Shown here: one piece after another, positions 1 through 41,113 of the stretch | Numbering within the stretch: position 1 is the stretch's first letter | Layout of the letters: every line of letters begins with the position of its first letter | DNA from: a virus | Direction: 5' to 3' (one strand) | UHGV virus genome: UHGV-0041836 | Length of the DNA stretch: 41,113 nucleotides | Position numbers and translations under genes: made by a program | Notes under the pieces: model-generated | What the model was told of the DNA's origin: nothing | The model's input: the letters and a program-made list of their open reading frames with translations, nothing else | Database searches by the model: none

Positions 1-49
1 TGACGGGTAAAAAGTGGATAAAATAATTTTACCCACCGGATTTTTACCC

Positions 50-1207
50 ATGCTCACCGTTAAGCAGATTGAAGCAGCAAAGCCGAAAGAAAAACCATAC
101 CGCCTACTCGATGGTAATGGCCTGTACCTTTATGTCCCTGTATCAGGGAAAAAGGTATGGCAGCTTCGCTACAAGATTGACGGTAAGGAGAAAATCCTGA
201 CCGTCGGAAAATATCCACTTATGACTTTGCAGGAGGCAAGAGATAAAGCATGGACCGCGAGGAAAGACATCTCGGTTGGCATCGATCCGGTAAAAGCGAA
301 AAAGGCTTCGTCTAACAACAATTCCTTTAGTGCGATTTACAAGGAATGGTACGAGCACAAGAAGCAAGTCTGGTCAGTAGGCTATGCAACTGAACTTGCA
401 AAAATGTTTGATGACGACATTTTACCTATCATCGGCGGCCTTGAAATTCAGGATATTGAGCCGATGCAACTGCTGGAAGTAATCCGCAGATTTGAAGATC
501 GCGGTGCAATGGAGCGAGCCAACAAAGCCCGCAGAAGATGCGGCGAGGTTTTCCGTTACGCTATTGTCACTGGTAGGGCTAAATATAACCCGGCACCTGA
601 CCTTGCTGACGCCATGAAGGGATACCGCAAGAAGAACTTCCCGTTTCTTCCTGCAGACCAGATCCCTGCATTCAACAAAGCACTGGCAACATTTTCAGGA
701 AGTATCGTATCGCTCATTGCGACCAAAGTTTTACGCTACACAGCCCTAAGAACGAAAGAGCTTCGTTCCATGCTATGGAAGAACGTCGATTTTGAAAACA
801 GGATTATCACCATCGACGCCAGTGTGATGAAGGGACGCAAAATTCATGTGGTCCCGATGTCAGACCAGGTGGTTGAACTTCTCACTACGCTAAGCTCCAT
901 CACCAAACCAGTATCAGAGTTTGTTTTTGCCGGGCGCAACGATAAGAAGAAGCCAATCTGCGAGAACGCGGTTCTACTTGTGATCAAACAAATCGGCTAT
1001 GAGGGTCTAGAAAGCGGTCACGGATTCAGGCATGAATTCAGCACGATTATGAACGAGCACGAATGGCCTGCTGACGCTATTGAAGTGCAACTGGCACATG
1101 CCAACGGCGGATCTGTGCGCGGTATTTACAACCATGCTCAGTATCTCGATAAGCGCAGAGAAATGATGCAGTGGTGGGCGGATTGGCTTGATGAGAAGGT
1201 AGAGTGA
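50..1207 (+). CDS. int: P4-type tyrosine integrase (arm DNA-binding N-domain plus catalytic domain)
   Basis: ORF 14..1207; family-typical start MLTVKQIEAAKPK at ATG 50 (the ORF-track start at 14 is GTG). C-terminal HGFRHEF...Y region typical of tyrosine recombinases. Directly downstream of xis on the same strand. Confidence 0.88.
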   Translation: MLTVKQIEAAKPKEKPYRLLDGNGLYLYVPVSGKKVWQLRYKIDGKEKILTVGKYPLMTLQEARDKAWTARKDISVGIDPVKAKKASSNNNSFSAIYKEWYEHKKQVWSVGYATELAKMFDDDILPIIGGLEIQDIEPMQLLEVIRRFEDRGAMERANKARRRCGEVFRYAIVTGRAKYNPAPDLADAMKGYRKKNFPFLPADQIPAFNKALATFSGSIVSLIATKVLRYTALRTKELRSMLWKNVDFENRIITIDASVMKGRKIHVVPMSDQVVELLTTLSSITKPVSEFVFAGRNDKKKPICENAVLLVIKQIGYEGLESGHGFRHEFSTIMNEHEWPADAIEVQLAHANGGSVRGIYNHAQYLDKRREMMQWWADWLDEKVE

Positions 1208-1358
1208 TCCGCCTTAACAACTATCGAAGAGCACAAAGCCTTGTGTGTCTCATAGGCTATGAAACAATCATTTTACATGGTTACTTCACTACTTCCGCAC
1301 AATATGATATCGTTCACAATCTAAAAACATTAATAATTTATCCATTACCGCGGTTAAT

Positions 1359-1386
1359 GCCCGTCGCTTCCAACGGGCTTTTTTGT
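1359..1386 (+). terminator. rho-independent terminator downstream of int
   Basis: GCCCGT / ACGGGC 6-bp stem with 8-nt loop followed by TTTTTTGT. Confidence 0.5.
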
Positions 1387-1446
1387 AAATTATATTTTTA
1401 TTACCTTATATTAATATTGGTAATATGTCTGCATGATGTTTTATAT

Positions 1447-2139
1447 TTATTGCGTGAGCTTCGCATGATAGCTGGAGCATCTCTTGTCATCACTAATTAG
1501 CTCCGCTTTATCCGTTCTTGCCCATATTATATTTCTTTTTATTATTTTTGCTGGATTACCGGCTGCTGCACACATAGATGGCACATCTTTAGTTACAATA
1601 CTCCCATACCCAATGACAGATCCGCTTCCAACAGATACCCCTTTCATTATAGAGACATTTCTCCCTACCCATACGTAACTAGATATAATGATATCTTTTG
1701 CCCAATTAATCCTTTTTTTGCTATGAATATCAAATATAGGATGCCCATCTGATGCACGCAAAATAACATCTCTTGCTATCATGCAGTCATGGCCAATTGT
1801 AACATTGCACTTATCAGTGACGACTTCAAAACCTGCACCTATTGTCGTTCTTCTACCGATAATAACTTTTGAACCTTTTGTTGCGACAATATCACCTTTA
1901 ATCTTACTGTTTTTATGTATTCTTACGTAATTATTATCACCCCTAAATATTACGGTAAGCCATCGACACTCAACATCATCTTCTATAATAAGTTTGTTAT
2001 TGTTTCCATTGAACTGAACTTTATTCTCTTTGCTATTTACAAGATCTCCACATACAAAAATATTACCTGATCCATTATCATCAACGGAAAACGAGTCTTG
2101 AGTCTTGAGTCTTGAGTCTTGAGTCTTGAGTCTTGACAT
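1447..2139 (-). CDS. neuO: hexapeptide-repeat (left-handed beta-helix) O-acetyltransferase, NeuO-like polysialic acid O-acetyltransferase, phase-variable
   Basis: 230-aa ORF beginning MS(RLKTQDS)x2 encoded by heptanucleotide repeats; hexapeptide acetyltransferase-like body (VIIGRRTTIGAGFEVV, VWVGRNVSIMKGVSVGSGSVIGYGSIV); AT-rich codon usage; AGGA RBS 8 nt upstream of ATG. Confidence 0.85.
   Translation of the reverse strand: MSRLKTQDSRLKTQDSFSVDDNGSGNIFVCGDLVNSKENKVQFNGNNNKLIIEDDVECRWLTVIFRGDNNYVRIHKNSKIKGDIVATKGSKVIIGRRTTIGAGFEVVTDKCNVTIGHDCMIARDVILRASDGHPIFDIHSKKRINWAKDIIISSYVWVGRNVSIMKGVSVGSGSVIGYGSIVTKDVPSMCAAAGNPAKIIKRNIIWARTDKAELISDDKRCSSYHAKLTQ
2093..2134 (-). repeat. 6 tandem copies of heptanucleotide AAGACTC (coding strand) at codons 2-15 of neuO; contingency (phase-variation) tract
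   Basis: Plus strand shows GAGTCTT x6 immediately 5' of CAT (ATG on minus strand). 6 copies = 42 nt, so the reading frame is maintained. Confidence 0.95.
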
Positions 2140-2292
2140 ATTAGTATCCTACGTTATTTTACCACTAGTTACTTTTCTTGTCATTAAAAAGCATTTAAAT
2201 TTTTATATTTAATTTCGTTGACGTCAATGTTTTTTGCCAATGTACTTACTTCTTTATGTGAGCAGTTCATATTTTTGACGCCAACGAAACAT
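2140..2292 (-). promoter_or_regulatory. AT-rich neuO upstream region with candidate -10 (TAAAAT) and RBS; contains TTGACGTCAA palindrome
   Basis: Intergenic 153 bp between tailspike stop and neuO start; promoter elements are guessed by eye only. Confidence 0.35.
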
Positions 2293-5241
2293 TTAGTGCT
2301 TCCCTTCTATTAAGTCTAACCTAGCTTTTATTCTTTCTATTTCTCTGCGCTGCCATGCCGCCTCGATATAGAATAAGAGATCAGGTCTGACCCCCCATCT
2401 AGATCCTGCTGGCGTTATTTCAACGCGCTCAATGATGTCTTCCATTACCATCACTGGATTATCATCCTCATCAACAATGATGCTCCCGTCATTATCAGTC
2501 AGCGGCATTTCCCTTTGGCCAGTAATGACGTCATCATATACTGCGGGATAATCGTCATAGCAAAGAAACGCATAGCGGCATGTTGTGCTTTCTTCTTCCA
2601 TGAGTCCGTGAGAAATAAGAACATCACGAAGTTGCTGCGCGATTACACCATGATGTATCCTCGCCCCTTCTTCCCCCTTTATAGCGACAGCGTTCAGCCA
2701 TTTATAAGCGATATACCTGACGTCACCCCAGGCATCCAGCAATGCTTCGTCAGGAGAGACCGGCTCTGTCTTTAATGTTCCGTCACTGGTAACCACAGGA
2801 TTGGAGCCAAGATAAACTGTCGAGAACCTGTTTCCCGGACCACCAAGAGCATTTACATTATCAAGATAAGGTTTAACATCTCCGTTCTCAAAAAGATGTT
2901 CGAGTGCGTTATATACCGCGCGACGTGGAGTACTGCTTCCGGAACCATGCAACGTTATCATTGCACCATCTGCTGAAGACGTTGTTTCACCGCCGCTAAC
3001 GATTAATCTCTGAGCGGTAACATCATCAGACGGTACTTTCTTCGCAATAATGGCGTAATTACCCTCAAGTTTGACTTCCGCGCGAACTTGTCCTGATGTA
3101 CCTGCATGGACAGTCAGTGACTGGACGGCAACATCATCTGTGAAATCAACGGGTACAGGAACCGTCCTCACGCCTGACGTCGACATAAAAGTAGGAAGCG
3201 TTCTGTTAGGAGTGGCTCCGTAGACAAAATCCCTTGAAACAAATTCTTCCTGTTTAATTTTCACCCTGAAACAATACAAATCAGCCGGGTGACCATCGTG
3301 AACATAAGGATATTTTCTGTTGTTATCCCCTATGCTCCATGGGTTTAGAAAGTCTTCCCCACCGAAAATGTAGTACAGCCAGTTGTCTTTGATACAAACT
3401 GAACCAACACCAACCGCAGAGTTAACTATTCCGCCCTGATAAATCTGATCAGTAACATTAACCCACTCTACATTATCCAGACTCCACTCATTGACGTTAA
3501 CTCTGGTCATAAATGTTCTTGGATAGTTTCCTGCATAACGGTTATCAGGTTCTCCTCCTTCCCACTCACCAAATGCGCGCTCACTGCCAAAAATAATCAG
3601 CTCATCGCCAACTTTGGCAAAAGGAAGGTTTGAGTGATGAACATTATTTGGGAAGCGAAGAGAATTCCATGATGTACCTAAATCAGAGCTTCTGTGCAAT
3701 GAACTACCGGGTTGAGTACTTAATGTCCCCCTGGTCGTCAGATACAGAATGCCATCATAATATTTTACACATGGCTCAGATGCATTCGCCTCATATTCTG
3801 CAGGTATGCGTCTGCGAACAAAGCTACCAGGAGAACCGAAAGCATCAGAGAAATAGAGTATCCCAAGCTCGCGTGGACCAATATCACCATTATGGTAGCC
3901 AACAGCAAAACTGTTATCGCTAATCGTCGCAAAACTGTGAATCTCAGTAACAGGAGTGCTTCCGTCAACAAAAGAAGGAATAGTTCCAAGACTGGTTTTT
4001 CTCCATGGTGACGAGTGAAATGATGTACCAAAACTCCAGTATCTACCCTCGTTATTCTGATCCACATCCTGGGTATTTTGCGTCGTAACTGTAAAAGTAT
4101 TTTTATCAATAACAGTAGTCACCGTCATATTCCCGGTAACACCTGTAACACCAGAGTTTGAGAAGTTGACAAAATCACCAGCAAATAATCCGTGATCAGT
4201 AATGCGAATATAAGCGACTTGCTGATTTGCTGCTTTCGTTATACCACCATAAGCGCGAAGGCTGCGACTCATTGGGCGATCCCACAACTCTGCAACCTGC
4301 AGTTTATTTCCGCTCACGGTCCGCGTCTCAATTACAGCAAAAAGGCGATTTCTGACAACCCCCATACTCATGCAGTGATAGTTAACTGTGGGATAGTTTT
4401 CATGTAAATCTGTAAGCCATTCCGGCGTTGTCCAGGTCCTCCCGTCATCTCCTGAGCGAACCCATGCAACATGGAGGTTATTTACACCATGGCGGTCTCC
4501 AGCCATAAAAGGCGCATAGATGACATTGTCATATACAAACGTTTTATCCTGCGTCCAGGCGTTGTACCACGGTGTATCTGTAATTTTAAATAACTCTCCC
4601 TGGATAAAATCTTCAGAAGCATAAAAAAGAGGCTGACCCGGTATTCTCTCAAATAAAAAACGAGCATTTTTAAATCGACTGACATCTGGAAGAGTTGATA
4701 CTTTAAAAGTAAGCCCTCGCCCATCTATCTTTTCACCACCTGTTGCAACAGAAAGTAATTCTGATAGAGCTGATGTATCATCATGAACACCATCACCAAT
4801 AGCCCCCCAACCTCTTACATCATAACTGTCTCTCCATCTTGCTATCTGAAGTTTTGGGTATTTATTCGCTCCATCTGGGTCTTCTAATTGCTGCCGTAAC
4901 TGATCAGGATCATACTTCAGCACATTCGGAAAATAGAACTGCTGCACACCATATGCATCATAAACAGCCATAGAATGGCCCTGTACAGTAACGAATTTGG
5001 CAATCTGTCCGTTATATACCGGATATCCAGCAGCGTTAATGATGATTGGTTGCGAAACAGGAACGTGAGAACCGTCTTCATTCTCCACATAAACCTGAAT
5101 CTGGTTTTCAGGATTTACTGGGTCAGTGTCAATTTTACCGATATAAATCTTTCCATTAGCTACGGCTTTAAAAGAACGAGCCATAGTGAAGAGTTGCGAA
5201 GGCATGCTTACCACAACATTGGCATTTATTGAATCTGTCAT
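2293..5241 (-). CDS. tailspike: P22 gp9-like N-terminal head-binding domain, endo-N-acetylneuraminidase (endosialidase)-like central domain, C-terminal intramolecular-chaperone (peptidase S74-like) domain
   Basis: 982 aa; N-terminus [61 protein letters not shown] closely matches the P22 tailspike N-domain as recalled; Asp-box motifs SGDDGRTW and SSDLGTSW; C-terminal region resembles autoproteolytic chaperone domains of K1 endosialidases / T5 L-shaped fibre (from memory). Confidence 0.85.
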
Positions 5242-5327
5242 TTAATTTGCTCCAGATACAAGGAATCACCGAAGCATGGCTACGATGAATTTTGGGCATA
5301 AAAAAANNNNNNNNNNGGATAATTTTG

Positions 5328-5356
5328 GGAAAAAAAAAACCCCAGCCGAAGCTGGG
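5328..5356 (-). terminator. rho-independent terminator after ant (minus strand)
   Basis: CCCAGC-CGAA-GCTGGG hairpin with run of T on the minus strand (A-run 5328-5339 on plus); adjacent to a 10-N gap at 5307-5316. Confidence 0.5.
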
Positions 5357-5375
5357 TTGTCGCGTTGGTTATCTG

Positions 5376-6305
5376 TCAGTAGTTATGTACTGAAGGAGGT
5401 AATTCTTTATTCTTAAGTCTCATCCATGCGGAAAGATTCGTTGGTCCGTCTGGCTCATTGATATCAACATCTCGTGTGTGGTTTATTAAAACGTCTCTTG
5501 CCATTCCGATAACATACGAGAACTCATGGCCATAGTCGTAGCATCTGCCGGAATAGTTCGATTGAATTTGTTTTAGCGCCGGATACAGTTCGCGGAATAA
5601 TGCCTGTGCGCGGTTGGCATAATCCCATAACCATACAAGGCTGTTTGCTTCTTTTGCAGAAAGCTCGTTTGCTTTCTTCTCTTGTTTGCCGATTAACTCG
5701 CCTTCAAGCGGAACGCGAGCTGCAAGTGACAGAGCTTCGGTAAACTGCTCATCGCTGATTTCTTTGTATGAACATCCAAAATGGGATTTCAGTGACGACC
5801 ACATGGTGATCATCGCCTTAGCCTGTTTTTCCTTTGGCAGAGACTGACCGCGACTCATGACGAGTTGTTTAATGGCTTCCTGCTGTTCAGTGGTGATTTT
5901 ACCCGGCAACGCCTTTTTAGCTTTGCGTGGGTTAACTACATGGCCTTTAGTCCAGTATTCGTAGAGCACATCGTCACACTCTTCCTGATACTGGATTACC
6001 TTGTCGCGGATTTCAGGGCGGACTTTGTTAGGGCTAATGGTTTGCAGCCAACCTGCAAGTTTGCGAAGTGCCAAACAAATAATCTCACGGCGCTGTTCAT
6101 CACTAGGAAGCTGCATTGTGATTTTCACAATGGAGGTTTTAAACCGCTGCTTCATTTTCGTAAACTGTGAAGCCCAATCCATACCCATGCCTTCAACGAT
6201 AGGTTTCATTGGGGTATACGGTTCGCCGTTGTGATTGACAACATAAAGCTCTGCGCCGTGGAATGGTACATTGATAGTAGATACTGCTGTTGCTATACTT
6301 TTCAT
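5376..6305 (-). CDS. ant: antirepressor Ant (P22 immI-type)
   Basis: 309 aa, N-terminus MKSIATAVSTINVPFHGAELYVVNHNGEPYTPMKPIVEGMGMDW typical of P22-like antirepressors; sits downstream of arc. Confidence 0.8.
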   Translation of the reverse strand: MKSIATAVSTINVPFHGAELYVVNHNGEPYTPMKPIVEGMGMDWASQFTKMKQRFKTSIVKITMQLPSDEQRREIICLALRKLAGWLQTISPNKVRPEIRDKVIQYQEECDDVLYEYWTKGHVVNPRKAKKALPGKITTEQQEAIKQLVMSRGQSLPKEKQAKAMITMWSSLKSHFGCSYKEISDEQFTEALSLAARVPLEGELIGKQEKKANELSAKEANSLVWLWDYANRAQALFRELYPALKQIQSNYSGRCYDYGHEFSYVIGMARDVLINHTRDVDINEPDGPTNLSAWMRLKNKELPPSVHNY

Positions 6306-6538
6306 GTCGTTAATTCCTATGCGTGGTTTTACGATACCGAAGCCCTGACTGTTCCCGCAGTTGGGGCTTCACTGTTTTGATTTCTTTGCCGCATCAAGCA
6401 TCACTTCTGAAAACGTGCGCTTGCCACTGAATACTCTTTCTCTTCTCAATTTTTCGTTCGTGCCAAATGATTCGCCATGAACAAAATTTGGTCTTAAAAT
6501 GGTAATCGCAATCTCTTTGACTACTGCATCCAAGCGAA

Positions 6539-6727
6539 TCACACCGTTACCCCCTCTCTCTTCAGGCTGTCTATCAGGCGCTTGATAACCTCTGAGTTAA
6601 ACGACCTGCACTCTTCCTTTGCCCTGCTACCGATAGCATCCTTTAACGACTGCGGCATCCTTACCAAAATCTTACTTATTTCTTTCTCCATGTTACCCTC
6701 CACACAAACAACTCTTTTCGAATACAA
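6539..6727 (-). CDS. arc: Arc-like ribbon-helix-helix repressor
   Basis: 62 aa; MPQSLKDAIGSRAKEECRSFNSEVIKRLIDSLKREG resembles P22 Arc (RHH fold, ...GRSVNSEI...); divergent from mnt. Confidence 0.8.
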   Translation of the reverse strand: MYSKRVVCVEGNMEKEISKILVRMPQSLKDAIGSRAKEECRSFNSEVIKRLIDSLKREGVTV

Positions 6728-6805
6728 AAGATAGCAAAGTGAGTATATCTAGTCAAAATTTTTTTGCATACACTTTGATATCAAATTGAATACCAAAGGT
6801 GTGAT
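6728..6805. promoter_or_regulatory. divergent Pant/Pmnt-type promoter-operator region between arc and mnt
   Basis: 78-bp AT-rich intergenic region between divergently transcribed RHH repressor genes; operator positions not resolved. Confidence 0.5.
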
Positions 6806-7054
6806 ATGGCAAAGGGTGTGTCAATTTCTCCAACTACGGTAAGAATCCCTGAATCTTTACGCGAGGCTCTTGCTGTCAGAGCATCAAAAAATGGTCGCTC
6901 TGTTAACTCCGAGATCGTCATGATTTTGCAAGCCGCGATTGATGAAGATAGGTCGCCAAAGTCAGTTGAGTCATTTGCTCAGCAAGAAGCTGACAAATTC
7001 AAAGAGGCGCTGCTTGAGACGCTAAAGACCATGTATGGTAAGGATGAAAAATAA
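6806..7054 (+). CDS. mnt: Mnt-like ribbon-helix-helix repressor
   Basis: 82 aa; RIPESLREALAVRASKNGRSVNSEIVMILQAAI resembles P22 Mnt N-terminal RHH DNA-binding domain. Confidence 0.8.
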   Translation: MAKGVSISPTTVRIPESLREALAVRASKNGRSVNSEIVMILQAAIDEDRSPKSVESFAQQEADKFKEALLETLKTMYGKDEK

Positions 7055-7590
7055 TGCTGCACACAATTCATTTCTTATGCCCCGTTAACACTGCCACTGT
7101 TGGGCAACTTCAGAACCACTGTCTCACCGCATTATCTCAAGGCGCAACTGAATTAAATATCCATATATCAAGTCAGGGAGGGGAAACTGCCGCTGGCTTT
7201 ACTGCGTATAACTTTCTTAAGTCACTCCCTGTTACCGTTAGAACTCACAACATAAGCAATGTTGAATCCATAGCTAATATCGTTTTCCTGGCTGGCTCAG
7301 AACGTTTCGCAAACCCATTATCAAGATTCCTGTTACATCCTCTATTATGGGGCTTTGCCTCCCCAGCCGCCGACCATGCCAGATTGAGAGAGTACGGGAA
7401 ATGCCTCGATAACGATCTTGATCGCTTCGTTGAGACGTTCAATATCGACATCGGAACCCATATTAGGTGGGCATCCCTGATAGCAGACTCGACCATTTTG
7501 GATGCTAACAAGGCTCTTGAGCATGGCATAATTAATTCCATAAAAACTGCAAGGCTGGCATCCAATCAGGCAAACTGGTGGGTTGTTTGA
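7054..7590 (+). CDS. ClpP-fold (S14/S49-like) serine protease homologue, translationally coupled to mnt
   Basis: 178 aa; ELNIHISSQGGETAAGFTAYNFL aligns with ClpP YINSPGGVITAGMSIYDTM; candidate catalytic Ser in NVESIANIVFLAGS (cf. ClpP GQAASMGAFLL) and His in LLHPL (cf. MIHQP). Start ATG overlaps mnt stop (TAATG). By-eye alignment only. Confidence 0.6.
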   Translation: MLHTIHFLCPVNTATVGQLQNHCLTALSQGATELNIHISSQGGETAAGFTAYNFLKSLPVTVRTHNISNVESIANIVFLAGSERFANPLSRFLLHPLLWGFASPAADHARLREYGKCLDNDLDRFVETFNIDIGTHIRWASLIADSTILDANKALEHGIINSIKTARLASNQANWWVV

Positions 7591-7615
7591 TGGGTAAATC
7601 ATGATTACTCCTTAT

Positions 7616-7644
7616 AAAAAACCCACCTGACGGTGGGTTTTATT
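7616..7644. terminator. bidirectional rho-independent terminator between the convergent ClpP-like and toxin-like genes
   Basis: AAAAAA-CCCACC-TGAC-GGTGGG-TTTTATT: perfect 6-bp stem flanked by A-run and T-run. Confidence 0.6.
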
Positions 7645-8065
7645 AGTGCTTGTATAGCTTGAACTCCCTGTCGAGCCATAAGACATAAAAAGTGGCTCCT
7701 ATCTTATAACCAACCATAGGTGCCTTAGAGCAAAATCTGAACGCAATGAAATCCACATCTTGAGTAACATGCTTAGGAATCGGAGCCTTTATCGCGTTTC
7801 TGGCAATTTTTTCCGTCCCAAGCCCGTGTTTATCAGATTTTCGTATCTCATCCCATGACATCTGACTTAACCTGAACAGCCTATCTGCAAATGCTGCCTT
7901 TTCATGCTTTTGGCAGCAATCTAGGCAATACCCCTTTTGTAGGTATCTAAGAGAAAATACAGGCGGACTTTTGTCTACATCATGAGATTCGTGATGGATA
8001 GAGAGGCCAACAGTAGCAGAGCTCTCTTTATCCCTCTGTTTTATTCTTCCCTTAACTCTAGACAT
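7643..8065 (-). CDS. uncharacterised 140-aa protein, candidate toxin partner of the upstream Panacea-domain protein
   Basis: ORF begins 5 bp downstream of the Panacea-domain ORF on the same strand; Cys-rich (CLDCCQKH); no family recognised by eye; an R-x4-H (RKSDKH) is noted but not diagnostic. Confidence 0.5.
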   Translation of the reverse strand: MSRVKGRIKQRDKESSATVGLSIHHESHDVDKSPPVFSLRYLQKGYCLDCCQKHEKAAFADRLFRLSQMSWDEIRKSDKHGLGTEKIARNAIKAPIPKHVTQDVDFIAFRFCSKAPMVGYKIGATFYVLWLDREFKLYKH

Positions 8066-8070
8066 ACACG

Positions 8071-8520
8071 TCAGTTAATTAACGTTTTGAAAAAACCTTT
8101 CATAGAATCAAGTGTGATTTCTTGGCTAACCGCACCCTCAATGTAAGCATCTTTCCATGGCTGCTCTTCGTGAGTCATATTGCGCAGTTTCCAGGCAGAA
8201 AACTGACCATAAACTTTATACACCTCATCCAGCAATTCAATTTCATCTTCACTGAATTTTTTAGCGTCAAAGTTTTCTGGCGCAGGTAAAGCTCCGTTAC
8301 CACAGTCCCTATATTTACGATACAATTCAGGAACTACTGGCCCATGCATCCAGGCTTCAATTTTCTCATTAAATAGCGGCTTACCCAGAAGAACCAGAGA
8401 AAACCCTTGGGCATAATACGTCAACTTCTGAATTTTTAGGTTAGAGATAATGTCGCCACTTTCTTCATCGCAATGCGCCAAGAAGTAGTCGGCGACATCA
8501 AAACAAGTGAGCATAAACAT
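8071..8520 (-). CDS. Panacea-domain (DUF4065, SocA/GepA-like) protein, candidate antitoxin
   Basis: 149 aa; DVADYFL...ISNLKIQKLTYYAQGFSLVLLGKPLFNEKIEAWMHGPVVPELYRKY matches the DUF4065/Panacea signature (LKLQKLLYYAQGW...GPV.P..Y) as recalled. Confidence 0.7.
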   Translation of the reverse strand: MFMLTCFDVADYFLAHCDEESGDIISNLKIQKLTYYAQGFSLVLLGKPLFNEKIEAWMHGPVVPELYRKYRDCGNGALPAPENFDAKKFSEDEIELLDEVYKVYGQFSAWKLRNMTHEEQPWKDAYIEGAVSQEITLDSMKGFFKTLIN

Positions 8521-8888
8521 ACCTCCATCTTGATAGCCGCAGCTATGTATACAACTGTGTCAAGTTGCATTTAATACCATAACAAAGCTGTCATCAATCC
8601 TTCAGAGGCTAACTTACAACCACTTTCTCGACACGTTTAAATCATTACGTTTCACATTTACTGCATTTTCGCCGAAGTTACCTATAAGGTAATGTCACAT
8701 TTCCTGCAAGTTTCATGCAATGTTGAAAAGTGAGCTATTCACTTTTCTATGACACCAAACACCAAAAATAGCACTTTTTGCTAAATCATTCGTCCAGGTT
8801 GTGGATGGTTTGTCGTTGACACGTTTTCACACACCACTCCACCAATAAAGTATCATCTGGTATCCTGAGCAAAACTAAGGAGGTTGGT

Positions 8889-9278
8889 GTGAGGCAATTT
8901 CTTGCTGCTATGTTCTTATTCATATCTTTTGGGGCTACAGCAGAGTGCTGGGTAGTTGGAGATATGCGCGGAATAAGCTATTCAGAACGAAATAATTTCC
9001 AACCAGAAGAAGATGGTTTTAGTGGAACATTCATCATTAAGACAAGCGGTGAAGATGCCAGCATCACATATTCTGGGGCAGATGCGGGCGGCATGGCTTA
9101 CAAAGCATTGTCTAAAAACTCCATCATAGGAATCGGCGCAAATGGCGAAACTCAACGCGTTATCGACTCATGGGTAATACATCCTACTGGAACAGTTTTA
9201 ATGTCAAAAACCATTTCCGGTTATGGAAATATGGATTCAACCAAAGCTTTTGTTGGAAAAGTAAAAAGAAAATGTTAA
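8889..9278 (+). CDS. small secreted protein (Sec signal peptide, AxA cleavage site), moron of unknown function
   Basis: 129 aa; GTG start with AAGGAGG RBS 6 nt upstream; N-terminal hydrophobic segment FLAAMFLFISFGATA followed by EC; Cys near both ends of the mature protein; opposite strand to the flanking late genes, preceded by a 368-bp AT-rich region. Confidence 0.6.
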   Translation: MRQFLAAMFLFISFGATAECWVVGDMRGISYSERNNFQPEEDGFSGTFIIKTSGEDASITYSGADAGGMAYKALSKNSIIGIGANGETQRVIDSWVIHPTGTVLMSKTISGYGNMDSTKAFVGKVKRKC

Positions 9279-9302
9279 CGATTGAATCCAATTACCCATA
9301 CG

Positions 9303-11132
9303 TTACTGCTGTGTTGCCTCAGTAGCAAACAGCGGTCTGATGGCATTCGCAGCATTATTCAGCGCTCTTTCATAAGCTGGCGTTCCAGCTTTAGTGTTTG
9401 CCAGACGTAAGAGCGCATTCCTTGTTGCTTTGGACTCATACAGGCGCATCATTGTACCGAAACCAGATTCAAGCGCCAGTGTTGCCCCAAGAGTCGCAGT
9501 TGCGCCAATCGTCCTTATCCTGTTGGCTTGCGATTGCCCTGTCTGAGTTACAACATTTGCGATGTCTGACCTTGCTGTTTGCTGTAGAACTTCATGAAGA
9601 GCATCAAGCTCTTTCATGTGTCTCCCACTGAATATCGTGTTATATATCTGACCGTCAGATTGCGACTTCAACTTATTTAACTCGGTAAGAAATTTTGTTG
9701 GCGAGTCTCCTGCCTTTTCTGCAATCTTGCTAATATAAGCAGCACGCATAGCGTTCTTTCCATCTTCACTAAGAGCAGGCCATATCCTCTTAATATCTGA
9801 TGGTTTTCTGCTGAATACAACGCTGTTTATTAGCTCTGGAGTAAACTCTTTTTTAGCTTTGTTGAGATTGTTCGCAATCCTTTTATTGAGAACCTTATTG
9901 AAGACGTTGGAGTAGTCAGAGTTTGCTTTGACGTATCTGGCAGCCTCTCCAGCCCCCAAATACCGTGCTGCGTTATTCCTCAAATCTGAACCCATTGCCC
10001 TCTCCACGGCATCAGTTGCGGCTTTCGCGCTATTAGGAAAAACCATGGCATCTCCCTGAATACTTTCCCTTAATGCTGACCGCAACTCTCTCAATAGTCC
10101 AAAATCTACATCTGGTTTAGCAAGCTCTTCTCGCAAATCGGATAGCCCGCGAATCAAATCCTTATTTGCCACTTTCCCAAGCCTGTTAGCCCTGGTAAGC
10201 ACGTTGTCGATAACCTTAATGGATTTTGATGTGTCAACAGGTGTATCTCCCATTTTAGTTGTAATGTCTTCAATAACGCTTCCAGCTGAATCCTTCCTTG
10301 ACTTCAGAGAACCATACAGATCGTCAACAACAACTGATGGGCTATATTCACCATATTTCTCAAGCTGTTTTTTAACTAGCTGACTTCTTTTTGCATATTG
10401 CTCCGCACGCTTTGAACCTGTCCCGAGCAAAGCCCCCTCGGCATCCTGAGTAAGGCCGCGAGTGAAAGCATTTTTCGGCGGGATAACATCAGATGTCATT
10501 GGTGTCACGCCCATCGATTCTGATGTGGCAATTTTCTTCGCCACTTCTGGCGCAATATCACCTTTTATAGCCGTTATTCCACGCCCTATTCCCTTTGCTG
10601 CTGCGGAAAGAACCCCCTGAGCGGCAAGGTTAACTCCGGCATTTTTTGCTGCATTTTGTGCGAAATCGCCTTTCTGATTTGCGGCCTCTGCCAGTGATCC
10701 AATAGCCATGCTTCCTGCCGTTCCAACTCCTGGAACTAAATACCCGCCAATTGTTTCTCCAGTTTGCGCATAAGGGTCTGTCGGTCGATCGACTGGACGA
10801 TAGACATCATCCAATACTTTTGGACCACCAAGCCCCTGACTGATTGCATTAATCAGACTTGCGCCACCCTGCAATACGTCAAATGGTATGTTTACCAGAC
10901 CACGACCAGCCTGTTCTGCAATTTGCCCTGCACTTTGACCACCTGTGAGCCAATCGCCAGCTTGTTGCATCAATGATGGTTCTTCCCGTGTTGGTGCATT
11001 ATTGGCCTGATTAACTGTTTGTTGCTGAACAGCCTGACCAGCAAAATACTCATCAATGGCGGCCCCAATATCTTCGGTGCTCGTACCATCAGGAAAGGTA
11101 AATGTCTTACCGTTTGCAGTTACTTTCATCAT
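9303..11132 (-). CDS. ejection/internal virion protein, P22 gp16-like
   Basis: 609 aa (same length as P22 gp16 as recalled); position after gp20-like gene in conserved P22 order. Confidence 0.8.
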
Positions 11133-12544
11133 TCCACCGTAAATTGAATGCCTGATTTTGAGGTATATGATCCAACCTGATTCCGTGGTTCTCCTGAAGG
11201 TGTCGAATCTTGTGCTGGCGCTGCGTCAGTATTCATTGACATATACCGCTTAACGGCACTCCCCAGTGATTCACCTTTTTTAACATCCAACCCCAATATC
11301 TGACCGCCATTACGCGATTGTCCAGGGTTGCCATTCGCGCTCATCCACTCGGCTTTAAACTCATTAAACTGCGCGTTTCGTCGCTCAAGGTTTGCCATTG
11401 CATCAAGCCATCTTGCGACCGTCTCAGGGTTATCCATGTCAGTTGGCGCACCCTGTCGAACGATCTCAACGTCTTTATCCGTTGCTGGGCCGGGAGGTAG
11501 GAATTTAAGAACCTGACTGTTAACAAGGGCATTTTGGCGGATGCGCAAATCACGCAATGTCGTATCGCTTCCGGTAAGTTTTGCGAACATGTTCTGTGCG
11601 TTACCGAACAAACCTGTCGTTGGTTTTTCTGCTCTGAACTGTTGAGCAAGCGCACTCATAGAATTGGCTGAGTTTGATGATGCTGTGGCATTGTTTACAG
11701 CCGTCTCGATGCCTTTTTCCATGTTTACTGACAGCTTAGGTGCTTCACTAATCAACTGCTGAGCCTTTTCCTGCGCTTGCTGCATCTTAAACCCGAACTC
11801 TTGCTGATCCAGAGCCAAGCGTTGTGCTGCGATATTGTGCCCAGTCATTGCTGACTGATAGGAAAGGTTTTGCCCTCTCGCCTGAAGTGCTTCTCCAGCC
11901 TGATTGCTGCGGATTGTCTCTGCCAGTTTGCCTCGGTCAATTTCACGACCAGCCATCTTGTCCTGAACAGCAAACGCCTTTTCTGGTCCAAGCGCACCGA
12001 GAGACATAGTAGTCAGCATGTGTGATAGCTGCTCTGGATTCTGGATACCTGTCTGAATCATCCAGTCAGCATTCGCCCCCACGCGATTTAACCTGTCCTT
12101 GTTGTCAGTAATGAATTTACTGTAGGCTTCCGGTCCCTGGGAAAGAGCGACGTTAGCCCTCATGGCTAAATCGCCCATATCGTTGCGTTGCTGCTCATTA
12201 AGACCGGAAAACGCCTGTTGTGCCTGTGCAACAAACGCTGGATTTTCCTGGGCAAACTTAAATAGTCCAGATGGATCACCAGAAGCCCATGCATCAGCGT
12301 GAACCTTATTGAACGCACTAATAGCTTTCTGTTGCTGTTCCTGATTGTAAATATCAGCAACTCCAGCCAGACCACGTAACGCGGTCAGACCAATGTTATT
12401 TGCACCTGAGCGAGCCAGTTCATTGTTTTCGCGGATCAGACCAAGCGTTGCGTTAATGTCGCTTGCCTTTGGCGCATTCTCATTTTGCGTACCGATGCCA
12501 GCCAGAAAACCACCAGAATTAATACCCTGTTGCCACGTAGCCAT
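11129..12544 (-). CDS. ejection protein, P22 gp20-like
   Basis: 471 aa; conserved order gp7-gp20-gp16; overlapping stop/start with neighbours. Confidence 0.8.
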
Positions 12545-12553
12545 GATTACCCC

Positions 12554-13243
12554 TTAAAACAACGAGCCAAGCAGACCAAGACCGCCGCCGATCGCAGCCC
12601 CCCACGGAGTTGATGAACCAATTAATTTCGCAAGTCCAGCCCCAGCAATGGCACCAGACGCACCTCCGCCAATAGCAGATTGCATTGCTGATGGTCTGTT
12701 GGCGTTTGCCGCTGCAAGAGCCGCGCTTTGCTGTGAAATCTGGCTCATGTTGTTGGCATATGTTTGCCCAGCATTTGCCTGCCCCTGAAGCGCGCCAAGA
12801 CCAATATTTGCCAGATTCTGGTAGTTGTTCATTTGTCCAGATAGCCATTGCTGACCAAGCGTTGGTGCGATTGTTGCTAACTGATTACTGGTTGAGGTGG
12901 AACCCAATCCACCTGTTGCTTCCGCTGCCGCCAGACTCTGATAGCGAGCCTGACCTGCAAGGTCTTTATACTGCTGAGAGTTGTAATACTGGTTAAGTGC
13001 CTGACCTTGCCCCTCCAGAGACGATAAGTTCTCGAGGCTGCCGACATACTTCTCAGCCAGAGGAGTAAACGGCTTCAGGTTATTCATGATGGTGTTGAAC
13101 TGCTGATTTTGCAGGTCTGCGGCATACTTCTGAGCTTCTGCGGCATACTTTGCACTTTTATCGGAGCCACCTTTCCCGCCTTTTTCAGGGCAATAAGGTT
13201 CCTCGCCGCGCAGTTTTCTGCCCAGCTTAAATGCATATAACAT
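12554..13243 (-). CDS. ejection protein, P22 gp7-like
   Basis: 229 aa; Gly/Ala/Gln-rich with C-terminal hydrophobic segment; conserved position. Confidence 0.8.
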   Translation of the reverse strand: MLYAFKLGRKLRGEEPYCPEKGGKGGSDKSAKYAAEAQKYAADLQNQQFNTIMNNLKPFTPLAEKYVGSLENLSSLEGQGQALNQYYNSQQYKDLAGQARYQSLAAAEATGGLGSTSTSNQLATIAPTLGQQWLSGQMNNYQNLANIGLGALQGQANAGQTYANNMSQISQQSAALAAANANRPSAMQSAIGGGASGAIAGAGLAKLIGSSTPWGAAIGGGLGLLGSLF

Positions 13244-13245
13244 GG

Positions 13246-13701
13246 CTATCTCCCGTGATTCAGGAAGTCGATTAGTTCTTCGCGTGTGGCGCTGTAAAAC
13301 GTCACGTCATCCACGCCTTTGAAGTATTTCTTGATGGTTCCTACACGCTTAAGGCCAACCATTGCGCAGTACATCTGCCCGTGGCGGAATTTGCGTGCAG
13401 CGAACGATGTGACGCACTGAACGGTGGTGTTAGTCAGAATGTATCGCCAGAACGCCAGCCCGATTTCCTTGCTGAAGCCGCGAATCTCTGGCAGGTACAT
13501 GGCGTGGCAATCAAAGGTTAGCGGCTGAATCTCCTGATAGTAAACAATTCCGCCGAACTGCCCGTGCACGTTCACCTCAAAGTAACGGCATTCAGGTTTG
13601 TAGTCGTATCCATCACCGTTGTTGCTCCCGGCGATAATGTCATGGTGATTTCCTACGGCTTCTATCAGGTCGATGTTTCGCGTTGGTTTGAATGTAATCA
13701 T
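13246..13701 (-). CDS. head assembly protein, P22 gp14-like
   Basis: 151 aa, between tail-needle and gp7-like genes. Confidence 0.7.
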   Translation of the reverse strand: MITFKPTRNIDLIEAVGNHHDIIAGSNNGDGYDYKPECRYFEVNVHGQFGGIVYYQEIQPLTFDCHAMYLPEIRGFSKEIGLAFWRYILTNTTVQCVTSFAARKFRHGQMYCAMVGLKRVGTIKKYFKGVDDVTFYSATREELIDFLNHGR

Positions 13702-14402
13702 CAGTCAATCAGCCCATGTAATCTAAGTGCCGTTTCAATCGCCAGAATACGCTGCCGCGCCTGCTGCAAACCTGTAGCGAGAGCCGCGACTTCGGATTGT
13801 GTGTACGTAGTGCCGACCGTGTATGACTGGTTAGCGTTGAATGAGCCAAGAAGAGGTGTACCTGTGGCTGCAGTCCATCCGGTATTTCTTGCTCCAACAA
13901 CCTGAATTCCATCAACTGAATATGATGTTTTTACATCCAGCGGTGACGCAAGAGACTGCGATTCGGTTACGGTTTTCGATACGTAATCACTCTTAATGCC
14001 AGAGACATCGTTTTCTACGTCATCCAGTCTTTGGTCAACAGTGACCAGATGCGCCTGAATATCGATAACCTCATCCAGCAAGTAATCAACATCGCTACGC
14101 AGTACGACTATCTTCCCTTCGGCAGTTGTTAACCTGACCTCAAGTAGATTTATCGCTTTTGTGTTTGCGGTGATTCTTGCGTCGTGATCAGCCAGTTCGA
14201 CATCCTGTTCATCGTTTTTTACCTGGGCATCGTAAGCGCCCTGACCAGCCTGATTTGCCTTCCCGGCAATTGCGCCGACATCAGCCCCCTGATTAATGAC
14301 ATACAGCAGGTAAGACTGGCTGAATATATTGCGTGGAAGGATTGATGTATCGAGTCGTGTAGCCTGAATTGTTACCGGCTCATTGAGATTCGAATCAGCC
14401 AT
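13701..14402 (-). CDS. tail needle (cell-envelope penetrating plug), P22 gp26-like
   Basis: 233 aa; N-terminus [73 protein letters not shown] closely matches P22 gp26 as recalled; coiled-coil heptads. Confidence 0.9.
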
Positions 14403-15820
14403 TACTCAATCCTTATCTGGCAACCAGACAGAGTGACAGGTGACTTCGTGATAACGCGCAATTTGAAGCCGACATTTTTCCTGATGCGCCCTACTCGCTT
14501 CCACAAAACACGTTTGTCGTAAACGAACGGTTCATTCTGCTCAATCATCTGCTCACGCCCGTAATTGATGCCGTCAGTGGTTGCAGAGAGAAAAAGGCGG
14601 TCAGCATACTGCGCAACGCCAGTTGACGACTCAACCTCAAGGTCGAAAACTCTGGCGTTATCCGCTTTGAACAACGGAGTAAACAGCAGGTGTTCCTGTT
14701 GCCTGTCGTACTGGCTGCTGATATCGAACTGCAATTTCCCTGTCATCGATTCAAGCTTATCGCCGCACGTAATTTGGTTGCCTTCGTAAATGAAGTCGAT
14801 AGCGCGGTACACATCGTCATACAGGCCTGTTTTCAGTACACACCATTGCGGACCATTGGCGCTTGAAGATGCGTCGTACACGAGGACGTGGCGCGGCAGG
14901 TGAATAATCAGCAACTCATGAGCATCAAACCGCAACGATTCCATCACGCCATCAGCCAGTTCATCAGCAGTGTAGGAGCGGAGGATTTTCTCAATGCTCG
15001 CGCTGGCTATTGGTGATACCTGACCGGAGCCGATGATGTATACAGAAGGCGCGCCTGTTGCCGGATTGCTGATGAACGCATACGAATCAGCAAACGGCGT
15101 TTTGCAGTAAGTCCCGGCAATACCTTTCTGCACCATCAGCGATGGCTGTGCGACATACAAAGCGGCACCAACAGTGGTTGCACCAGTCATGGAGAAATAT
15201 TCAATCGTTGATGAACCAAAGCAGACAATGAAGTCTCGCCATGTTCCGATGCCGATAATGCCGTCAGGCTGCGATTCTGCGCGATATTGTGCGCTGTATC
15301 GGTCAGGGTGCGATTCGTCTTCAGGGTCAGTAATAAACCATGAATCCGTGCCGTCTTTTGACCACGCATAACGCCCACGTAAGCGTGTAATGTCGCGGAC
15401 TGAACCTAACTCATACTGCGTAAATCCGCTGTCTGCAGGCCAGTTTGAGACGGTTTTAACCGTGCCATCATAGCGATACTCAACCAGTTGACCATTAACG
15501 CCTACAGCCTGAGATGTTCGACCATGCGCCATTGATACACGACCACTTCCGGCAACATCACCGACTTCACTTTCTCCTTTGTACAGCTTGCCGCCACACA
15601 CGCGATAAACAGCATTCTGCGCCATGTTGTACTCAACTCCGCGCGATACACCGTTTACATCAGAGCGTTTGGCAATGCCCGGGAATGAGCGAAGATATCC
15701 GCTGCTGTTAAGGATTTCTTTGGGTGTAGCCAACATATTCACTGGCAGATAGTCGATATAGTCGGCGTTTCTAAAGTCTTTGCCGACACCTTTCATAAGC
15801 GGAAGTTGCTGAATCGGCAT
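14402..15820 (-). CDS. tail hub protein, P22 gp10-like
   Basis: 472 aa; conserved position between gp4-like and gp26-like. Confidence 0.85.
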
Positions 15821-15829
15821 TTATTCACC

Positions 15830-16291
15830 TCACGTACTCGGATCATCTTTCTCGATGTAAAACCGATTCCACGTAAACGCGCTTTTGTTACCACTACCGC
15901 GAGGCATGTCATTTCGCCGCTCAAGTGGTGGTATTTTGGTTAAAGCGATACAGATTGTCTGATATGCACTGTCAGCAGCGGTAAGGAGAGCGTCTGACGG
16001 CTGAATGACGTTATCCATGCACACTTGCACAGCGAGTTTCAAAGCGACGCCATCATTTGCCCATGCAGGGATACCTGAATCATCGTCAGGTAACGGCATG
16101 ATGCCGTTTTCTGTATCAGCAAACTGATATCCAAGCTCGATACCTTTAGCCTGCCATGCTGCCATCATGTCTTCGAGGTCATTAATGGCATCTTCAATTG
16201 CCTGAGGGTCAGCATCTGTCAACGTGGCATTGGAATACAGCCCGGCTTTTCGTAAAGCCTTTAGAACGAGATCACCCTTCGTTTTCGCCAT
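15830..16291 (-). CDS. head-tail adaptor, P22 gp4-like
   Basis: 153 aa; KTKGDLVLKALRKAGLYSNATLTDADPQAIEDAINDLEDMMAAW resembles P22 gp4 N-terminus as recalled. Confidence 0.85.
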   Translation of the reverse strand: MAKTKGDLVLKALRKAGLYSNATLTDADPQAIEDAINDLEDMMAAWQAKGIELGYQFADTENGIMPLPDDDSGIPAWANDGVALKLAVQVCMDNVIQPSDALLTAADSAYQTICIALTKIPPLERRNDMPRGSGNKSAFTWNRFYIEKDDPST

Positions 16292-16460
16292 CTTCTTCCG
16301 CCTTAGCCACTTTTTGCTTCGTTGCGGTTTCTTCAGGAGTTTTTACCCAACCTTTTTTCAGGTGAGATTTAACTTCTTCGTCATCAACAATGACGTAATC
16401 GACAGCAAACTGACCACAGGTGATCATGTTGCCAGGCTTATAGAGCATTGTTCGTGCCAT
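16272..16460 (-). CDS. small hypothetical protein between coat and adaptor genes
   Basis: Likely start MARTMLYKPGN at ATG 16460 with GGGAGAAG RBS; the longer track ORF starts at 16499; overlaps gp4-like start by 20 nt. Confidence 0.4.
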   Translation of the reverse strand: MARTMLYKPGNMITCGQFAVDYVIVDDEEVKSHLKKGWVKTPEETATKQKVAKAEEDGENEG

Positions 16461-16501
16461 TGTCTTCTCCCAATAAAAATGGGGCCGAAGCCCCACCAAA
16501 A

Positions 16502-17755
16502 TTACTGCCCGGCAATAACGATGCCCGTATATTCAGGAACAAGTACAGAGCAACCGTACAGAGTGGTGAAACGAGCAGTGGTTACGCCTTTGATGTGGTC
16601 GAAGGCATAAGACATGATCAGCGTAGCGCCCTGCTCGGTGGTTGCTGTCATTACCTGTGGACCCTGACCTGTCGGGAATGCCAGTTTGCCGTACATCAGC
16701 TCAACAGAACCATCAGCCCAGAAGAGGTTAGCAGGTGCTGCGTTCTTGTTGAGAATGGTGATTGCTGCTGATTCTGCCGGTTTGGCATCGACGTTTGCAT
16801 ATGGACGACTCGCAACATCAGTATTTTCAACAGGGAGAATCTTTGGAGAAATTGTTACGGTAGTTCCGCTAACAGCCAGAACACGGAATACCTGCGGTTG
16901 ACCGGTGGTATCTTTTGTGATCTGGTGTACGGAATTCACACCGGCAATGGTGAACGCATCACCAACCTGCAAGCCAGATGCAGATACCGTAATAGTCCCC
17001 TGTCGGTTATCAACTGGCATACCATTTGAATCTTTCGCTTCAACCTTGTGTTCAGGTTGGCCTGATACTGTCAAGGATTCAGTGCTTCCTTTCGGTAATC
17101 GACCAGAAATATCGGTCTTGTAGCTATCGAAGGACGCAACCGGAGGGATTTGCGCTTTTTCGTATGCTGTCAGGGTTGCGCCCTGAGCATAGGCACGGTG
17201 ACCAAGCTCGCCAGCAAGGTCTTTGTAGTTGAAGGGGTTCCAGAAAGAGCGACGGTTGATACCCTGAGGTACACCAATCGCCGTCATGGTGGCATCAATA
17301 CCTGCCGCACAGTTCCACAAATCACGGCCCTGTGTACCTGCGGTTGAGTCAGCCATCGTGATCACGTTAGTAGCACGCTGCGTGACCATGGAAATCAGGT
17401 CAGAGTCAATCTGTGCAGCAAGGCGCATACCTGCGGCGCGACCAGCTTCAGTTTTATGTTCCGGATCACGCATTTCACGCGCATCCAGAGTGTACAGAAT
17501 GTTTTTCGGCTCCTTGAACACTGAAGGAACAAGGCGCTGAACCAGTGCTGTTGGCGTTTTGCTGCTGAGGTCGAGGCCTTCCTCAATATTCATGTGGTAA
17601 TGCTGCGGACGATACAGAACATCACCTGCTCGCTGCATTGCTGTATCACCGGGACGGAATTTTTTAGCGTTACGGGAAACTACGCAGGCGGCCTCAAAGC
17701 CTTCAACGTAGTTTTCGAACATGATTTCAAGGTCTTTTGCTAATTGGTTAGCCAT
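16502..17755 (-). CDS. major capsid (coat) protein, P22 gp5-like (HK97 fold)
   Basis: 417 aa; follows scaffolding gene; length and position consistent with P22/Sf6-type coat. Confidence 0.88.
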   Translation of the reverse strand: MANQLAKDLEIMFENYVEGFEAACVVSRNAKKFRPGDTAMQRAGDVLYRPQHYHMNIEEGLDLSSKTPTALVQRLVPSVFKEPKNILYTLDAREMRDPEHKTEAGRAAGMRLAAQIDSDLISMVTQRATNVITMADSTAGTQGRDLWNCAAGIDATMTAIGVPQGINRRSFWNPFNYKDLAGELGHRAYAQGATLTAYEKAQIPPVASFDSYKTDISGRLPKGSTESLTVSGQPEHKVEAKDSNGMPVDNRQGTITVSASGLQVGDAFTIAGVNSVHQITKDTTGQPQVFRVLAVSGTTVTISPKILPVENTDVASRPYANVDAKPAESAAITILNKNAAPANLFWADGSVELMYGKLAFPTGQGPQVMTATTEQGATLIMSYAFDHIKGVTTARFTTLYGCSVLVPEYTGIVIAGQ

Positions 17756-17773
17756 GCTTAATGCTCCAATAGG

Positions 17774-18667
17774 TTATTTTTTTGCCTTTTTAGCGGCGAA
17801 ATACGGCGTCCAGTCACCAGTTTCCAGCGCCTTGGCTTTCAATTTGTCGAGGTTGTTGATTACTGCGCCGTTGCTCCCCTTAACCGTCGGGGTTGTGGCT
17901 GCCGTGGTTTTTGCTTTTGGCATGATTCTGGCCTTCGATTCGATACGTTCCAGCAGACGACCAATTGCTACGGGGTTGGTAGCTTCTGCCAGTTGCTTGC
18001 GCAGTTCAGCGTTGCGACCAAGCGCCAGAACAACGATTTCCGGCTTCTCTGACTCAAACAGGATCGCGTTTTGTGTCTCGATGGGGATTTCCTCGAGTAC
18101 GGCCTGCTCAGCTTCCTGATAGCCAGGAACTTTGAGAGCCTTAACACGTTGCTGATATTTGGATAATCGCTCTTGATAGGCAGCCTGAAGCTCCTGCTCC
18201 TTCTGCTTGCGAGCCATCTCCTGTTGCTGGTACTTGCCATTATCCTCTGCCCACTTAGCCATGCGTTGCTGGTAGATTTCTTCATCGAAACCGATGTCCT
18301 CATCATCCAGTTTTGGCATTCGCGGTGGTTGAGTGATTACCGGCTGCTGCTCGACGGGTTTCTGAGACTGACGCATCAGCTCTTTCAGCTCGCGGTCTTT
18401 CTCTTTAATCGTCTTGCGCAGGTGTTTTACCAGTCCATGCTCAGCGCCATCTTCGCTGGTTGGCGAATCCAGCTTTTCGTCACCAAAGTAGAATTCCTGT
18501 TCTGATTCGTCGTCATCAGTTTCAGTAGCCTCCTCTGCATCATTGCCTGAGGACTCACTGCCATCTTCTGTTTCGACTTTTTCAGCCAGTTCGACATCAT
18601 CAGGAATCTGCTCTGACGCGTCGGTTTCGATTTCAACTTCTGGTGTGTTTTCTGCCATCTGGTCCAT
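17774..18667 (-). CDS. scaffolding protein, P22 gp8-like
   Basis: 297 aa, highly charged/acidic N-terminus, helical C-terminus; between portal and coat. Confidence 0.85.
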   Translation of the reverse strand: MDQMAENTPEVEIETDASEQIPDDVELAEKVETEDGSESSGNDAEEATETDDDESEQEFYFGDEKLDSPTSEDGAEHGLVKHLRKTIKEKDRELKELMRQSQKPVEQQPVITQPPRMPKLDDEDIGFDEEIYQQRMAKWAEDNGKYQQQEMARKQKEQELQAAYQERLSKYQQRVKALKVPGYQEAEQAVLEEIPIETQNAILFESEKPEIVVLALGRNAELRKQLAEATNPVAIGRLLERIESKARIMPKAKTTAATTPTVKGSNGAVINNLDKLKAKALETGDWTPYFAAKKAKK

Positions 18668-18757
18668 TTGTTACCCCTGTTTACTCGATGTTCAGCCCAT
18701 CGGAAGGCAATAGGGTGCCAGGCCTCATAAAGACAGCCATTGCACGTTATGGGTTAA

Positions 18758-20956
18758 TTACTGCTGTGGTTGTTGCTGAGTTGATTTTTGCAGGATGCTG
18801 CTGATGTCCATGCGCTGCGCATGGCCCTGTGCCTGACTTTTCAGGACAAGCTCTGCATCAGCACGGGCATTGTCTCCTTGCTGTTGCTGGAACTGTCCGA
18901 GCAGTTTCAGAGCCTCGCGGATATCAGATTTCTGCTGGCTATCGGCAGATGCGAGGATTTTCACAACATTTGCCGCTGCAACCTGAGCATCAGTCTGTGC
19001 CTGGAATGCTTTAACCTGAATGGCTGCCTGCTCGTTCTGCGCTTTCTGCAATTCAGCCTGACCAGCAAGAAGCTGACCTTGCGCAGCAACCATAGCCGGA
19101 TCTGGCTGACTGGCCTGTTGTTGTTTCGCCTGCTCAACCATCTGCTGTTCTTCTGGCGTTCTCGGCTTGATAACTCCAGACAGAAGCAACTGATTGCGGT
19201 TGTATTCTTTAAGGTCGTCCATCCCTTCGCCGTCCATATTGTCGAGGATCATCGACGATACAAGGTCGTGTTTCGGCGTTCCGGGCGGGATAAGTGCCAG
19301 CATGGAAAGTAACGACTTAACCGTTGCGTCACGGCGAGTAGCGAACGACTGACCGACATCGACAGTCACTTCATAGTTACCCTGCGAAAGGTCGTTAAGC
19401 GCGATAACCTGCCCTGTCTGACGGTCAACCACTTCACCAGTCATCAGCGCCACGTCATCGCTGCCATCCTCATTAACGATGCGCATTGGCGTATCGCTGC
19501 CATAGACTTCACGAGCCATAGAAAGCCACACGACGCCAGCACGGCGCATGGATTTAGCCATGTTGTCCATGTAGATATAGGACTGCGTGTCCATCCGGTT
19601 AAAGATGCTATCAACGGTATCGGTAGCGACGTTGCTCGGCATGTTCTCAAGCTGCGACGCACCTGTAATTTGCTGAATAGCCGTTCCGGTGTACTGCAAT
19701 AGCCCGGCAAGAGCTGGCGGCATTTGTGTCGGAGGTGTCCAGCCAGCAACCTGAGCTTCTGAAATGACTGTTCCGTTTTTGTCCTTCTTGCTGGTCATAG
19801 GAAGAACTGCAGGTCTTTTCTTATTCCTCTCTGCCCAGTGATTCATTAATGGGCCGGGAATGAAATCAACATCCACGATAGGAATGCCATCACCGCCAGC
19901 CTGAGTGGCGTTATCTGCAATCATGGAAACCATCAGGTTCTCAAGACGCTGTGCATCCATCGCTTTTGCTGCGTGGCCTTCGATTCGCTCCTGATTATCA
20001 ACAAATGAGCGACGCCCATATACCGGGATGAGTGGAATATGTTCGCCCGGAATACGCTTCGGTTCTTCCAGCCATTCAGCGCCAGACAGAAGGCCGCAAT
20101 AAACGCGGCGTTTCTTCACCGTTCGCTCACCAATCAGTTCGAATGCGCCATCGGTTAGCTCGTCGACAATATCTTTGATTTGATCTTCATCATAGATTGC
20201 CGTTTCTCCGCTAACAGGGTTGCGCCACGCCGTGAGCTTCACCTTCTCTATGCGGACTTCGTAGTAACGTCCAACATAGATGGCATCTGGCGTTGACCAG
20301 TCATATTGAGTGCCAGTGTCATCACGAGAAAGGCTTGCCGCGATGGAATCAGGGTATTCAGCCTCGAACGCTTTAGGCGTCATGGAGAACATTTCCATAG
20401 CCCACATAGCATCAGAGCGGTCATATTGCTTGCTGTCCTGATCAAAGAAGACGCATGTCGCTGGGTCGTAAACAGGAAGAAGGCTGATGCGGCGCTGCTC
20501 GTTACTCGGATCCATTTCATCTTCGTAATCGGCACACATGCGGAAACAACCGAATCCACCCGTTACGGCATCATCAAATGCGTTATCACACGCTTCGCCA
20601 CCGGATGTTTCCTGATAGTCAGCGCGGAATTTGCCGTTCATTTTTTCGGCTAAAGCTTCCGATGCCTTGTCATCCTTCGGCCTGAATTTAACGCTGATGC
20701 GATTCTGTCGATACTCGCCAATGATGCGATCACATTCACGGGAAATCTTATTCAGTTCAAAACGCGGATAATGCTCAAACCTGCCTTCATCAAATGAGTA
20801 ACCAGCGTTTGTGCTGCCTTCCCACTGTGCGCCGGACACCCGGACGAAACGCTGAGCCTCAATAATCTGCTCACGCATATCCTGCGTTGCTGACCAGGCA
20901 TTATCAAAGTTGCACAGCACCTTGCGATGCCAGTCAGTCATCTTTTTTTCTGCCAT
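18758..20956 (-). CDS. portal protein, P22 gp1-like
   Basis: 732 aa, immediately downstream of terminase large subunit; Gln-rich C-terminal barrel-like tail (QQQPQQ). Confidence 0.9.
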   Translation of the reverse strand: MAEKKMTDWHRKVLCNFDNAWSATQDMREQIIEAQRFVRVSGAQWEGSTNAGYSFDEGRFEHYPRFELNKISRECDRIIGEYRQNRISVKFRPKDDKASEALAEKMNGKFRADYQETSGGEACDNAFDDAVTGGFGCFRMCADYEDEMDPSNEQRRISLLPVYDPATCVFFDQDSKQYDRSDAMWAMEMFSMTPKAFEAEYPDSIAASLSRDDTGTQYDWSTPDAIYVGRYYEVRIEKVKLTAWRNPVSGETAIYDEDQIKDIVDELTDGAFELIGERTVKKRRVYCGLLSGAEWLEEPKRIPGEHIPLIPVYGRRSFVDNQERIEGHAAKAMDAQRLENLMVSMIADNATQAGGDGIPIVDVDFIPGPLMNHWAERNKKRPAVLPMTSKKDKNGTVISEAQVAGWTPPTQMPPALAGLLQYTGTAIQQITGASQLENMPSNVATDTVDSIFNRMDTQSYIYMDNMAKSMRRAGVVWLSMAREVYGSDTPMRIVNEDGSDDVALMTGEVVDRQTGQVIALNDLSQGNYEVTVDVGQSFATRRDATVKSLLSMLALIPPGTPKHDLVSSMILDNMDGEGMDDLKEYNRNQLLLSGVIKPRTPEEQQMVEQAKQQQASQPDPAMVAAQGQLLAGQAELQKAQNEQAAIQVKAFQAQTDAQVAAANVVKILASADSQQKSDIREALKLLGQFQQQQGDNARADAELVLKSQAQGHAQRMDISSILQKSTQQQPQQ

Positions 20957-20957
20957 A

Positions 20958-22373
20958 TCAACCTACACCACAAGGAATTGAGTAACTGGAATAGTCGGGT
21001 TGCGCAGCCGACTCCGGGCAATGCATACACATCATCAGCGCATCAGCCAGGTTAGGAGATGGAATACCGAGCTTCTGCTTCATTTCGACCTTAGTCATTA
21101 GCTCCAGCTTCCCGTTGTTATTGAATTTGCGCTGAATCTGCGTCAATTCTGCAAACAGCTTCTCCAGCATCTTCTCGCCTATCGCTTCTTTGTCGAAGCT
21201 CAGCATGTCGTCGGGGTCTGCATACTCACCGTAGACAACCGCCCGATATGTCAGATACAGCCTGTCAGCCAGCGCGTAATAGAATTGTGCTCGCTTATTG
21301 CGGAACACATCGCCAATAGTGCGAACGTTGTCACCCTGTACGACTTCATCAGCCCATGCTCCGGCTTGATACGGTGCATCTTCATCGAATGGCGATTCGC
21401 TGCCCTTGAACATCGTGGCGGTGATTTTCTTGCCGGAAAACGCTTCCGTTGTCTGTCTGCGTAGCCCGGCACCAACACCATCACCATCCCACAGGTAATG
21501 GTCAGCGCCGTCTTCAATCGCCAGCGAAGTAGCCCAGTCAGCACCCTCGTTGATGTCCATCAGCAGACCTTCGGCAATGCGCTTAACTACCGAACCGTGA
21601 CGCGATGCATAACCTTTAGCATCTGGCCCTGTATCTGATGGGTCATGCGCAGAGACAACAGCGCCTTTCGCTTTCCATCCGAGTTTCTTGTGCGCATCGG
21701 TTGCGGCTTCAAGCCATTCACGTTTGATAATTGCCATATCACTTGCGCTCACTGGCTCACCAAGCCAGATGTGACGATACAGTGTCGGATTTCTGCGTTT
21801 ACACTCTTCCATCTCCAGACGGAGAACTTCAGGAAAGTGCGGGTTGTCGGTGTAGTTCACCGTCAACAGGCAAATATCATCAGGAGGATTTACGACGAAT
21901 CGCTGATAGGTATCGTCGAGTATGTTCTTCGGGTTAAAGCTCACCCATATTTCAGAGAACGGCTTACGGATGGTTGGTATCAGGATATCCCATGATTCCT
22001 TCGTTACCGCTTCCGCTTCTTCCACCCAGCAGATATCAATACCTTCGAGCGATTTAATCTTCGTCGGGTTGTTTTTGATGCCGTAGAACATGAATTCAGC
22101 ATTCGTTCCGAGATGACGAATCATTGAACGCTGAATTTCAAACTCAGCCGAATATCCTTCACGCTCGATGGTGTCTTCAAGCAGCCGGATTACCGAATCG
22201 CTGATACTGTTTTGCAGTTCACGAGCGCAAAGAATACGCACTGGCTGACGACGCGCCGCTTCAACAAGCAGCCTCGCAATTGCCCATGATTTACCGCTAC
22301 CTCGACCGCCTTTGGCGACTTTGTAGCGATGCGCCTCAATGAACGGTTCAAAGATAGGATTAATCGAGGTCAT
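20958..22373 (-). CDS. terminase large subunit (ATPase/nuclease)
   Basis: 471 aa; Walker A KGGRGSGKSWA near N-terminus; Sf6 gp2-like length. Confidence 0.93.
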   Translation of the reverse strand: MTSINPIFEPFIEAHRYKVAKGGRGSGKSWAIARLLVEAARRQPVRILCARELQNSISDSVIRLLEDTIEREGYSAEFEIQRSMIRHLGTNAEFMFYGIKNNPTKIKSLEGIDICWVEEAEAVTKESWDILIPTIRKPFSEIWVSFNPKNILDDTYQRFVVNPPDDICLLTVNYTDNPHFPEVLRLEMEECKRRNPTLYRHIWLGEPVSASDMAIIKREWLEAATDAHKKLGWKAKGAVVSAHDPSDTGPDAKGYASRHGSVVKRIAEGLLMDINEGADWATSLAIEDGADHYLWDGDGVGAGLRRQTTEAFSGKKITATMFKGSESPFDEDAPYQAGAWADEVVQGDNVRTIGDVFRNKRAQFYYALADRLYLTYRAVVYGEYADPDDMLSFDKEAIGEKMLEKLFAELTQIQRKFNNNGKLELMTKVEMKQKLGIPSPNLADALMMCMHCPESAAQPDYSSYSIPCGVG

Positions 22374-22810
22374 TTTCCGAACAGAGTGCTCATCGGTGAT
22401 GTTTCAATCTGAATTGCGCCGCCGTCTTTGCCTGTTAGCTCGTGATCAACCTTGTCGCGCCATTTATCCTTCTGTCGGTTCTTAAGCCAGAAGATGGCGG
22501 CAGTTGTATCAGGCGGGTAATACTTCTCAAGCGGAGTTTCGACAATTCTGTTTTCAATAACACGAATATCGATGTCTGGAGCCACGAAGCCCATAGCGCG
22601 TTGATAAAGACGGTCACTAACTTCTGCATCAGCGACGGCCTTACCCTTTTTTATGGACTCCGAAAACTCAGGATAATCAAGCTTCCACTTGTTAATAGTT
22701 GACTCACTGACTTCGAAGAAATCAGCAAGCTCTGCATCGGTGTAGCCCAGCAAGCACAGTTTGCGTGCCTGTTCGGCATACGCCTCTTGATACTTTGTTG
22801 GGCGCGCCAT
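22370..22810 (-). CDS. terminase small subunit
   Basis: 146 aa; C-terminus LTGKDGGAIQIETSPMSTLFGK matches Sf6/P22-type small terminase tail as recalled; overlaps terL start. Confidence 0.85.
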   Translation of the reverse strand: MARPTKYQEAYAEQARKLCLLGYTDAELADFFEVSESTINKWKLDYPEFSESIKKGKAVADAEVSDRLYQRAMGFVAPDIDIRVIENRIVETPLEKYYPPDTTAAIFWLKNRQKDKWRDKVDHELTGKDGGAIQIETSPMSTLFGK

Positions 22811-22812
22811 GT

Positions 22813-23055
22813 TTATGCTCCGGTGGTGAACAGGTATAACGCTTCCTTCGATTTACGCACCGCTTCGATAGTGCGGGTAGTGATATCTGAATTAGCGCCG
22901 CCTGACTGGAAGTGAATTTTGAATAGCTCAAGCTTCAACTCGTCAGTGCCGATGAATTGAAATGCTTCTTCTGCGGCTGCGTTCTGGTTCATGACCAGCT
23001 TGTAAATCTCTAACTGGAATTTCTGTTCTTCAGTCATGGGAATAATCTCTGCCAT
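22813..23055 (-). CDS. hypothetical protein upstream of terminase genes
   Basis: 80-aa ORF ending 2 nt before the terS start; no recognisable family. Confidence 0.45.
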   Translation of the reverse strand: MAEIIPMTEEQKFQLEIYKLVMNQNAAAEEAFQFIGTDELKLELFKIHFQSGGANSDITTRTIEAVRKSKEALYLFTTGA

Positions 23056-23355
23056 TGTTGGCTCCGTTTATCCGTTAAAAGGGATATCAGTTAAGTTATC
23101 CCGTGTAGGGTATAAGCCATTGTCGAGACCACTCATTGAATGGTCTCTGCAATAACCGATGTCTTTCCATCAGTCCGCCACCACAAAGAATCTTTTTTGC
23201 CATAAGGCAGGAGGTTCATCTTTCAGTGGCTGCCAGTGTTATTTCCCCACTTACTGGCTTGGGTTGTTTCGCTGTACTGCCGTTAATTAGTGACCAGAAA
23301 TTAACTCCGGTTTCATTATCAAGCCCACCCGTAGATAGGCTTTGTAATGACATCT

Positions 23356-23880
23356 TCAATTAATCAGCAGTTCAGGCTGTGTCACCTGCAAGATGTATTC
23401 ATGCTCGACAGCCAGGACACGCTTCTCTTTCTTCCGTTCGTTCATTAACCGACTGCCGATCGTACCTTTCAGCTTTGAGCGTGTTTCTTTGATGGCGTAG
23501 CGGTGCTGCATTTCTTCGCCAATTGCCATGCGGCGGCTCAGTTGCTCTGCCATCCAGTTGAATGCTGCGATATAGCTCTCCTTGATTGCCGCAGCAGCTT
23601 TCCCGGTGAACCCCATCACAACCATGATCCAGCCATCTTTCGTCAGGCTGTACATCGGGCGAACCTTGCCCTGCTCATCGATATAATCAGCCGACGCAAA
23701 ATTGCGTTGGCTAAACTCACGCGAGCAATCAGCCTTAACCTGCTCGATTTTCCTGAGAACATCACCGTGTCGCTTGCCGAAGTACTTGGCAATTTTTCTG
23801 GATGTGGTAACGACCTCTCCGTTTTTGGCTTGCACCATTTCTCGGAAGTCGAAGGCTGGAATAACTGAATGATTATTCAT
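23356..23880 (-). CDS. rha: Rha-family phage regulatory protein
   Basis: Start placed at MNNHSVIPAFDFREMVQAKNGEVVTTSRKIAKYFGKRHGDVLRKIEQ (Rha N-domain-like) at ATG 23880; the track ORF extends to 24123 but the upstream part looks non-coding. Confidence 0.75.
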   Translation of the reverse strand: MNNHSVIPAFDFREMVQAKNGEVVTTSRKIAKYFGKRHGDVLRKIEQVKADCSREFSQRNFASADYIDEQGKVRPMYSLTKDGWIMVVMGFTGKAAAAIKESYIAAFNWMAEQLSRRMAIGEEMQHRYAIKETRSKLKGTIGSRLMNERKKEKRVLAVEHEYILQVTQPELLIN

Positions 23881-24222
23881 AGCGTCTTTACCTTTTAGAA
23901 AGTGAGCCTGTCTCACAGAAAAGCCGCCCGAGAGAGGTCGCCACCTATAACGGCATTTCTCAGGCTCGCTTACTGAAAGGCTCTCGTTAATATGCGCGTG
24001 AGATGCGCTGTGAAATTCAGATATAAAAAGCCCCGCGAATGCGAGGCTAAATCCTGGTATTTGTAATGAACTGGCTCTTATCTCAACGCAGCCCCTTACT
24101 GCGCGCAAGATGCTCAATATCAAGCATCAGCAATGAGATGTTTAATCTGGATTCACTCCAGAAGTGATCATCACCCTGTCTACAGAGCCAGATGTGAAGG
24201 ATGATGAGTAAAATTATCGCTA

Positions 24223-24690
24223 TCATCGAAGGCATTGCGTCCTGATGTATTCCTGAAGCGTTCTCAGTGCTGTTTGGTCGCGGATAATTCCGTCCCGGAC
24301 ACCGAGAACGTTTCGTCCAGCAACTGGAGAGAGTTCGACGGTGGCATCATTGCCCATGCCGGAGGCGCCGGAGGTTTCGGCTGAGGATGGCACAGGGCAT
24401 TTTCCTTTGACGAGCACCCTGCCACCATTATCAAGCTTGCGCCGAAGAGCATCATTTTCAGCTTTCGCATCAGCTAACTCCTTCGTGTATTTAGCATCGA
24501 GTGCATCAGCAGCACGCTGGCGTCGCTGCATGTCAGTAATGGTGGCGGCCGCCTGCTTCAGCTCACTGACTTTTTTATCACGCTGTTCTTTGTAGGCGAT
24601 GGCGTTATCACGGTAATGATTAACAGCCCATGACAGGCAGACGATGATGCAGATAACCAGAGCAGAGATAATCGCGGTGACTCTGCTCAT
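24223..24690 (-). CDS. Rz: i-spanin Rz
   Basis: 155 aa; N-terminus [31 protein letters not shown] matches lambda Rz as recalled. Confidence 0.9.
24264..24470 (-). CDS. Rz1: o-spanin Rz1 (lipoprotein), embedded in Rz in +1 frame
   Basis: [21 protein letters not shown] lipobox followed by proline-rich [11 protein letters not shown]; embedded-gene architecture as in lambda. Confidence 0.75.
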
Positions 24691-25163
24691 ACCTCAATCT
24701 CTCTGACCGTTCCGCCAGCCTCTTTGAATTTTGCAATCAGGCTGTCAGCCTTATGCTCGAACTGACCATAACCAGCCCCCGGCAGTGAAGCCCAGATGTT
24801 GCTGCAACGGTCGATAGCCTGACGGATATCACCGCGATCAATCATCGGCAAAGCGCCACGTTCCTTAATCTGCTGCAGCGCAACAGCGTCCTGGCTTTTG
24901 GGAGAGAAGTCTTTCAGGCCAAGCTGCTTACGATAGGCATCCCACCAACGGGAAAGAAGCTGGTAACGTCCGGCTGCTGTTGATTTGAGTTTGGGGTTTA
25001 GCGTGACAAGTTTGCGAGGGTGATCGGAGTAATCAGTGAATAGCTCTCCGCCTACAATGACGTCATAACCGTGATTTCTGGTTTTCTGCCGTCCGTTATC
25101 TGTTCCTTCTGACCACGCCAGCATATCGAGGAACGCCTTACGTTGATTATTGATTTCCACCAT
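24687..25163 (-). CDS. R: endolysin (lambda R lytic transglycosylase)
   Basis: 158 aa; [51 protein letters not shown] matches lambda R as recalled. Confidence 0.95.
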
Positions 25164-25470
25164 CTTCTACTCCGGCTTTTTTAGCAGCGAAGCGTTTGAT
25201 AAGCGAACCAATCGAGTCAGTACCGATGTAGCCGATGAACACGCTCGTTATATAAGCGAGATTGCTACTTAGTCCGGCGAAGTCGAGAAGGTCACGAATG
25301 AACCAGGCGATAATGGCGCACATCGTTGCGTCGATTACTGTTTTTGTAAACGCACCGCCATTATATCTGCCGCGAAGGTACGCCATTGCAAACGCAAGGA
25401 TTGCCCCGATGCCTTGTTCCTTTGCCGCGAGAATGGCGGCTAACAGGTCATGTTTTTCTGGCATCTTCAT
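25147..25470 (-). CDS. S: holin (lambda S, class I)
   Basis: 107 aa; [43 protein letters not shown] matches lambda S with dual-start motif M-K-M. Confidence 0.92.
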
Positions 25471-25712
25471 GTCTTACCCCCAATAAGGGGATTTGCTCTA
25501 TTTAATTAGGAATAAGGTCTATTACTGATAGAACAAATCCAGGCTACTGTGTTTAGTAATCAGATTTGTTCGTGACCGATATGCACGGGCAAAACGGCAG
25601 GAGGTTGTTAGCGCAGCCTCTTGCCACCCGCTTTCACGAAGGTCATGTGTAGAAGGCCGCAGCGTAACTATCACTGATGAGTTCAGGATAGCCAGTGGCT
25701 ACGGCTCAGTTA

Positions 25713-25788
25713 TGGTGCTGGTTAACGGACTTGAACCGCTACCCATTCGCTTACAAGGCGACCGCTCTACCATTGGAGCTAAACCAGC
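25713..25788 (-). tRNA. tRNA-Thr (anticodon TGT) candidate
   Basis: Hand-folded cloverleaf on minus strand: GCTGGTT-TA-GCTC-CAATGGTA-GAGC-G-GTCGC-CTTGTAA-GCGAA-TGGGT-AGCGG-TTCAAGT-CCGTT-AACCAGC-A-CCA (76 nt; 7/7 acceptor pairs; encoded CCA). Confidence 0.7.
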
Positions 25789-25793
25789 ATATT

Positions 25794-25868
25794 TGGCGGG
25801 ACAGCGTGGACTCGAACCACGATAAGAAGGTTAACAGCCTTCCGTAATGACCTTTATACGACTGACCC
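25794..25868 (-). tRNA. tRNA-Asn-like (anticodon GTT) candidate, possibly degenerate
   Basis: Minus strand GGGTCAG...GAAGG-CTGTTAA-CCTTC-TTAT-CGTGG-TTCGAGT-CCACG-CTGTCCC-G-CCA; good anticodon and T arms, one acceptor mismatch (T-T) and a weak D-stem. Confidence 0.5.
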
Positions 25869-25870
25869 AA

Positions 25871-25930
25871 ATAAAAAATCCCGAAACCGTTGTGCAGGCT
25901 CTAACTATTACCTGCGAACTGTTTCGGGAT
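25871..25930 (-). terminator. tR'-type terminator of the short late leader (6S-like) transcript
   Basis: Minus strand AATCCCGAAAC...GTTTCGGGATT 10-bp stem followed by TTTTTTAT; matches the lambda tR' region as recalled. Confidence 0.7.
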
Positions 25931-26059
25931 TGCATTTTGCAGACCTCTCAGCCTGCGATGGTTGGAGTTCCAGACGATACGTCGAAGTGACCAACTAGGC
26001 GGAATCGGTAGTAAGCGCCGCCTCTTTTCATCTCACTACCACAACGAGCGAATTAACCC

Positions 26060-26105
26060 ATCGTTGGGTCAAATTTACCCAACTTTATTCAAAAAGTCAA
26101 TATTA
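26060..26105 (-). promoter_or_regulatory. late promoter pR' with Q-utilisation (qut) region
   Basis: Minus strand TTGACT (26100..26095), 17-nt spacer, TAAATT (26077..26072); immediately downstream of Q; matches lambda pR' as recalled. Confidence 0.7.
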
Positions 26106-26142
26106 TGCCGTTAATATGTTGCCATCCGTGGCAATCATGCTG

Positions 26143-26766
26143 TTAACGTGTGACCGCATTCAAAATGTTGTCTGCGATTGACTCTTCTTTGTGGCATTGC
26201 ACCACCAGAGCGTCATACAGCGGCTTAACAGTGCGTGACCAGGTGGGTTGAGTAAGGTTTGGGATTAGCATCGTTACAGCGCGATATGCGGCGCTTGCTG
26301 GCATTCTTGAATAGCCGACACCTTTGCATCTTCCGCACTCTTTCTCAACAACTCTCCCCCACTGCTCTGTTTTGGCTATATCAACCGCACGGCCTGTACC
26401 GTGGCAATCTCTGCATCTTGCGCCCGGCGTCGCGGCACTACGGCAATAATCCGCATAAGCGAATGTTGCGAGCACTTGCAGTACCTTTGCCTTAGTATTT
26501 CCTTCAAGCTTTGCAACGCCACGGTATTTCCCCGATACCTTGTGTGCAAATTGCATCAGATAGTTGATAGCCTTTTGTTTGTCGTTCTGGCTGAGTTCGT
26601 GCTTACCACAGAATGCAGCCATTCCGAATCCGGCTTGTGATTGCGCCATCCCCATAGCAGCCATCACATCAGTACCGGAAAGAGAGTCAGAAGCCGTAGC
26701 CCGTGGTGAGTCGCTCATCATCGGGCTTTTTGGCGAATGAAATTTAGCTGCGCTTTCGAGTCTCAT
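26143..26766 (-). CDS. Q: late-gene antiterminator Q (lambda type)
   Basis: 207 aa; MRLES.AKFHSPKSPMMSDSPRATASDSLSGTDVMAAMGMAQSQAGFGMAAFCGKHELSQNDKQKAINYLMQFAHKVSGKYRG matches lambda Q as recalled; Cys-rich zinc motif CRDCHGTGR...CGRCKG. Confidence 0.95.
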   Translation of the reverse strand: MRLESAAKFHSPKSPMMSDSPRATASDSLSGTDVMAAMGMAQSQAGFGMAAFCGKHELSQNDKQKAINYLMQFAHKVSGKYRGVAKLEGNTKAKVLQVLATFAYADYCRSAATPGARCRDCHGTGRAVDIAKTEQWGRVVEKECGRCKGVGYSRMPASAAYRAVTMLIPNLTQPTWSRTVKPLYDALVVQCHKEESIADNILNAVTR

Positions 26767-26951
26767 GGCCTTCCCCTTTTGCCCTGTTTGACCATCAGGA
26801 CGCCGTTAACTATTACGTGACGCTCGCCTTTGCTGTCTCGGTTGTACTTGAGCACTGTTCCTCTTGCGCAGGAAAGCATCCTTGCCACTTCGGTCTGATT
26901 GCCTCGTGTCTGGATAAGAAGCTCTGGTATCGTTTGAATTGTGGCGTTCAT
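26763..26951 (-). CDS. ninH: NinH-like protein
   Basis: 62 aa; IPELLIQTRGNQTEVARMLSCARGTVLKY resembles lambda NinH; immediately upstream of Q. Confidence 0.75.
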   Translation of the reverse strand: MNATIQTIPELLIQTRGNQTEVARMLSCARGTVLKYNRDSKGERHVIVNGVLMVKQGKRGRP

Positions 26952-27310
26952 GCGTTCTCCAGTTCGGTGATTTTTATTCCAAGCCTTCCGCCTGGTACTT
27001 TCACGCCACGAATTACGCGAATGTCATCGAATTGCTCGTCGTCTTCCGCAAATCCGGCGTGGATAAGGGAGTCGAGTAAACCTTTCAGGATGTTGTCGAG
27101 GTCGCGACGGCGGGAGTCCGGAACGTCTACGATGACTTTGATGCGGAGTCGTGATTTGGTGAAAATGTCTAACTTAAGTTGGCGGATGATTTGCTGAACG
27201 TCTTTTCGGTATTTCTGGCCTTTATCGCTGATGTAGTATTGGCTTCCCCGTCTTCGCCAGTAGGTATTCACCGACGGCGGGTATGGAAGCACAAACTGAT
27301 ATTCGTTCAT
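26948..27310 (-). CDS. rusA: RusA-family Holliday-junction resolvase
   Basis: 120 aa; YWRRRG...DVPDSRRRDLDNILKGLLDSLIHAGFAEDDEQ matches the RusA catalytic core (D-x-DN) as recalled. Confidence 0.88.
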   Translation of the reverse strand: MNEYQFVLPYPPSVNTYWRRRGSQYYISDKGQKYRKDVQQIIRQLKLDIFTKSRLRIKVIVDVPDSRRRDLDNILKGLLDSLIHAGFAEDDEQFDDIRVIRGVKVPGGRLGIKITELENA

Positions 27311-27597
27311 GGCTTAATCTTCCCCTCCCTCAGCAGTATCGCCTGCGTCCTGATCACGCCTTCGAGGTGGTAAAGTCTGGCGTCTTTGTTGTCGAGAATC
27401 CGGGTGCGTCGGTCGATCTCCGCGTGGCAGTCACTACAAGCCCATGCGCCGATCAGGTCGTCAGGCTTCATTCCAGTTCCGCAAATTCCAGCCATCCGGT
27501 AATGTGCCAGAACTGTAGTTTCAGGATTGCCATTGCATATGCCGTAAATACGTACCTGGCATTCTCTGCCGCGTGCTTCTTTGCGTAGGTTAGCCAT
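27307..27597 (-). CDS. nin-region protein, Cys/His-rich (DUF1364-like)
   Basis: 96 aa with CxxxxxxxxC...CSDCH metal-binding-like motifs; conserved nin-region position. Confidence 0.55.
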   Translation of the reverse strand: MANLRKEARGRECQVRIYGICNGNPETTVLAHYRMAGICGTGMKPDDLIGAWACSDCHAEIDRRTRILDNKDARLYHLEGVIRTQAILLREGKIKP

Positions 27598-27866
27598 TAT
27601 GGTTCGCTCCAGTAATTCTCAATTGCAGCAGCCATTCTCTGCATCCACTCAGCCAGCTTTAACGCGGCTTCTCTTTCAGAACCACATTTAGGGAAATCCT
27701 TCATTTCCATGCTGGCCTTATATGTTCTGAATGCCAGGTCTCCGGTAATAACCAACTCCTGATCAAGCACCGAGCGTTTATTCCGGTGTTGAACGTAATA
27801 GACAGATTCAGTCCGCATTTCTTCTCTGTCTTTTTTGAAGGAAATAAGCTCAGAGAAATCACTCAT
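27597..27866 (-). CDS. hypothetical nin-region protein
   Basis: 89-aa ORF, start overlapping NinF stop (ATGA coupling). Confidence 0.5.
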   Translation of the reverse strand: MSDFSELISFKKDREEMRTESVYYVQHRNKRSVLDQELVITGDLAFRTYKASMEMKDFPKCGSEREAALKLAEWMQRMAAAIENYWSEP

Positions 27867-28029
27867 CGTCTTCTTCCTCGTACATTGAGCTATTCGGATC
27901 GCTCATCAGTTCTGCGCAGCAGTGCTCACACATGTGAACTTCCAGCACATGCAGCTTCTGACCGCAGTTAGCGCACGTTAAAGCCCGCTCGACGCTTTCT
28001 TGTTCGTAACTTCGATTTGGGTCAATCAC
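27859..28029 (-). CDS. ninF: NinF-like protein (GTG start)
   Basis: 56 codons [56 protein letters not shown], very similar to lambda NinF as recalled; below the ORF-track size cutoff. Confidence 0.6.
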
Positions 28030-28208
28030 CTTGTTTTCCTCGCACGTTCTCTAAGCCACCGGATATCCCACAGGTGAGCTGTGTAATTGAAGGTTTTTAC
28101 GTCAGATTCTTTTGGGATTGGCTTACGTTTATTTCTGGAGCGTTTCGTTGGAAGGTATTTGCAGTTTTCGCAGATGATGTCGGTGATGCTTCGTCGCTGT
28201 CGTCTCAT
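28026..28208 (-). CDS. ninE: NinE-like protein
   Basis: [60 protein letters not shown] matches lambda NinE as recalled; start taken at internal ATG 28208. Confidence 0.75.
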
Positions 28209-28615
28209 TCGTACCTCCTGTCGGTAAATCTGACACCCTGACCAATAGCCCATGCTGTCGTGTACTCAATCAGACTTGCCATACGCTTCACACTCATCTG
28301 CGCGCTACTTTCGCGAATGTTGACGTATTCGCCTTCAAGCCCGGGCAAAACATCAGCTTCCTGTTTTGTTGCCACTGCATGACCGCTGATCAACAAAACC
28401 TTCCATTGTTCTGGTTTTAGCCATTTATCGCACCATTGAACCTGACGAGCGATATCCGCCAGCATCGCGTGAAATTTTGCGTTCTGGTCAAGGTTGCGCT
28501 TGTAGTCAGTAATGCGGATGGTGACTGGCTTGTCTTTATCGAGTGGTGTTGCGAGGATGGCGTTGATTGCGGCTTGCTGTTGTTGCTTAGTTCGGAGGAA
28601 TATTGTTTGCTTCAT
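28205..28615 (-). CDS. ninB: NinB (Orf-family recombination mediator)
   Basis: 136 aa; pattern ...[19 protein letters not shown]...W resembles lambda NinB (DQNRKLWACLGDVSRQVEW). Confidence 0.82.
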
Positions 28616-28943
28616 CGAAATTCTTCTCTTTAATTCCAGCGGCTCTGATAGCTTTCATTACTGCAATTACCGTTTTGTCACGCCCATCCTCATAACCCAT
28701 CGCATAAGCACCTTCTTCACCATCTTTCCAAAAGTCGTCATTCGATTCTGGCCAGTCGATATCCAGTTCAATAGCTGCTCGCGATGCCTGCCATAAAGTC
28801 CACCACTCATTTAAGGAGTGACGAATATCCATGCTTGAAAATGCGAAGTACCTATCACCATTTCTTGCCTCGGTTATCATCTCGAATGGTAATCTCAATT
28901 TTTTGGCAACGTATTCCTCAAACTTCTTTCTTGATTCGTCCAT
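28587..28943 (-). CDS. hypothetical early protein
   Basis: 118-aa acidic ORF between replication genes and ninB. Confidence 0.5.
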   Translation of the reverse strand: MDESRKKFEEYVAKKLRLPFEMITEARNGDRYFAFSSMDIRHSLNEWWTLWQASRAAIELDIDWPESNDDFWKDGEEGAYAMGYEDGRDKTVIAVMKAIRAAGIKEKNFDEANNIPPN

Positions 28944-28960
28944 CGGTACTTACCCTCAGT

Positions 28961-29167
28961 TCAACTCACAAAACGCCACGCCACTTTTGCAACGACAACA
29001 GGCATAACACCGATAATCACCCACAGGAAAATGCTACCGAAAAGCACACCCACCAGGTCTTTACCTTCGCCTACCAACCGGACAAAACTTCCGACAACCA
29101 CAATGAACGTCGACACCATCCACATAGCACCGAGAATCCTCAATGCAGAGAAAATTAACTCAGCCAC
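28961..29167 (-). CDS. small putative membrane protein (two hydrophobic segments), GTG start
   Basis: 68-aa ORF with two predicted transmembrane helices; start codon GTG; a further 26-codon hydrophobic ORF (29163..29243) lies upstream, overlapping the primase-helicase stop. Confidence 0.3.
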   Translation of the reverse strand: MAELIFSALRILGAMWMVSTFIVVVGSFVRLVGEGKDLVGVLFGSIFLWVIIGVMPVVVAKVAWRFVS

Positions 29168-29243
29168 GATTTACTCTCCCCCAAATAAAAAGGCCTGCGA
29201 TTACCAGCAGGCCTGTTACAAGCTCACTGATGTAGATGGTCAT

Positions 29244-31124
29244 TTAATACTCCGTCACGTTTTCCTGTCGCCACGCCTCGTCATATTCCGATTTCGGCAT
29301 ATTGGCGATGTAGCTATATGGCGATCCTGATTCAAGTTGCAGGAACTGGTGCGATTGCTCGTCAAGGAACAACGGGACACCACCTTCCCAACCTTCGCCG
29401 TTACGTTGTTTTTCAAGCATCAAAACAGATGCCGGAGATGCCAGTAGCTGTTCGTCCTTCTCTGACATCTTTTCACCACTCTGAACTCTCTGTAACGCTC
29501 TCTCGCGAGCCTTGTTACGCCAGATGATGAAAAGGTTGTCTGTCAGGTCTGTTATCGCTCCAGAGCCTTTTACGTCCATTTTCCCGGTTGGTTTTTCTTC
29601 GCTGTCTCCTTTTCGCGAGTGAGTAACGAGAATGACGTGGGAGTTTGTTTTGTTTTTGAAGTCGCAAATCGAGTCAACAAACGCCTTCTGCCCGTTATAG
29701 TCATCGTCGCCTATGCCACATTTCATCAGGCTGTCGATGATGAATAACTGGATCCCGTATCGGCGGCGAGCGTAGTCGAATATTTCGATCAGCCTGTCGG
29801 CTTTCGCCGTTCCGGTCAGGCCAAACACCCAAAGTCTTTCGTCATAAAATTTAAATGCAGAGTCAATTTCCAGCACTGGCGGCATCTTGCAGCACGTCGC
29901 CTGACGGGTAAGTCGCTTAAGGAGAATGCCTGGCTTCAGCTCAAGTGACGCGATGCACGTCTTCACACCCTGACGCATTGCCTCAAGTGCCATATGCCCG
30001 ACAACCTCCGTTTTTCCGTGACCGTTCACACCATTGACCAGCGTCAACTCTGCCTCACGGAACTGGAATTTATCTGCCAGAGATTCCCACGGTGGATTAA
30101 ACAGATACTGCTGCTTGCCGTAGAAAGCGTTGATAGTGTCCTGGTAAAACTCTCGCGCGCTGTAGAGTTCTTCAGGATCGAAGTAGGATGCCGTGCCGAT
30201 GTACTGCCAGATTTCATCCTCGGTAACACCGTTCATCAGGCATTCGTTGATGTCTTTGTACGGCAGAGTAACAAGACGGCAACGATGTTCACCGAGTCGG
30301 CTTGCGATTTCCCTTGCGGCTTCACGACCAACATCATCAACGTCCATCGAGATGAATATTTCCTCAAACCTGTCGAGGTTGTGATACTCAAACTCAATCC
30401 ACTGCTGTTTAGCGCCTTTCCCGCCACCAAACGGCACGGATAACGCCGAGATGCCATATTGCGCATAGCTCATACAATCAATTTCGCCTTCGCAAAGTAC
30501 AACCGCCCTCACGCCAGCGTCCAGAGCCTGCCATCCAAACAGACAAGGTTCGCAATCACCTTCTGCCATAATGACTTTCTTCCCGTCCGGTCGCTCAGTG
30601 CTGATTCGCTTGACCTGCAACAACTCACCATCGCGTTTGTACGGAAGCACCAGTGCATCAAGTTCTCGTTCTCCATTCCACACCTTGCCGCTGACAACCT
30701 CGTAGCGCTTTACGACTTCTGGCGATATGCCACGCGATTGCAGGTACTCAAGATGGGATTCTGTTCTGGTAACGTAGCGGGCGATTTTCTTGCGGTCAGG
30801 TCTGGAGAATTTCTTCTCACGTTTGGCATCGAAATGGTGATCGTCATCCTTGATTCCGAGAAAGGCTTTCGCTTCCTGCATAGCCTGATGCAGGTTAATT
30901 CCACGACATGCCATCCACAAATCAAGCATGTCACCGCCGTCTCCCTCAGCGAAATCAGCCCATTTTTTCTTGCCGCTAAGGTTGACCTTAAGGCTGTTTC
31001 CCTTGTCACCGTTGACGTTACCGGCAACCCACTCATGCCCCTCTTTCTTGCCGTTTGGCAACAGGTGCGGAGCCACCCTGTCAACCTGCGCCCAAAGCAG
31101 GTCACTGAGTTCACTTGGCGTCAT
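29244..31124 (-). CDS. bifunctional DNA primase / replicative helicase (Toprim-primase N-part, DnaB/RepA-like P-loop helicase C-part)
   Basis: 626 aa; Toprim-like acidic motifs (LCEGEIDCMSY, DVDDVGREAA) and Walker A-like NGVNGHGKTEV; occupies the position of lambda P / P22 gene 12. Confidence 0.8.
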   Translation of the reverse strand: MTPSELSDLLWAQVDRVAPHLLPNGKKEGHEWVAGNVNGDKGNSLKVNLSGKKKWADFAEGDGGDMLDLWMACRGINLHQAMQEAKAFLGIKDDDHHFDAKREKKFSRPDRKKIARYVTRTESHLEYLQSRGISPEVVKRYEVVSGKVWNGERELDALVLPYKRDGELLQVKRISTERPDGKKVIMAEGDCEPCLFGWQALDAGVRAVVLCEGEIDCMSYAQYGISALSVPFGGGKGAKQQWIEFEYHNLDRFEEIFISMDVDDVGREAAREIASRLGEHRCRLVTLPYKDINECLMNGVTEDEIWQYIGTASYFDPEELYSAREFYQDTINAFYGKQQYLFNPPWESLADKFQFREAELTLVNGVNGHGKTEVVGHMALEAMRQGVKTCIASLELKPGILLKRLTRQATCCKMPPVLEIDSAFKFYDERLWVFGLTGTAKADRLIEIFDYARRRYGIQLFIIDSLMKCGIGDDDYNGQKAFVDSICDFKNKTNSHVILVTHSRKGDSEEKPTGKMDVKGSGAITDLTDNLFIIWRNKARERALQRVQSGEKMSEKDEQLLASPASVLMLEKQRNGEGWEGGVPLFLDEQSHQFLQLESGSPYSYIANMPKSEYDEAWRQENVTEY

Positions 31125-31231
31125 GATTCCCTCAGATTGAGATTTTTAAACCAGAAATCGACAAACGAAATACTTAACCAGCCGTGGTTATAACCAGCGA
31201 CCAGTAGCGATTTGATTTTTGATTTCATGGT

Positions 31232-32092
31232 TCACCTGTCGAAAAACACGTAGCCAGTTTTCGATACGGTGATTGCGGATGATGGTTTGGATTGTGGTTG
31301 AATAGTTTCTGGCTTCTCGTCGTTCCAGCGCTGACCGTTCAGGTAGCTCGATGGTAACAACCTGTCGAATCCGAACTGCTTACCATTCCTGCATGCGATG
31401 TCTTCTGCCAGCATCGTGGCAAACTCGCTTGCCGTACCCCTGGTAGTTTTACGCCATTCCCTGAACTGTGTTCTGAATGCCGAAGCTGCGTTTTTCTTCC
31501 CGGCCTTCCGCATGCCTGCACACCAGAATATTTCCTCGAATGCCTTGTCGGTTTCTTCGTGACGGTCAGGTGATTTTTCACACTCCGTCCGAACACTTTC
31601 GGACATAGTGTTTTTATTATTTCTTTTTTCTTTTGTAATAGTTTCTTTTGTGTGTCCCTGTTTTGGTGACAGCGCTGTCACCGTTTTGGTGACACTTTTT
31701 GTCACCAATGCAGTGACATTATCACCAGAGTAGTGACACCCTTCGATTTGCCATTCCTCGATGTTCTTGTTAGGCCCGATTTGCTGGCCTTCGCGAAGGA
31801 TAACCTTCATCGCGATAAGCTCATTCTTGGCCTTGTTTACCTTCTGTCTTGGCAGCCTGGTAATTTGAGCTAACTGACTATCAGAGATGCGATCCATCTT
31901 TTTACCGTAGCCGTATGTTTTACGGCATATGGCGTGGGCAACCTTGCTCTGATTTTTCGTTAAATCTGCGCCGATAAGCTCTTCATACAGGGCATTTGCA
32001 AGACGGGTATAACCATCTTCAACTTCTGCCACACGACGCTCCACAGGCCGTTGTGAAGGCCTTAAATGTGTTACGGTTGCAAGATTACTCAT
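31232..32092 (-). CDS. O: replication initiator O (lambda O-like), ori iterons embedded
   Basis: 286 aa; N-terminal domain resembles lambda O N-terminus; contains iteron array and AT-rich tract inside the coding sequence. Confidence 0.85.
31590..31741. repeat. origin of replication: 4 iterons (GGTGACA / TGTCACC inverted-repeat units) plus adjacent AT-rich tract
   Basis: TTTTGGTGACAGCGCTGTCACC, TTTTGGTGACACTTTTTGTCACC, GCAGTGACATTATCACC, AGTAGTGACACC in tandem at 31658-31741, AT-rich stretch 31590-31650. Confidence 0.65.
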
Positions 32093-32231
32093 GACCTTTC
32101 TCCTTCTGCATCAGCTTCACTTTTTCCAACTCAGCCCGGAATCGACCAGGCTGCTTGAAGCTGGACAGGAAGCGATCACGTAGTATGTGTTTGTGAATTT
32201 TGTCCTGGTAAGGACTGAGTTGTTTTGTCAT
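32088..32231 (-). CDS. small ORF (48 aa) between cII and O
   Basis: [48 protein letters not shown] with AGGAG RBS; overlaps O start by 8 nt. Confidence 0.35.
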
Positions 32232-32266
32232 AATGACTCCTGTGGATTGATCCAGTCTTTCTACAA

Positions 32267-32548
32267 TCAGGCCTCGAAGAATTCGCCGTTCTTCGGGGCT
32301 TTTTCTTTTGTCAGGTAATCGGCAAGCCGCTTAGTCAATTCAGCCATTTCATCGTCTTCGATTCCGTATTCCAGAACAGCCAGCATCATGCTTACCTGCG
32401 AGAAGAAACCATTCTTCCATCGGCTTACCTGGTATTCAGGAACCCCCATCGCGCGAGCGAATGTCTTCTGCCCCATCAGTGCCAGTTTGTTCAGCAAGGC
32501 CGACTCGATGCGAGCCGCTTTCTTGCTTTTAGTTGCAATAGTACCCAT
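32267..32548 (-). CDS. cII: CII transcriptional activator
   Basis: 93 aa; [25 protein letters not shown]...QVSRWK...MMLAVLEYG resembles lambda CII. Confidence 0.88.
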
Positions 32549-32595
32549 AGATAATTTCCTTAATGATTAGATAGAGTTGGCTTCGCAAAGAAACG

Positions 32596-32633
32596 CAAAA
32601 CCATAGAGATTTGTTTCTGGTAATGCCCTTTTT
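32596..32633 (-). promoter_or_regulatory. nutR (boxA CGCTCTTAC, boxB GCCCTGAAAAAGGGC)
   Basis: Minus-strand boxA at 32633..32625 and boxB hairpin at 32610..32596, between cro and cII; lambda nutR consensus. Confidence 0.8.
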
Positions 32634-32664
32634 CAGGGCGGTGATGTGTAAGAGCGTTAATAAC

Positions 32665-32895
32665 TTAAGCGGCCATTAATTCAGGCCAGATGCTTTCCCA
32701 ATCAACCGGATGAAGGTCTTTGCGAGTCACTTCACCATTGCTGAACTTCTCAATCAGAACACAAAGTGCTGCGCCCAATTCATGATTACGGCTAAGTGCT
32801 TTCCTCAAATAGCCGATAGAAGTTCCGCACTTGGTGGCAAATTCTCTCTGCTCTTCCAGTGAAAGGGAGTTCAGATACAAGCGGAGTTCTTCCAT
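32665..32895 (-). CDS. cro: Cro-like HTH repressor
   Basis: 76 aa; HTH QREFATKCGTSIGYLRKAL; first gene of the rightward operon, divergent from cI. Confidence 0.75.
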   Translation of the reverse strand: MEELRLYLNSLSLEEQREFATKCGTSIGYLRKALSRNHELGAALCVLIEKFSNGEVTRKDLHPVDWESIWPELMAA

Positions 32896-32926
32896 TTGCT
32901 ATCTCCTTCCCGTTGTTGAATAAGAT

Positions 32927-32997
32927 GAGTTTACCTGTAGGTAAAAAGCAAATCAATACCCATAGGTTATTTACCGGCAGGTAATCAAAGATAGAAT
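32927..32997. promoter_or_regulatory. oR operator/promoter region (pR on minus strand, pRM on plus strand)
   Basis: Operator half-site pattern TTACCTGTAGGTAA (32931-32944) and TTACCGGCAGGTAA (32971-32984); minus-strand -35 TTGATT / 17 nt / -10 TAAACT; plus-strand -10 TAGAAT before cI. Confidence 0.6.
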
Positions 32998-33003
32998 TAA
33001 ATC

Positions 33004-33690
33004 ATGGATAAATACGAACAAAGACGACTAAGGCTGATAGAGATAAGAGACCGATTCTGTAATGGAAAGGCCTCAGAGTTGGCTCGTCGAATAGAAAGGG
33101 AACCATCATACGTTTCCAGAATGCTGTATCCGGAAGGAAAAAGCGGAAAAAAACGCATTGCTGACGATATGATGGAACTAATTGAAAAATCTTTTAATCT
33201 CCCACGCGGATGGATGGACATGCTTGCAGATGGTAAAGCTGGAGCTACAGACCATCTTGAGTTTGCGGGTAACGTTCGTGCGGGTTTTGTTCCGGTAATT
33301 GGTGAAGCCGTTTTGGGAGTTGATGGCTCAGTGGATATGATTGAATTCAGATCCGGTTGGTTAAGCATCTACAGCGGCGATAAAGATGCTTACGGTCTGA
33401 AGGTTAAGGGTGACAGCATGTGGCCAAGGATTCAGTCAGGAGAATATGTTGTTATTGAACCAAATACGCCAGTACATCCAGGTGATGAAGTCTTTGTAAG
33501 GACCAAAGACGGTCACAACATGATAAAGATCATGAACAAAACAAGAGACGGTGATTATCAGTTTAGTAGCATAAACAGTGATCACCGCCCAATCACTCTT
33601 CCTGTTGAAGAAGTTGATAAAATGCATTTTGTTTCAGCTATTGTGAAACACACCAGGTACGTAGACCAGGACGATCTGCCAAAAGTTTGA
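33004..33690 (+). CDS. cI: CI-type repressor with C-terminal S24 (LexA-like) autopeptidase domain
   Basis: 228 aa; N-terminal HTH region; C-terminal GDSMWP...KIM Ser-Lys dyad context typical of S24 peptidases; divergent from cro. Confidence 0.9.
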   Translation: MDKYEQRRLRLIEIRDRFCNGKASELARRIEREPSYVSRMLYPEGKSGKKRIADDMMELIEKSFNLPRGWMDMLADGKAGATDHLEFAGNVRAGFVPVIGEAVLGVDGSVDMIEFRSGWLSIYSGDKDAYGLKVKGDSMWPRIQSGEYVVIEPNTPVHPGDEVFVRTKDGHNMIKIMNKTRDGDYQFSSINSDHRPITLPVEEVDKMHFVSAIVKHTRYVDQDDLPKV

Positions 33691-34001
33691 GGATAAAGCA
33701 GCAAGTGTTTATACCCGGCATAGTAGTCGCTGTTGTAATCATCTGCTTCATATGGGCAAAGTTATCTCCTGTAAGCTCTAAGCATACAGCTGAACTCATG
33801 AAGAAGAAGCATCTTATACATGAGGCAGAATCGATAATTAAAAAGTTCAAAGGCATGTCATACGACGACATGTCATCAGAGCAGATTGCTATGTATAAAT
33901 GCGCCATTGAGCGTCTTGACTACTTAAACGGACTCAAACCCAAACACACCCCAGTAGAATCAAAATTGCCGCAATGGCCAAGCAATCCAAATAGCTTCTG
34001 A
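33687..34001 (+). CDS. small N-terminally membrane-anchored protein in the rex position (downstream of cI); non-ATG start
   Basis: 104-aa track ORF starts at TTG 33687 (alternative GTG 33705); hydrophobic segment IPGIVVAVVIICFIWAKL; AT-rich codon usage; followed by a strong terminator. Confidence 0.4.
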   Translation: MRIKQQVFIPGIVVAVVIICFIWAKLSPVSSKHTAELMKKKHLIHEAESIIKKFKGMSYDDMSSEQIAMYKCAIERLDYLNGLKPKHTPVESKLPQWPSNPNSF

Positions 34002-34012
34002 CATCTCCTTTC

Positions 34013-34060
34013 AGCCCCCCCAACCGGGGNNNNNNNNNNNNGAAAGGGGGGCTTTTTTAT
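34013..34060 (+). terminator. rho-independent terminator after the cI operon (loop contains a 12-N gap)
   Basis: AGCCCCCC ... GGGGGGCT 8-bp stem followed by TTTTTTAT; N-run 34030-34041 lies in the loop. Confidence 0.6.
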
Positions 34061-34078
34061 ATCAATCCAAAAAATTAA

Positions 34079-34163
34079 TTACCTGAAAATTCAAGCAGGT
34101 AAACTCTTACATCAATTTTATTTACCTACAGGTATAGACAGCTGTTTTACCTGTAGGTATATT
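34079..34163 (+). promoter_or_regulatory. oL operators and pL promoter
   Basis: TTACC-N-GGTA operator sites at 34079-34102, 34122-34135, 34147-34160 (same motif as oR); -35 TAGACA (34135-34140), 17-nt spacer, -10 TATATT (34158-34163). Confidence 0.65.
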
Positions 34164-34203
34164 TTAGGCCATCAGCAGGACGCACTGACCACCATGAAGG
34201 TGA

Positions 34204-34234
34204 CGCTCTTAAAAATTAAGCCCTGAAGAAGGGT
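34204..34234 (+). promoter_or_regulatory. nutL (boxA CGCTCTTAA, boxB GCCCTGAAGAAGGG)
   Basis: lambda nutL consensus upstream of N. Confidence 0.8.
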
Positions 34235-34432
34235 AGCATTCAAAGCAGAAGGCTTTGGGATTGGATGAATGAGCAGGCTGATGCTCGACCAATGTATAAA
34301 CAGCGCTCATGGCAAGCAGTAACCAATCTGCGCCTCAAGACAGCGTCACTGGTAGTGCGGGCGCTCTAACCAGTAAGCCGGGGTTCAGCGCCGGCCATCC
34401 AATCACCAAAGCTAACTGACAAGAGAATCCAG

Positions 34433-34759
34433 ATGGATGCACAAACACGCCGCCGCGAACGTCGCGCAGAGAAACAGGCTCAATGGAAAGCAGCAAATCC
34501 CCTGTTGGTTGGGGTAAGCGCAAAACCAGTTAACCGCCCTATTCTCTCGCTGAATCGCAAACCAAAATCACGAGTAGAAAGCGCACTGAATCCGATAGAC
34601 CTTACAGTGCTGGCTGAATACCACGAACAGATTGAAAGCAACCTGCAACGTATTGAGCGCAAGAATCAGCGCACATGGTACAGCAAGCCACGTAGTGAAA
34701 TGGGTGTGACTTGTGTTGGTCGCCAGAAAATGAAATTAGGCAGCAAACCACTTATTTGA
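34433..34759 (+). CDS. N: antitermination protein N (lambda type)
   Basis: 108 aa; MDAQTRRRERRAEKQAQWKAANPLLVGVSAKPVNRPILSLNRKPKSRVESALNPIDLTVLAEYH matches lambda N arginine-rich motif and body as recalled. Confidence 0.95.
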   Translation: MDAQTRRRERRAEKQAQWKAANPLLVGVSAKPVNRPILSLNRKPKSRVESALNPIDLTVLAEYHEQIESNLQRIERKNQRTWYSKPRSEMGVTCVGRQKMKLGSKPLI

Positions 34760-34767
34760 GGTGATAT

Positions 34768-34854
34768 ATGGAAGAAGAATTTGAAGAGTTCGAAGAGCAT
34801 CCTCAAGATGTGATGGAACAATACCAGGACTATCCGTATGACTACGACTATTGA
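34768..34854 (+). CDS. small acidic ORF (28 aa, lambda orf28-like)
   Basis: MEEEFEEFEEHPQDVMEQYQDYPYDYDY with AGGTGA RBS; overlaps ral start. Confidence 0.45.
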   Translation: MEEEFEEFEEHPQDVMEQYQDYPYDYDY

Positions 34855-35038
34855 TACAAATCAATGGTGTGGACAATTCAAACGATGCAATGGATGCAAG
34901 CTGCAATCGGAATGCATGGTTAAGCCTGAAGAAATGTTTCCTGTAATGGAAGATGGGAAATATGTCGATAAATGGGCAATACGAACGACGGCAATGATTG
35001 CCAGAGAACTTAGTAAACAGAATAACAAGGCTGCCTGA
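34838..35038 (+). CDS. ral: restriction alleviation protein Ral
   Basis: 66 aa; MTTTIDTNQWCGQFKRCNGCKLQSECMVKPEEMFPVMEDGKYVDKWAIRTTAMIARE matches lambda Ral as recalled. Confidence 0.9.
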   Translation: MTTTIDTNQWCGQFKRCNGCKLQSECMVKPEEMFPVMEDGKYVDKWAIRTTAMIARELSKQNNKAA

Positions 35039-35096
35039 TGGTGGCCTTTATTTTTGTCCGTAAATAATTTCATGCTTATTACAATCAAGGTGATAT

Positions 35097-35519
35097 ATGG
35101 AAGAACAAGCAAACAAGATTCTCGTAGAACTTCTGCAAAAAGCCAGTAATGGAATAGACGCGGCTGTTTCATTTAGCCAGGCACAGATTCCTGATGTTGT
35201 TCGTCAGTTGCTAACATGGAGTTTTGTCCATAGCGCACTTTTCCAAGTGGCTGGGTTGTTGCTTTTAATTGCAGCAATGAAACTTCCTAGTTTTGCAAGA
35301 ACGGCAAGAAATAATGGCGAGAGATGGACGTCTTTAGATGGATGTCCAAACGATAGATATTTTATATCTTCGTTTTATTACGATATATGCACTGTATTTG
35401 CTCCTATATTTGGCTCAATTATTGGCGTTTTAATTATTGCCTTCAATTTCGAATGGTTGAAGATTTGGCTTGCACCTAAGTTATTCCTAATTGAATATGC
35501 AGCATCATTGGTTAAGTAA
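35097..35519 (+). CDS. two-transmembrane-helix membrane protein, possible SieB-type superinfection-exclusion protein
   Basis: 140 aa; hydrophobic segments LLTWSFVHSALFQVAGLLLLIAAM and FAPIFGSIIGVLIIAFNF; AT-rich codon usage; pL-operon position where lambdoid phages carry sieB/exclusion morons. Family assignment is a guess. Confidence 0.4.
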   Translation: MEEQANKILVELLQKASNGIDAAVSFSQAQIPDVVRQLLTWSFVHSALFQVAGLLLLIAAMKLPSFARTARNNGERWTSLDGCPNDRYFISSFYYDICTVFAPIFGSIIGVLIIAFNFEWLKIWLAPKLFLIEYAASLVK

Positions 35520-35522
35520 TTT

Positions 35523-35548
35523 CAGGCCGCATAGTCGGCCTTTATTTT
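35523..35548 (+). terminator. rho-independent terminator
   Basis: GGCCG-CATAGT-CGGCC followed by TTTATTTTT. Confidence 0.5.
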
Positions 35549-35668
35549 TGGCATAAACAACAGAATAAACACTGCACTGTGTATTCATTCCAACGAGTGA
35601 ATACACGGAGCAATGTCGCTCGTAACTAAACAGGAGCCGACTTGTTCTGATTGTTGGAAATCTTCTTT

Positions 35669-35698
35669 GCCCTCCAGTGTGAGGGCAATTTTTTTTGA
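35669..35698 (+). terminator. rho-independent terminator
   Basis: GCCCTC-CAGTGT-GAGGGC followed by AATTTTTTTT. Confidence 0.5.
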
Positions 35699-35708
35699 TG
35701 GAGGATAT

Positions 35709-36663
35709 ATGAGTGAAGTAACAGATTTAGTTGTTATTGAAAAAGCAAATGCAATGACTGTATTTTAGTCTGCCGACCAGATTGAAGAAATTCTCCAAAA
35801 GGTTGAACGTGAAGTTATGTCATTTGTGCCTGATATCACAACGGCAAAGGGCAGAAAGGAGATCGCTTCTCTGGCGTATAAAGTTGCGCAGACGAAAACA
35901 TATCTCGATGGTCTTGGCAAAGACCTTGTTGCTGAACTGAAGGAAATTCCAAAGCTAATTGATGCCAACCGCAAGACAGTGCGCGATCGCCTTGATGAAC
36001 TGAAAGCCAAGGCGCGCCAGCCTCTTACTGATTATGAGGAAGAACAGGCGCGGATTAAAGCCGAAGAAGAAGCTAAGGCAGCAGCTGAAGCTCTCGCAAA
36101 GCAAATTGAGTCTGACCATGAAATAGCGATTTTGATGGATCGCGAATTTGACCGCCAAAGAGAAGAGGCAAGACTCAAAGCGAGAGCATGAAGAACGATT
36201 AAAAAGAGAAGCTGAAGAGAAAGCCAGAGCAGAAGCCGAAGCAAAGGCAAAAGCCGAAATTGAAGCAGCAGCAAGGCGAGAAGCAGAAGCTAAGGCCGCA
36301 GCGGAACGTGCAGAGCGTGAACGCATTGAAGCCGAGCAACGAGCACAGCGCGAAGCAAAAGAGGCAGCAGAACGAGCTGAAAGAGAAAAGCAGGCAGCAA
36401 TTGAAGCAGAACGCAGAAAAGCACAGGAGGAGGCTGAACGAATCCGTCGCGAGGCTGAAGCAAAAGAGCAAGCCAGAATAGCAGAAGAAAAAAGAATCAA
36501 GGACGAAGAAGAGCGTAGAGCAAAGGATAAAGCTCACCGGAAAGAAGTAAATAACAAAATACTTGCTGACCTTATCAAGGTTGGCGCATCAGAAGATGTT
36601 GCTAAAAATATCATAACAGCCATCGTAAAAGGCGAAGTATTCGCAACAAAAATAACCTACTAA
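35709..36663 (+). pseudogene. early-left gene encoding a highly charged EAKAK/ERAER-repeat (TolA-like coiled-coil) protein, interrupted by an in-frame amber codon and a frameshift
   Basis: ATG 35709 ... TAG at 35766-35768 then continuous frame to 36191; the downstream frame (36148..36663) has no ATG start near the junction (the track start is TTG) and continues the same charged repeat; frame change near 36180 within an AGAG run. Confidence 0.5.
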
Positions 36664-36687
36664 TAAAACCAACATAAGGAACCACCC

Positions 36688-36819
36688 ATGATTTACGCAA
36701 TCGCGGGAGGCGCTCGCATGGGTGCCTTCCAACTAAATGAATCTTTACTTGAACGAATCACCCGTAAATTACGTGACGGATGGAAAAGAGTTGAGGTCTT
36801 ATTATGCGCAATGAAATAG
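36688..36819 (+). CDS. small hypothetical ORF (43 aa)
   Basis: MIYAIAGGARMGAFQLNESLLERITRKLRDGWKRVEVLLCAMK; overlapping start/stop with the next small ORF. Confidence 0.3.
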   Translation: MIYAIAGGARMGAFQLNESLLERITRKLRDGWKRVEVLLCAMK

Positions 36820-36957
36820 CCATCAATCACCAGATGCTTCGTGCTGCACAGAACAAAGCAGTAATAGCCAGATTTATTGGTGATTCCAAAATGTGGCTTG
36901 AAGCAAATAAAGCGATGAAATCAGCTATCAACCTTCCGTGGTATCGCAGGAAATGAG
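36805..36957 (+). CDS. small hypothetical ORF (50 aa)
   Basis: MRNEIAINHQMLRAAQNKAVIARFIGDSKMWLEANKAMKSAINLPWYRRK; ATGA overlap with the next ORF. Confidence 0.3.
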
Positions 36958-37112
36958 TTTTACAGATAACTGGTCAGACGAAGAATTCATTCGTCAGATT
37001 AAAGAATTAATCGGTAACGAAGGAGATATTCATGTCACTTGCAACCACAGTGAAGGAGAGCAAGTTACAGAGACGCATGTACACGCAGAAAGCTCTCTGG
37101 TATCGCCATAAT
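36954..37112 (+). CDS. small hypothetical ORF (52 aa)
   Basis: MSFTDNWSDEEFIRQIKELIGNEGDIHVTCNHSEGEQVTETHVHAESSLVSP. Confidence 0.3.
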
Positions 37113-37212
37113 GGTGACCGCGAAGGAATGCGGGTATGCCTTAATTTGTCCCGAGTCGAAGTATTAAATCAGCGTTATTTCCTTGGGCCGTGTCCATTCT
37201 GAGAGCAATCAT

Positions 37213-37818
37213 ATGAGCAAAGAATTTTACGCAAGACTGGCAGCTATTCAGGAGAATCTGAACGCGCCAAAGAATCAGTACAACTCATTCGGCAAATATA
37301 AATACAGAAGCTGCGAAGATATTCTTGAAGGCGTTAAGCCGTTACTGAACGGTCTGTTTTTATCAATCAGCGATGAAGTTGTGTTGATTGGTGATCGGTA
37401 TTACGTGAAAGCCACGGCAACTATTACCGATGGCGAAAACAGTCATACGGCAACCGCTCTTGCACGAGAGGAAGAAAGCAAGAAAGGAATGGATTCTGCA
37501 CAAGTTACGGGAGCTACAAGCTCTTATGCACGCAAGTATTGCCTCAATGGTTTGTTCGGCATTGATGATGCGAAAGATGCAGATACAGACGAGCATAAAC
37601 ATCAGCAGAACGCAGCAGCAAAGCAATCAAAACCATCACTTACACCTGAACAGGTTCTAAAAGCATTCACTGACGCAGCAATGCAGAAAAACACCGTAGA
37701 AGAGCTTAAACAGGCGTTCGCCAAAGCGTGGAAGATGCTCGAAGGGACGCCGGAGCAGCACAAAGCGCAGGACGTTTACAACATCAGACGAGACGAATTA
37801 GAAGGGGCAACTGCTTAA
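37213..37818 (+). CDS. erf: Erf-family single-strand annealing protein
   Basis: MSKEFYARLAAIQENLNAPKNQYNSFGKYKYRSCEDILEGVKPLLNGLFLSISDEVVLIGDRYYVKATATITDGENSH matches P22 Erf as recalled; start at ATG 37213 (track ORF begins at 37183). Confidence 0.9.
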   Translation: MSKEFYARLAAIQENLNAPKNQYNSFGKYKYRSCEDILEGVKPLLNGLFLSISDEVVLIGDRYYVKATATITDGENSHTATALAREEESKKGMDSAQVTGATSSYARKYCLNGLFGIDDAKDADTDEHKHQQNAAAKQSKPSLTPEQVLKAFTDAAMQKNTVEELKQAFAKAWKMLEGTPEQHKAQDVYNIRRDELEGATA

Positions 37819-38201
37819 TGGCACATTCGATTACAGTAAGACTAAACAAACCCGCAAGAGAGTTTCAGGGCGGGGAAAATATCGGATTCAACATCCGTGC
37901 TGGCGTTCAGTATTACGATCGCCAGACAAAAAAGAAAGAATGGACAAACTACAGCGCCGTTGTATTTGCCAAGCCGGGAGCGCAAGCGGATTACTATCGT
38001 AGCGTTCTGGTTGAAGGAGGCATTGTAGAAATTACCGGAGAAAACATCAGGGTTGATGTTTATCAGGGGCAAAATGGTCAATCAATCACTCTTGAATTAC
38101 TGAATGCAAAGATTGGATTTGCAACTTCAGGAAACAGCCAACAGCAGCAAAGTAGCAATCATCAAAATAATCCTGAATACGACGATTCCATCCCATTCTG
38201 A
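37818..38201 (+). CDS. single-stranded DNA-binding protein-like (OB fold with SSB-type acidic C-terminal tail DDSIPF)
   Basis: 127 aa from ATG 37818 (TAATG overlap with erf stop); C-terminus ...QQQQSSNHQNNPEYDDSIPF resembles the SSB DDDIPF tail. Confidence 0.65.
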   Translation: MAHSITVRLNKPAREFQGGENIGFNIRAGVQYYDRQTKKKEWTNYSAVVFAKPGAQADYYRSVLVEGGIVEITGENIRVDVYQGQNGQSITLELLNAKIGFATSGNSQQQQSSNHQNNPEYDDSIPF

Positions 38202-38224
38202 TTTAGAAAAATAAGGATTTAATT

Positions 38225-38521
38225 ATGCCAGCGCCTTTGTATGGTGCGGATGACCCGCGCCGCTGTTCCGGCAATTCCGTATCGGAGGTGCTGGATAAAT
38301 TCAGAAAAAACTACGATCGAATAATGTCTCTACCGCAGGAAACGAAAGAGGAAAAGGAATTTCGCCACTGTATATGGCTTGCAGAGAAAGAAGAACGCGA
38401 GCGAATTTACCAGACATCAATCCGACCATTCCGCAAAGCCACATATACCCACTTCCCTGAATATATCGACCCGCGCCTGCGTAATTACCGCTCACGCTAT
38501 GGCGCTATCAGTAATGACTGA
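38225..38521 (+). CDS. abc2: Abc2-like anti-RecBCD protein
   Basis: 98 aa; MPAPLYGADDPRR...IMSLPQETKEEKEFRHCIWLAEKEER resembles P22 Abc2 as recalled; adjacent to erf as in P22. Confidence 0.6.
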   Translation: MPAPLYGADDPRRCSGNSVSEVLDKFRKNYDRIMSLPQETKEEKEFRHCIWLAEKEERERIYQTSIRPFRKATYTHFPEYIDPRLRNYRSRYGAISND

Positions 38522-38597
38522 GGAATTTACCATGAGAGGACTTGCTTAAGAGAAAGAGTTTCGGTTCTGTTAATGACAACAAATATCTGAATGCGAT

Positions 38598-39134
38598 GTG
38601 GCGGAGTGGGAAGAAATGAAACAAATGTCACTAATTGAGATGGATGGTTTTCTGAAAGGTAAATGCATCCCAAGTGATTTAAAGGTTAACGAAACAAACG
38701 CTGAATACCTTGTCCGTAAGTTCGGCGAACTTGAATCAAAACTGGAAACGGCGTTGCGGGAGTGTAGTTCTGCTGGAATCACGATTGATAACCTTGAGGC
38801 TAAATGCGCGAAGATGGCTGCTGAAAATACCTCACTTAAGCAATCTGAGAAGGAATTTAATGACTTTTGTCGTGAGGAGTTTAGCGAATGGGAAGATGAT
38901 GTTACTGAAACCCCAGCCACCGATGCTTTTCTGGCTGAAGTGCGGGCGCAGGGGGTGGATGCTGCTATAGAAGCTGCAAAAAATCTGGTGGCCCAAGAAT
39001 ATGAGTATAAGGATTTCAAAGCGGCGCAGAGTGATTGCTGTATGCACCCTGGTTCAGACCTGGTAGGGAAGGTTGAAATGACTGAGTGGTTAGTTGACTT
39101 TGCTGCCCAGCTTCGCAAAGGAGGCAACCAGTGA
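38598..39134 (+). CDS. hypothetical early-left (Ea-type) protein
   Basis: 178-aa acidic ORF with predicted coiled-coil; possible alternative start at 38616. Confidence 0.5.
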   Translation: MAEWEEMKQMSLIEMDGFLKGKCIPSDLKVNETNAEYLVRKFGELESKLETALRECSSAGITIDNLEAKCAKMAAENTSLKQSEKEFNDFCREEFSEWEDDVTETPATDAFLAEVRAQGVDAAIEAAKNLVAQEYEYKDFKAAQSDCCMHPGSDLVGKVEMTEWLVDFAAQLRKGGNQ

Positions 39135-39430
39135 CTGTATGTCTTATTGATAAACGTCGACGTGGGCAACAAATACCATCTGTTGAAATGCCGAATCACA
39201 CATGGTTTTGCGTACTTGATATCGATGGTATGGATACGTTGGTTGACACTCGTCATTACTGCGATACCGCAACAGCTACTCCGGCGAAAGCAAAGAAAAT
39301 GGCTGCTCTGATAGAAAACTGGACTCCACCTGATGGTTGGTGCAATGGGAATGATCGAGATTGGCACGAAAAAATGAAGGGCTATATCTGCGATTTTTTA
39401 CGTAAATGCAACGGCTTCAGGGGGATGTGA
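39131..39430 (+). CDS. hypothetical early-left protein (Cys-rich)
   Basis: 99-aa ORF, ATGA-coupled to the upstream ORF. Confidence 0.5.
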   Translation: MTVCLIDKRRRGQQIPSVEMPNHTWFCVLDIDGMDTLVDTRHYCDTATATPAKAKKMAALIENWTPPDGWCNGNDRDWHEKMKGYICDFLRKCNGFRGM

Positions 39431-39431
39431 T

Positions 39432-40004
39432 ATGACCAAAATTAACTATCAGGCACTGCGTGAGGCGGCAGAACGTGCAATTCCGGCAATGGAACGCCTG
39501 TTAATGTTGCCAGTTGATGATGATTTGTTAAGTGAACAGGAACTTAAGGATTACGGTGTGGATATTGATGCGCTCAACGCCTTCAAATTTCTGACCGGAC
39601 CAGAAACCGTGCTGGCGCTGCTGGATGAACGGGAAAGAAACCAGCAATACATCAAACGCCGCGACCAGGAGAACGAGGAAATTGCGCTAACGGTAGGGAA
39701 GCTGCGCGTTGAGCTGGAAGCTGCAGAGAAGCGCATTGCAGAACTGGAAGCCGAACCTGTAAGCCAAACTTACAAGTTGAACGAGCTGTCGGGCAACTAT
39801 CCGGTAACTCCGGATGGTTGGATAAGCTGTAGTGAGCGAATGCCCGCTCAAGATGATTGGATTTTAATTTATTCAAAGCACGGCGAGTATATGGCAGGAC
39901 AGGTACAAGGGGAATACGTGGAGTTGAGCGACGGCACTTTATCGTGGTTAGGGAACGCCTTGTACTGGATGCCTCTACCGGAACCGCCGCAGGAGGTTAA
40001 TTGA
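39432..40004 (+). CDS. hypothetical early-left protein with DUF551-like C-terminal domain
   Basis: 190 aa; C-terminal ...WISCSERMP...LSWLGNALYWMPLPEPP resembles DUF551 as recalled. Confidence 0.55.
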   Translation: MTKINYQALREAAERAIPAMERLLMLPVDDDLLSEQELKDYGVDIDALNAFKFLTGPETVLALLDERERNQQYIKRRDQENEEIALTVGKLRVELEAAEKRIAELEAEPVSQTYKLNELSGNYPVTPDGWISCSERMPAQDDWILIYSKHGEYMAGQVQGEYVELSDGTLSWLGNALYWMPLPEPPQEVN

Positions 40005-40288
40005 TGGTCTCCTTCGCGAAATATACGATTATTGACTGGATAGCATTCATTCAGGTTTTGCTCATCTGGTTTTATATGGCTTACAGGAGTGGACAGTGGA
40101 TTGTCAGTGTAGCCTGTAGCAATGGATGGCGTTGGTGGAACCGGAAGAATAAAAAAGCGCTGGCCTTGGATTCGTTTTACGAAGCATTCAATCTTAACAG
40201 CCTTAAGCCTGGTTCTGTCGTTGTAGTCACCACTCAAAGCGGCATGACGATACAAATTCACAAGCCAAAGGAGGAAGGTCGTGGCTAA
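40001..40288 (+). CDS. hypothetical protein with N-terminal hydrophobic segment
   Basis: 95-aa ORF, overlapping start/stop with neighbours. Confidence 0.4.
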   Translation: MMVSFAKYTIIDWIAFIQVLLIWFYMAYRSGQWIVSVACSNGWRWWNRKNKKALALDSFYEAFNLNSLKPGSVVVVTTQSGMTIQIHKPKEEGRG

Positions 40289-40565
40289 CCTGCAACTTGC
40301 CGTCAAAGGTGAATACTTCGATGCCATGATTCGCGGAGAGAAAACGGAAGAGTATCGCCTGTGTAATGACTACTGGAATAAGCGAATTATGTTCCGCGAG
40401 TATGACCGCCTGATTATCACGAAGGGATATCCGAAGCGCGACGATTCCAGCCGCAGAATTGATGTTCCGTATGGTGGATATGAAATCAAGACAATCACAC
40501 ATCCGCACTTCGGCGATAAACCGGTAAAGGTGTTCGCTATAAAGGTGAATATCGACAATGAATGA
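40281..40565 (+). CDS. hypothetical early-left protein
   Basis: 94-aa ORF MANLQLAVKGEYFDAMIRGEKTEEYRL...; overlapping start with the upstream ORF. Confidence 0.5.
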   Translation: MANLQLAVKGEYFDAMIRGEKTEEYRLCNDYWNKRIMFREYDRLIITKGYPKRDDSSRRIDVPYGGYEIKTITHPHFGDKPVKVFAIKVNIDNE

Positions 40566-40637
40566 TAATCCTCGCACTCGCGGGGATTTCTTTTATCTGA
40601 ACTCGCTACGGCGGGTTTTGTTTTATGGAGATGATAA

Positions 40638-40805
40638 ATGCACTTCCGAGTCACAGGTGAATGGAATGGAGAGCCATTCAACAGAGTTATCGAAGCAGAG
40701 AACATCAACGACTGCTATGACCACTGGATGCTGTGGGCGCAGATAGCACATGCAGACGTAACTAATATTCGAATTGAAGAACTGAAAGAACACCAAGCCG
40801 CCTGA
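40638..40805 (+). CDS. small hypothetical protein (55 aa)
   Basis: MHFRVTGEWNGEPFNRVIEAENINDCYDHWMLWAQIAHADVTNIRIEELKEHQAA; GGAG RBS 8 nt upstream; followed by a terminator. Preferred over the overlapping 62-aa track ORF (40558..40746). Confidence 0.4.
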   Translation: MHFRVTGEWNGEPFNRVIEAENINDCYDHWMLWAQIAHADVTNIRIEELKEHQAA

Positions 40806-40820
40806 TGGCGGTTTTTTATT
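40797..40820 (+). terminator. rho-independent terminator at the end of the early-left gene block
   Basis: CCGCC-TGAT-GGCGG followed by TTTTTTATT. Confidence 0.6.
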
Positions 40821-40827
40821 GCCTGAT

Positions 40828-40843
40828 TTGCAGGTTCGATTCC
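40828..40843 (+). other. 16-nt tRNA T-arm-like segment (TTGCAGGTTCGATTCC), candidate attP core or tRNA remnant
   Basis: Matches the T-stem/loop of a tRNA-Arg-type gene as recalled, but similarity does not continue to a tRNA 3' end. Confidence 0.35.
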
Positions 40844-40862
40844 CTATTCGGAGATAGCACTC

Positions 40863-41063
40863 ATGCAACACGAACTACAACCTGATTCACTGGTTGATTT
40901 GAAATTCATCATGGCCGATACTGGCTTCGGTAAAACCTTCATCTATGACCGGATTAAGTCCGGCGACCTGCCAAAAGCCAAAGTTATCCACGGGCGAGCA
41001 AGATGGTTATATCGTGACCATTGTGAATTCAAAAATAAGCTCTTAAGCCGCGCCAATGGGTAA
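40863..41063 (+). CDS. xis: AlpA/Xis-family excisionase-type DNA-binding protein
   Basis: 66 aa; LKFIMADTGFGKTFIYDRIKSGDLPKAKVIHGRARW matches the AlpA/phage excisionase winged-helix signature; immediately upstream of int across the window ends. Confidence 0.8.
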   Translation: MQHELQPDSLVDLKFIMADTGFGKTFIYDRIKSGDLPKAKVIHGRARWLYRDHCEFKNKLLSRANG

Positions 41064-41113
41064 AATAGCGGGTAAAATATTTCTCACATCTAAAAAACAC
41101 CATTCCAATCAAT

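Follow-up and report, generated by a model that had tools for sequence, protein, structure and literature searches.

The poly-psi heptanucleotide repeat of neuO in a mosaic CUS-3-type prophage genome: a six-copy, genotypically ON allele

Introduction

Contingency loci that switch by changes in repeat number are familiar from Haemophilus and Neisseria, where lic1 carries CAAT repeats and opa carries CTCTT repeats. For simple-sequence repeats, the more units a tract contains the higher is its rate of slippage. The closest described system to the locus considered here is neuO, the gene for the polysialic acid O-acetyltransferase of E. coli K1, and a crystal structure of this same protein has been solved at 1.7 Å.

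The account of neuO given in PMC3046976, which cites Deszo 2005 and King 2007, names slipped-strand mispairing as the mutational mechanism, with changes of a single unit being the commonest. As related in the same source, natural copy numbers range from 2 to 93 (Mordhorst 2009), and the heptad extension encoded by the repeat is dispensable for activity, with the catalytic efficiency of the enzyme increasing linearly as heptads are added (Bergfeld 2007). Natural alleles as short as 2-3 copies have been reported, with both phases represented, and the extension is disordered in the NeuO crystal (PMC3046976). O-acetylation is protective against lytic K1 phage and neutrophils and is serum-sensitising (PMC13001214, PMC9659370). 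Transcription of neuO depends on DsdC, a regulator of the host whose binding is mostly within the coding sequence, and the CUS-3 prophage that carries the gene integrates between argW and dsdC (PMC9659370). Among 64 genomes in a published survey, repeat numbers ran from 3 to 53 and 34% of the alleles were ON, and a culture of strain MS7163 was a mixture in which 93% had 21 repeats, 1.9% had 20 and 5.4% had 22 (PMC13001214).

Here we describe the sequence anatomy, NeuO identity, reading-frame rule, inter-strain length variation and prophage context of a heptanucleotide repeat in the virus genome UHGV-0041836, the whole 41,113-nucleotide stretch of which is referred to as the window. The repeat is almost certainly the poly-psi VNTR of neuO, carried as polysialic acid O-acetyltransferase cargo by an E. 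coli K1 prophage of the P22-like CUS-3 type.

Results

The tract lies on the minus strand at positions 2093-2134, where both TRF and direct reading gave the six perfect 5'-AAGACTC-3' units that the first-pass annotation had reported there. TRF gives the array a score of 88 over 2093-2136, with a period of 7 and 6.3 copies that match at 100%; the fractional copy arises because the TC between the ATG and the tract is the end of a partial seventh unit. No other array in the window comes close, the runner-up scoring 44, and in a search of the whole window for perfect tandem repeats of period 4-12 with at least three copies it was the only one found. The chance expectation for perfect 42-nucleotide tracts of period 7, given the base composition of the window, is approximately 4e-17. 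Read on the minus strand the sequence is ATG TC (AAGACTC)x6 G TTT TCC…, with the six full units running from 2134 to 2093. The tract had been described as lying directly after the start codon at the 5' end of the gene, with no strand stated; the position at the 5' end stands, but the two bases TC intervene between the start codon and the first unit. Coding on the plus strand can be ruled out since TGA occurs in each of the three frames across the tract, and therefore only the minus strand can be read through it.

The gene itself occupies 1447-2139 on the minus strand, as seen from the list of open reading frames and from the PDB and Pfam matches, and encodes 230 amino acids plus the stop codon in frame, starting from the ATG at 2137-2139. 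Translation from 2139 to 1447 gives the N-terminus MS-RLKTQDS-RLKTQDS-FSVDDNGSGN, with the two heptads that had been read from the sequence at first pass. Directly 5' of the ATG the sequence reads …GTAGGATACTAAT, in which a Shine-Dalgarno-like AGGA (2147-2150, minus strand), a candidate called from the sequence, is positioned 7 nucleotides upstream of the start codon. Further upstream, at 2156-2184 on the same strand, a consensus scan picked out a candidate promoter of sigma-70 type, ATGACA-17-TAAAAT, which matches the consensus at 10 of 12 positions and has the TG of an extended -10. In the promoter and terminator scan the number of sites in the region was not above the shuffle expectation, and both the promoter and the AGGA ribosome-binding site are candidates at the level of consensus. 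The gene is AT-rich relative to its surroundings (36% G+C versus 47% for the window), which fits a cargo, or 'moron', gene.

Two further features of the sequence around the gene may be mentioned. The int and neuO genes converge, and in the gap that separates them a G+C-rich hairpin, GCCCGTCGCTTCCAACGGGC, at 1359-1378 is followed by TTTTTT; this is likely to be the terminator of int and possibly acts in both directions. Codon 2 of neuO, at 2135-2136 of the window within the partial seventh unit, is polymorphic, being ATGTC (Ser2) in the window and in the alleles of strain 729, UPEC129, GN02050, EC28 and Es_ST80, and ATGTT (Leu2) in CUS-3 RS218, ZJ3920, MS7163 and the crystallised construct.

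The identity of the protein is clear from its match to PDB entry 3jqy, described as 'polysialic acid O-acetyltransferase', with an E-value of 5e-153 and a score of 509.9 bits. Residues 2-230 align with residues 16-244 of 3jqy_B with 228 of 229 identical, the sole substitution being I26V, so that the alignment to the NeuO reference is essentially perfect and the earlier assignment as a NeuO-type O-acetyltransferase is confirmed. The hexapeptide-repeat body that had also been proposed is recognised by Pfam (PF00132 Hexapep) at 6e-11, above the cut-off. All of the top PDB matches are left-handed beta-helix (LbH) acetyltransferases, with 3jqy followed by OatWY (2wlc; E 3.5e-31) and then by generic galactoside and maltose acetyltransferases. 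The numbering of 3jqy is that of a four-heptad protein, whereas the window protein has two heptads; with the resulting shift of -14, R59, K81, R123, H133 and W157 correspond to Arg73, Lys95, Arg137, His147 and Trp171 of the structure. Of these, His147 and Trp171 are catalytic, Arg137 contributes to the oxyanion site and Arg73 and Lys95 are in the acceptor site (PMC3046976). NCBIfam was found to contain no NeuO-specific model, and its galactoside, maltose and WbbJ acetyltransferase models matched far below their cut-offs, which is why RefSeq labels the gene merely 'acyltransferase'. Judged by its sequence the ORF is NeuO itself, beyond being NeuO-like. The 99.6% identity, together with the K1-specific tailspike encoded next to it, would imply that in a K1-encapsulated host the enzyme uses acetyl-CoA to O-acetylate alpha-2,8 polysialic acid.

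To see how reading frame depends on copy number the gene was rebuilt with between 0 and 12 units. A full-length product, of 216-244 amino acids, was obtained only with 0, 3, 6, 9 and 12 units. When the number of units leaves a remainder of 1 on division by three the product ends …RLVFR, and when the remainder is 2 it ends …RFPLMIMDQVIFLYVEIL, in each case followed by a stop; the two OFF phases terminate 5 or 18 codons past the tract. The natural alleles follow the same pattern. GN02050 with 3 copies, ZJ3920 with 9, Es_ST80 with 12 and MS7163 with 21 have ORFs from the ATG of 223, 237, 244 and 265 amino acids, respectively, while the ORF is truncated in UPEC129 (5 copies), 729_xx_1_3_yolk (14 copies), 729_021014_1_4 and CUS-3 RS218 (both 19 copies) and EC28 (53 copies). 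RefSeq annotates a full-length CDS in GN02050, ZJ3920, Es_ST80 and MS7163 and a C-terminal fragment or pseudogene in the OFF genomes. The simulation and the natural alleles therefore both bear out the rule, given in the first-pass annotation, that only multiples of three give the full-length enzyme. With six copies and an in-frame 230-residue ORF the window allele is genotypically ON, as had been claimed, the call being one made on a consensus sequence.

Of 5426 complete E. coli genomes, 178 contain the neuO region, in every case on the chromosome. The spans of the matches depart from that of the query by whole multiples of 7, and from them copy numbers were derived for 90 records and verified in ten loci by counting the units directly. 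An invariant tract had been put forward at first pass as something that would speak against a contingency locus; across the 90 complete-genome records with scorable spans the tract varies from 3 to 53 copies. Phases 0, 1 and 2 are represented by 30, 25 and 35 records, so that approximately one third are ON, as expected from an unbiased frame lottery. This count reproduces the published survey. The flanks of the tract are 99-100% identical across the genomes compared, and with such conserved flanks and such a wide range of lengths the tract is therefore hypervariable. In MS7163 the 21 copies counted here equal the published Sanger-verified value (PMC13001214).

The closest allele is that of UPEC129, which has one unit fewer than the window and is otherwise identical across the 854-base neuO query; it is also 100% identical to the window over the 1614 bases of the right-end query. 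Three isolates of the poultry strain '729' have 19 copies, 14 copies and an interrupted tract, the last (L003) consisting of 17 copies, 22 odd bases and 12 further copies, or approximately 32 copies in all. The interruption is probably a sequencing error. On the left the flanks of the three isolates are identical; on the right, 1-8 SNPs separate them over 1666 nucleotides. On account of these SNPs and the interrupted tract the isolates were not treated as clonal, and their differences in length are supporting rather than decisive evidence. No six-copy allele was present among the approximately 90 complete-genome records inspected, and an exact search of the IMG/VR viral contigs for a six-copy tract with its flanks also gave none. 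Short alleles, of 3, 5, 8, 9 and 10 copies, are present in finished genomes.

The surroundings of the gene are those of a CUS-3-type prophage, with neuO positioned between int and an endosialidase tailspike gene, in agreement with the parallel to the prophage gene neuO that had been drawn at first pass. The integrase, an IntS-type tyrosine recombinase at 14-1207 on the plus strand (Pfam Phage_integrase, 5.3e-39), marks the left end of the prophage and is next to argW in relatives. Immediately upstream of neuO and on the same strand, siaK1 (2293-5241, minus strand) encodes the 982-residue endosialidase tailspike, which is annotated in CP000711 and in which Pfam identifies End_beta_propel (1.6e-233), End_tail_spike, a P22-type Head_binding domain and Peptidase_S74; this gene defines the context as that of a K1-specific phage. 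Positions 1-6000 of the window are 98.7% identical over 100% of their length to CUS-3 (CP000711; host E. coli RS218), in which the order of genes is likewise int, neuO, siaK1, ant and in which the neuO tract is annotated as a 'poly(psi) domain' with 19 copies of AAGACTC.

Outside this segment the similarity to CUS-3 is partial. Over 6001-30000 CUS-3 covers approximately 61% and phiv205-1 (APEC DE205B), with 82%, is the best overall match. The early region of immunity and replication genes at 30001-34678 resembles mEp043/Sf101 and has no CUS-3 match, and lambdoid phages of the mEp043 and Sf101 types match approximately 74% of 30001-41113 at approximately 97.5%. The CUS-3 match resumes at 34679 and continues to 40843, the right end of CUS-3. 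The prophage is thus a mosaic P22-like relative of CUS-3 and not CUS-3 proper. A search for the att core located a copy of the 16-nucleotide TTGCAGGTTCGATTCC at 40828-40843 on the plus strand, where the alignment with CUS-3 ends at its attR; this copy marks the right-hand boundary of the mobile element with neuO. Complete genomes whose flanks are identical have the order yfdC – tRNA-Arg (argW) – intS – neuO – tailspike … torI – dsdC, which agrees with the integration site published for CUS-3 (PMC9659370). The flanking argW and dsdC are known from these relatives only, as the window stops short of both.

A number of other observations were made along the prophage. At its right end torI, for a 66-residue excisionase and TorR inhibitor, lies at 40863-41063, beyond the attR core that is marked in the record of CUS-3. 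In UPEC129 (locus L005, 4829-5154) a second argW-derived core, CTGCAGGGGACACCATT, which is the extreme 3' end of tRNA-Arg, follows torI at a position corresponding to approximately 24 nucleotides past the end of the window, and the element excisable by IntS and TorI may reach past the CP000711 boundary. Adjacent phage-borne genes for tRNA-Thr(TGT) and tRNA-Asn(GTT) are found at 25713-25868 on the minus strand. The early-left region contains a degenerate AGAAGC array at 36207-36290, with approximately 14 copies, 63% matches and a TRF score of 43; a frameshifted 'TolA'-like gene is annotated in UPEC129 near the corresponding part of the prophage. There are also two runs of N, of 10 bases at 5307-5316 and of 12 bases at 34030-34041, both intergenic and in hairpin- or terminator-like surroundings. 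The first is placed between an A-run and a G/A-run (CCCCAGCCGAAGCTGGG), in the region where CUS-3 has its siaK1-ant 'bsq1' boundary, and the second reads CAGCCCCCCCAACCGGGG-N12-GAAAGGGGGGCTTTTTT. Such runs suggest a draft or masked assembly.

In a comparison of one representative genome per species and a protein-database search, the NeuO family proved to be very narrow, comprising NeuO itself as one cluster at 90% identity with 516 members, a relative at 86-87% and a relative at 60%, and nothing else above 50%. The relative at 86-87%, a figure that applies over the enzyme body, occurs in other enterobacterial DNA, namely in a metagenome-assembled genome of Atlantibacter sp. (L012) and in a contig of JGI metagenome 3300011750 (L020). 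In the latter, at 1-3204, the NeuO-like gene is directly downstream of an endosialidase tailspike gene whose product is 64% identical in amino acid sequence to that of the window, an order of tailspike then acetyltransferase that matches 1447-5241 of the window. The same cassette is seen at 2500-3648 of the Atlantibacter contig, with the tailspike reduced to a 3' remnant. The sister genes have no tandem repeat, start with GTG and have an N-terminus, VAQDVDKSF…, unrelated to that of NeuO; lacking the repeat, they are presumably not phase variable. Homology between the DNA of the window and that of the sister genes extends from the stop codon up to position 2073 of the window, where it stops 20 nucleotides downstream of the tract. 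The position of this break suggests that the module of promoter, start codon and VNTR is a lineage-specific replacement of the 5' end. A literature search for a link between neuO and Atlantibacter or hermannii gave none.

Discussion

For the slippage mechanism, the enzymatic activity, the graded efficiency and the phenotypes we draw on the published work on neuO. On this basis the AAGACTC tract would be a hypermutable contingency tract that, in the window, encodes two RLKTQDS heptads. Slippage of the strands at replication would allow the seven-base units to mispair, and the tract would gain or lose units, mostly singly. As seven is not divisible by three, a change of a single unit shifts the frame. 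Copy numbers divisible by three give the full-length enzyme (ON) and the other two phases are OFF, and within the ON phase each three units add one more RLKTQDS heptad to the disordered N-terminal extension. The tract would in this way act as both a switch and a dimmer. The published rationale for stochastic switching is that an acetylated capsule cuts killing by K1 phage and by neutrophils while raising sensitivity to serum.

The window allele, with its six units, is genotypically ON and encodes two heptads; going by the published kinetics, its enzyme should be active but of comparatively low efficiency, towards the bottom of the scale. The ON state is a genotype read from a consensus sequence, and the phase belongs to the sequenced population and not to the strain. 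The K1 capsule locus (kps/neu) lies outside the window, and the source strain was, we infer, K1-encapsulated and expressing neuO.

How freely such an allele switches is less certain. It would seem rather unlikely, although it deserves consideration, that six copies are too few for efficient switching and that the allele is held in a quasi-stable ON state of low activity. Six is among the lower values in the range of 3-53 seen here, the enzyme is the more efficient the more heptads it has (PMC3046976) and, as is generally the case for simple-sequence repeats, the slippage rate rises with the number of units. Against this, natural alleles of 2-3 copies are known in both phases (PMC3046976), and the five-copy tract of UPEC129, in a sequence otherwise identical to the window over the 854- and 1614-base queries, suggests that changes of one unit in either direction do occur at such a length. 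The six-copy allele may nonetheless switch more slowly than typical alleles of 15-30 copies, because short tracts generally slip less often.

That the length of six copies, and with it the ON call, is an artefact of assembly or of consensus, the true tract being longer or heterogeneous, is very unlikely. The window contains two runs of N, the complete-genome assembly of the third '729' isolate has a plainly error-ridden tract, cultures are mixtures, as in MS7163 (PMC13001214), and a second six-copy allele was found neither in the approximately 90 complete genomes nor in IMG/VR. However, collapse of the tract is improbable since 42 nucleotides is shorter than any modern read; moreover, the tract is perfect with its unique flanks intact, and natural alleles of 3, 5, 8, 9 and 10 copies are present in finished genomes. 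A generic hexapeptide-repeat acetyltransferase acting on another substrate, such as O-antigen or a xenobiotic, with the repeat as a neutral microsatellite, might be read from the missing NCBIfam model, the sub-threshold family matches and the RefSeq name 'acyltransferase', but this is refuted to the point of being barely conceivable by the 99.6% identity of the body to the biochemically and structurally characterised, crystallised NeuO and by the locus, which equals that in CUS-3, and the frame-dependent ORF lengths and the ON share of approximately one third fit a switch.

The sister genes provide a modest lead that stands apart from the identification of the tract as the poly-psi VNTR of neuO. 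Tentatively, and with somewhat less than an even chance in our estimation, the contingency tract could be a 5' graft in the CUS-3 lineage, in which a module of promoter, start codon and VNTR made a constitutive gene switchable and tunable, and phages that target polysialic acid would exist beyond K1. If this were true, a constitutive receptor-modifying phage gene would have become both switchable and tunable through the acquisition of a new 5' module, and polysialic-acid-targeting phages with such cargo would be circulating outside E. coli K1.

The gene in the window is itself already known, being a known gene at a known locus that differs in the length of the allele, in the conservative substitution I26V and in the Ser/Leu polymorphism of codon 2, and current understanding is unchanged by its finding here. 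O-acetylation of the capsule affects phage resistance, killing by neutrophils, serum sensitivity and antigenicity in the E. coli of neonatal meningitis and urosepsis. The practical value is one of annotation, in that the 230-residue ORF can be named neuO, of ON genotype with two heptads, and not 'acyltransferase'.

Compared with neuO of CUS-3 (RS218; Deszo 2005, King 2007), the gene in the window is the same and so is its place in the order int - neuO - siaK1. The AAGACTC unit and its two-base offset from the ATG are alike, the body is identical at 228 of 229 positions and the named active-site residues are retained. The two differ in that the window has 6 copies (ON) where the RS218 record has 19 (OFF), and Ser2 (ATGTC) where RS218 has Leu2 (ATGTT), and the window protein has the I26V substitution relative to the crystallised NeuO.

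The closest solved homologue after NeuO is OatWY of N. meningitidis W-135/Y (PDB 2wlc; E 3.5e-31). Both enzymes are left-handed beta-helix proteins that act on a sialic-acid capsule (PMC3046976). OatWY, in contrast to NeuO, has no N-terminal heptad extension and no 5' VNTR, uses a heteropolymer as acceptor and is encoded on the chromosome in the capsule locus, whereas neuO of the window is prophage cargo. An assignment of the OatWY type was ruled out by the distance of the homology (3.5e-31 versus 5e-153) and by the prophage location.

Like the contingency loci of Haemophilus and Neisseria, neuO has an intragenic repeat whose slippage shifts the reading frame and stochastically switches a function that modifies the surface. 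Unlike those loci, it has a seven-nucleotide unit, its repeat encodes, when ON, a functional peptide extension that tunes activity, and the gene is carried on a mobile prophage.

Follow-up and report, generated by a model that had tools for sequence, protein, structure and literature searches.

The 41,113-nucleotide stretch of viral DNA analyzed here (UHGV virus genome UHGV-0041836, hereafter the window) carries at positions 2293..5241, on the minus strand, a complete tailspike gene. The sequence evidence makes it almost certain that this is an allele of siaK1, a tailspike gene belonging to a P22-like temperate podovirus of the CUS-3 type, and that the phage resides as a prophage beside tRNA-Arg (argW) in a K1-encapsulated Escherichia coli. 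Its product joins a P22-type head-binding domain to an endosialidase and to a C-terminal intramolecular chaperone/autopeptidase domain. This exact chimera, a P22 adaptor with a K1F-like catalytic part, has already been published as the CUS-3 tailspike, and the gene is already known in detail with respect to its sequence, the structures of homologous parts, its activity and its evolutionary meaning.

Identity and distribution of the tailspike gene

The gene was delimited from the list of open reading frames (ORFs) and from its match to CUS-3. It comprises 982 codons plus a stop, opens with an ATG preceded by a GGAG approximately 9 nt upstream, and is uninterrupted. Over its full length, it shares 98.8% DNA identity with siaK1 of CUS-3 from E. 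coli RS218 (CP000711.1), a GenBank record in which the product is named "endosialidase tailspike protein" (protein id ABQ88383.1). The same annotation assigns endo-alpha-sialidase activity to the product (GO:0016996), with the experimental evidence code IDA and reference to Stummeyer et al. 2006 (PMID 16689790). At the protein level, the window allele differs from CUS-3 SiaK1 by 12 amino acids, namely an extra Ser4, which is a single-residue indel, and 11 substitutions, including R268K at a variable position of the first Asp-box. All 12 differences lie away from the catalytic and cleavage residues.

At least 12 complete E. coli chromosomes contain the full-length gene at 100% identity, in every case annotated as "phage tailspike protein", and the best 12 records listed derive from human or clinical isolates. 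More broadly, 181 of the 5,426 complete E. coli genomes compared contain a match that spans 80% or more of the gene. Partial matches occur in approximately 1,000 further complete genomes, where the sharing is probably limited to a part of the gene held in common with other P22-like prophage tailspikes.

Prophage context and present-day use

The window is an almost complete CUS-3-type prophage. It starts 142 bp inside attL, with attL itself lying outside, and near its other end it contains the 16-bp CUS-3 attR core, TTGCAGGTTCGATTCC, at 40828..40843. Past this core comes a short excisionase-like ORF, beyond the limits of the CUS-3 record. A circularly permuted free phage genome was considered as an alternative description of the window and was rejected on account of the attR core at 40828 and the excisionase-like ORF beyond it. 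In E. coli strain PA45B, which carries a tailspike gene 100% identical to that of the window and an exact match to the first 300 bp of the window, the integrase adjoins tRNA-Arg and yfdC.

The order of neighboring genes is that of CUS-3: integrase, neuO, tailspike, ant and Arc/Mnt-type regulators. The tyrosine integrase, of the argW type, is encoded at 14..1207 on the plus strand. Directly downstream of the tailspike gene lies neuO (1447..2139, minus strand), which encodes a hexapeptide-repeat polysialic-acid O-acetyltransferase and was recognized by its Pfam Hexapep match and by a position corresponding to that of CUS-3 neuO. The Ant antirepressor gene occupies 5376..6305 on the minus strand. 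The N-terminus of NeuO reads MSRLKTQDSRLKTQDS, and two nucleotides after the ATG of its gene begins a poly-psi variable-number tandem repeat of six AAGACTC copies (2093..2134, minus strand), in agreement with the published description of neuO (PMC3046976). Full-length NeuO is produced only when the repeat number is a multiple of three (PMC3046976, PMC13001214). Six copies satisfy this rule, so neuO is in frame and in phase ON in the window, whereas neuO in CUS-3 of RS218 contains 19 copies. As a phage cargo gene, neuO also shows the host to be K1-encapsulated. Taken as a whole, the window marks its source as a K1 E. coli harboring a CUS-3-type prophage, probably an extraintestinal pathogenic (ExPEC) strain.

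Genes for a P22-type tail are located at 13701..16291 on the minus strand. Among them, a gp4-like gene (15830..16291, minus strand) matches Pfam P22_Tail-4 with E = 7e-41, and a gp10-like gene (14402..15820, minus strand) matches Phage_stabilise with E = 3.5e-299. In P22, gp4 and gp10 form the hub that receives the head-binding domain of the tailspike. A third ORF of 233 residues (13701..14402, minus strand) gave no match in Pfam and was assigned to the tail-needle position by its location and its collinearity with CUS-3. P22-type gp7 and gp20 ejection proteins, coat, portal and large terminase are likewise encoded in the window, as identified by Pfam. The window prophage has the same tailspike gene as CUS-3 of RS218, with the same domain order in the encoded protein, and the same neighbors int, neuO and ant. 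The two prophages diverge in the stretch that separates the arc/mnt regulators from the ejection genes, and over much of the early region.

This context bears on whether the tailspike is still in use. The intact gene could be a functionally idle relic, with the prophage retained in K1 lineages for neuO and giving rise to no infectious virions. The element is widespread and appears clonally inherited, given the 100% identical copies in human isolates and the 181 positive genomes; neuO is found at very high prevalence in ST95 (PMC13001214); and the early region is mosaic and unlike that of CUS-3 of RS218. However, the 982-residue ORF is uninterrupted and has kept all catalytic and processing residues that were checked. 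The tail, ejection, coat, portal and large-terminase genes tested are intact and match P22-type or terminase Pfam families, and the attR core is also intact. We consider an idle tailspike unlikely on this evidence. The question of idleness concerns present-day use of the tailspike and leaves the identity of the protein untouched.

Domain architecture and the chimera junction

A Pfam search of the tailspike protein returned six domains, all scoring above the curated cut-offs. Among them are End_N_terminal and Peptidase_S74, which an earlier note made from the sequence alone had named among the domains to look for. Solved structures at high identity cover residues 1–119 and 146–980.

The N-terminal adaptor is a P22-type head-binding, or particle-attachment, domain spanning residues 4–114 (4900..5232, minus strand; PF09008 Head_binding, E = 1e-64). 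Residues 1–119 align with the Sf6 tailspike gp14, the product of gene 14 (structure 7SG7, E = 2.6e-65), and with the head-binding domain of P22 gp9 (2VKY, 1LKT and 8TVR, E between about 1e-46 and 1e-51). The earlier note had matched the first ~110 residues to the P22 particle-binding domain, an assignment that both the Pfam family and the Sf6 and P22 structures bear out. Similarity to Sf6 gp14 is especially close, the two proteins being nearly identical over residues 1–115.

Between the adaptor and the enzyme lies a linker of residues 115–146 (4804..4899, minus strand), which falls outside both Head_binding and End_N_terminal. Because the resemblance to P22 and Sf6 breaks off at approximately residues 116–119 and homology to the endosialidase endoNF of coliphage K1F begins at residue 146, the chimera junction can be placed within this linker of about 30 residues. 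The same arrangement has been described in a review, according to which CUS-3 has the N-terminal domain also found in HK620, Sf6 and P22, together with a catalytic domain shared with K1F; the review uses CUS-3 as its example of host-range change through the exchange of tailspike modules (PMC5380687).

The window shares with the P22 (gp9), Sf6 (gp14) and HK620 group both the N-terminal head-binding domain and the P22-type tail hub genes. The receptor-binding parts of those three tailspikes, in contrast, are right-handed beta-helix endorhamnosidases or endoglycosidases that act on O-antigen and include no endosialidase part. In the window protein, Peptidase_S74 matches beyond the stretch that can be aligned with the P22, Sf6 and HK620 tailspikes.

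Endosialidase part and predicted substrate specificity

The enzyme part begins with the endosialidase N-terminal extension at residues 147–213 (4603..4803, minus strand; PF12218 End_N_terminal, E = 8.9e-37). It is followed by a GH58 six-bladed beta-propeller at residues 214–663 (3253..4602, minus strand; PF12217 End_beta_propel, E = 1.6e-233, 774.7 bits against a cut-off of 24), within which a beta-barrel is nested at residues 325–407 (4021..4269, minus strand; PF12195 End_beta_barrel, E = 2.9e-46). The endosialidase stalk occupies residues 664–818 (2788..3252, minus strand; PF12219 End_tail_spike, E = 7.6e-78). Residues 146–818 align end to end with the endoNF chains 1V0E and 3GVL/3JU4 (E = 0, approximately 1050 bits), and the phi92 endosialidase structure 4HIZ aligns with the same residues.

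Two sialidase Asp-boxes had been pointed out in the central part of the protein, and both are present within the propeller match. Asp-box 1, SGDDGRTW, at residues 263–270 (4432..4455, minus strand), aligns with SGDDGQTW of endoNF, and Asp-box 2, SSDLGTSW, at residues 518–525 (3667..3690, minus strand), aligns with SRDIGQTW. In composition-preserving shuffles of the protein, the pattern S.D.G..W occurred on average 0.008 times per shuffle, and no shuffle out of 20,000 contained it twice or more.

In K1F, deep mutational scanning of the tailspike identified H350, R549, E581, R596 and R647 as catalytic and sialic-acid-binding residues (PMC12632334). By alignment mapping, these correspond to H251, R457, E489, R504 and R555 of the window protein, and all five are conserved. 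The second-shell residues Q330, D331, H527, S528, K585 and N699 are conserved as well. Two features set the window protein apart from endoNF. The first is a seven-residue insertion in the propeller, FVDGSTP, at residues 424–430. The second is Met761 at the position of endoNF Q853; CUS-3 also has Met here, residue 761 not being among the 12 differences. Together with R837 and S848, Q853 is a putative part of a secondary polysialic acid (polySia)-binding site in the endoNF stalk, attributed to Stummeyer et al. 2005. Support for this stalk site (R837, S848 and Q853) was sought and none was found in the literature searched.

Comparison with other endosialidases places the window protein within a family whose members reach the virion by different routes. 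The endoNF protein (gp17) of the lytic coliphage K1F is built from the same propeller, beta-barrel, stalk and S74 chaperone domain. The two enzyme parts share 65.5% protein identity, with no change at the active-site residues or in the Ser/Lys dyad. Where the window protein has a P22 head-binding domain, K1F gp17 has a T7-type tail-fibre N-terminal adaptor (PMC5380687). The endosialidases of K1E and K1-5, of phi92 and of K1G/K1H/63D-type siphoviruses contain a homologous GH58 part that is 58–62% identical to that of the window. Unlike the window protein, those of K1E and K1-5 are attached to the virion through a separate adaptor protein, and phi92 and the K1G/K1H/63D-type phages have myovirus or siphovirus tails.

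According to the earlier note, the virion targets the polysialic acid (K1) capsule. This proposal gains support from the 98.8% identity to siaK1, whose activity carries the IDA code, from the retained catalytic residues, from the adjoining neuO and from the identical copies in human extraintestinal E. coli isolates; on these sequence grounds, K1 polysialic acid is the predicted target.

A shift in substrate preference relative to the endosialidases of lytic K1 phages, either toward tolerance of or preference for O-acetylated polySia, the product of NeuO, or toward cleavage of alternating alpha-2,8/2,9 polymers, was weighed against this prediction. The catalytic part is just 65.5% identical to that of K1F gp17, and both the insertion at residues 424–430 and the Met in place of Q853 could be read as signs of such a shift. 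Furthermore, O-acetylation lowers killing by a lytic K1 phage (PMC13001214), and a phage that carries neuO might have adapted its own spike accordingly. The known active-site residues, however, are all identical to those of endoNF, and the CUS-3 enzyme is on record as an endo-alpha-sialidase. In addition, a 2026 study reads NeuO as a means of superinfection exclusion against similar K1 phages (PMC13001214), which argues against a spike that tolerates O-acetylation. A shifted preference is therefore very unlikely. The more specific proposition that CUS-type endosialidases, with their insertion at residues 424–430 and Met at the Q853 position, evolved to act on the O-acetylated polySia made by their own NeuO has an equally slim chance of being correct; if it were true, NeuO would exclude rival K1 phages and spare CUS-3 itself.

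It is scarcely credible that the protein is instead a generic tailspike, sialidase-like or with another glycosidase activity, that lacks polySia specificity and whose Asp-boxes are a mere fold signature. Asp-boxes alone do occur in many non-sialidase beta-propellers, and BNR_2 gave a weak match of 17.3 bits, below the cut-off of 31.4. Endosialidase-specific families and structures, by contrast, match all 673 residues of the enzyme part (774.7 bits for PF12217; E = 0 for 1V0E), and a generic BNR/sialidase fold was rejected on these grounds.

C-terminal S74 domain and predicted processing

The C-terminal part, which the earlier note had likened to the intramolecular chaperone/peptidase domain of K1 endosialidases, proved to be just such a domain. 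The intramolecular chaperone/autopeptidase (S74) domain extends over residues 819–982 (2296..2787, minus strand) and was defined by PF13884 and by structure 3GW6. The Peptidase_S74 match itself covers residues 819–879 (E = 1.6e-10, 41.5 bits against a cut-off of 22). Structure 3GW6, the C-terminal intramolecular chaperone domain of endoNF, aligns with residues 699–980, and the last 185 residues, used alone as the query, matched it with E = 2e-61.

The position of the predicted cleavage site follows from these alignments. Thr818 is the counterpart of the residue at which the endoNF chains 1V0E and 3GVL terminate, and the segment SDGTLK, which starts at Ser819, aligns with ANGERK of the 3GW6 chain, in which the Ala is position 911. 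We take the endoNF dyad to be numbered S911/K916 and the Ala in 3GW6 to represent an S911A mutation. Because SDGTLK aligns with ANGERK immediately after Thr818, Ser819 and Lys824 are assigned as the Ser/Lys autocleavage dyad, with cleavage predicted between Thr818 and Ser819. A Ser/Lys dyad is the autocleavage mechanism of phage endosialidases (PMC3742443).

Proposed mode of action

From direct homology, we infer trimerization, autocleavage, tail attachment and endosialidase activity for the window allele. The protein would fold as a homotrimer with the assistance of the C-terminal S74 chaperone domain, which would then release itself by cleavage between Thr818 and Ser819 through the Ser819/Lys824 dyad. 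The mature spike, consisting of residues 1–818, would dock on the gp4/gp10 tail hub through its P22-type head-binding domain. At the host surface, the GH58 propeller, with H251, R457, E489, R504 and R555, would bind the capsule and cleave polysialic acid at its internal alpha-2,8 linkages, and this cutting may open a tunnel by which the virion crosses the K1 capsule and reaches the outer membrane.

Significance

The finding correctly marks the window as a prophage of the CUS-3 type in a K1 E. coli, and biologically it brings nothing new. The CUS-3 tailspike is a standard literature example of how host range evolves when P22-like and T7-like phages swap modules. Endosialidases are useful reagents in polysialic acid research and candidate therapeutics against K1 strains. 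As a further natural siaK1 allele, with its 12 differences, the window gene is of minor catalogue value.

Mosaic structure and integration site of the prophage

The early, immunity and replication region (25001..40800) is mosaic. The lambdoid phages mEp043 and Sf101, as well as phiv205-1, cover 59-72% of the query at an identity of 97-99%. All three lie nearer to this region than CUS-3 of RS218, which falls outside the six best matching records. The first 25 kb of the window are matched best by phiv205-1 (86% covered), with CUS-3 in second place (75%). On these matches, the prophage is a recombinant variant of CUS-3.

Directly past the CUS-3 attR core, within the stretch 40828..41113, lies a 66-aa open reading frame (ORF; 40863..41063) beginning MQHELQPDSLVDLKFIMADTGF, whose match to HTH_17 in Pfam is weak and below threshold. 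Its product presumably resembles the excisionase TorI encoded by KplE1/CPS-53, the prophage that occupies argW in K-12. Further downstream in the same stretch, GGGTAAAAT-like repeats are found. Together, the TorI-like ORF and these repeats past the attR core suggest that CUS-3 is arranged in tandem with the remnant of an older argW prophage, and a recombination module may be common to the two.

Phase state of neuO

Directly downstream of the tailspike gene is neuO (1447..2139, minus strand), an already known contingency locus encoding the phase-variable polysialic-acid O-acetyltransferase. Its AAGACTC repeat (2093..2134, minus strand) is present in six copies, which encode two RLKTQDS heptads. 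With this copy number, neuO of the window is in frame and phase ON, whereas the 19 copies in CUS-3 of RS218 correspond to the OFF state.

Accessory genes

A SocA/Panacea-domain protein of 149 aa (8071..8520, minus strand; Pfam E = 2.2e-24) is followed after 5 nt by a 140-aa ORF on the same strand (7643..8065), for which a Pfam search returned no match. The gene layout suggests that this pair (7643..8520) constitutes a moron-borne antitoxin-toxin system of the PanA type. E. coli strain PA45B carries both genes, as does the window, whereas CUS-3 of RS218 has other hypothetical genes at the equivalent position.

Between the Panacea gene and an ejection-protein gene, a 129-aa ORF (8889..9278, plus strand) without a Pfam match has a signal peptide-like N-terminus, MRQFLAAMFLFISFGATAEC, and may represent a moron encoding a secreted protein or lipoprotein. 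The immI-like region, with ant on one side and the ejection genes on the other, contains two plus-strand genes (6806..7590) that overlap by one base. One encodes an 82-aa Arc/RHH-family regulator, the other a 178-aa homologue of ClpP-like serine proteases, which matches CLP_protease in Pfam with E = 4.8e-12. This is an unusual location for a Clp protease-like gene. Phage-borne tRNA-Thr(TGT) and tRNA-Asn(GTT) genes (25713..25868, minus strand) are flanked by lysis genes and the late-regulator region.

Follow-up and report, generated by a model that had tools for sequence, protein, structure and literature searches.

A short ClpP-family serine peptidase gene coupled to an mnt-like repressor gene in a P22-like prophage of Escherichia coli

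A gene for a short ClpP-family serine peptidase (positions 7054 to 7590, + strand; 178 amino acids [aa]) lies immediately behind an mnt-like repressor gene in UHGV-0041836, a viral genome of 41,113 nucleotides (nt) that we analyzed over its full length (the window). The product of this open reading frame (ORF) is ClpP-like well beyond chance, and the gene is a prophage accessory gene (a "moron"). The type of molecule was already known, as the RefSeq name of the protein is "ATP-dependent Clp protease proteolytic subunit" and a homolog with a solved structure exists. Automatic annotation describes it as a housekeeping ClpP subunit or as a head protease; the short ClpP is neither. With moderate confidence, we favor an overall picture in which the gene would provide the lysogen with an accessory ClpP ring, resembling ClpP1 of Pseudomonas plecoglossicida (PpClpP1), that modifies Clp proteolysis in the lysogen.

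Genomic locus and coupling to the mnt-like gene

Taken as a whole, the window represents a prophage of K1 E. coli that is P22-like and resembles CUS-3. Its gene content includes an integrase, a neuO-like acetyltransferase with heptanucleotide repeats, an endosialidase tailspike, an injectosome gene, and the P22 coat, portal, and terminase. A candidate scaffold ORF that has no Pfam match lies between the P22-type coat and portal genes. The ant, arc-like, and mnt-like genes constitute a P22-type immI region, in which the antirepressor gene (5376 to 6305, - strand; P22_AR_N and P22_AR_C) and the Arc-like gene (6539 to 6727, - strand) are divergent from the mnt-like gene (6806 to 7054, + strand). 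The latter encodes an 82-aa ribbon-helix-helix repressor that matched the Pfam families Arc (41.8 bits) and FitA-like_RHH (34.4 bits). This product has a C-terminal tail similar to that of P22 Mnt, and for the corresponding protein of Pectobacterium there is an additional match to the Pfam family PF11423 (Repressor_Mnt). Between the arc-like and mnt-like genes is a divergent control region (6728 to 6805), within which a TTGACT-17-TATCTT promoter-like site (6756 to 6728, - strand) and a possible operator, an 18-nt inverted repeat (6762 to 6797), were noted on the basis of their positions. A promoter scan of the control region returned 5 sites, compared with 4.7 expected from shuffled sequences, and no promoter was assigned.

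The mnt-like gene is the first of a two-gene operon, mnt-clpP. At the junction (7040 to 7056, + strand), the mnt stop codon TAA (7052 to 7054) and the clpP start codon ATG (7054 to 7056) overlap by one base to form TAATG, and an AAGGA Shine-Dalgarno sequence (7040 to 7044) is located inside the 3' end of mnt, 9 nt 5' of the ATG. An earlier note on this DNA, made from the sequence alone, had placed the start of the ORF on the mnt stop codon, and the sequence confirmed this. Downstream of clpP, a hairpin (AAAACCCACC-TGAC-GGTGGGTTTT; 7618 to 7641) with A and T runs on its flanks is a likely bidirectional terminator, which probably ends both the mnt-clpP operon and the convergent gene at 7643 to 8065 (- strand). 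This hairpin was missed by the terminator scan and is supported by folding (minimum free energy of -15.4 kcal/mol; z score of -3.74), with none of 200 shuffled sequences equaling it. The short ClpP gene also adjoins a toxin-antitoxin pair (Panacea).

Both the TAATG overlap and the AAGGA sequence are kept in Pectobacterium (80% identical protein) and in PhiR12_1. In a Providencia prophage, mnt and clpP are separated by a 27-nt spacer, and clpP has its own AAGGA. When PhiR12_1 was compared with the window, the 5' half of mnt, coding for the DNA-binding part of the repressor, was found to differ, whereas the last ~75 nt of mnt and the protease gene were identical; the mobile unit is thus the mnt tail plus clpP. 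Judged from these sequences, the mnt-clpP link looks like one of shared transcription and translation and not one of co-evolving partners. Of the immI genes, mnt is the one that remains expressed in P22-type lysogens. Because clpP is cotranscribed and coupled with mnt, the short ClpP should be made continuously in the lysogen and not at the time of virion assembly; we infer that its expression is driven from Pmnt.

ClpP-family identity and departures from canonical ClpP

The short ClpP matched the Pfam family CLP_protease (PF00574) over residues 24 to 165, with 46.6 bits against a cutoff of 20.2 (E value of 4.8e-12); a profile search of this kind had been proposed in the earlier note. The NCBIfam equivalogs for housekeeping ClpP gave at best 41.1 bits, under the cutoff of 251. 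The best match in the PDB was 9UXT (E value of 2.8e-35 over residues 3 to 175), the cryo-electron microscopy structure of PpClpP1 (PMC12900304), followed by housekeeping ClpPs with E values of 1e-8 to 1e-4. An AlphaFold2 model built from a 24-sequence alignment (pLDDT, 87.1; pTM, 0.84) presented the ClpP alpha/beta fold with its handle helix. In Foldseek searches, this model reached a TM score of 0.90 to 9UXT and 0.72 to 0.79 to the other solved ClpP chains among the best 50. Sequence identity in the Foldseek alignments was 38% to PpClpP1 and 20 to 24% to second ClpP isoforms of other bacteria. The central proposal of the earlier note, a ClpP-fold serine protease gene with a conserved Ser and His that is translationally coupled to mnt, was therefore borne out by the Pfam match, the alignments, and the TAATG junction. 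The three motifs of its by-eye alignment also pair as proposed, ISSQGG with INSPGG and LLHPL with MIHQP, except that NVESIANIVFL was set against GQAASMGAFLL one residue off, the correct segment being SNVESIANIVF.

The catalytic Ser and His named in that note agree with our alignments. Ser72 (codon TCC, 7267 to 7269, + strand), the predicted nucleophile, aligns with Ser97 of E. coli ClpP and Ser73 of PpClpP1, and His95 (codon CAT, 7336 to 7338, + strand), the predicted general base, aligns with His122 and His96, respectively. Gly43, encoded with Gly42 at 7177 to 7182 (+ strand), corresponds by alignment to Gly68 of E. coli, the oxyanion-hole glycine of ClpP. We evaluated conservation with 24 close homologs and with 123 full-length representatives of 50%-identity clusters, the latter drawn from a search of 1.84 billion proteins. 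Gly42, Gly43, Ser72, and His95 were invariant in all members of both sets (24/24 and 123/123). The dN/dS ratio between the short ClpP gene and the Pectobacterium gene was ~0.08. Within E. coli, the 3 differences present were too few to be informative, and in comparisons with more distant genera synonymous sites are saturated. Given the invariance of Ser72, His95, and the Gly-Gly pair together with this ratio, the catalytic core is under selection, and catalysis by Ser72 and His95 appears to be kept under purifying selection.

The third member of the canonical triad is absent. Where E. coli ClpP has its catalytic Asp171, the alignment places Ser146 (7489 to 7491, + strand), and PpClpP1 has Pro. 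Close family members have Ser or Ala here; in distant relatives, Gly, Ala, Ser, Arg, Glu, and Pro all occur. The Ser-His-Asp geometry that the earlier note expected a structural comparison to confirm does not, therefore, apply to this family; the note itself had claimed nothing about the Asp. Asp145 was considered as a stand-in for the lost residue, but the variability of position 145 led us to reject this as a feature of the family. In canonical ClpP, the two residues that precede the catalytic Asp (Glu169 and Arg170 in E. coli) act as a ring-ring "oligomerization sensor." The corresponding residues of the short ClpP are Ala144 and Asp145, the second of which is not conserved, so that stacking rules are not readable from the sequence.

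Other elements of canonical ClpP are missing as well. The short ClpP has neither helix A nor the N-terminal axial loops, which form the pore gate and contact the unfoldase, and starts at about residue 27 of mature E. coli ClpP. Most relatives are equally short, with 1 to 10 residues before the equivalent of E. coli residue ~27. The docking pocket that in E. coli ClpP receives the IGF/LGF loops of ClpX or ClpA is polar at 7 of 10 positions (Y60N, Y62H, F82S, I90H, L114N, L189K, and F49T). At the other end, the protein has a C-terminal extension ending in NWWV, which is conserved in the close family. In terms of its sequence, the short ClpP is thus a stripped ClpP that lacks the Asp, the gate, and the hydrophobic unfoldase pocket.

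The closest characterized relative, PpClpP1, forms a homotetradecamer with a 42.7-Å pore (PMC12900304). Its Ser-His-Pro "triad" supports peptidase activity for which the Ser and His are required (a Ser-to-Ala mutant is inactive), while a change of the third residue leaves ~60% of the activity; its catalytic efficiency is 13-fold below that of the housekeeping ClpP (PMC12900304). PpClpP1 does not bind ClpX. It forms with the housekeeping ClpP a heterotetradecamer that is more active, both alone and with ClpX, and the authors view PpClpP1 as latent until paired and present it as a peculiarity of one fish pathogen (PMC12900304). The short ClpP resembles PpClpP1 over its full length (178 versus 183 aa), in the same N-terminal truncation, and in its nonacidic third residue, and its polar docking pocket fits the reported lack of ClpX binding. 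The two differ in the third residue itself (Ser146 versus Pro) and in the C-terminal NWWV tail of the short ClpP. In Pseudomonas, PpClpP1-type genes are chromosomal and, in two species groups, have KGG stress-protein and DUF6555 genes as neighbors, whereas the short ClpP gene is carried by a prophage and is coupled to the gene for a repressor. The partner of PpClpP1 is the Pseudomonas ClpP, whereas the putative partner of the short ClpP is that of E. coli. Results obtained with PpClpP1 may serve as a model for the short ClpP and are not measurements of it.

The search of 1.84 billion proteins returned 2,720 clusters at an E value of ≤1e-3 and 539 clusters at an E value of ≤1e-10. PpClpP1 is thereby set in a wider frame, as one of the short Ser-His ClpPs that make up a large, partly phage-borne clade. 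The most parsimonious history is the capture by phages of an accessory ClpP paralog from bacteria. The short ClpP is also comparable to ClpP2 of Pseudomonas aeruginosa, ClpP1 of Listeria, and ClpP1P2 of Mycobacterium in being an extra paralog whose active site deviates or that lacks elements for unfoldase binding. Such second isoforms gain function by stacking on a canonical ring, as is generally known and as discussed for PpClpP1 (PMC12900304). They are, however, host genes that co-evolved with their partner ClpP, in contrast to the short ClpP, which is horizontally mobile on phages and would need to pair with whatever host ClpP it meets.

Distribution and genomic contexts in prophages

The exact gene was found in 128 of 5,426 complete E. 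coli genomes (~2.4%), always on the chromosome, and in six deposited E. coli phages. E. coli ATCC 11775 and APEC O1 are among the carriers. An Arc-family gene lay under the match in 23 of 25 cases among the E. coli matches listed, and the other two were truncated matches. Only one match (51% identity) was detected among 72,556 plasmids, indicating that this is not a plasmid gene. We compared 14 distinct contexts from Enterobacterales and Chromobacterium, all of which were prophages. A profile search of genome contigs with the family alignment yielded 9 loci; two Pantoea loci were left out of the context count, one (L016) whose scanned neighbors had no Pfam match and the other (L023) with a similar ORF layout. 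None of the 14 contexts was in a head module, and the gene in each was coupled to mnt or, if not, stood by itself in the orientation opposite to that of the lytic operons.

Four types of context were distinguished. In the first, the gene follows mnt in a P22-like immI region, as in E. coli (the window and phiv205-1), Pectobacterium (80% identity), and Providencia (66% identity); in PhiR12 phages, an ant-arc-mnt-clpP block lies between the lambda-like tail genes L and K. In the second, the gene lies between the lysis cassette and the terminase in the opposite orientation, as in Leclercia (75% identity), Klebsiella (two alleles), Citrobacter, and a second E. coli allele; in Rahnella, it is upstream of a lambda-type terminase and portal, and lysis genes were not identified there. 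The third, between N and erf/ssb genes, was seen in Proteus. The fourth, inside the tail or baseplate modules of myovirus- or Mu-like prophages, was seen in Chromobacterium, Pantoea dispersa, and an Enterobacterales metagenome-assembled genome. Outside the mnt group, the gene stands alone and opposed to its neighbors behind an upstream spacer of ~80 to 260 bp, with one co-oriented ORF nearby in two cases. No shared small ORF or conserved element was found in the ~200-bp flanks of these stand-alone copies. Homologs in prophages without immI were 53 to 75% identical to the short ClpP.

CUS-3, which is 97% identical to the window over the aligned parts, has unrelated genes after mnt, and the slot behind mnt therefore holds variable cargo. 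P22 carries sieA behind mnt, and lambda carries bor between Rz and cos and has rexAB and sieB near N. The short ClpP gene is similar to these exclusion and conversion genes in its occupation of several of the same slots in the same orientation, in its own regulatory signals, and in its patchy presence. As a moron, it forms a transcription unit apart from and opposed to the lytic operons, with its own terminator. None of sieA, bor, rexAB, and sieB encodes a protease, however, and a conversion or exclusion role for the short ClpP is suggested by its position.

Possible functions in the lysogen

How a stripped ClpP might act in the lysogen can be outlined as follows. The prophage would carry the gene for a Ser72-His95 peptidase without the Asp, gate, or docking pocket, and this protein would be made in the lysogen through cotranscription and translational coupling with mnt. 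By analogy with PpClpP1, it would assemble into heptameric rings. A phage ring may then stack on a host ClpP ring to give a hybrid tetradecamer, whose host face would bind ClpX or ClpA and whose phage face would be an open pore. With this hybrid, Clp proteolysis in the lysogen would be altered in rate or specificity. Taken by itself, stacking on the host ClpP is a tentative proposal; it is the most likely mode of action because the short ClpP is predicted to be unable to bind an unfoldase, and PpClpP1 and the two-isoform ClpP systems offer precedents. The benefit would be a lysogen trait, such as superinfection exclusion or defense, stress fitness, or prophage stability, and not capsid maturation; as to which, gene position permits a guess. 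A search of PADLOC-DB 2.0 returned no family at an E value of ≤0.01 for the short ClpP, and mnt likewise had no match.

The short ClpP could instead work on its own, as a gateless homotetradecameric peptidase that is independent of both ATPases and host ClpP and that takes peptides, unfolded proteins, or newly injected proteins. The absence of an N-terminal gate is in keeping with this, and PpClpP1 alone forms a tetradecamer with a wide pore and measurable peptidase activity (PMC12900304). Unfolded proteins gain access to ClpP after N-terminal deletions or in the presence of ADEP drugs, which is established knowledge and is also discussed in the PpClpP1 paper (PMC12900304). The gene moreover sits in the cargo slot behind mnt that is used by sieA in P22, next to the toxin-antitoxin pair. 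Proteins of a superinfecting phage, or host proteins after a trigger in abortive infection, are examples of substrates that such an enzyme might have. We nevertheless consider independent action unlikely: the solitary PpClpP1 is the less efficient, latent form described by its authors (PMC12900304), toxicity would be expected of an active protease that is constitutively open, and the PADLOC search matched no defense family.

A more specific version of the hybrid ring, to which we would give rather little credence at present, is that the captured gateless and dockless ring caps host ClpP as a phage-directed rewiring that serves superinfection exclusion or defense or acts as a prophage-stability device. 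Conceivably, for example, replication or regulatory proteins of an incoming phage would be destroyed faster, or the adjacent Panacea toxin-antitoxin pair would be controlled.

The location in an immunity operon had led the earlier note to suggest regulators as targets, in addition to superinfecting phage proteins or a toxin. Under this explanation, the short ClpP would be a dedicated protease of the immI circuit that trims or removes Ant, Arc, or Mnt and so tightens the lysogenic switch. The coupling with mnt is conserved in three genera, and the lambda-like PhiR12 phages have acquired the entire ant-arc-mnt-clpP cassette as one block in their tail region. An immI-specific role is nonetheless improbable because homologs occur in eleven other prophage contexts without ant, arc, and mnt and because the DNA-binding half of the upstream mnt varies while its 3' end and clpP remain constant. 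The more distant Pseudomonas homologs, represented by PpClpP1 at 38% identity, are ordinary chromosomal genes, and other P22-like phages have unrelated cargo in the same slot. The suggestion of Mnt, Arc, and Ant as targets was thus not supported; the short ClpP might still act on proteins of a superinfecting phage or on a toxin.

The lack of the catalytic Asp and the low activity of PpClpP1 (PMC12900304) might also point to a noncatalytic ClpP-fold subunit that poisons or caps host ClpP. Such a pseudoprotease is quite improbable in view of the Ser, His, and Gly-Gly residues being invariant in 123 of 123 diverged relatives and of the Ser- and His-dependent activity that PpClpP1 keeps, ~60% of which survives a change of the third residue (PMC12900304).

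The annotation as a head protease has several sources: the best PHROG match was phrog_94, "head maturation protease" (E value of 1.5e-21), the GenBank record of phiv205-1 gives the same function, and NCBIfam NF045542 (Clp_rel_HeadMat) scored 49.6 bits. ClpP-related prohead proteases do share with the short ClpP the ClpP fold, the Ser and His, and a phage origin. The NF045542 score is, however, far under the cutoff of 120, and the short ClpP has no attached scaffold or capsid domain. Its gene is not part of the head module; it is found between immI and the genes for ejection proteins and runs on the strand opposite to the head genes. Among the predicted viral structures of BFVD there was no close relative; the ClpP-like matches were at most 26% identical, and most among the best were much longer. 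P22-type heads, to which the coat and portal of the window belong, mature without a protease, and a Citrobacter prophage holds a homolog beside a genuine S78 prohead protease; for these two reasons the annotation is wrong, and the earlier note had rightly argued against a capsid protease. That the gene encodes a prohead protease or, against the strong purifying selection, a decayed remnant of one can be safely set aside.

Our literature search found no paper on a prophage or immI ClpP gene, and the 9UXT paper alone was useful. Nor did it find a report of this clade as recurrent prophage cargo, of coupling to mnt in P22-like phages, or of the placement of PpClpP1 in a large clade of short Ser-His ClpPs.

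The fate of many regulators, phage and host alike, depends on ClpXP and ClpAP. By contributing a ClpP ring of its own during lysogeny, a phage could tune this machinery from within. The family is common, extending beyond E. coli to prophages of Klebsiella, Citrobacter, Proteus, Pantoea, and Pectobacterium. The interest of the gene would be high if the hybrid-protease or defense explanation is true and moderate otherwise. If true, the hybrid ring would represent a new class of lysogenic-conversion or defense function, exerted through the donation of a subunit to a host machine.

Endosialidase tailspike and acetyltransferase genes

In the endosialidase tailspike (gene at positions 2293..5241, minus strand; End_beta_propel, 775 bits), the head-binding domain is of the P22 type and an S74 chaperone domain is also present. 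This tailspike identifies the window as a CUS-3-like prophage specific for the K1 capsule. A neuO-like hexapeptide acetyltransferase gene (1447..2139, minus strand) carries heptanucleotide repeats at its 5' end, where 6.3 perfect copies of GAGTCTT (AAGACTC on the coding strand) occupy positions 2093..2136. The same phase-variable tract is annotated in the closely related phage CUS-3, for which 19 copies are recorded.

The mnt gene and neighbors of the protease gene

Just 5' of mnt, the arc/mnt intergenic region contains an 18-nt inverted repeat (6762..6797; 78% complementary) with the palindrome TTTGATATCAAA at its center, a candidate operator. A complete ant-arc-mnt-clpP cassette was found in the 54-kb siphovirus PhiR12_1 (positions 3525..5537 of that locus), inserted between the lambda-like tail genes L and K. 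The mnt genes of PhiR12_1 and the window differ in their 5' halves but show no differences downstream of about window position 6996, a pattern indicating that recombination joined two sequences within mnt.

Two genes on the minus strand (7643..8520) run toward the protease gene and probably form a PanA-type toxin-antitoxin or defense module. The upstream gene (8071..8520) is antitoxin-like, with a SocA/Panacea domain (Pfam, 87 bits); the other (7643..8065; 140 aa) matches phrog_8366 and, weakly, PADLOC NsnC and NCBIfam MAG6450. In Caulobacter, SocA serves as the adaptor that delivers its toxin to ClpXP, and the location of this gene pair beside a ClpP gene may therefore be of interest. The neighbors of the protease gene in phage phiv205-1 differ from those in the window. 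Farther along, a 129-aa ORF (8889..9278, plus strand) with a signal-peptide-like N terminus (MRQFLAAMFLFISFGATAEC...) matched no Pfam family and is opposed in direction to the adjoining ejection-protein gene (9303..11132). This ORF is a candidate second moron in the variable region of the protease gene.

The protease tail and chromosomal relatives

The protease ends in a conserved Trp-Trp-Val tail (residues 175-177; window positions 7576..7587), which is predicted to form a short strand in the model. Canonical ClpP lacks this tail, whereas many distant short ClpPs have a looser aromatic/aliphatic form of it. In Pseudomonas chromosomes (L032-L037), genes of the type encoding PpClpP1, the closest solved homolog, are syntenic with KGG-repeat stress-protein genes and a DUF6555 gene, and this arrangement is conserved in putida-group and fluorescens-group genomes alike. 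It hints that the chromosomal form may function in stress or stationary phase.

What the first reader, a model, noticed from the sequence alone, without database searches (positions are those of the whole stretch)
8889..9278. Divergently oriented small secreted protein with its own upstream region inside the late operon
Seen: a 129-aa ORF with a Sec signal peptide (cleavage likely after ATA), strong AAGGAGG RBS and GTG start, on the opposite strand to the surrounding late genes and preceded by 368 bp of AT-rich non-coding DNA. This is the classic moron layout for an autonomously expressed lysogenic-conversion gene. Function is unknown; the mature protein has Cys near both ends.
Basis: partly seen in the sequence, partly recalled or inferred. 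Interest (0 to 1): 0.55.

Follow-up and report, generated by a model that had tools for sequence, protein, structure and literature searches.

The report
Secreted Hex-like gene in sieA slot
This small gene of a P22-like E. coli prophage sits exactly where phage P22 keeps its superinfection-exclusion gene sieA and encodes a secreted relative of the phage 434 Hex protein, so it is most likely another envelope-acting defence against incoming phages.

Summary
ORF 8889-9278 (+) encodes 129 aa, with AAGGAGG 5 nt before a GTG start, a Sec-type signal peptide (cleavage ATA|ECW) and Cys at both ends of the mature part. It was intact in 80 of 80 related loci, and dN/dS is about 0.1.

The window is a CUS-3-like, P22-like prophage. 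The ORF lies convergent with ejection-protein gene 16 across a 24-bp gap, exactly where P22 carries sieA. A 34-nt leader, including the Shine-Dalgarno sequence and GTG, is the same as that of P22 sieA.

In IMG/VR this leader precedes at least 12 unrelated cargo families. Eleven of them have an N-terminal signal or transmembrane segment.

The protein has no Pfam family. It belongs to PHROG 2651 together with phage 434 Hex ("heterologous exclusion", reported to exclude P22) and Sf6 gp38. About 120 family clusters share the AxA-x-Cys signal-cleavage design and a C-terminal Cys. AlphaFold gives a small beta-barrel (pLDDT 86) that resembles no specific solved family.

Best reading: a prophage-expressed, periplasmic, disulfide-bonded beta-barrel that acts in phage exclusion. 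Expression, export and function were not tested here. The moron interpretation is supported and sharpened. The 368-bp upstream region is mostly shared with the neighbouring toxin-antitoxin module.

The parts
8826..8856 (+). Promoter-like element TTCACA-N19-TATCAT, the positional counterpart of P22 PsieA (inferred).
   Evidence: P22's annotated PsieA is TTGGTA-N19-TTTCAT and ends 31 nt before the sieA GTG. In alignment A3 the window's TATCAT aligns with P22's -10 hexamer and ends 33 nt before GTG 8889. The consensus scan found nothing because it allows only 16-18 nt spacers. This is my own reading and has not been tested.
8858..8891 (+). Conserved leader TGGTATCCTGnnCAAAACTAAGGAGGTTGGTGTG (5' UTR, Shine-Dalgarno sequence, GTG start), shared by all cargo genes of the slot.
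   Evidence: Identical, apart from the two nn positions, in the window, Emek, E212, EC.P3, phiv205-1, ST-35 and P22 sieA. It occurs once in the window, with 0 matches expected by chance. Homology with E212 and EC.P3 ends at 8898, with phiv205-1 at 8892, and homology with ST-35 begins at 8858.
8877..8883 (+). Shine-Dalgarno sequence AAGGAGG, 5 nt before the start codon.
   Evidence: Read directly from the sequence.
8889..9278 (+). Hex-family gene (129 codons plus stop), PHROG 2651.
   Evidence: ORF listing. phrog_2651 E=2.4e-60. Intact in 80 of 80 relatives. dN/dS about 0.1. Homology to 434 Hex: 27% identity over the full length and 61.7 bits against a profile built without Hex. Hex itself matches phrog_2651 at 1.4e-58.
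8889..8942 (+). Predicted Sec signal peptide, residues 1-18, with SPase I cleavage at ATA|ECW.
   Evidence: The basic start, hydrophobic core and cleavage motif are read from the sequence. Across 110 family members, the residue two before the Cys is A/S/G/T in 102 and the residue four before it is A/S/V/T/L in 98; the Cys is invariant. This part of the sequence diverges while staying hydrophobic. Twelve of 80 alleles carry a different signal peptide joined to the same mature part. There is no lipobox: E precedes the Cys. SignalP was not available.
8943..9275 (+). Mature 111-aa domain: a small all-beta barrel with Cys20 and Cys129 placed to form a disulfide between the first and last strands.
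9279..9302 (.). 24-bp gap between the ORF stop and the stop of convergent gene 16.
   Evidence: The spacing is the same in 73 of 80 IMG/VR loci. P22 sieA and gene 16 are 22 bp apart. No intrinsic terminator lies in the gap.
9303..11132 (-). Gene 16 homologue (609-aa ejection or DNA-transfer protein). It is a context gene and the known target class of SieA.
   Evidence: phrog_770 'DNA transfer protein' E=4e-259. Its neighbours are Inj_translocase (gene 20) and P22_gp7. SieA escape mutations map to gp16 and gp20 (PMC10883804).
8521..8825 (.). Intergenic DNA that travels with the divergent Panacea module, not with the ORF.
   Evidence: E212, EC.P3 and phiv205-1 share window 8133-8898 with other cargo in the slot. 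ST-35 has the ORF with a different upstream region. Among the 80 loci, upstream neighbours vary while the ORF-to-gene 16 junction is constant.

Best explanation
This is a cargo gene (moron) in the sieA slot of a P22-like prophage. It is probably transcribed in the lysogen from a weak promoter that corresponds to P22 PsieA, running antisense to the late operon, and translated from the slot's shared strong Shine-Dalgarno/GTG leader.

The 129-aa precursor would be exported by Sec and cut after ATA. The 111-aa mature protein would fold in the periplasm into a small beta-barrel closed by a Cys20-Cys129 disulfide.

It is a member of the Hex family (PHROG 2651: phage 434 Hex, Sf6 gp38). Its most likely role is protecting the lysogen from superinfecting phages at an envelope step. 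The most plausible step is interference with passage of the P22-type ejection-protein conduit through the periplasm or peptidoglycan.

Shown here: the gene's reality and constraint, slot identity with sieA, homology to Hex, and the family-wide export signature.
Inferred: promoter use, export, the disulfide, the exclusion function and its target.
For: Slot:
- P22 sieA lies convergent with gene 16 across a 22-bp gap; here the gap is 24 bp. The 34-nt leader up to the GTG is the same in both. ST-35 has the P22 PsieA sequence directly in front of this ORF.
- All 80 IMG/VR relatives lie between gene 16 and the tailspike gene.
- A 25%-identical family member (P0143) occupies the same slot in another P22-like prophage.

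Slot theme:
- The exact leader precedes 12 unrelated cargo families, one of which is SieA. Eleven of the 12 have an N-terminal signal or transmembrane segment.

Family:
- The window ORF and phage 434 Hex both match phrog_2651, and the pairwise and profile homology covers the full length.
- Hex means 'heterologous exclusion': a lambda imm434 prophage excludes P22 in Salmonella and a hex- prophage does not (PMC3564112, citing Susskind and Botstein).
- Hex-type members lie directly after the cI repressor gene, on the transcript made in lysogens, in 434, Sf6, HK446, HK633 and Sf101. A Vibrio prophage member lies downstream of an S24 repressor.

Export:
- The AxA-x-Cys cleavage design and the terminal Cys pair are conserved across about 110 members.
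- Half of the members have a second Cys pair.
- The published sHex fragment begins at E43, which is exactly the predicted cleavage site. [quoted passage not shown]

Reality of the gene: 80 of 80 copies intact and dN/dS about 0.1.
Against: - No experiment on this protein exists, and no transcription data were available.
- The promoter-like element has a 19-nt spacer and was missed by the consensus scan.
- The only biochemical study of Hex assigns it a cytoplasmic role, blocking RecA-stimulated repressor cleavage (PMC3564112).
- The step at which Hex excludes P22 is not given in the papers I could read.
- Structure searches give only generic barrels, so no mechanism follows from the fold.
- There is no PADLOC, Pfam or NCBIfam hit.
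- Shared location and envelope targeting are guilt by association. Only one of the 12 cargo families, SieA, has a known function.
Confidence: 0.55

Rival explanations
1. A lysogenic-conversion factor unrelated to phage defence. The secreted barrel would bind a small ligand or a host envelope component and change host fitness or virulence, for example stress tolerance, serum resistance or adhesion in K1/UPEC strains.
For: The fold resembles calycin, FABP and avidin-like ligand-binding barrels and Neisseria surface-protein barrels. The prophage is a K1-capsule-specific CUS-3-like element that also carries another conversion gene, a hexapeptide acetyltransferase. The best E. coli genome matches listed come from human isolates.
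Against: All structural matches are weak: no Foldseek E-value at or below 0.001, TM-scores at or below 0.49. The family is found in prophage slots for lysogen-expressed genes across P22-like, lambdoid and Vibrio P2/186-like phages of many hosts, which fits a phage-directed role better than a host-specific virulence trait. The one family member with a phenotype, Hex, excludes a phage.
Confidence: 0.25
2. It works as published for Hex: a cytoplasmic 'repressor protection' protein that blocks RecA-stimulated autocleavage of the prophage repressor and so stabilises lysogeny.
For: PMC3564112 reports 30-fold higher spontaneous induction for a hex-replacement prophage, dependent on recA. It also reports that a refolded 61-residue sHex fragment inhibits cleavage of the 434 and P22 repressors in vitro. 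The window encodes an S24-type repressor at 33004-33690.
Against: - Every family member has an N-terminal signal sequence with a conserved SPase I motif, and the Cys residues come in even numbers. This is hard to reconcile with a cytoplasmic site of action.
- The paper never considered export: the words 'signal', 'periplasm' and 'membrane' occur 0 times in it.
- The paper used a 158-aa ORF with a 24-aa N-terminal extension. sHex is the first half of the predicted barrel.
- In this window the gene is not linked to the repressor gene and occurs with varied surroundings.
Confidence: 0.07
3. An outer-membrane beta-barrel of the Lom/Ail/OmpX/PagC type, inserted in the outer membrane.
Against: - The mature chain is only 111 aa and most of its strands are 4-9 residues long.
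- The C-terminus is KVKRKC, not an aromatic beta-signal.
- The last strand has charged residues on both faces.
- 22% of residues are charged and GRAVY is -0.29.
- The terminal disulfide is conserved.
- No outer-membrane barrel Pfam family matched any of 110 members.
Confidence: 0.04
4. A lytic-cycle or virion component, or a decaying non-functional ORF.
For: It lies among the virion genes. A truncated allele is frequent in one degraded prophage remnant.
Against: It is on the strand opposite the late operon and carries a signal peptide. It is replaceable by unrelated genes in functional phages (E212, EC.P3, P22). It is intact in 80 of 80 loci with dN/dS about 0.1.
Confidence: 0.03

Closest known systems
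Phage 434 Hex ('heterologous exclusion'; annotated 'repressor protection protein') and Sf6 gene 38 protein, PHROG 2651
   Same: Homologous over the full length: 27% identity, 61.7 bits against a profile built without Hex, and the same PHROG. The design is the same: an ~18-residue signal peptide, A-x-[AS]|E-C-W at the mature N-terminus, FVG-x-V-x-x-x-C at the C-terminus, ~130 aa in total. Both lie in a prophage slot for lysogen-expressed accessory genes.
   Different: Hex and gp38 follow the cI repressor gene on the PRM transcript. This gene is in the sieA slot next to gene 16. Only 27% identical. The published Hex mechanism is cytoplasmic and does not fit the export signature found here.
Phage P22 SieA (superinfection exclusion A)
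   Same: Same genomic slot, orientation and distance to gene 16, and the same 34-nt leader and GTG start. Both products are targeted to the envelope.
   Different: No sequence similarity. SieA is a 162-164-aa inner-membrane protein with 3-4 transmembrane helices and no cleaved signal (PMC10883804). This protein is a cleaved, soluble-looking beta-barrel, so it would have to act from the periplasmic side.
Other prophage-encoded secreted or lipoprotein exclusion factors (T5 Llp, phi80/N15 Cor, TP-J34 Ltp, HK97 gp15). These are named from general knowledge and from the reference list of PMC10883804.
   Same: Small, envelope-located, prophage- or early-expressed proteins that block entry of incoming phage DNA. 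They are moron-like genes.
   Different: No sequence relationship was detected (no PADLOC, Pfam or PDB hit). Most of them are lipoproteins or membrane proteins, whereas this protein has no lipobox. The resemblance is functional only and was not tested.
MliC/PliC/PhiA periplasmic peptidoglycan-hydrolase inhibitors
   Different: PhiA ranks 36th among generic barrels. No MliC Pfam match was found in any of 110 family members. It is kept only as one possible mechanism.

Membership tests
Hex family (PHROG 2651; 434 Hex, Sf6 gp38) | Full-length sequence homology to Hex/gp38. | tested here: met
   phrog_2651 at E=2.4e-60 for the ORF and 1.4e-58 for Hex. BLASTP gives 27% identity over residues 1-129. 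A profile built without Hex scores Hex at 61.7 bits. A Hex-like cluster, P0048, has E=2.6e-13 against 1.84 billion proteins.
Hex family (PHROG 2651; 434 Hex, Sf6 gp38) | Gene lies immediately downstream of the cI repressor gene on the PRM transcript. | tested here: not met
   Here the gene lies between gene 16 and the immI region. The repressor gene is at 33004-33690, and the ORF that follows it (33687-34001) is unrelated.
Hex family (PHROG 2651; 434 Hex, Sf6 gp38) | Excludes a heterologous phage (P22) when expressed from a prophage. | not testable with these tools
   The phenotype is known only from the literature (PMC3564112, citing Susskind and Botstein).
Hex family (PHROG 2651; 434 Hex, Sf6 gp38) | Inhibits RecA-stimulated repressor autocleavage. 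| not testable with these tools
   This is a biochemical claim of PMC3564112. The export signature makes it doubtful.
SieA (P22 superinfection exclusion A) | Sequence homology to SieA types A, B or C, including the FxRYPxEAxxFNK motif. | tested here: not met
   BLASTP against P22 SieA gives E=2.2. The two fall in separate clusters in the cargo analysis.
SieA (P22 superinfection exclusion A) | Polytopic inner-membrane protein with 3-4 transmembrane helices. | tested here: not met
   There is only one N-terminal hydrophobic segment, followed by an all-beta domain.
SieA (P22 superinfection exclusion A) | Location between genes 16 and 9, on the strand opposite the late genes, behind the PsieA leader. 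| tested here: met
Moron (an extra gene that some related phages carry and others lack, with its own promoter and terminator) | Present in some close relatives and absent or replaced in others, with a different base composition. | tested here: met
   E212, EC.P3, phiv205-1 and P22 carry other genes at the same site. GC is 40.8% against 46.8% for the window.
Moron (an extra gene that some related phages carry and others lack, with its own promoter and terminator) | Own promoter and terminator. | tested here: inconclusive
   TTCACA-N19-TATCAT sits at the position of P22's annotated PsieA, but the consensus scan found no promoter. No terminator lies in the 24-bp gap. A stem-loop followed by T-rich sequence lies at 9374-9391 inside gene 16.
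Sec/SPase I-exported periplasmic protein | Signal peptide with a basic start, hydrophobic core and cleavage region obeying the -3/-1 rule, and no lipobox. | tested here: met
   MR / QFLAAMFLFISFG / ATA|E. Family-wide, the -1 position is A/S/G/T in 102 of 110 and the -3 position is A/S/V/T/L in 98 of 110. E precedes the Cys, so there is no lipobox. SignalP was not available and cleavage was not shown experimentally.
Outer-membrane 8-stranded barrels (OmpX/Ail/Lom/PagC) | Pfam outer-membrane barrel match, C-terminal aromatic beta-signal, membrane-spanning strand lengths. | tested here: not met
   No Pfam hit. The C-terminus is KRKC. The strands are short and the surface is charged.
MliC/PliC lysozyme inhibitors | Pfam MliC match, or a specific structural match. 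| tested here: not met

The most novel reading that the evidence does not exclude
The sieA position of P22-like phages is a cassette site. An invariant ~34-nt leader serves both as translation start and as a recombination joint, and behind it phages swap at least 12 unrelated envelope-targeted proteins. This would be a diversified arsenal against the hypervariable ejection proteins encoded next door.

Within that arsenal the Hex family would be a widespread, uncurated class of periplasmic disulfide-bonded beta-barrels that block phage entry from the periplasmic side. If so, the published cytoplasmic 'repressor protection' role of 434 Hex would be a secondary effect or an artefact.
Probability: 0.35. 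Interest if true: 0.7.

Novelty: new member of a known kind. Interest (0 to 1): 0.45.

Why it matters
SieA is the only characterised product of this locus, and two thirds of sequenced P22-like phages lack it (PMC10883804). Those phages instead carry other envelope proteins behind the same leader. One of these is a Hex homologue found in about 3% of complete E. coli genomes. This gives a ready set of candidate entry-blocking proteins and a simple way to find more.

It also offers a testable reason to revisit where 434 Hex acts, because every family member looks exported. Hex homologues sit in lysogen-expressed slots of lambdoid, P22-like and Vibrio prophages.

The practical consequences are modest. 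They concern prediction of phage resistance in K1/UPEC lysogens and better annotation: RefSeq starts the gene seven codons too late, which cuts off the start of the signal peptide.

Tried and rejected
- Pfam, NCBIfam and PADLOC gave nothing for the ORF. Pfam gave nothing meaningful for 110 family members.
- PDB sequence searches with the single protein and with a profile gave nothing below E=0.39.
- The consensus promoter scan found no sigma-70 site in 8400-9450. Rfam found nothing in 8300-9500.
The genome-contig scan with A5 found no relatives.
- The word-indexed profile search added few distant members.
- A literature search for further work on hex found only PMC3564112. The SieA paper does not mention alternative genes at the locus.
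- A regex search for the gene 16 stop worked for only some gene 16 types.

Considered and rejected:
- A lipoprotein, because there is no lipobox.
- An outer-membrane barrel, because of size, charge and C-terminus.
- A second Hex-like copy after cI in the window; none was found.

Full report
**Observation.** The ORF at 8889-9278 (+) is present exactly as described. It has 129 codons and a GTG start, with AAGGAGG at 8877-8883 five bases upstream. The flanking virion genes are on the minus strand. The 609-aa protein at 9303-11132 matches the PHROG 'DNA transfer protein' (P22 gene 16 type). The 471-aa and 229-aa proteins beyond it match Pfam Inj_translocase (gene 20) and P22_gp7.

The stretch 8521-8888 is 368 bp without a sizeable ORF and has 39.1% GC. 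The ORF has 40.8% GC and the window 46.8%.

Residues 1-18 (MRQFLAAMFLFISFGATA) form a typical Sec signal: a basic start, a 13-residue hydrophobic core, and A-T-A before the predicted cleavage site. The mature chain starts E-C-W and ends with Cys129.

**The gene is real.** In 80 related IMG/VR loci (88-99% identical at the protein level) the reading frame is intact at exactly 129 codons in all 80. Pairwise dN/dS for the mature part has a median of 0.115. The gene is in 147 of 5,426 complete E. coli genomes, always chromosomal.

RefSeq starts it at the ATG of codon 8. The GTG is better supported for three reasons:
- it has the strong Shine-Dalgarno sequence;
- the same Shine-Dalgarno/GTG leader starts P22 sieA and many other genes (see below);
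- position 2-3 is K or R in all alleles.

**What the window is.** It holds a tyrosine integrase (14-1207), a hexapeptide acetyltransferase (1447-2139, minus strand), a 982-aa endosialidase tailspike with a P22 head-binding domain (2293-5241, minus strand), Ant, Arc/Mnt-type regulators, an S24 repressor, CII and N. This is a complete P22-like (Lederbergvirus-type) prophage of the K1-specific CUS-3 kind. The ORF sequence is 100% identical to that of E. coli PA45B and other human isolates.

**The slot.** In P22 itself, gene 16 is followed by sieA on the opposite strand, 22 bp away, with an annotated promoter PsieA 31 nt upstream of the sieA GTG. The window ORF has the same orientation and a 24-bp gap to gene 16.

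I aligned the start regions of the window, Emek, E212, EC.P3, phiv205-1, ST-35 and P22 sieA. A 34-nt leader, TGGTATCCTGnnCAAAACTAAGGAGGTTGGTGTG (window 8858-8891), is the same in all seven apart from the two nn positions, although the coding sequences after it differ. Homology breakpoints fall at the leader:
- E212 and EC.P3 match the window up to 8898;
- phiv205-1 matches up to 8892;
- ST-35 matches from 8858 onward.

ST-35 has P22's upstream sequence, including PsieA, joined to this ORF. The ORF is therefore an in-place replacement of sieA.

P22's annotated PsieA reads TTGGTA-N19-TTTCAT. The window has TTCACA-N19-TATCAT at 8826-8856, with its -10 hexamer aligned to P22's. That is my reading. 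The consensus scan allows only 16-18 nt spacers and reported no promoter.

Most of the 368-bp 'own upstream region' travels with the divergent Panacea (SocA-like) antitoxin gene and its 140-aa partner at 7643-8520, not with the ORF. Across the 80 IMG/VR loci the upstream neighbours vary widely. The junction with gene 16 is constant in 73 of them.

**The slot holds envelope proteins.** I scanned IMG/VR for the exact 22-nt end of the leader. The scan returned 120 stretches, which is its cap. The 118 complete ORFs behind the leader fall into 12 unrelated families:

| Cargo family | Loci |
|---|---|
| 109 aa, N-terminal hydrophobic segment plus coiled coil | 27 |
| This Hex-like protein, 129 aa | 24 |
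| 62 aa, two transmembrane segments | 12 |
| 75 aa, two transmembrane segments | 9 |
| SieA, 164 aa | 9 |
| A second 109-aa protein with an N-terminal transmembrane segment | 8 |
| 106 aa, N-terminal transmembrane segment | 6 |
| 116 aa, three transmembrane segments | 6 |
| 99 aa, signal peptide | 5 |
| 149 aa, N-terminal membrane anchor | 5 |
| 140 aa, no hydrophobic segment | 5 |
| 68 aa, signal or transmembrane segment | 2 |

Eleven of the 12 families carry an N-terminal signal or membrane segment. Of the nine I scanned against PHROGs, six match families of unknown function and three match none. Two loci carry two cassettes in tandem, each with its own copy of the leader.

SieA is the only characterised member. 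[quoted passage not shown] Only 22 of 66 sequenced P22-like phages have it (PMC10883804). That paper does not mention alternative genes at the site.

**The protein family.** The ORF has no Pfam, NCBIfam, PADLOC or PDB sequence match. It matches phrog_2651 (unknown function) at 2.4e-60.

A translated search of phage genomes found full-length, ~27%-identical matches in 434, lambda imm434, Sf6 (gene 38), HK446, HK633, Sf101, Huey and Chlobot. In nearly all of these the match lies immediately after the cI repressor gene. In phage 434 this gene is annotated 'repressor protection protein', which is Hex. Three results support the homology:
- Hex matches the same PHROG at 1.4e-58;
- a profile of the close family alone scores Hex at 61.7 bits over the whole length;
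- a search of 1.84 billion representative proteins returned 124 clusters, 121 of them single-domain proteins (most 120-150 aa), including Hex-like ones.

All 110 aligned members share one design:
- an N-terminal hydrophobic leader;
- a small residue at -1 (102 of 110) and at -3 (98 of 110) relative to a cleavage site one residue before an invariant Cys;
- a Cys at or within a few residues of the C-terminus (109 of 110);
- in about half the members, a second Cys pair ten residues apart.

These features point to exported, disulfide-bonded proteins.

Family members turn up repeatedly in prophage positions used for lysogen-expressed genes:
- a 25%-identical member sits in the gene 16/tailspike slot of another P22-like prophage;
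- a Rahnella member sits next to a head-binding-domain tail gene and an integrase fragment;
- a Vibrio chagasii member lies about 480 bp downstream of an S24 repressor, on the same strand, in a prophage with a CP76-type CII and an integrase.

An outer-membrane barrel is unlikely. The mature chain is only 111 aa, most strands are short, 22% of residues are charged, the C-terminus is KVKRKC rather than aromatic, and the terminal Cys pair is conserved. The first and last strands should be neighbours in a closed barrel, which would place Cys20 next to Cys129. I could not measure the distance in the model.

**What is known about Hex.** According to PMC3564112, Hex stands for heterologous exclusion. 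Salmonella carrying a lambda imm434 prophage excludes P22, and a hex- prophage does not. The gene is on the PRM transcript together with cI.

The same paper proposes that Hex stabilises lysogeny by blocking RecA-stimulated repressor cleavage. The evidence is a cat-replacement mutant and a refolded 61-residue fragment called sHex. The authors worked from a 158-aa ORF that starts 24 codons upstream, inside cI.

Translating that ORF shows that sHex's first residue, E43, is the residue directly after the predicted cleavage site ANS|E. Over-production of the full-length protein killed the cells. The paper nowhere mentions a signal sequence or the periplasm. These points fit an exported protein, but they do not prove export.

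**Explanation and alternatives.**
- Most likely (about 0.55): a prophage-expressed periplasmic barrel that defends the lysogen against incoming phages at an envelope step. It would be the periplasmic counterpart of the inner-membrane protein SieA whose place it takes.
- About 0.25: a secreted conversion factor with a host-directed role.
- About 0.07: the published cytoplasmic Hex role.
- About 0.04: an outer-membrane barrel.
- About 0.03: a virion or lytic-cycle function, or a decaying gene.

Shown: the anatomy, the constraint on the sequence, slot identity with sieA, the cassette repertoire, homology to Hex, and the family-wide export signature. Inferred: promoter activity, export, the disulfide, the exclusion function and its target.

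**Novelty and score.** The gene is already in databases as a hypothetical protein (Emek orf129; RefSeq WP_001331792). Morons, sieA and Hex are all known. New in the sense that I found them in none of the papers searched:
- the exact equivalence with the sieA slot;
- the shared leader with its dozen envelope-targeted cargo families;
- the recognition that the Hex family looks exported.

I rate it a new member of a known kind, interest 0.45.

Noticed in passing
window 7643-8520 (-): A two-gene module. A Panacea/SocA-like antitoxin (149 aa, PF13274, E=2e-24) comes first, followed by a 140-aa partner (phrog_8366) with weak similarity to PADLOC NsnC and NCBIfam MAG6450. This is a probable toxin-antitoxin or defence module inside the immI region. 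RefSeq annotation of strain PA45B omits the 140-aa gene.
   Followed up: partly
window 6806-7590 (+): An Arc/Mnt-like ribbon-helix-helix gene (82 aa) is directly followed by a ClpP-like serine protease gene (178 aa, PF00574, E=5e-12) with overlapping stop and start codons. This is an unusual partner for Mnt in an immI region. The same pair occurs in EC.P3, phiv205-1 and several IMG/VR loci.
   Followed up: no
window 8652-8665 and 8695-8708: Direct repeat TCACATTT(A/C)CTGCA, two copies 43 bp apart, in the intergenic DNA upstream of the Panacea gene. It could be an operator pair for that module.
   Followed up: no
window 9222-9240 / 9282-9300 and 9374-9391: A 19-nt inverted repeat (79% complementary) bridges the ORF's 3' end and the gap before gene 16. 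A 7-bp stem-loop followed by T-rich sequence lies on the plus strand inside the conserved 3' end of gene 16. Either could end the slot's transcript.
   Followed up: no
window 33687-34001 (+): A 104-aa ORF with a TTG start overlaps the stop of the S24 repressor gene (33004-33690) by 4 nt. This is the position that Hex holds in phage 434 and rexA holds in lambda. It has no Pfam match and is not a Hex homologue.
   Followed up: partly
window 1447-2139 (-) and 2293-5241 (-): A hexapeptide-repeat acetyltransferase lies next to an endosialidase tailspike that has a P22 head-binding domain. This is the hallmark pair of the K1-capsule phage CUS-3 (neuO-like conversion gene). The match to CUS-3 is from my own knowledge.
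   Followed up: partly
L082-L093 (IMG/VR), ORF start region: Twelve alleles have a different 5' UTR, an ATG start and an unrelated signal peptide (MKLIIAMAFLVFSFSVSA) joined to the same mature sequence at ECW. The recombination joint therefore falls at the boundary between signal peptide and mature protein.
   Followed up: partly
L220 3001-3405 (E. coli GCA_026738035.1): A cluster of 642 member sequences (P0012) is a truncated allele that loses the last ~17 codons. It sits at the edge of a degraded prophage remnant (tailspike, mnt, ...), directly next to host genes for a GntP-family permease and a PALP-domain enzyme.
   Followed up: partly
L020 3501 and 5266; L034 3501 and 4365: Two IMG/VR prophages carry two cassettes in the slot, each with its own copy of the leader. 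The Hex-like gene is followed by a 149-aa membrane-anchored protein in one and a 140-aa protein in the other.
   Followed up: partly
L005 (phage ST-35) about 3400-3430: In the ST-35 record the ORF's last codons read ...FVGKVKENVSD instead of ...FVGKVKRKC. This is a frameshift in the A-run near the stop and is possibly a sequencing error.
   Followed up: no
L006 2429-2905 (phage 434): The N-terminus of the sHex fragment reported in PMC3564112 (E43 of their 158-aa ORF) coincides with the predicted signal-peptidase site of the 134-aa Hex. Their 158-aa ORF starts inside cI.
   Followed up: yes

Follow-up and report, generated by a model that had tools for sequence, protein, structure and literature searches.

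The two tRNA genes that lie between the late terminator tR' and the lysis gene S of this phage form a standard, widespread and previously annotated lambdoid cassette, the Asn(GUU)-Thr(UGU) pair. We propose, with a probability of roughly 0.6, that this cassette, set here on a lambda-type Q/pR'/tR' and S, is expressed by read-through of the terminator and that its main benefit to the phage is counter-defence against Toprim-family nucleases. Specifically, the phage tRNAs would act as cleavage-resistant stand-ins for host tRNAs that are destroyed by abortive-infection nucleases of the Toprim family; such nucleases are borne by rival P2/P4-type elements, and the added capacity for decoding ACA would be a compatible side benefit.

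The window analysed is the whole stretch of 41,113 nucleotides from virus genome UHGV-0041836. Across these 41 kb ARAGORN called exactly two tRNA genes, both on the minus strand, which is the late strand. The same two genes were recovered with Rfam model RF00005, at 61.2 bits (E = 5e-11) for tRNA-Thr and 55.3 bits (E = 2e-9) for tRNA-Asn; the gathering score of this model is 29, both genes exceed it, and two independent predictors agree. An earlier note, made from the letters alone, had put a pair of tRNA genes on the late strand, past tR' and ahead of S, and had named ARAGORN as a check. Both minus-strand genes are indeed called by that program, and the coordinates from ARAGORN and Rfam are identical to those of the note. 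The features of the late region are as follows.

26143-26766, minus strand: Q, a lambda-type late antiterminator; ORF of 207 aa, 99.5% identical to HK446 gp54
26072-26100, minus strand: late promoter pR', with -35 TTGACT, a 17 nt spacer and -10 TAAATT; aligns with lambda pR'
25873-25928, minus strand: terminator tR', with the hairpin at 25928-25880 and the T-tract at 25878-25873; the hairpin is present in the MFE fold
25794-25868, minus strand: tRNA-Asn(GUU), 75 nt, G73 discriminator; ARAGORN and Rfam
25789-25793, minus strand: spacer AAUAU, 5 nt, separating tRNA-Asn and tRNA-Thr; read directly from the sequence
25713-25788, minus strand: tRNA-Thr(UGU), 76 nt, A73; ARAGORN and Rfam
25471-25712, minus strand: lambda-type S leader, from alignment to lambda; about 243 nt from tRNA-Thr to S
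24223-25470, minus strand: lysis genes S (25147-25470), R (24687-25163) and Rz (24223-24690), as ORFs

On the late strand tRNA-Asn precedes tRNA-Thr, and the CCA ends are gene-encoded in tRNA-Asn and tRNA-Thr alike. The anticodon arm of tRNA-Asn reads GAAGG-CUGUUAA-CCUUC. In the Rfam alignment this tRNA is marked with mismatches at U4•U69 in the acceptor stem and U13•U22 in the D-stem, which correspond to the acceptor mismatch and weak D-stem that had been noticed when the Asn-like gene was folded by hand. The anticodon arm of tRNA-Thr reads GUCGC-CUUGUAA-GCGAA, with a U28-A42 pair; at the base of its stem G27 and A43 are mismatched. The earlier description of the Thr gene as canonical has to be qualified, since the G27•A43 mismatch leaves it not fully canonical.

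The pattern of variation among natural copies indicates that both are bona fide tRNA genes under selection. Compensatory double changes were found at 6 base pairs of tRNA-Asn (17 cells), with 90% of cells paired among 21 distinct natural variants, and at 5 pairs of tRNA-Thr (14 cells), with 94.7% of cells paired among 17 distinct natural variants. These changes are spread over all four helices. Slid-register controls gave 0-2 pairs with compensatory change, in variants that had been collected with a search pattern fixing portions of the D and T arms. The anticodon stem of tRNA-Asn is completely paired in all 21 distinct variants; A28-U42 has become C28-G42 in several of them, and one variant has two pairs altered. 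The mismatches are themselves conserved: U4•U69 is kept in 19 and U13•U22 in 21 of the 21 distinct tRNA-Asn variants, while G27•A43 is kept in all 17 distinct tRNA-Thr variants and a 27•43 mismatch is present in 117 of the 119 ARAGORN-called tRNA-Thr copies among the matches listed. Lastly, the established identity sets of E. coli ThrRS (G1-C72, C2-G71, G35 and U36) and AsnRS (G34, U35, U36 and G73) are found in full in the window tRNA-Thr and tRNA-Asn, respectively.

The late leader around the two genes is closely related to that of lambda. The 6S-type leader is ~190 nt long, carries tR' at its end and shows 2 mismatches to lambda over its full length; G1 of tRNA-Asn lies about 3-4 nt past the T-tract of tR' (AUUU, 25872-25869). 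Downstream of the tRNAs, S, R and Rz are the first late genes, and the window S is 99% identical to HK446 gp55. In the annotation of Kapi1 the counterparts of S, R and Rz are named holin, endolysin and Rz. The earlier note had described the flanks as the lambda pR'-tR' region and S leader, and both sides are ~99% identical to lambda: one flank corresponds to Q/pR'/6S/tR', the opposite one to the S leader. It had further described the tRNA genes as inserted into this leader; the alignment corrects this to a replacement, in which 159 bp in the window substitute for a 163-bp stretch of lambda (44782-44944) that is unrelated in sequence. The left mosaic junction falls inside the T-tract TTTTTTAT, which is common to lambda-type and 21-type terminators. 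At the right junction, lambda homology restarts at AACTGAGCC, 2-3 nt beyond the CCA of tRNA-Thr, and the sequence downstream of this junction is also carried by phage 21 and Sf6.

The displaced lambda segment 44782-44944 was also considered as a decayed relic of the tRNA pair and was rejected. Global alignment gave z = 1.1 and, relative to shuffled sequence, p = 0.15; among controls drawn from real sequence 22% scored equally high, and an Rfam tRNA signal was absent even at E = 10. The lambda filler does resemble the cassette in its near-equal length and in scattered matches.

The idea that the pair is an unusual insertion did not survive comparison with other genomes. The 176-bp cassette is at least 98% identical in 59 phage records, and a prophage-borne pair is annotated by PGAP in 369 of 5,426 complete E. 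coli genomes. Both tRNA-Asn and tRNA-Thr are annotated in phage 21, Sf6, SfI, BTP1, Kapi1, mEp506, Bas106 and others; the BASEL paper makes no mention of the Bas106 tRNAs. The cassette is present yet unannotated in HK446, and tRNA-Asn is unannotated in both the HK446 and phiv205-1 records. Among the IMG/VR matches listed, the Asn-Thr array is found in 108 of the 132 contigs with the Asn gene; again among the matches listed, the preceding tR' is of the 21 type in ~100 and of the lambda type in ~16. The window cassette shows 98.9-100% identity to those of phage 21, Sf6, SfI, HK446 and Kapi1 over 174-176 nt. Its tRNA-Asn is 100% identical to that of phage 21, Sf6, Kapi1, JLK-2012 and L. Its tRNA-Thr matches both tRNA-Thr21 of phage 21 and the HK446 copy at 75 of 76 positions, the sole difference being G26 in place of A26, and this G26 form accounts for 26 of 120 natural copies among the matches listed.

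In phage 21, Sf6, SfI and BTP1 the two tRNAs occur in the same order, with the same 5-nt spacing and at the same site directly past the late terminator as in the window. These phages, however, have a 21-type Q, pR' and short tR' where the window has a lambda-type Q, 6S leader and tR', and the spacer reads AACAU in phage 21 and Sf6 but AAUAU in the window. The lambda-like downstream sequence of the window is common to Sf6, and to phage 21 for ~70 nt. The exact architecture of the window (lambda-type Q, Asn-Thr, lambda-type S) is found in Kapi1, mEp506 and HK446, which are 98.7-98.8% identical to it over the 901 bp from Q to S, with one base different in the cassette; HK446 is an HK97-group siphovirus, whereas the window is a P22-like podovirus genome. 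phiv205-1 is 100% identical to the window over Q-S but differs in its replication genes and an IS, and on this comparison the window genome is a mosaic separate from phiv205-1. Overall, the cassette accompanies the Q-lysis junction in the siphoviruses 21 and HK446, the myovirus SfI and the podoviruses Sf6 and Kapi1. Its occurrence in phages with unrelated structural genes is easier to reconcile with a role directed at the host than with adjustment to a single set of genes.

With regard to expression, pR' was the sole sigma-70-like site on this strand in a consensus scan of 25000-27000. The scan of this minus-strand region gave no other sigma-70-like promoter for the tRNAs and no terminator-like site between the tRNAs and S, although such a negative scan carries little weight. 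Since tRNA-Asn abuts the terminator and no other promoter-like site is present, read-through of tR' appears to be the only evident source of both tRNAs. Dependence of their expression on Q antitermination is likely, and leakage through tR' from the constitutive pR' is possible. Accordingly modelled, both tRNAs would be transcribed when RNA polymerase passes tR', chiefly in its Q-modified form with a contribution from the constitutive pR' leak, and host tRNA-processing enzymes would excise them from the late transcript, with RNase P cutting at G1 of each. RNA-seq of Kapi1 is reported to give a lysogen signal antisense to the tRNAs.

The proposal of counter-defence draws on published work on P2 OLD, which is the effector behind the classic interference of P2 with lambda (Govande et al., PMC12445682). 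This nuclease kills cells by cleaving tRNA-Thr(UGU), on which all ACA decoding depends, within the anticodon stem, where CNG motifs are paired, and phage tRNA-Thr(UGU) genes rescue OLD-attacked cells (PMC12445682). More specifically, tRNA-Thr21 of phage 21 shields cells from P2 OLD and is almost fully cleavage-resistant at Site 1 in vitro, a resistance ascribed to a shorter anticodon stem together with C28U/G42A (PMC12445682). HK446 escapes OLD (Derzhaev et al., bioRxiv 10.64898/2026.07.10.737580), and when its tRNA-Thr(UGU) is supplied, HK97, HK542 and Bas34, which are OLD-sensitive, plate again (bioRxiv 10.64898/2026.07.10.737580). The published OLD rescue results all come from plasmid-expressed tRNA, and the UGU anticodon was needed for rescue by a different phage tRNA-Thr.

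The anticodon arm of the window tRNA-Thr is identical to those of phage 21 and HK446, with G27•A43 unpaired and the C28U/G42A change; its nucleotides 28-30/40-42 read UCG/CGA, against CUG/CAG in host thrU. It therefore shares the sequence characters of the OLD-resistant class, namely a UGU anticodon, an altered CNG motif and a shortened stem (PMC12445682). By analogy we infer that the window tRNA-Thr, in its G26 form, would resist OLD, as resistance or rescue has been demonstrated for molecules differing from it only at unpaired nucleotide 26. In the mechanism that we propose, P2 OLD kills lambda-like infections chiefly through an anticodon-stem cut of tRNA-Thr(UGU), the only ACA decoder in the cell. 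In the phage tRNA-Thr the stem is shortened by G27•A43 and the paired CNG cleavage motifs are removed by C28U/G42A; so altered, it should survive, and the ACA-rich late genes should stay translatable. The Thr tRNAs of T4, Bas32 and Bas33 likewise act against OLD, following the same logic of anticodon-stem substitution as the window cassette.

Some evidence stands against this reading. The HK446 tRNA-Thr failed to rescue lambda or OLD toxicity in recB cells (bioRxiv 10.64898/2026.07.10.737580), and the authors of that preprint doubt that the tRNA is the main anti-OLD tool of HK446, which also has Oad2 (bioRxiv 10.64898/2026.07.10.737580). Late-only expression may moreover come too late, because early functions trigger OLD. 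In HK446 the trigger is Gp33, and gp27, or Oad2, is a protein inhibitor of OLD (bioRxiv 10.64898/2026.07.10.737580). Homologues of both are encoded in the window, on either side of a plus-strand recombination locus (37213-38521) that is made up of Erf, a Gp31-like gene and Abc2.

36938-37111, plus strand: homologue of HK446/HK75 Gp33; 86.5% identity over 52/56 aa by tblastn
37213-37815, plus strand: Erf; 99% identity to HK446 gp32
37818-38198, plus strand: Gp31-like; 98% identity to HK446 gp31
38225-38521, plus strand: Abc2; 97% identity to HK446 gp30 and 93% to P22 Abc2
38598-39134, plus strand: distant homologue of Oad2 (HK446 gp27); 50% identity by tblastn

A Pfam search gave no domain in the Gp33-like, Gp31-like or Oad2-like proteins of the window. 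HK446 has an active Oad2, whereas the window has a 50% homologue only. OLD inhibition by the latter is doubtful, because a homologue from HK75 that is 54% identical to Oad2 gave no OLD inhibition (bioRxiv 10.64898/2026.07.10.737580). With its Gp33 homologue at 86.5% and its Oad2 homologue at merely 50%, the window phage is probably an OLD trigger that leans on its tRNA more than HK446 does.

For tRNA-Asn, the same protective role may apply to a secondary target of both OLD and AriB. Host tRNA-Asn(GUU) is a slower OLD substrate. The main targets of the PARIS nuclease AriB are Lys(UUU) and Thr(UGU), with Asn(GUU) as a secondary yet biologically relevant one (PMC12409363). AriB cuts at 40/41 beside a UAAU39 motif (PMC12409363); a tRNA-Lys with the single change U39A is no longer cut by AriB, and A41C reduces the cleavage strongly. 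Nucleotides 36-41 read UAACCU in the phage tRNA-Asn against UAAUCC in host asnT, and UAAGCG in the phage tRNA-Thr against UAAUCA in that of the host. Both window tRNAs are thus substituted at or around the AriB 40/41 cut site and have lost the UAAU39 motif. At nucleotides 28-30/40-42 the phage tRNA-Asn has AAG/CUU where host asnT has CGG/CCG, and it is without both OLD CNG motifs as well as without the U39 determinant and the position-41 base that PARIS AriB needs. On these grounds both window tRNAs are predicted to be AriB-resistant.

The T5 set of Lys, Thr and Asn tRNAs that acts against PARIS has the same anticodons and also bears stem substitutions at or near the cut sites (PMC12409363). 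U39G is common to T5 Thr and lambdoid Thr, and U39 is lost from both Asn tRNAs (PMC12409363). In the T5-like phage Cyrano, Asn and Thr are adjacent and in the order seen in the window. T5, T4, Bas32 and Bas33 are, however, lytic phages with large arrays expressed early or in the middle phase, whereas the window has two genes in the late leader of a temperate phage; its tRNAs are 62-80% identical to those of the T5/T4/Bas32/Bas33 type, and it is without tRNA-Lys(UUU). Bypass of PARIS from E. coli B185 requires a resistant tRNA-Lys(UUU) (PMC12409363). As no tRNA-Lys(UUU) gene is among the ARAGORN calls in the 41 kb window, the cassette is not classifiable as a complete anti-PARIS set.

We put forward a narrower proposal, tentatively and at somewhat worse than even odds: that in temperate lambdoid phages Asn(GUU) and Thr(UGU) constitute a minimal two-tRNA counter-defence module against the Toprim tRNases of rival P2 prophages (OLD) and P4-type satellites (PARIS-like AriB variants), with tRNA-Asn itself cleavage-resistant and measurably aiding escape. 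The pairing would then not be accidental; the target lists of OLD and AriB share exactly these two tRNAs. The argument from tRNA-Asn is suggestive only, since its divergence from host asnT (63% identity overall) runs over the full length and is not specifically concentrated at the nuclease sites. A Klebsiella-phage variant of tRNA-Asn has the paired CNG motifs restored (CAG/CUG). In OLD tRNA-seq, the set of tRNAs that fell by more than 2-fold did not include Asn, and the same preprint describes HK446 as having one tRNA (bioRxiv 10.64898/2026.07.10.737580).

The best-placed alternative to counter-defence is codon supplementation only, according to which the tRNAs would add capacity for ACA and AAC/AAU and speed virion protein synthesis, with no relation to nucleases. 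In Stx phages such as 933W, the same slot of a lambdoid genome, past the late promoter and terminator but ahead of the first late genes, is occupied by the tRNA genes ileZ-argN-argO, downstream of Q/pR'; these are other tRNA species, for rare Ile and Arg codons, and they have traditionally been ascribed to codon supplementation for stx and late genes. Codon supplementation was also proposed in the genome papers of SfI, phage L/ST64T (PMC8022706) and Kapi1, which describe the tRNAs of the present cassette with citations of Sf6, PS3 and phage 21. Codon usage in the window and in reference gene sets was as follows.

Window late genes: ACA 18.0 per 1000 codons; Asn codons 4.74%
Window early genes: ACA 13.3 per 1000 codons; Asn codons 4.03%
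E. coli 50-kb sample: ACA 5.2 per 1000 codons; Asn codons 3.54%
Lambda late genes, no tRNAs: ACA 10.3 per 1000 codons; Asn codons 3.62%
P22 late genes, no tRNAs: ACA 13.1 per 1000 codons; Asn codons 5.36%

ACA is thus 3.5 times commoner in the window late genes than in the 50-kb E. coli sample (p = 7e-17) and somewhat above its frequency in lambda (10.3) and P22 (13.1). An ACA bias of this kind is likewise reported for SfI, and for the coat gene of phage L its genome paper notes 24 of 25 AAC codons (PMC8022706). The E. coli gene for tRNA-Thr(UGU) is single-copy, and an ACA frequency of 18.0 against 5.2 per 1000 implies that the late genes lean heavily on it. Yet the tRNA-less lambda and P22 are also ACA-enriched, by 2-2.5 fold, and so are the early genes of the window (13.3). 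Demand for Asn, at 4.74%, is not above the 5.36% of tRNA-less P22, and the SfI authors found no Asn bias; supplementation for Asn was rejected as unsupported. The suggestion in the earlier note that the tRNAs could support late-gene translation therefore holds in no more than a general way, with ACA in excess over the host sample but enriched in lambda and P22 too. For ACA, codon supplementation is weakly supported, and it leaves the distribution of cassette carriers unexplained.

Codon supplementation alone also leaves unexplained why G27•A43 is conserved and uncompensated. In published assays, overexpressed host tRNA-Thr(UGU) gave no rescue, but phage versions did, which implies that sequence counts and not dose alone. 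We therefore regard supplementation as the sole function of the cassette as unlikely. Under the counter-defence reading, by comparison, late genes so rich in ACA would suffer particularly when tRNA-Thr(UGU) is lost, and the codon data fit that reading as well.

We also considered the cassette as a structural or processing element, which would serve as an RNase P/RNase E entry that detaches the 6S leader and fixes the 5' end of the lysis mRNA or its stability, or as a neutral passenger hitch-hiking at a recombination hotspot. The mosaic junctions on both sides, in the terminator T-tract and just past the CCA, and the exchange of the cassette with an unrelated 163-bp lambda filler argue that the slot tolerates varied content. 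A processing element would have no need, however, of conserved anticodons, synthetase identity elements, an encoded CCA and compensatory changes in four helices, and the Thr tRNAs of phage 21 and HK446 are functional in vivo from plasmids, which speaks against element and passenger alike. Both readings are improbable on this evidence.

Lastly, the tRNAs might make up for damage that an integrating prophage does to a host tRNA gene, as was raised for HK446 in the preprint discussion (bioRxiv 10.64898/2026.07.10.737580) and as HK446 and SfI do integrate in a Thr tRNA gene, thrW, but this is very improbable indeed, given that thrW encodes tRNA-Thr(CGU) and not UGU, that Kapi1 carries the cassette while integrating in argW and leaving argW intact, that neither an Asn nor a Thr(UGU) gene is targeted in Kapi1, SfI or HK446, and that a late operon behind tR' is a poor site for expression in a lysogen. 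The Kapi1 att core was sought in the window, which starts at int, and was absent from it.

As a discovery the cassette is of little weight. Its annotation goes back to the sequences of Sf6 and phage 21, automatic pipelines call it in hundreds of E. coli genomes, and experiments of 2025-26 worked out what the Thr member does. What the cassette still offers is a lead towards the tRNA-Asn partner and the Asn-Thr pairing. If the two-tRNA module proposal is true, temperate phages would carry a compact anti-nuclease kit, and siting behind tR' would let the cassette guard late-protein synthesis specifically.

The virus genome UHGV-0041836 is a mosaic, and no phage record matched it end to end (1-41113). 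Its late half was found to be closest to phiv205-1 (86% coverage) and CUS-3 (75% coverage), and its early half to mEp043 (72%) and Sf101 (59%). Across the segment running from Q through the tRNA genes to the holin gene S, the genome and phiv205-1 were 100% identical. Neither tRNA-Asn nor tRNA-Thr is annotated in the phiv205-1 record (about 29145-29320), and the same is true of the HK446 record (NC_019714; 35097-35171).

Four features lie at the immI region and beside the integrase gene:

1447-2139, minus strand: hexapeptide-repeat acyltransferase gene, between the integrase gene and the tailspike/tail-fibre gene
2293-5241, minus strand: tailspike/tail-fibre gene (982 aa), beside the acyltransferase gene
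5376-6305, minus strand: ant-like antirepressor gene, its start adjoining the sar RNA
6307-6373, plus strand: sar antisense RNA (Rfam RF00262, 76.6 bits)

The sar RNA and the ant-like gene constitute a P22-type immI region, and the acyltransferase probably acetylates O-antigen in lysogenic conversion. Two further genes are related to HK446 proteins reported to act on OLD, the P2 prophage tRNase that cuts host tRNA-Thr(UGU), and no Pfam domain was detected in either product:

36938-37111, plus strand: homologue of Gp33, the reported OLD trigger (86.5% identity)
38598-39134, plus strand: distant homologue of the OLD inhibitor Oad2 (only 50% identity)

RNA-seq of a Kapi1 lysogen is reported to show clear transcription on the strand opposite the tRNAs, with a transcript said to resemble one in BTP1 (PMC12922286). 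A consensus scan of the plus strand between 25000 and 27000, which includes the corresponding antisense region (25470-25870), revealed no sigma-70-like promoter.

Some other arrays carry a chimeric Thr gene, with a phage-like 5' half and a 3' half resembling the host gene thrU (JLK-2012, 1291-1366; sequences L109, L110, L122 and L120); in L120 the anticodon arm is entirely of host type. The JLK-2012-type gene has two further uncompensated changes, G42U and U43C, and an anticodon stem reduced to 3 bp, and with this stem it received no call from ARAGORN. It looks as though phage genes recombined with host thrU and their stems then shortened or decayed. Phages L, ST64T and PS3 have a second tRNA, called as Leu(UAA), that retains a Thr-like acceptor stem with a different anticodon arm (phage L/ST64T, 1291-1362), and a terminator is annotated between it and the lysis genes.

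Neighbouring tRNA-Asn and tRNA-Thr genes were also found in Cyrano, an unrelated, virulent T5-like phage, in the same order as in the lambdoid cassette and separated by 2 nt (273-425). The lambdoid tRNA-Thr shares 80% identity with that of Cyrano versus 71% with host thrU. These similarities hint that Asn and Thr tRNA genes have passed from one phage to another.

Follow-up and report, generated by a model that had tools for sequence, protein, structure and literature searches.

Repressor-linked carriage of an uncharacterised family of small, predicted inner-membrane proteins in lambdoid and P22-like prophages

INTRODUCTION

What does a prophage carry in the place where lambda keeps its rex genes? 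Few phage genes are expressed in all lysogens. Those read on a repressor transcript belong to this small group, and such genes are known to provide exclusion and defence functions, as rexAB, sieA, hex and stk illustrate. The rex genes of lambda are themselves lysogen-expressed exclusion genes. The question arose here for the UHGV virus genome UHGV-0041836, a stretch of 41,113 nucleotides that we call the window, in which a short reading frame directly follows a cI repressor gene.

According to its ORF map, the window is a P22-like podovirus prophage with an integrase, a tailspike, ant/arc/mnt, genes 16, 20 and 7, coat, portal and terminase. It carries a lambdoid immunity region, oriented opposite to the lambda convention. 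Phage mEp043 matches the window at about 99% over the immunity region examined, with a 100% identical cI, but it bears this same immunity cassette on a lambda-type siphovirus. Over the stretches examined, from cII to about 35.5 kb and at the tailspike-ant junction, a prophage of E. coli PA45B is essentially identical to the window. The comparison set comprised 34 related loci, mEp043 among them, drawn from phage records, complete chromosomes and IMG/VR contigs.

RESULTS

Layout of the immunity region

The features of the immunity region are as follows, in coordinates of the window.

32665-32895, minus strand: cro-like gene, with the operators between it and cI
32970-32997, plus strand: PRM-like promoter TTTACC-16 nt-TAGAAT, from a consensus scan; identical in the PA45B locus (L003, 1784-1811)
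33004-33690, plus strand: cI repressor, 228 aa, a LexA-like S24 peptidase (Pfam PF00717, 1.4e-17; PHROG_4)
33689-33693, plus strand: Shine-Dalgarno-like GAGGA, read from the sequence, overlapping the cI stop TGA at 33688-33690
33705-34001, plus strand: orf98, 98 aa, PHROG_10450 family, GTG start, TGA stop at 33999-34001
33705-33761, plus strand: N-terminal transmembrane helix region, residues 1-19, MFIPGIVVAVVIICFIWAK, from hydropathy and AlphaFold2
34013-34058, plus strand: intrinsic terminator of the immunity transcript (t_imm analogue), with an N run at 34030-34041
34079-34163, plus strand: OL operators (TACCNNNNGGTA-type palindromes) and PL-like promoter (TAGACA 34135-34140, TATATT 34158-34163)
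34433-34759, plus strand: lambda-type N gene

The initial annotation of this DNA had placed a small gene in the rex position immediately 3' of cI, and the layout bears this out. An intact plus-strand frame ends at 34001 and is followed by the terminator, OL/PL and N, so that the order cI, orf98, terminator, OL/PL, N corresponds to the position of lambda rexA-rexB. The OL/PL-like segment is the boundary of the immunity cassette, and its counterpart in mEp043 is annotated as 'putative PL'.

Start codon and evidence for a protein-coding gene

Both a TTG and a GTG had been proposed as the start codon of a frame overlapping the cI stop. The comparison settles on the GTG at 33705, which yields 98 aa and lies 14 nt past that stop, and the supposed overlap is lost. 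This position is GTG in the window and in mEp043 and ATG in 24 of 35 copies. The TTG at 33687 is ruled out, since it is part of the conserved end of cI, and the residue encoded at 33705 is where all distant homologs, and the PHROG profile too, start. Moreover, in one divergent immunity module (L035) the cI stop lies in the orf98 frame one codon before the ATG, and therefore no upstream extension is possible there. The ribosome-binding site, previously described as weak, is not especially so: a GAGGA stands 11 nt upstream of the start, and an equivalent GAGGA precedes the GTG start of a second divergent module (L036) by 8 nt. The reported AT-rich codon usage is real but mild, with a GC content of 41.4% in orf98, 43.1% in cI and 46.8% in the window, and a GC3 of 46.5% in orf98.

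The frame is intact in 34 of 34 related loci, without frameshifts or stops. Among these loci it exists as 12 DNA alleles with 19 variable sites, comprising 10 synonymous changes, 8 nonsynonymous changes that are mostly conservative, and the GTG/ATG start polymorphism. The resulting pN/pS is about 0.20 (S = 60 and N = 234 sites); across these loci cro, cI and N give 0.11-0.14. The PHROG_10450 profile matches with all 98 of its 98 positions to residues 7-104 of the longer 104-aa reading (E = 1.4e-54), and an exhaustive HMMER search recovered homologs of the same size at 31-42% identity. Judged by this comparative evidence, orf98 is a real protein gene spanning 33705-34001 and encoding 98 aa.

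That the frame is a chance one in the 3' UTR of the cI transcript, or an RNA or antisense feature, is very improbable and is effectively refuted by the comparative data. In its favour, NCBI PGAP calls orf98 in essentially none of the orf98-bearing complete E. coli genomes (one has a truncated 67-aa call), the window copy has a non-ATG start, and the first, word-indexed search gave only four protein clusters. Against it, divergent homologs at 31-48% identity retain the frame and length as well as the N-terminus and the motifs, dN/dS is about 0.2 wherever it could be measured, and no related locus has an interrupted frame. An antisense ORF at 33638-33907 was rejected: one allele interrupts it with a stop, and the homolog loci do not conserve it. 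An Rfam search for an RNA element at orf98 gave no family at threshold. The svsR sRNA is known at the 3' end of another cI, with no evident bearing on orf98 (PMC12803456).

The terminator and the N runs of the window

A strong terminator had been described after the frame, in the form of an 8-bp G/C stem with a loop of 12 Ns. An intrinsic terminator is indeed present, but this particular structure is not genuine. In all 34 related loci, which include complete chromosomes and phage mEp043, the stop codon is followed by CAGCCCGCAAAGCGGGCTTTTTT, corresponding to AGCCCGC-AAA-GCGGGCT and T6. The uncorrupted sequence, AGCCCGCAAAGCGGGCT plus T6, forms a 7-bp stem with six GC pairs and an AAA loop, with a dG of -12.6 kcal/mol (z = -3.4); among 200 shuffles, no more than 3 were equally stable. 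The version in the window (C7...N12...G6) is 24 nt longer than in the related loci and is seen in the window alone. The other N run of the window, at 5307-5316, is intergenic and has inflated homopolymer flanks; the region exceeds its counterpart in the complete PA45B genome by 34 nt. Both N runs are best read, from these comparisons, as draft-assembly artefacts. It had also been suggested that resequencing through the gap could change the reading frame; the run begins 28 nt past the stop codon, and the frame of orf98 is therefore unaffected.

The termination signal itself varies among divergent modules. L035 has a hairpin of different sequence followed by T7 at the same place, and L036 has no dedicated terminator apart from the OL palindrome.

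Expression context and linkage to cI

A consensus scan found no credible promoter of its own for orf98 inside the region, the sole sensibly placed upstream plus-strand site being TTTACC-16-TAGAAT, and the PL-like site lies 3' of the terminator. Only 6 nt separate the end of the -10 element of the PRM-like promoter from the cI ATG, and a cI-orf98 mRNA is therefore predicted to lack a leader, like the lambda PRM transcript. With only 14 nt between the cI stop and its start, orf98 would have to be read from the cI transcript. The earlier proposal of cotranscription with cI is thus upheld as far as position goes (the short gap, the lack of a promoter signal and the terminator before OL/PL) and stands as a prediction; co-transcription from PRM and PRE, and hence expression in lysogens, is a straightforward inference from the sequence.

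The linkage data agree with this prediction. The gene always accompanies this cro-OR-cI-OL cassette, whose copies are 98-100% identical. Around the cro-OR-cI-orf98-OL unit the sequence is mosaic, in cII and the replication genes as well as in the N leader and the genes downstream; such strict linkage amid mosaic flanks supports the reading of orf98 together with cI. Among 5426 complete E. coli genomes, this cI occurs in 52 and orf98 likewise in 52. The cI-orf98 arrangement recurs in L035, L036 and L050, three divergent modules with a cI 84-85% identical to that of the window.

Topology and predicted fold of the protein

The N-terminal hydrophobic helix noted at the outset is confirmed at residues 1-19, with a hydropathy maximum of 2.84 over residues 1-17, and the segment is located at the same residues in 13 of 13 aligned family members. 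None of the 13 has a lysine or arginine before the helix, each has one to four after it, and the rest of each protein is net positive. By the positive-inside rule, this pattern predicts an N-out/C-in orientation, in which the C-terminal domain would face the cytoplasm. A single invariant cysteine is, we infer, easier to reconcile with a cytoplasmic domain.

AlphaFold2, run with the 13-sequence alignment, gave a model with a pLDDT of 79, comprising a helix over residues 5-47 (the transmembrane segment plus a stalk), a second helix over residues 58-76, and a tail with an invariant W91-P92. The protein is accordingly predicted to begin with a transmembrane helix and to continue as a basic helical hairpin of about 75 aa. 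All homologs start with M-[F/Y/W]-I-[P/S], aligned to the residue of 33705, and continue with the hydrophobic helix; the further family motifs are LIxEA, CAIERL and WP. Conserved residues include K34, E40, C66 and W91-P92. The conserved positions fall at helix-packing spacing, and probably it is the fold that is conserved and the surface that varies. Fold searches with orf98 returned generic helical hairpins only.

Two repressor-linked positions for one family

A profile search added members from E. coli, E. fergusonii, Salmonella and Citrobacter to the family, which ranges from 97 to 114 aa and has one hydrophobic segment throughout. The members occupy two positions. The first lies directly after cI; the window and mEp043 have their copy there, as do the divergent modules L035, L036 and L050. 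The second, between gene 16 and gene 9 of P22-like prophages, holds a subfamily of 102-114 aa, found there in 25 of 25 IMG/VR loci, in phage N7 and in four further loci (L039-L042). In this position the gene lies about 24 nt from the ejection gene 16, to which it is convergent, and is downstream of and co-directional with mnt. P22 sieA occupies exactly the same place. Both positions therefore adjoin a lysogen-expressed repressor, either cI or mnt. The window copy resides in the cI slot even though the prophage is P22-like, and one IMG/VR prophage has both slots filled by family members.

The gene-16 slot of the window is not filled by a family member. A search of the window's own sieA slot gave no second orf98 copy, and the 178-aa ORF at 7054-7590 there is ClpP-like. 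Another ORF, at 8889-9278 beside gene 16, encodes 129 aa with a signal peptide and is homologous to 434 Hex (full-length identity 27%, E = 2e-12). The Hex family thus shows the reciprocal arrangement, being in the cI slot in phage 434 and in the gene-16 slot in the window. Since the Hex and orf98 families each occur in both slots, two unrelated families use these slots interchangeably. The cI slot of other phages holds rexAB (lambda), hex (434) or a HigB/HTH pair (H-19B). By tblastn, type-A SieA is absent from all the family-bearing loci and from the window.

In the gene-16 slot, the allele of the family gene tracks the type of gene 16, whereas gp20, gp7 and the genes on the mnt side vary; this may reflect no more than adjacency. 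In N7 and L041 the family gene is preceded by genes for a zinc-ribbon protein and an XhlA-like membrane protein. Among the 5426 complete E. coli genomes, 57 carry the N7-type allele, beside the 52 with the cI-slot allele, which amounts to roughly 2%; the family is also present in Shigella, Salmonella and Citrobacter. Every source checked lists the PHROG_10450 family as 'hypothetical', and a literature search under the family identifiers gave no matches.

Rate of evolution

Against L035 and L036, cI is 84-85% and Cro 89-92% identical, orf98 only 40-42%. At the nucleotide level, identity is about 75-85% through cro-OR-cI, falls to 40-55% exactly from the cI stop (a drop from about 78% to about 50%), and returns to 72-82% at OL/PL. 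For orf98 the dN amounts to 0.48-0.61, whereas cI and cro have 0.07-0.10. All three genes have saturated synonymous sites (pS 0.63-0.86), which indicates that the modules diverged anciently throughout and that orf98 was not recently swapped in. A recent cassette swap as the cause of the drop in identity is disfavoured on the same ground, that the synonymous sites of cro and cI are saturated too. Between L050 and L036, orf98 is 70% identical, and cI seems near-identical in a translation compared by eye, not aligned.

By these measures orf98 is constrained, yet its nonsynonymous change is 5-6 times faster than that of its cI and cro neighbours. Such a rate is typical of, but not specific to, proteins that face ever-changing phage or host partners; it could also come from relaxed constraint on a small scaffold rather than from an arms race.

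DISCUSSION

Relation to known exclusion and lysogeny proteins

No kinship with a known exclusion protein was detected: alignments with hhalign against SieA, Hex, RexA, RexB and gp15 reached a probability of at most 0.8%, and orf98 has no match in Pfam, NCBIfam or the PDB. PADLOC-DB 2.0 holds no family for the window protein and gave one non-significant match (E = 0.01) in one of eight members. The likenesses that exist are those of architecture and position.

Lambda RexA and RexB resemble orf98 in lying between cI and OL/PL, on the same strand, and, by prediction for orf98, in being read from the cI transcript. However, lambda Rex consists of two genes, for a 279-aa RexA and a 144-aa RexB with several transmembrane segments, whereas orf98 is a single 98-aa protein with one. 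A kinship to lambda rexAB finds no support, the hhalign probability being 0.4% for RexB and 0.05% for RexA.

In architecture, the closest known protein is HK97 gp15. It is likewise small: a transmembrane helix opens the protein, a basic flank follows, and the C-terminal part is helical. It too is encoded by a prophage-expressed accessory gene (a moron) with its own terminator. It reportedly blocks HK97 genome entry at the inner membrane, as Cumby et al. are said to have found in 2012. On the other hand, gp15 has 62 aa and is thus 36 aa shorter than orf98, the hhalign probability is 0.8%, and its gene lies inside the tail gene cluster rather than beside the repressor.

In position, the closest systems are rexAB and hex for the cI slot and sieA for the gene-16 slot. 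P22 SieA is a prophage-expressed inner-membrane protein, as the orf98 family is predicted to be, and shares its slot with the second subfamily. Nevertheless, SieA has 164 aa and about four transmembrane segments by the same method, compared with about 100 aa and one helix in the orf98 family, and hhalign gives a probability of 0.4% between orf98 and type-A SieA. The three known SieA types share a profile with multiple transmembrane segments (PMC10883804). As for 434 Hex, it is also encoded by a single gene directly after cI that abuts or overlaps the cI stop and is expressed from PRM; it differs in its 134 aa, its cleavable-looking signal peptide, its terminal cysteines and its lack of sequence kinship to orf98 (hhalign 0.1%).

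A proposed role and its rivals

Taken together, orf98 represents a new, uncharacterised family within a well-known kind, the repressor-linked prophage moron. Lacking a promoter of its own, it would be read on the cI transcript, from PRM in lysogens and from PRE during establishment, would be translated from its own GAGGA/GTG site beside the cI stop, and its transcript would stop at the hairpin just before OL/PL. The protein would then be made continuously in lysogens. We envisage a single-pass inner-membrane protein with its basic helical hairpin toward the cytoplasm, belonging to a fast-evolving family that lambdoid and P22-like phages carry as cargo in two lysogen-expressed slots. At the inner membrane, it might interfere with genome delivery by a superinfecting phage, or with early infection, in the manner of HK97 gp15 or P22 SieA.

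By analogy with these systems, we tentatively favour the view that orf98 is a prophage-expressed inner-membrane exclusion protein, a proposal to which we give a little less than an even chance. The homologs in the sieA slot and the fast evolution strengthen this idea indirectly. The evidence from slot occupancy is circumstantial, as the same slots also carry toxin-antitoxin pairs, the ClpP-like gene and other cargo, and a cytoplasm-facing domain is less obviously suited than the multi-pass SieA to block periplasmic ejection proteins. A broader version is possible, though we hold it with distinctly less assurance: that the family as a whole is an unrecognised superinfection-exclusion or defence family moving between the cI/PRM and mnt operons, whose gene-16-slot form is co-inherited with the type of gp16. 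If true, this co-inheritance would imply that the protein recognises incoming ejection proteins in an allele-specific way, and does so from the cytoplasmic side of the membrane.

Another explanation would be that orf98 serves the maintenance of lysogeny or the physiology of the host, by modulating induction as published for Hex or by acting as a membrane-tethered regulator of a host inner-membrane protein, for instance FtsH or a transporter. Hex, in the same slot and with the same arrangement at the cI stop, is reported to inhibit RecA-stimulated repressor cleavage, an activity other than exclusion, and to stabilise lysogens in a recA-dependent manner (PMC3564112). The strict 1:1 association of orf98 with one cI type would suit such a role, as would a domain predicted to face the cytoplasm, where cI, RecA and FtsH act. 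However, the other subfamily is linked to gene 16 and to mnt, a ribbon-helix-helix repressor that is not cleaved through RecA, and a role specific to cI as partner therefore does not generalise. The protein also diverges 5-6 times faster than the cI that it would recognise and has no homology to Hex, and we consider this explanation unlikely.

It seems rather improbable that orf98 is an abortive-infection effector, similar to RexB or holin-like proteins, that would oligomerise on sensing superinfection and depolarise or permeabilise the inner membrane, killing the cell and protecting the clone. The slot is that of lambda rexAB, and a small membrane protein predicted to be constitutive in lysogens would be appropriate. 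Moreover, the one weak PADLOC match is to a '2TM effector', and the zinc-ribbon and XhlA-like neighbours in N7 and L041 could be a sensor and a partner. Against this, the gene is solitary in the cI slot and in L042, lacking a partner that could act as sensor; the protein has one transmembrane helix only and is mostly a soluble basic domain; and the PADLOC match, confined to a single member, is non-significant, with no RexB homology to add to it.

Implications

Whichever role the protein plays, standard annotation largely misses the cI-slot form, and RefSeq is without it in nearly all the complete genomes that carry it. If orf98 does not exclude phages, the corrected annotation of an ordinary prophage accessory gene remains. 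If it does, it would add a new exclusion determinant that is compact and easy to clone. The natural allelic series, spanning 42% to 99% identity in an otherwise conserved module, is useful for the mapping of specificity. Finally, the reciprocal sharing of slots by the orf98 and Hex families provides a simple rule for finding more of the cargo that prophages express in their lysogens.

The orf98 family beside gene 16

The family of orf98, the membrane-anchored protein gene directly after cI, also occupies a slot after mnt in P22-like prophages, convergent with gene 16. The set of contigs with a member in the cI slot comprised 29 contigs and that for the gene-16 slot 25, and a single contig was common to both: IMGVR_UViG_2563366933_000009, a prophage of 38,108 bp that carries a copy in the cI slot (locus L007) and another in the gene-16 slot (L071). 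Across the compared gene-16-slot loci (L051-L075 and L046), the allele of the family member tracks the gene 16 type. Members resembling that of phage N7 pair with N7-type gp16 (91-100% identity), and P0024-type members pair with the gp16 type of locus L041 (92-93%); gp20, gp7 and the mnt-side genes of these loci are mosaic. Gene 16 and the orf98-family member behave as a single linkage unit in this slot.

Some P22-like prophages (L041, 2196-2886; L046, 3080-3920) have two further small genes in the interval separating mnt from the family member. One codes for a zinc-ribbon protein (CxxC...CxxC), and the product of the other is a coiled-coil protein that has a single TM helix and weakly matches XhlA (5.8e-5). 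These genes could form a multi-gene lysogen-expressed module.

Other genes

The window also carries these genes:

6806-7054, plus strand: Mnt/Arc-like ribbon-helix-helix gene of the immI region
7054-7590, plus strand: ClpP-like ORF of 178 aa (PF00574, 4.8e-12), directly after the Mnt/Arc-like gene
7643-8065, minus strand: 140-aa ORF of no known family, partner of the next
8071-8520, minus strand: Panacea/SocA-type antitoxin-like ORF (PF13274, 2.2e-24)
8889-9278, plus strand: 129-aa Hex homolog, adjoining gene 16 and convergent with it
32665-32895, minus strand: cro-like gene, sub-threshold to Pfam YdaS_toxin
35097-35519, plus strand: hydrophobic 140-aa ORF of the PL operon, just after ral

The ClpP-like ORF is unusual cargo for an immI lysogen operon, and the minus-strand genes at 7643-8520, in the cargo region between gene 16 and the tailspike gene, look like a toxin-antitoxin or defence pair. 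The ORF after ral, which matched nothing in Pfam and is restricted to some relatives (L003, L013 and L014), is a further uncharacterised membrane cargo gene; its product is apparently multi-TM.

The Hex homolog aligns over its full length with Hex of phage 434 (27% identity, E = 2e-12). Its product has a signal peptide, with cysteines at either end of the mature part. Hex of 434 was reported to act on RecA and the repressor in the cytoplasm (PMC3564112), an action with which a signal peptide fits poorly. The database record of phage 434 indicates that the start codon inferred in the Hex paper is wrong.

Annotation and assembly

Window 33687-34001, and with it orf98, is present in 52 complete E. 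coli genomes, of which nearly all lack a RefSeq/PGAP annotation of the 98-aa gene; in one genome there is a PGAP call truncated to 67 aa. The N7-type paralog, carried by 57 genomes, is annotated in all 12 of the records listed. The cro-like protein, which scores 26 bits against YdaS_toxin (cut-off 30), was labelled 'prophage antirepressor' in the 2012 annotation of phage mEp043.

Within the intergenic terminator region that separates the tailspike gene from ant, a second N run (10 N, 5307-5316) has inflated homopolymers of A and C on its flanks; this region is 34 nt longer in the window than in the complete genome of E. coli PA45B. The artefact signature is the same as that of the N run at 34030-34041.

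The slot downstream of cI

In phage H-19B, whose cI is 50% identical to that of the window, the slot downstream of cI holds an unannotated HigB-toxin/HTH pair (PF09907, 4.5e-30) and further ORFs (L047, 3301-4004). The cI-downstream slot is a general cargo site.
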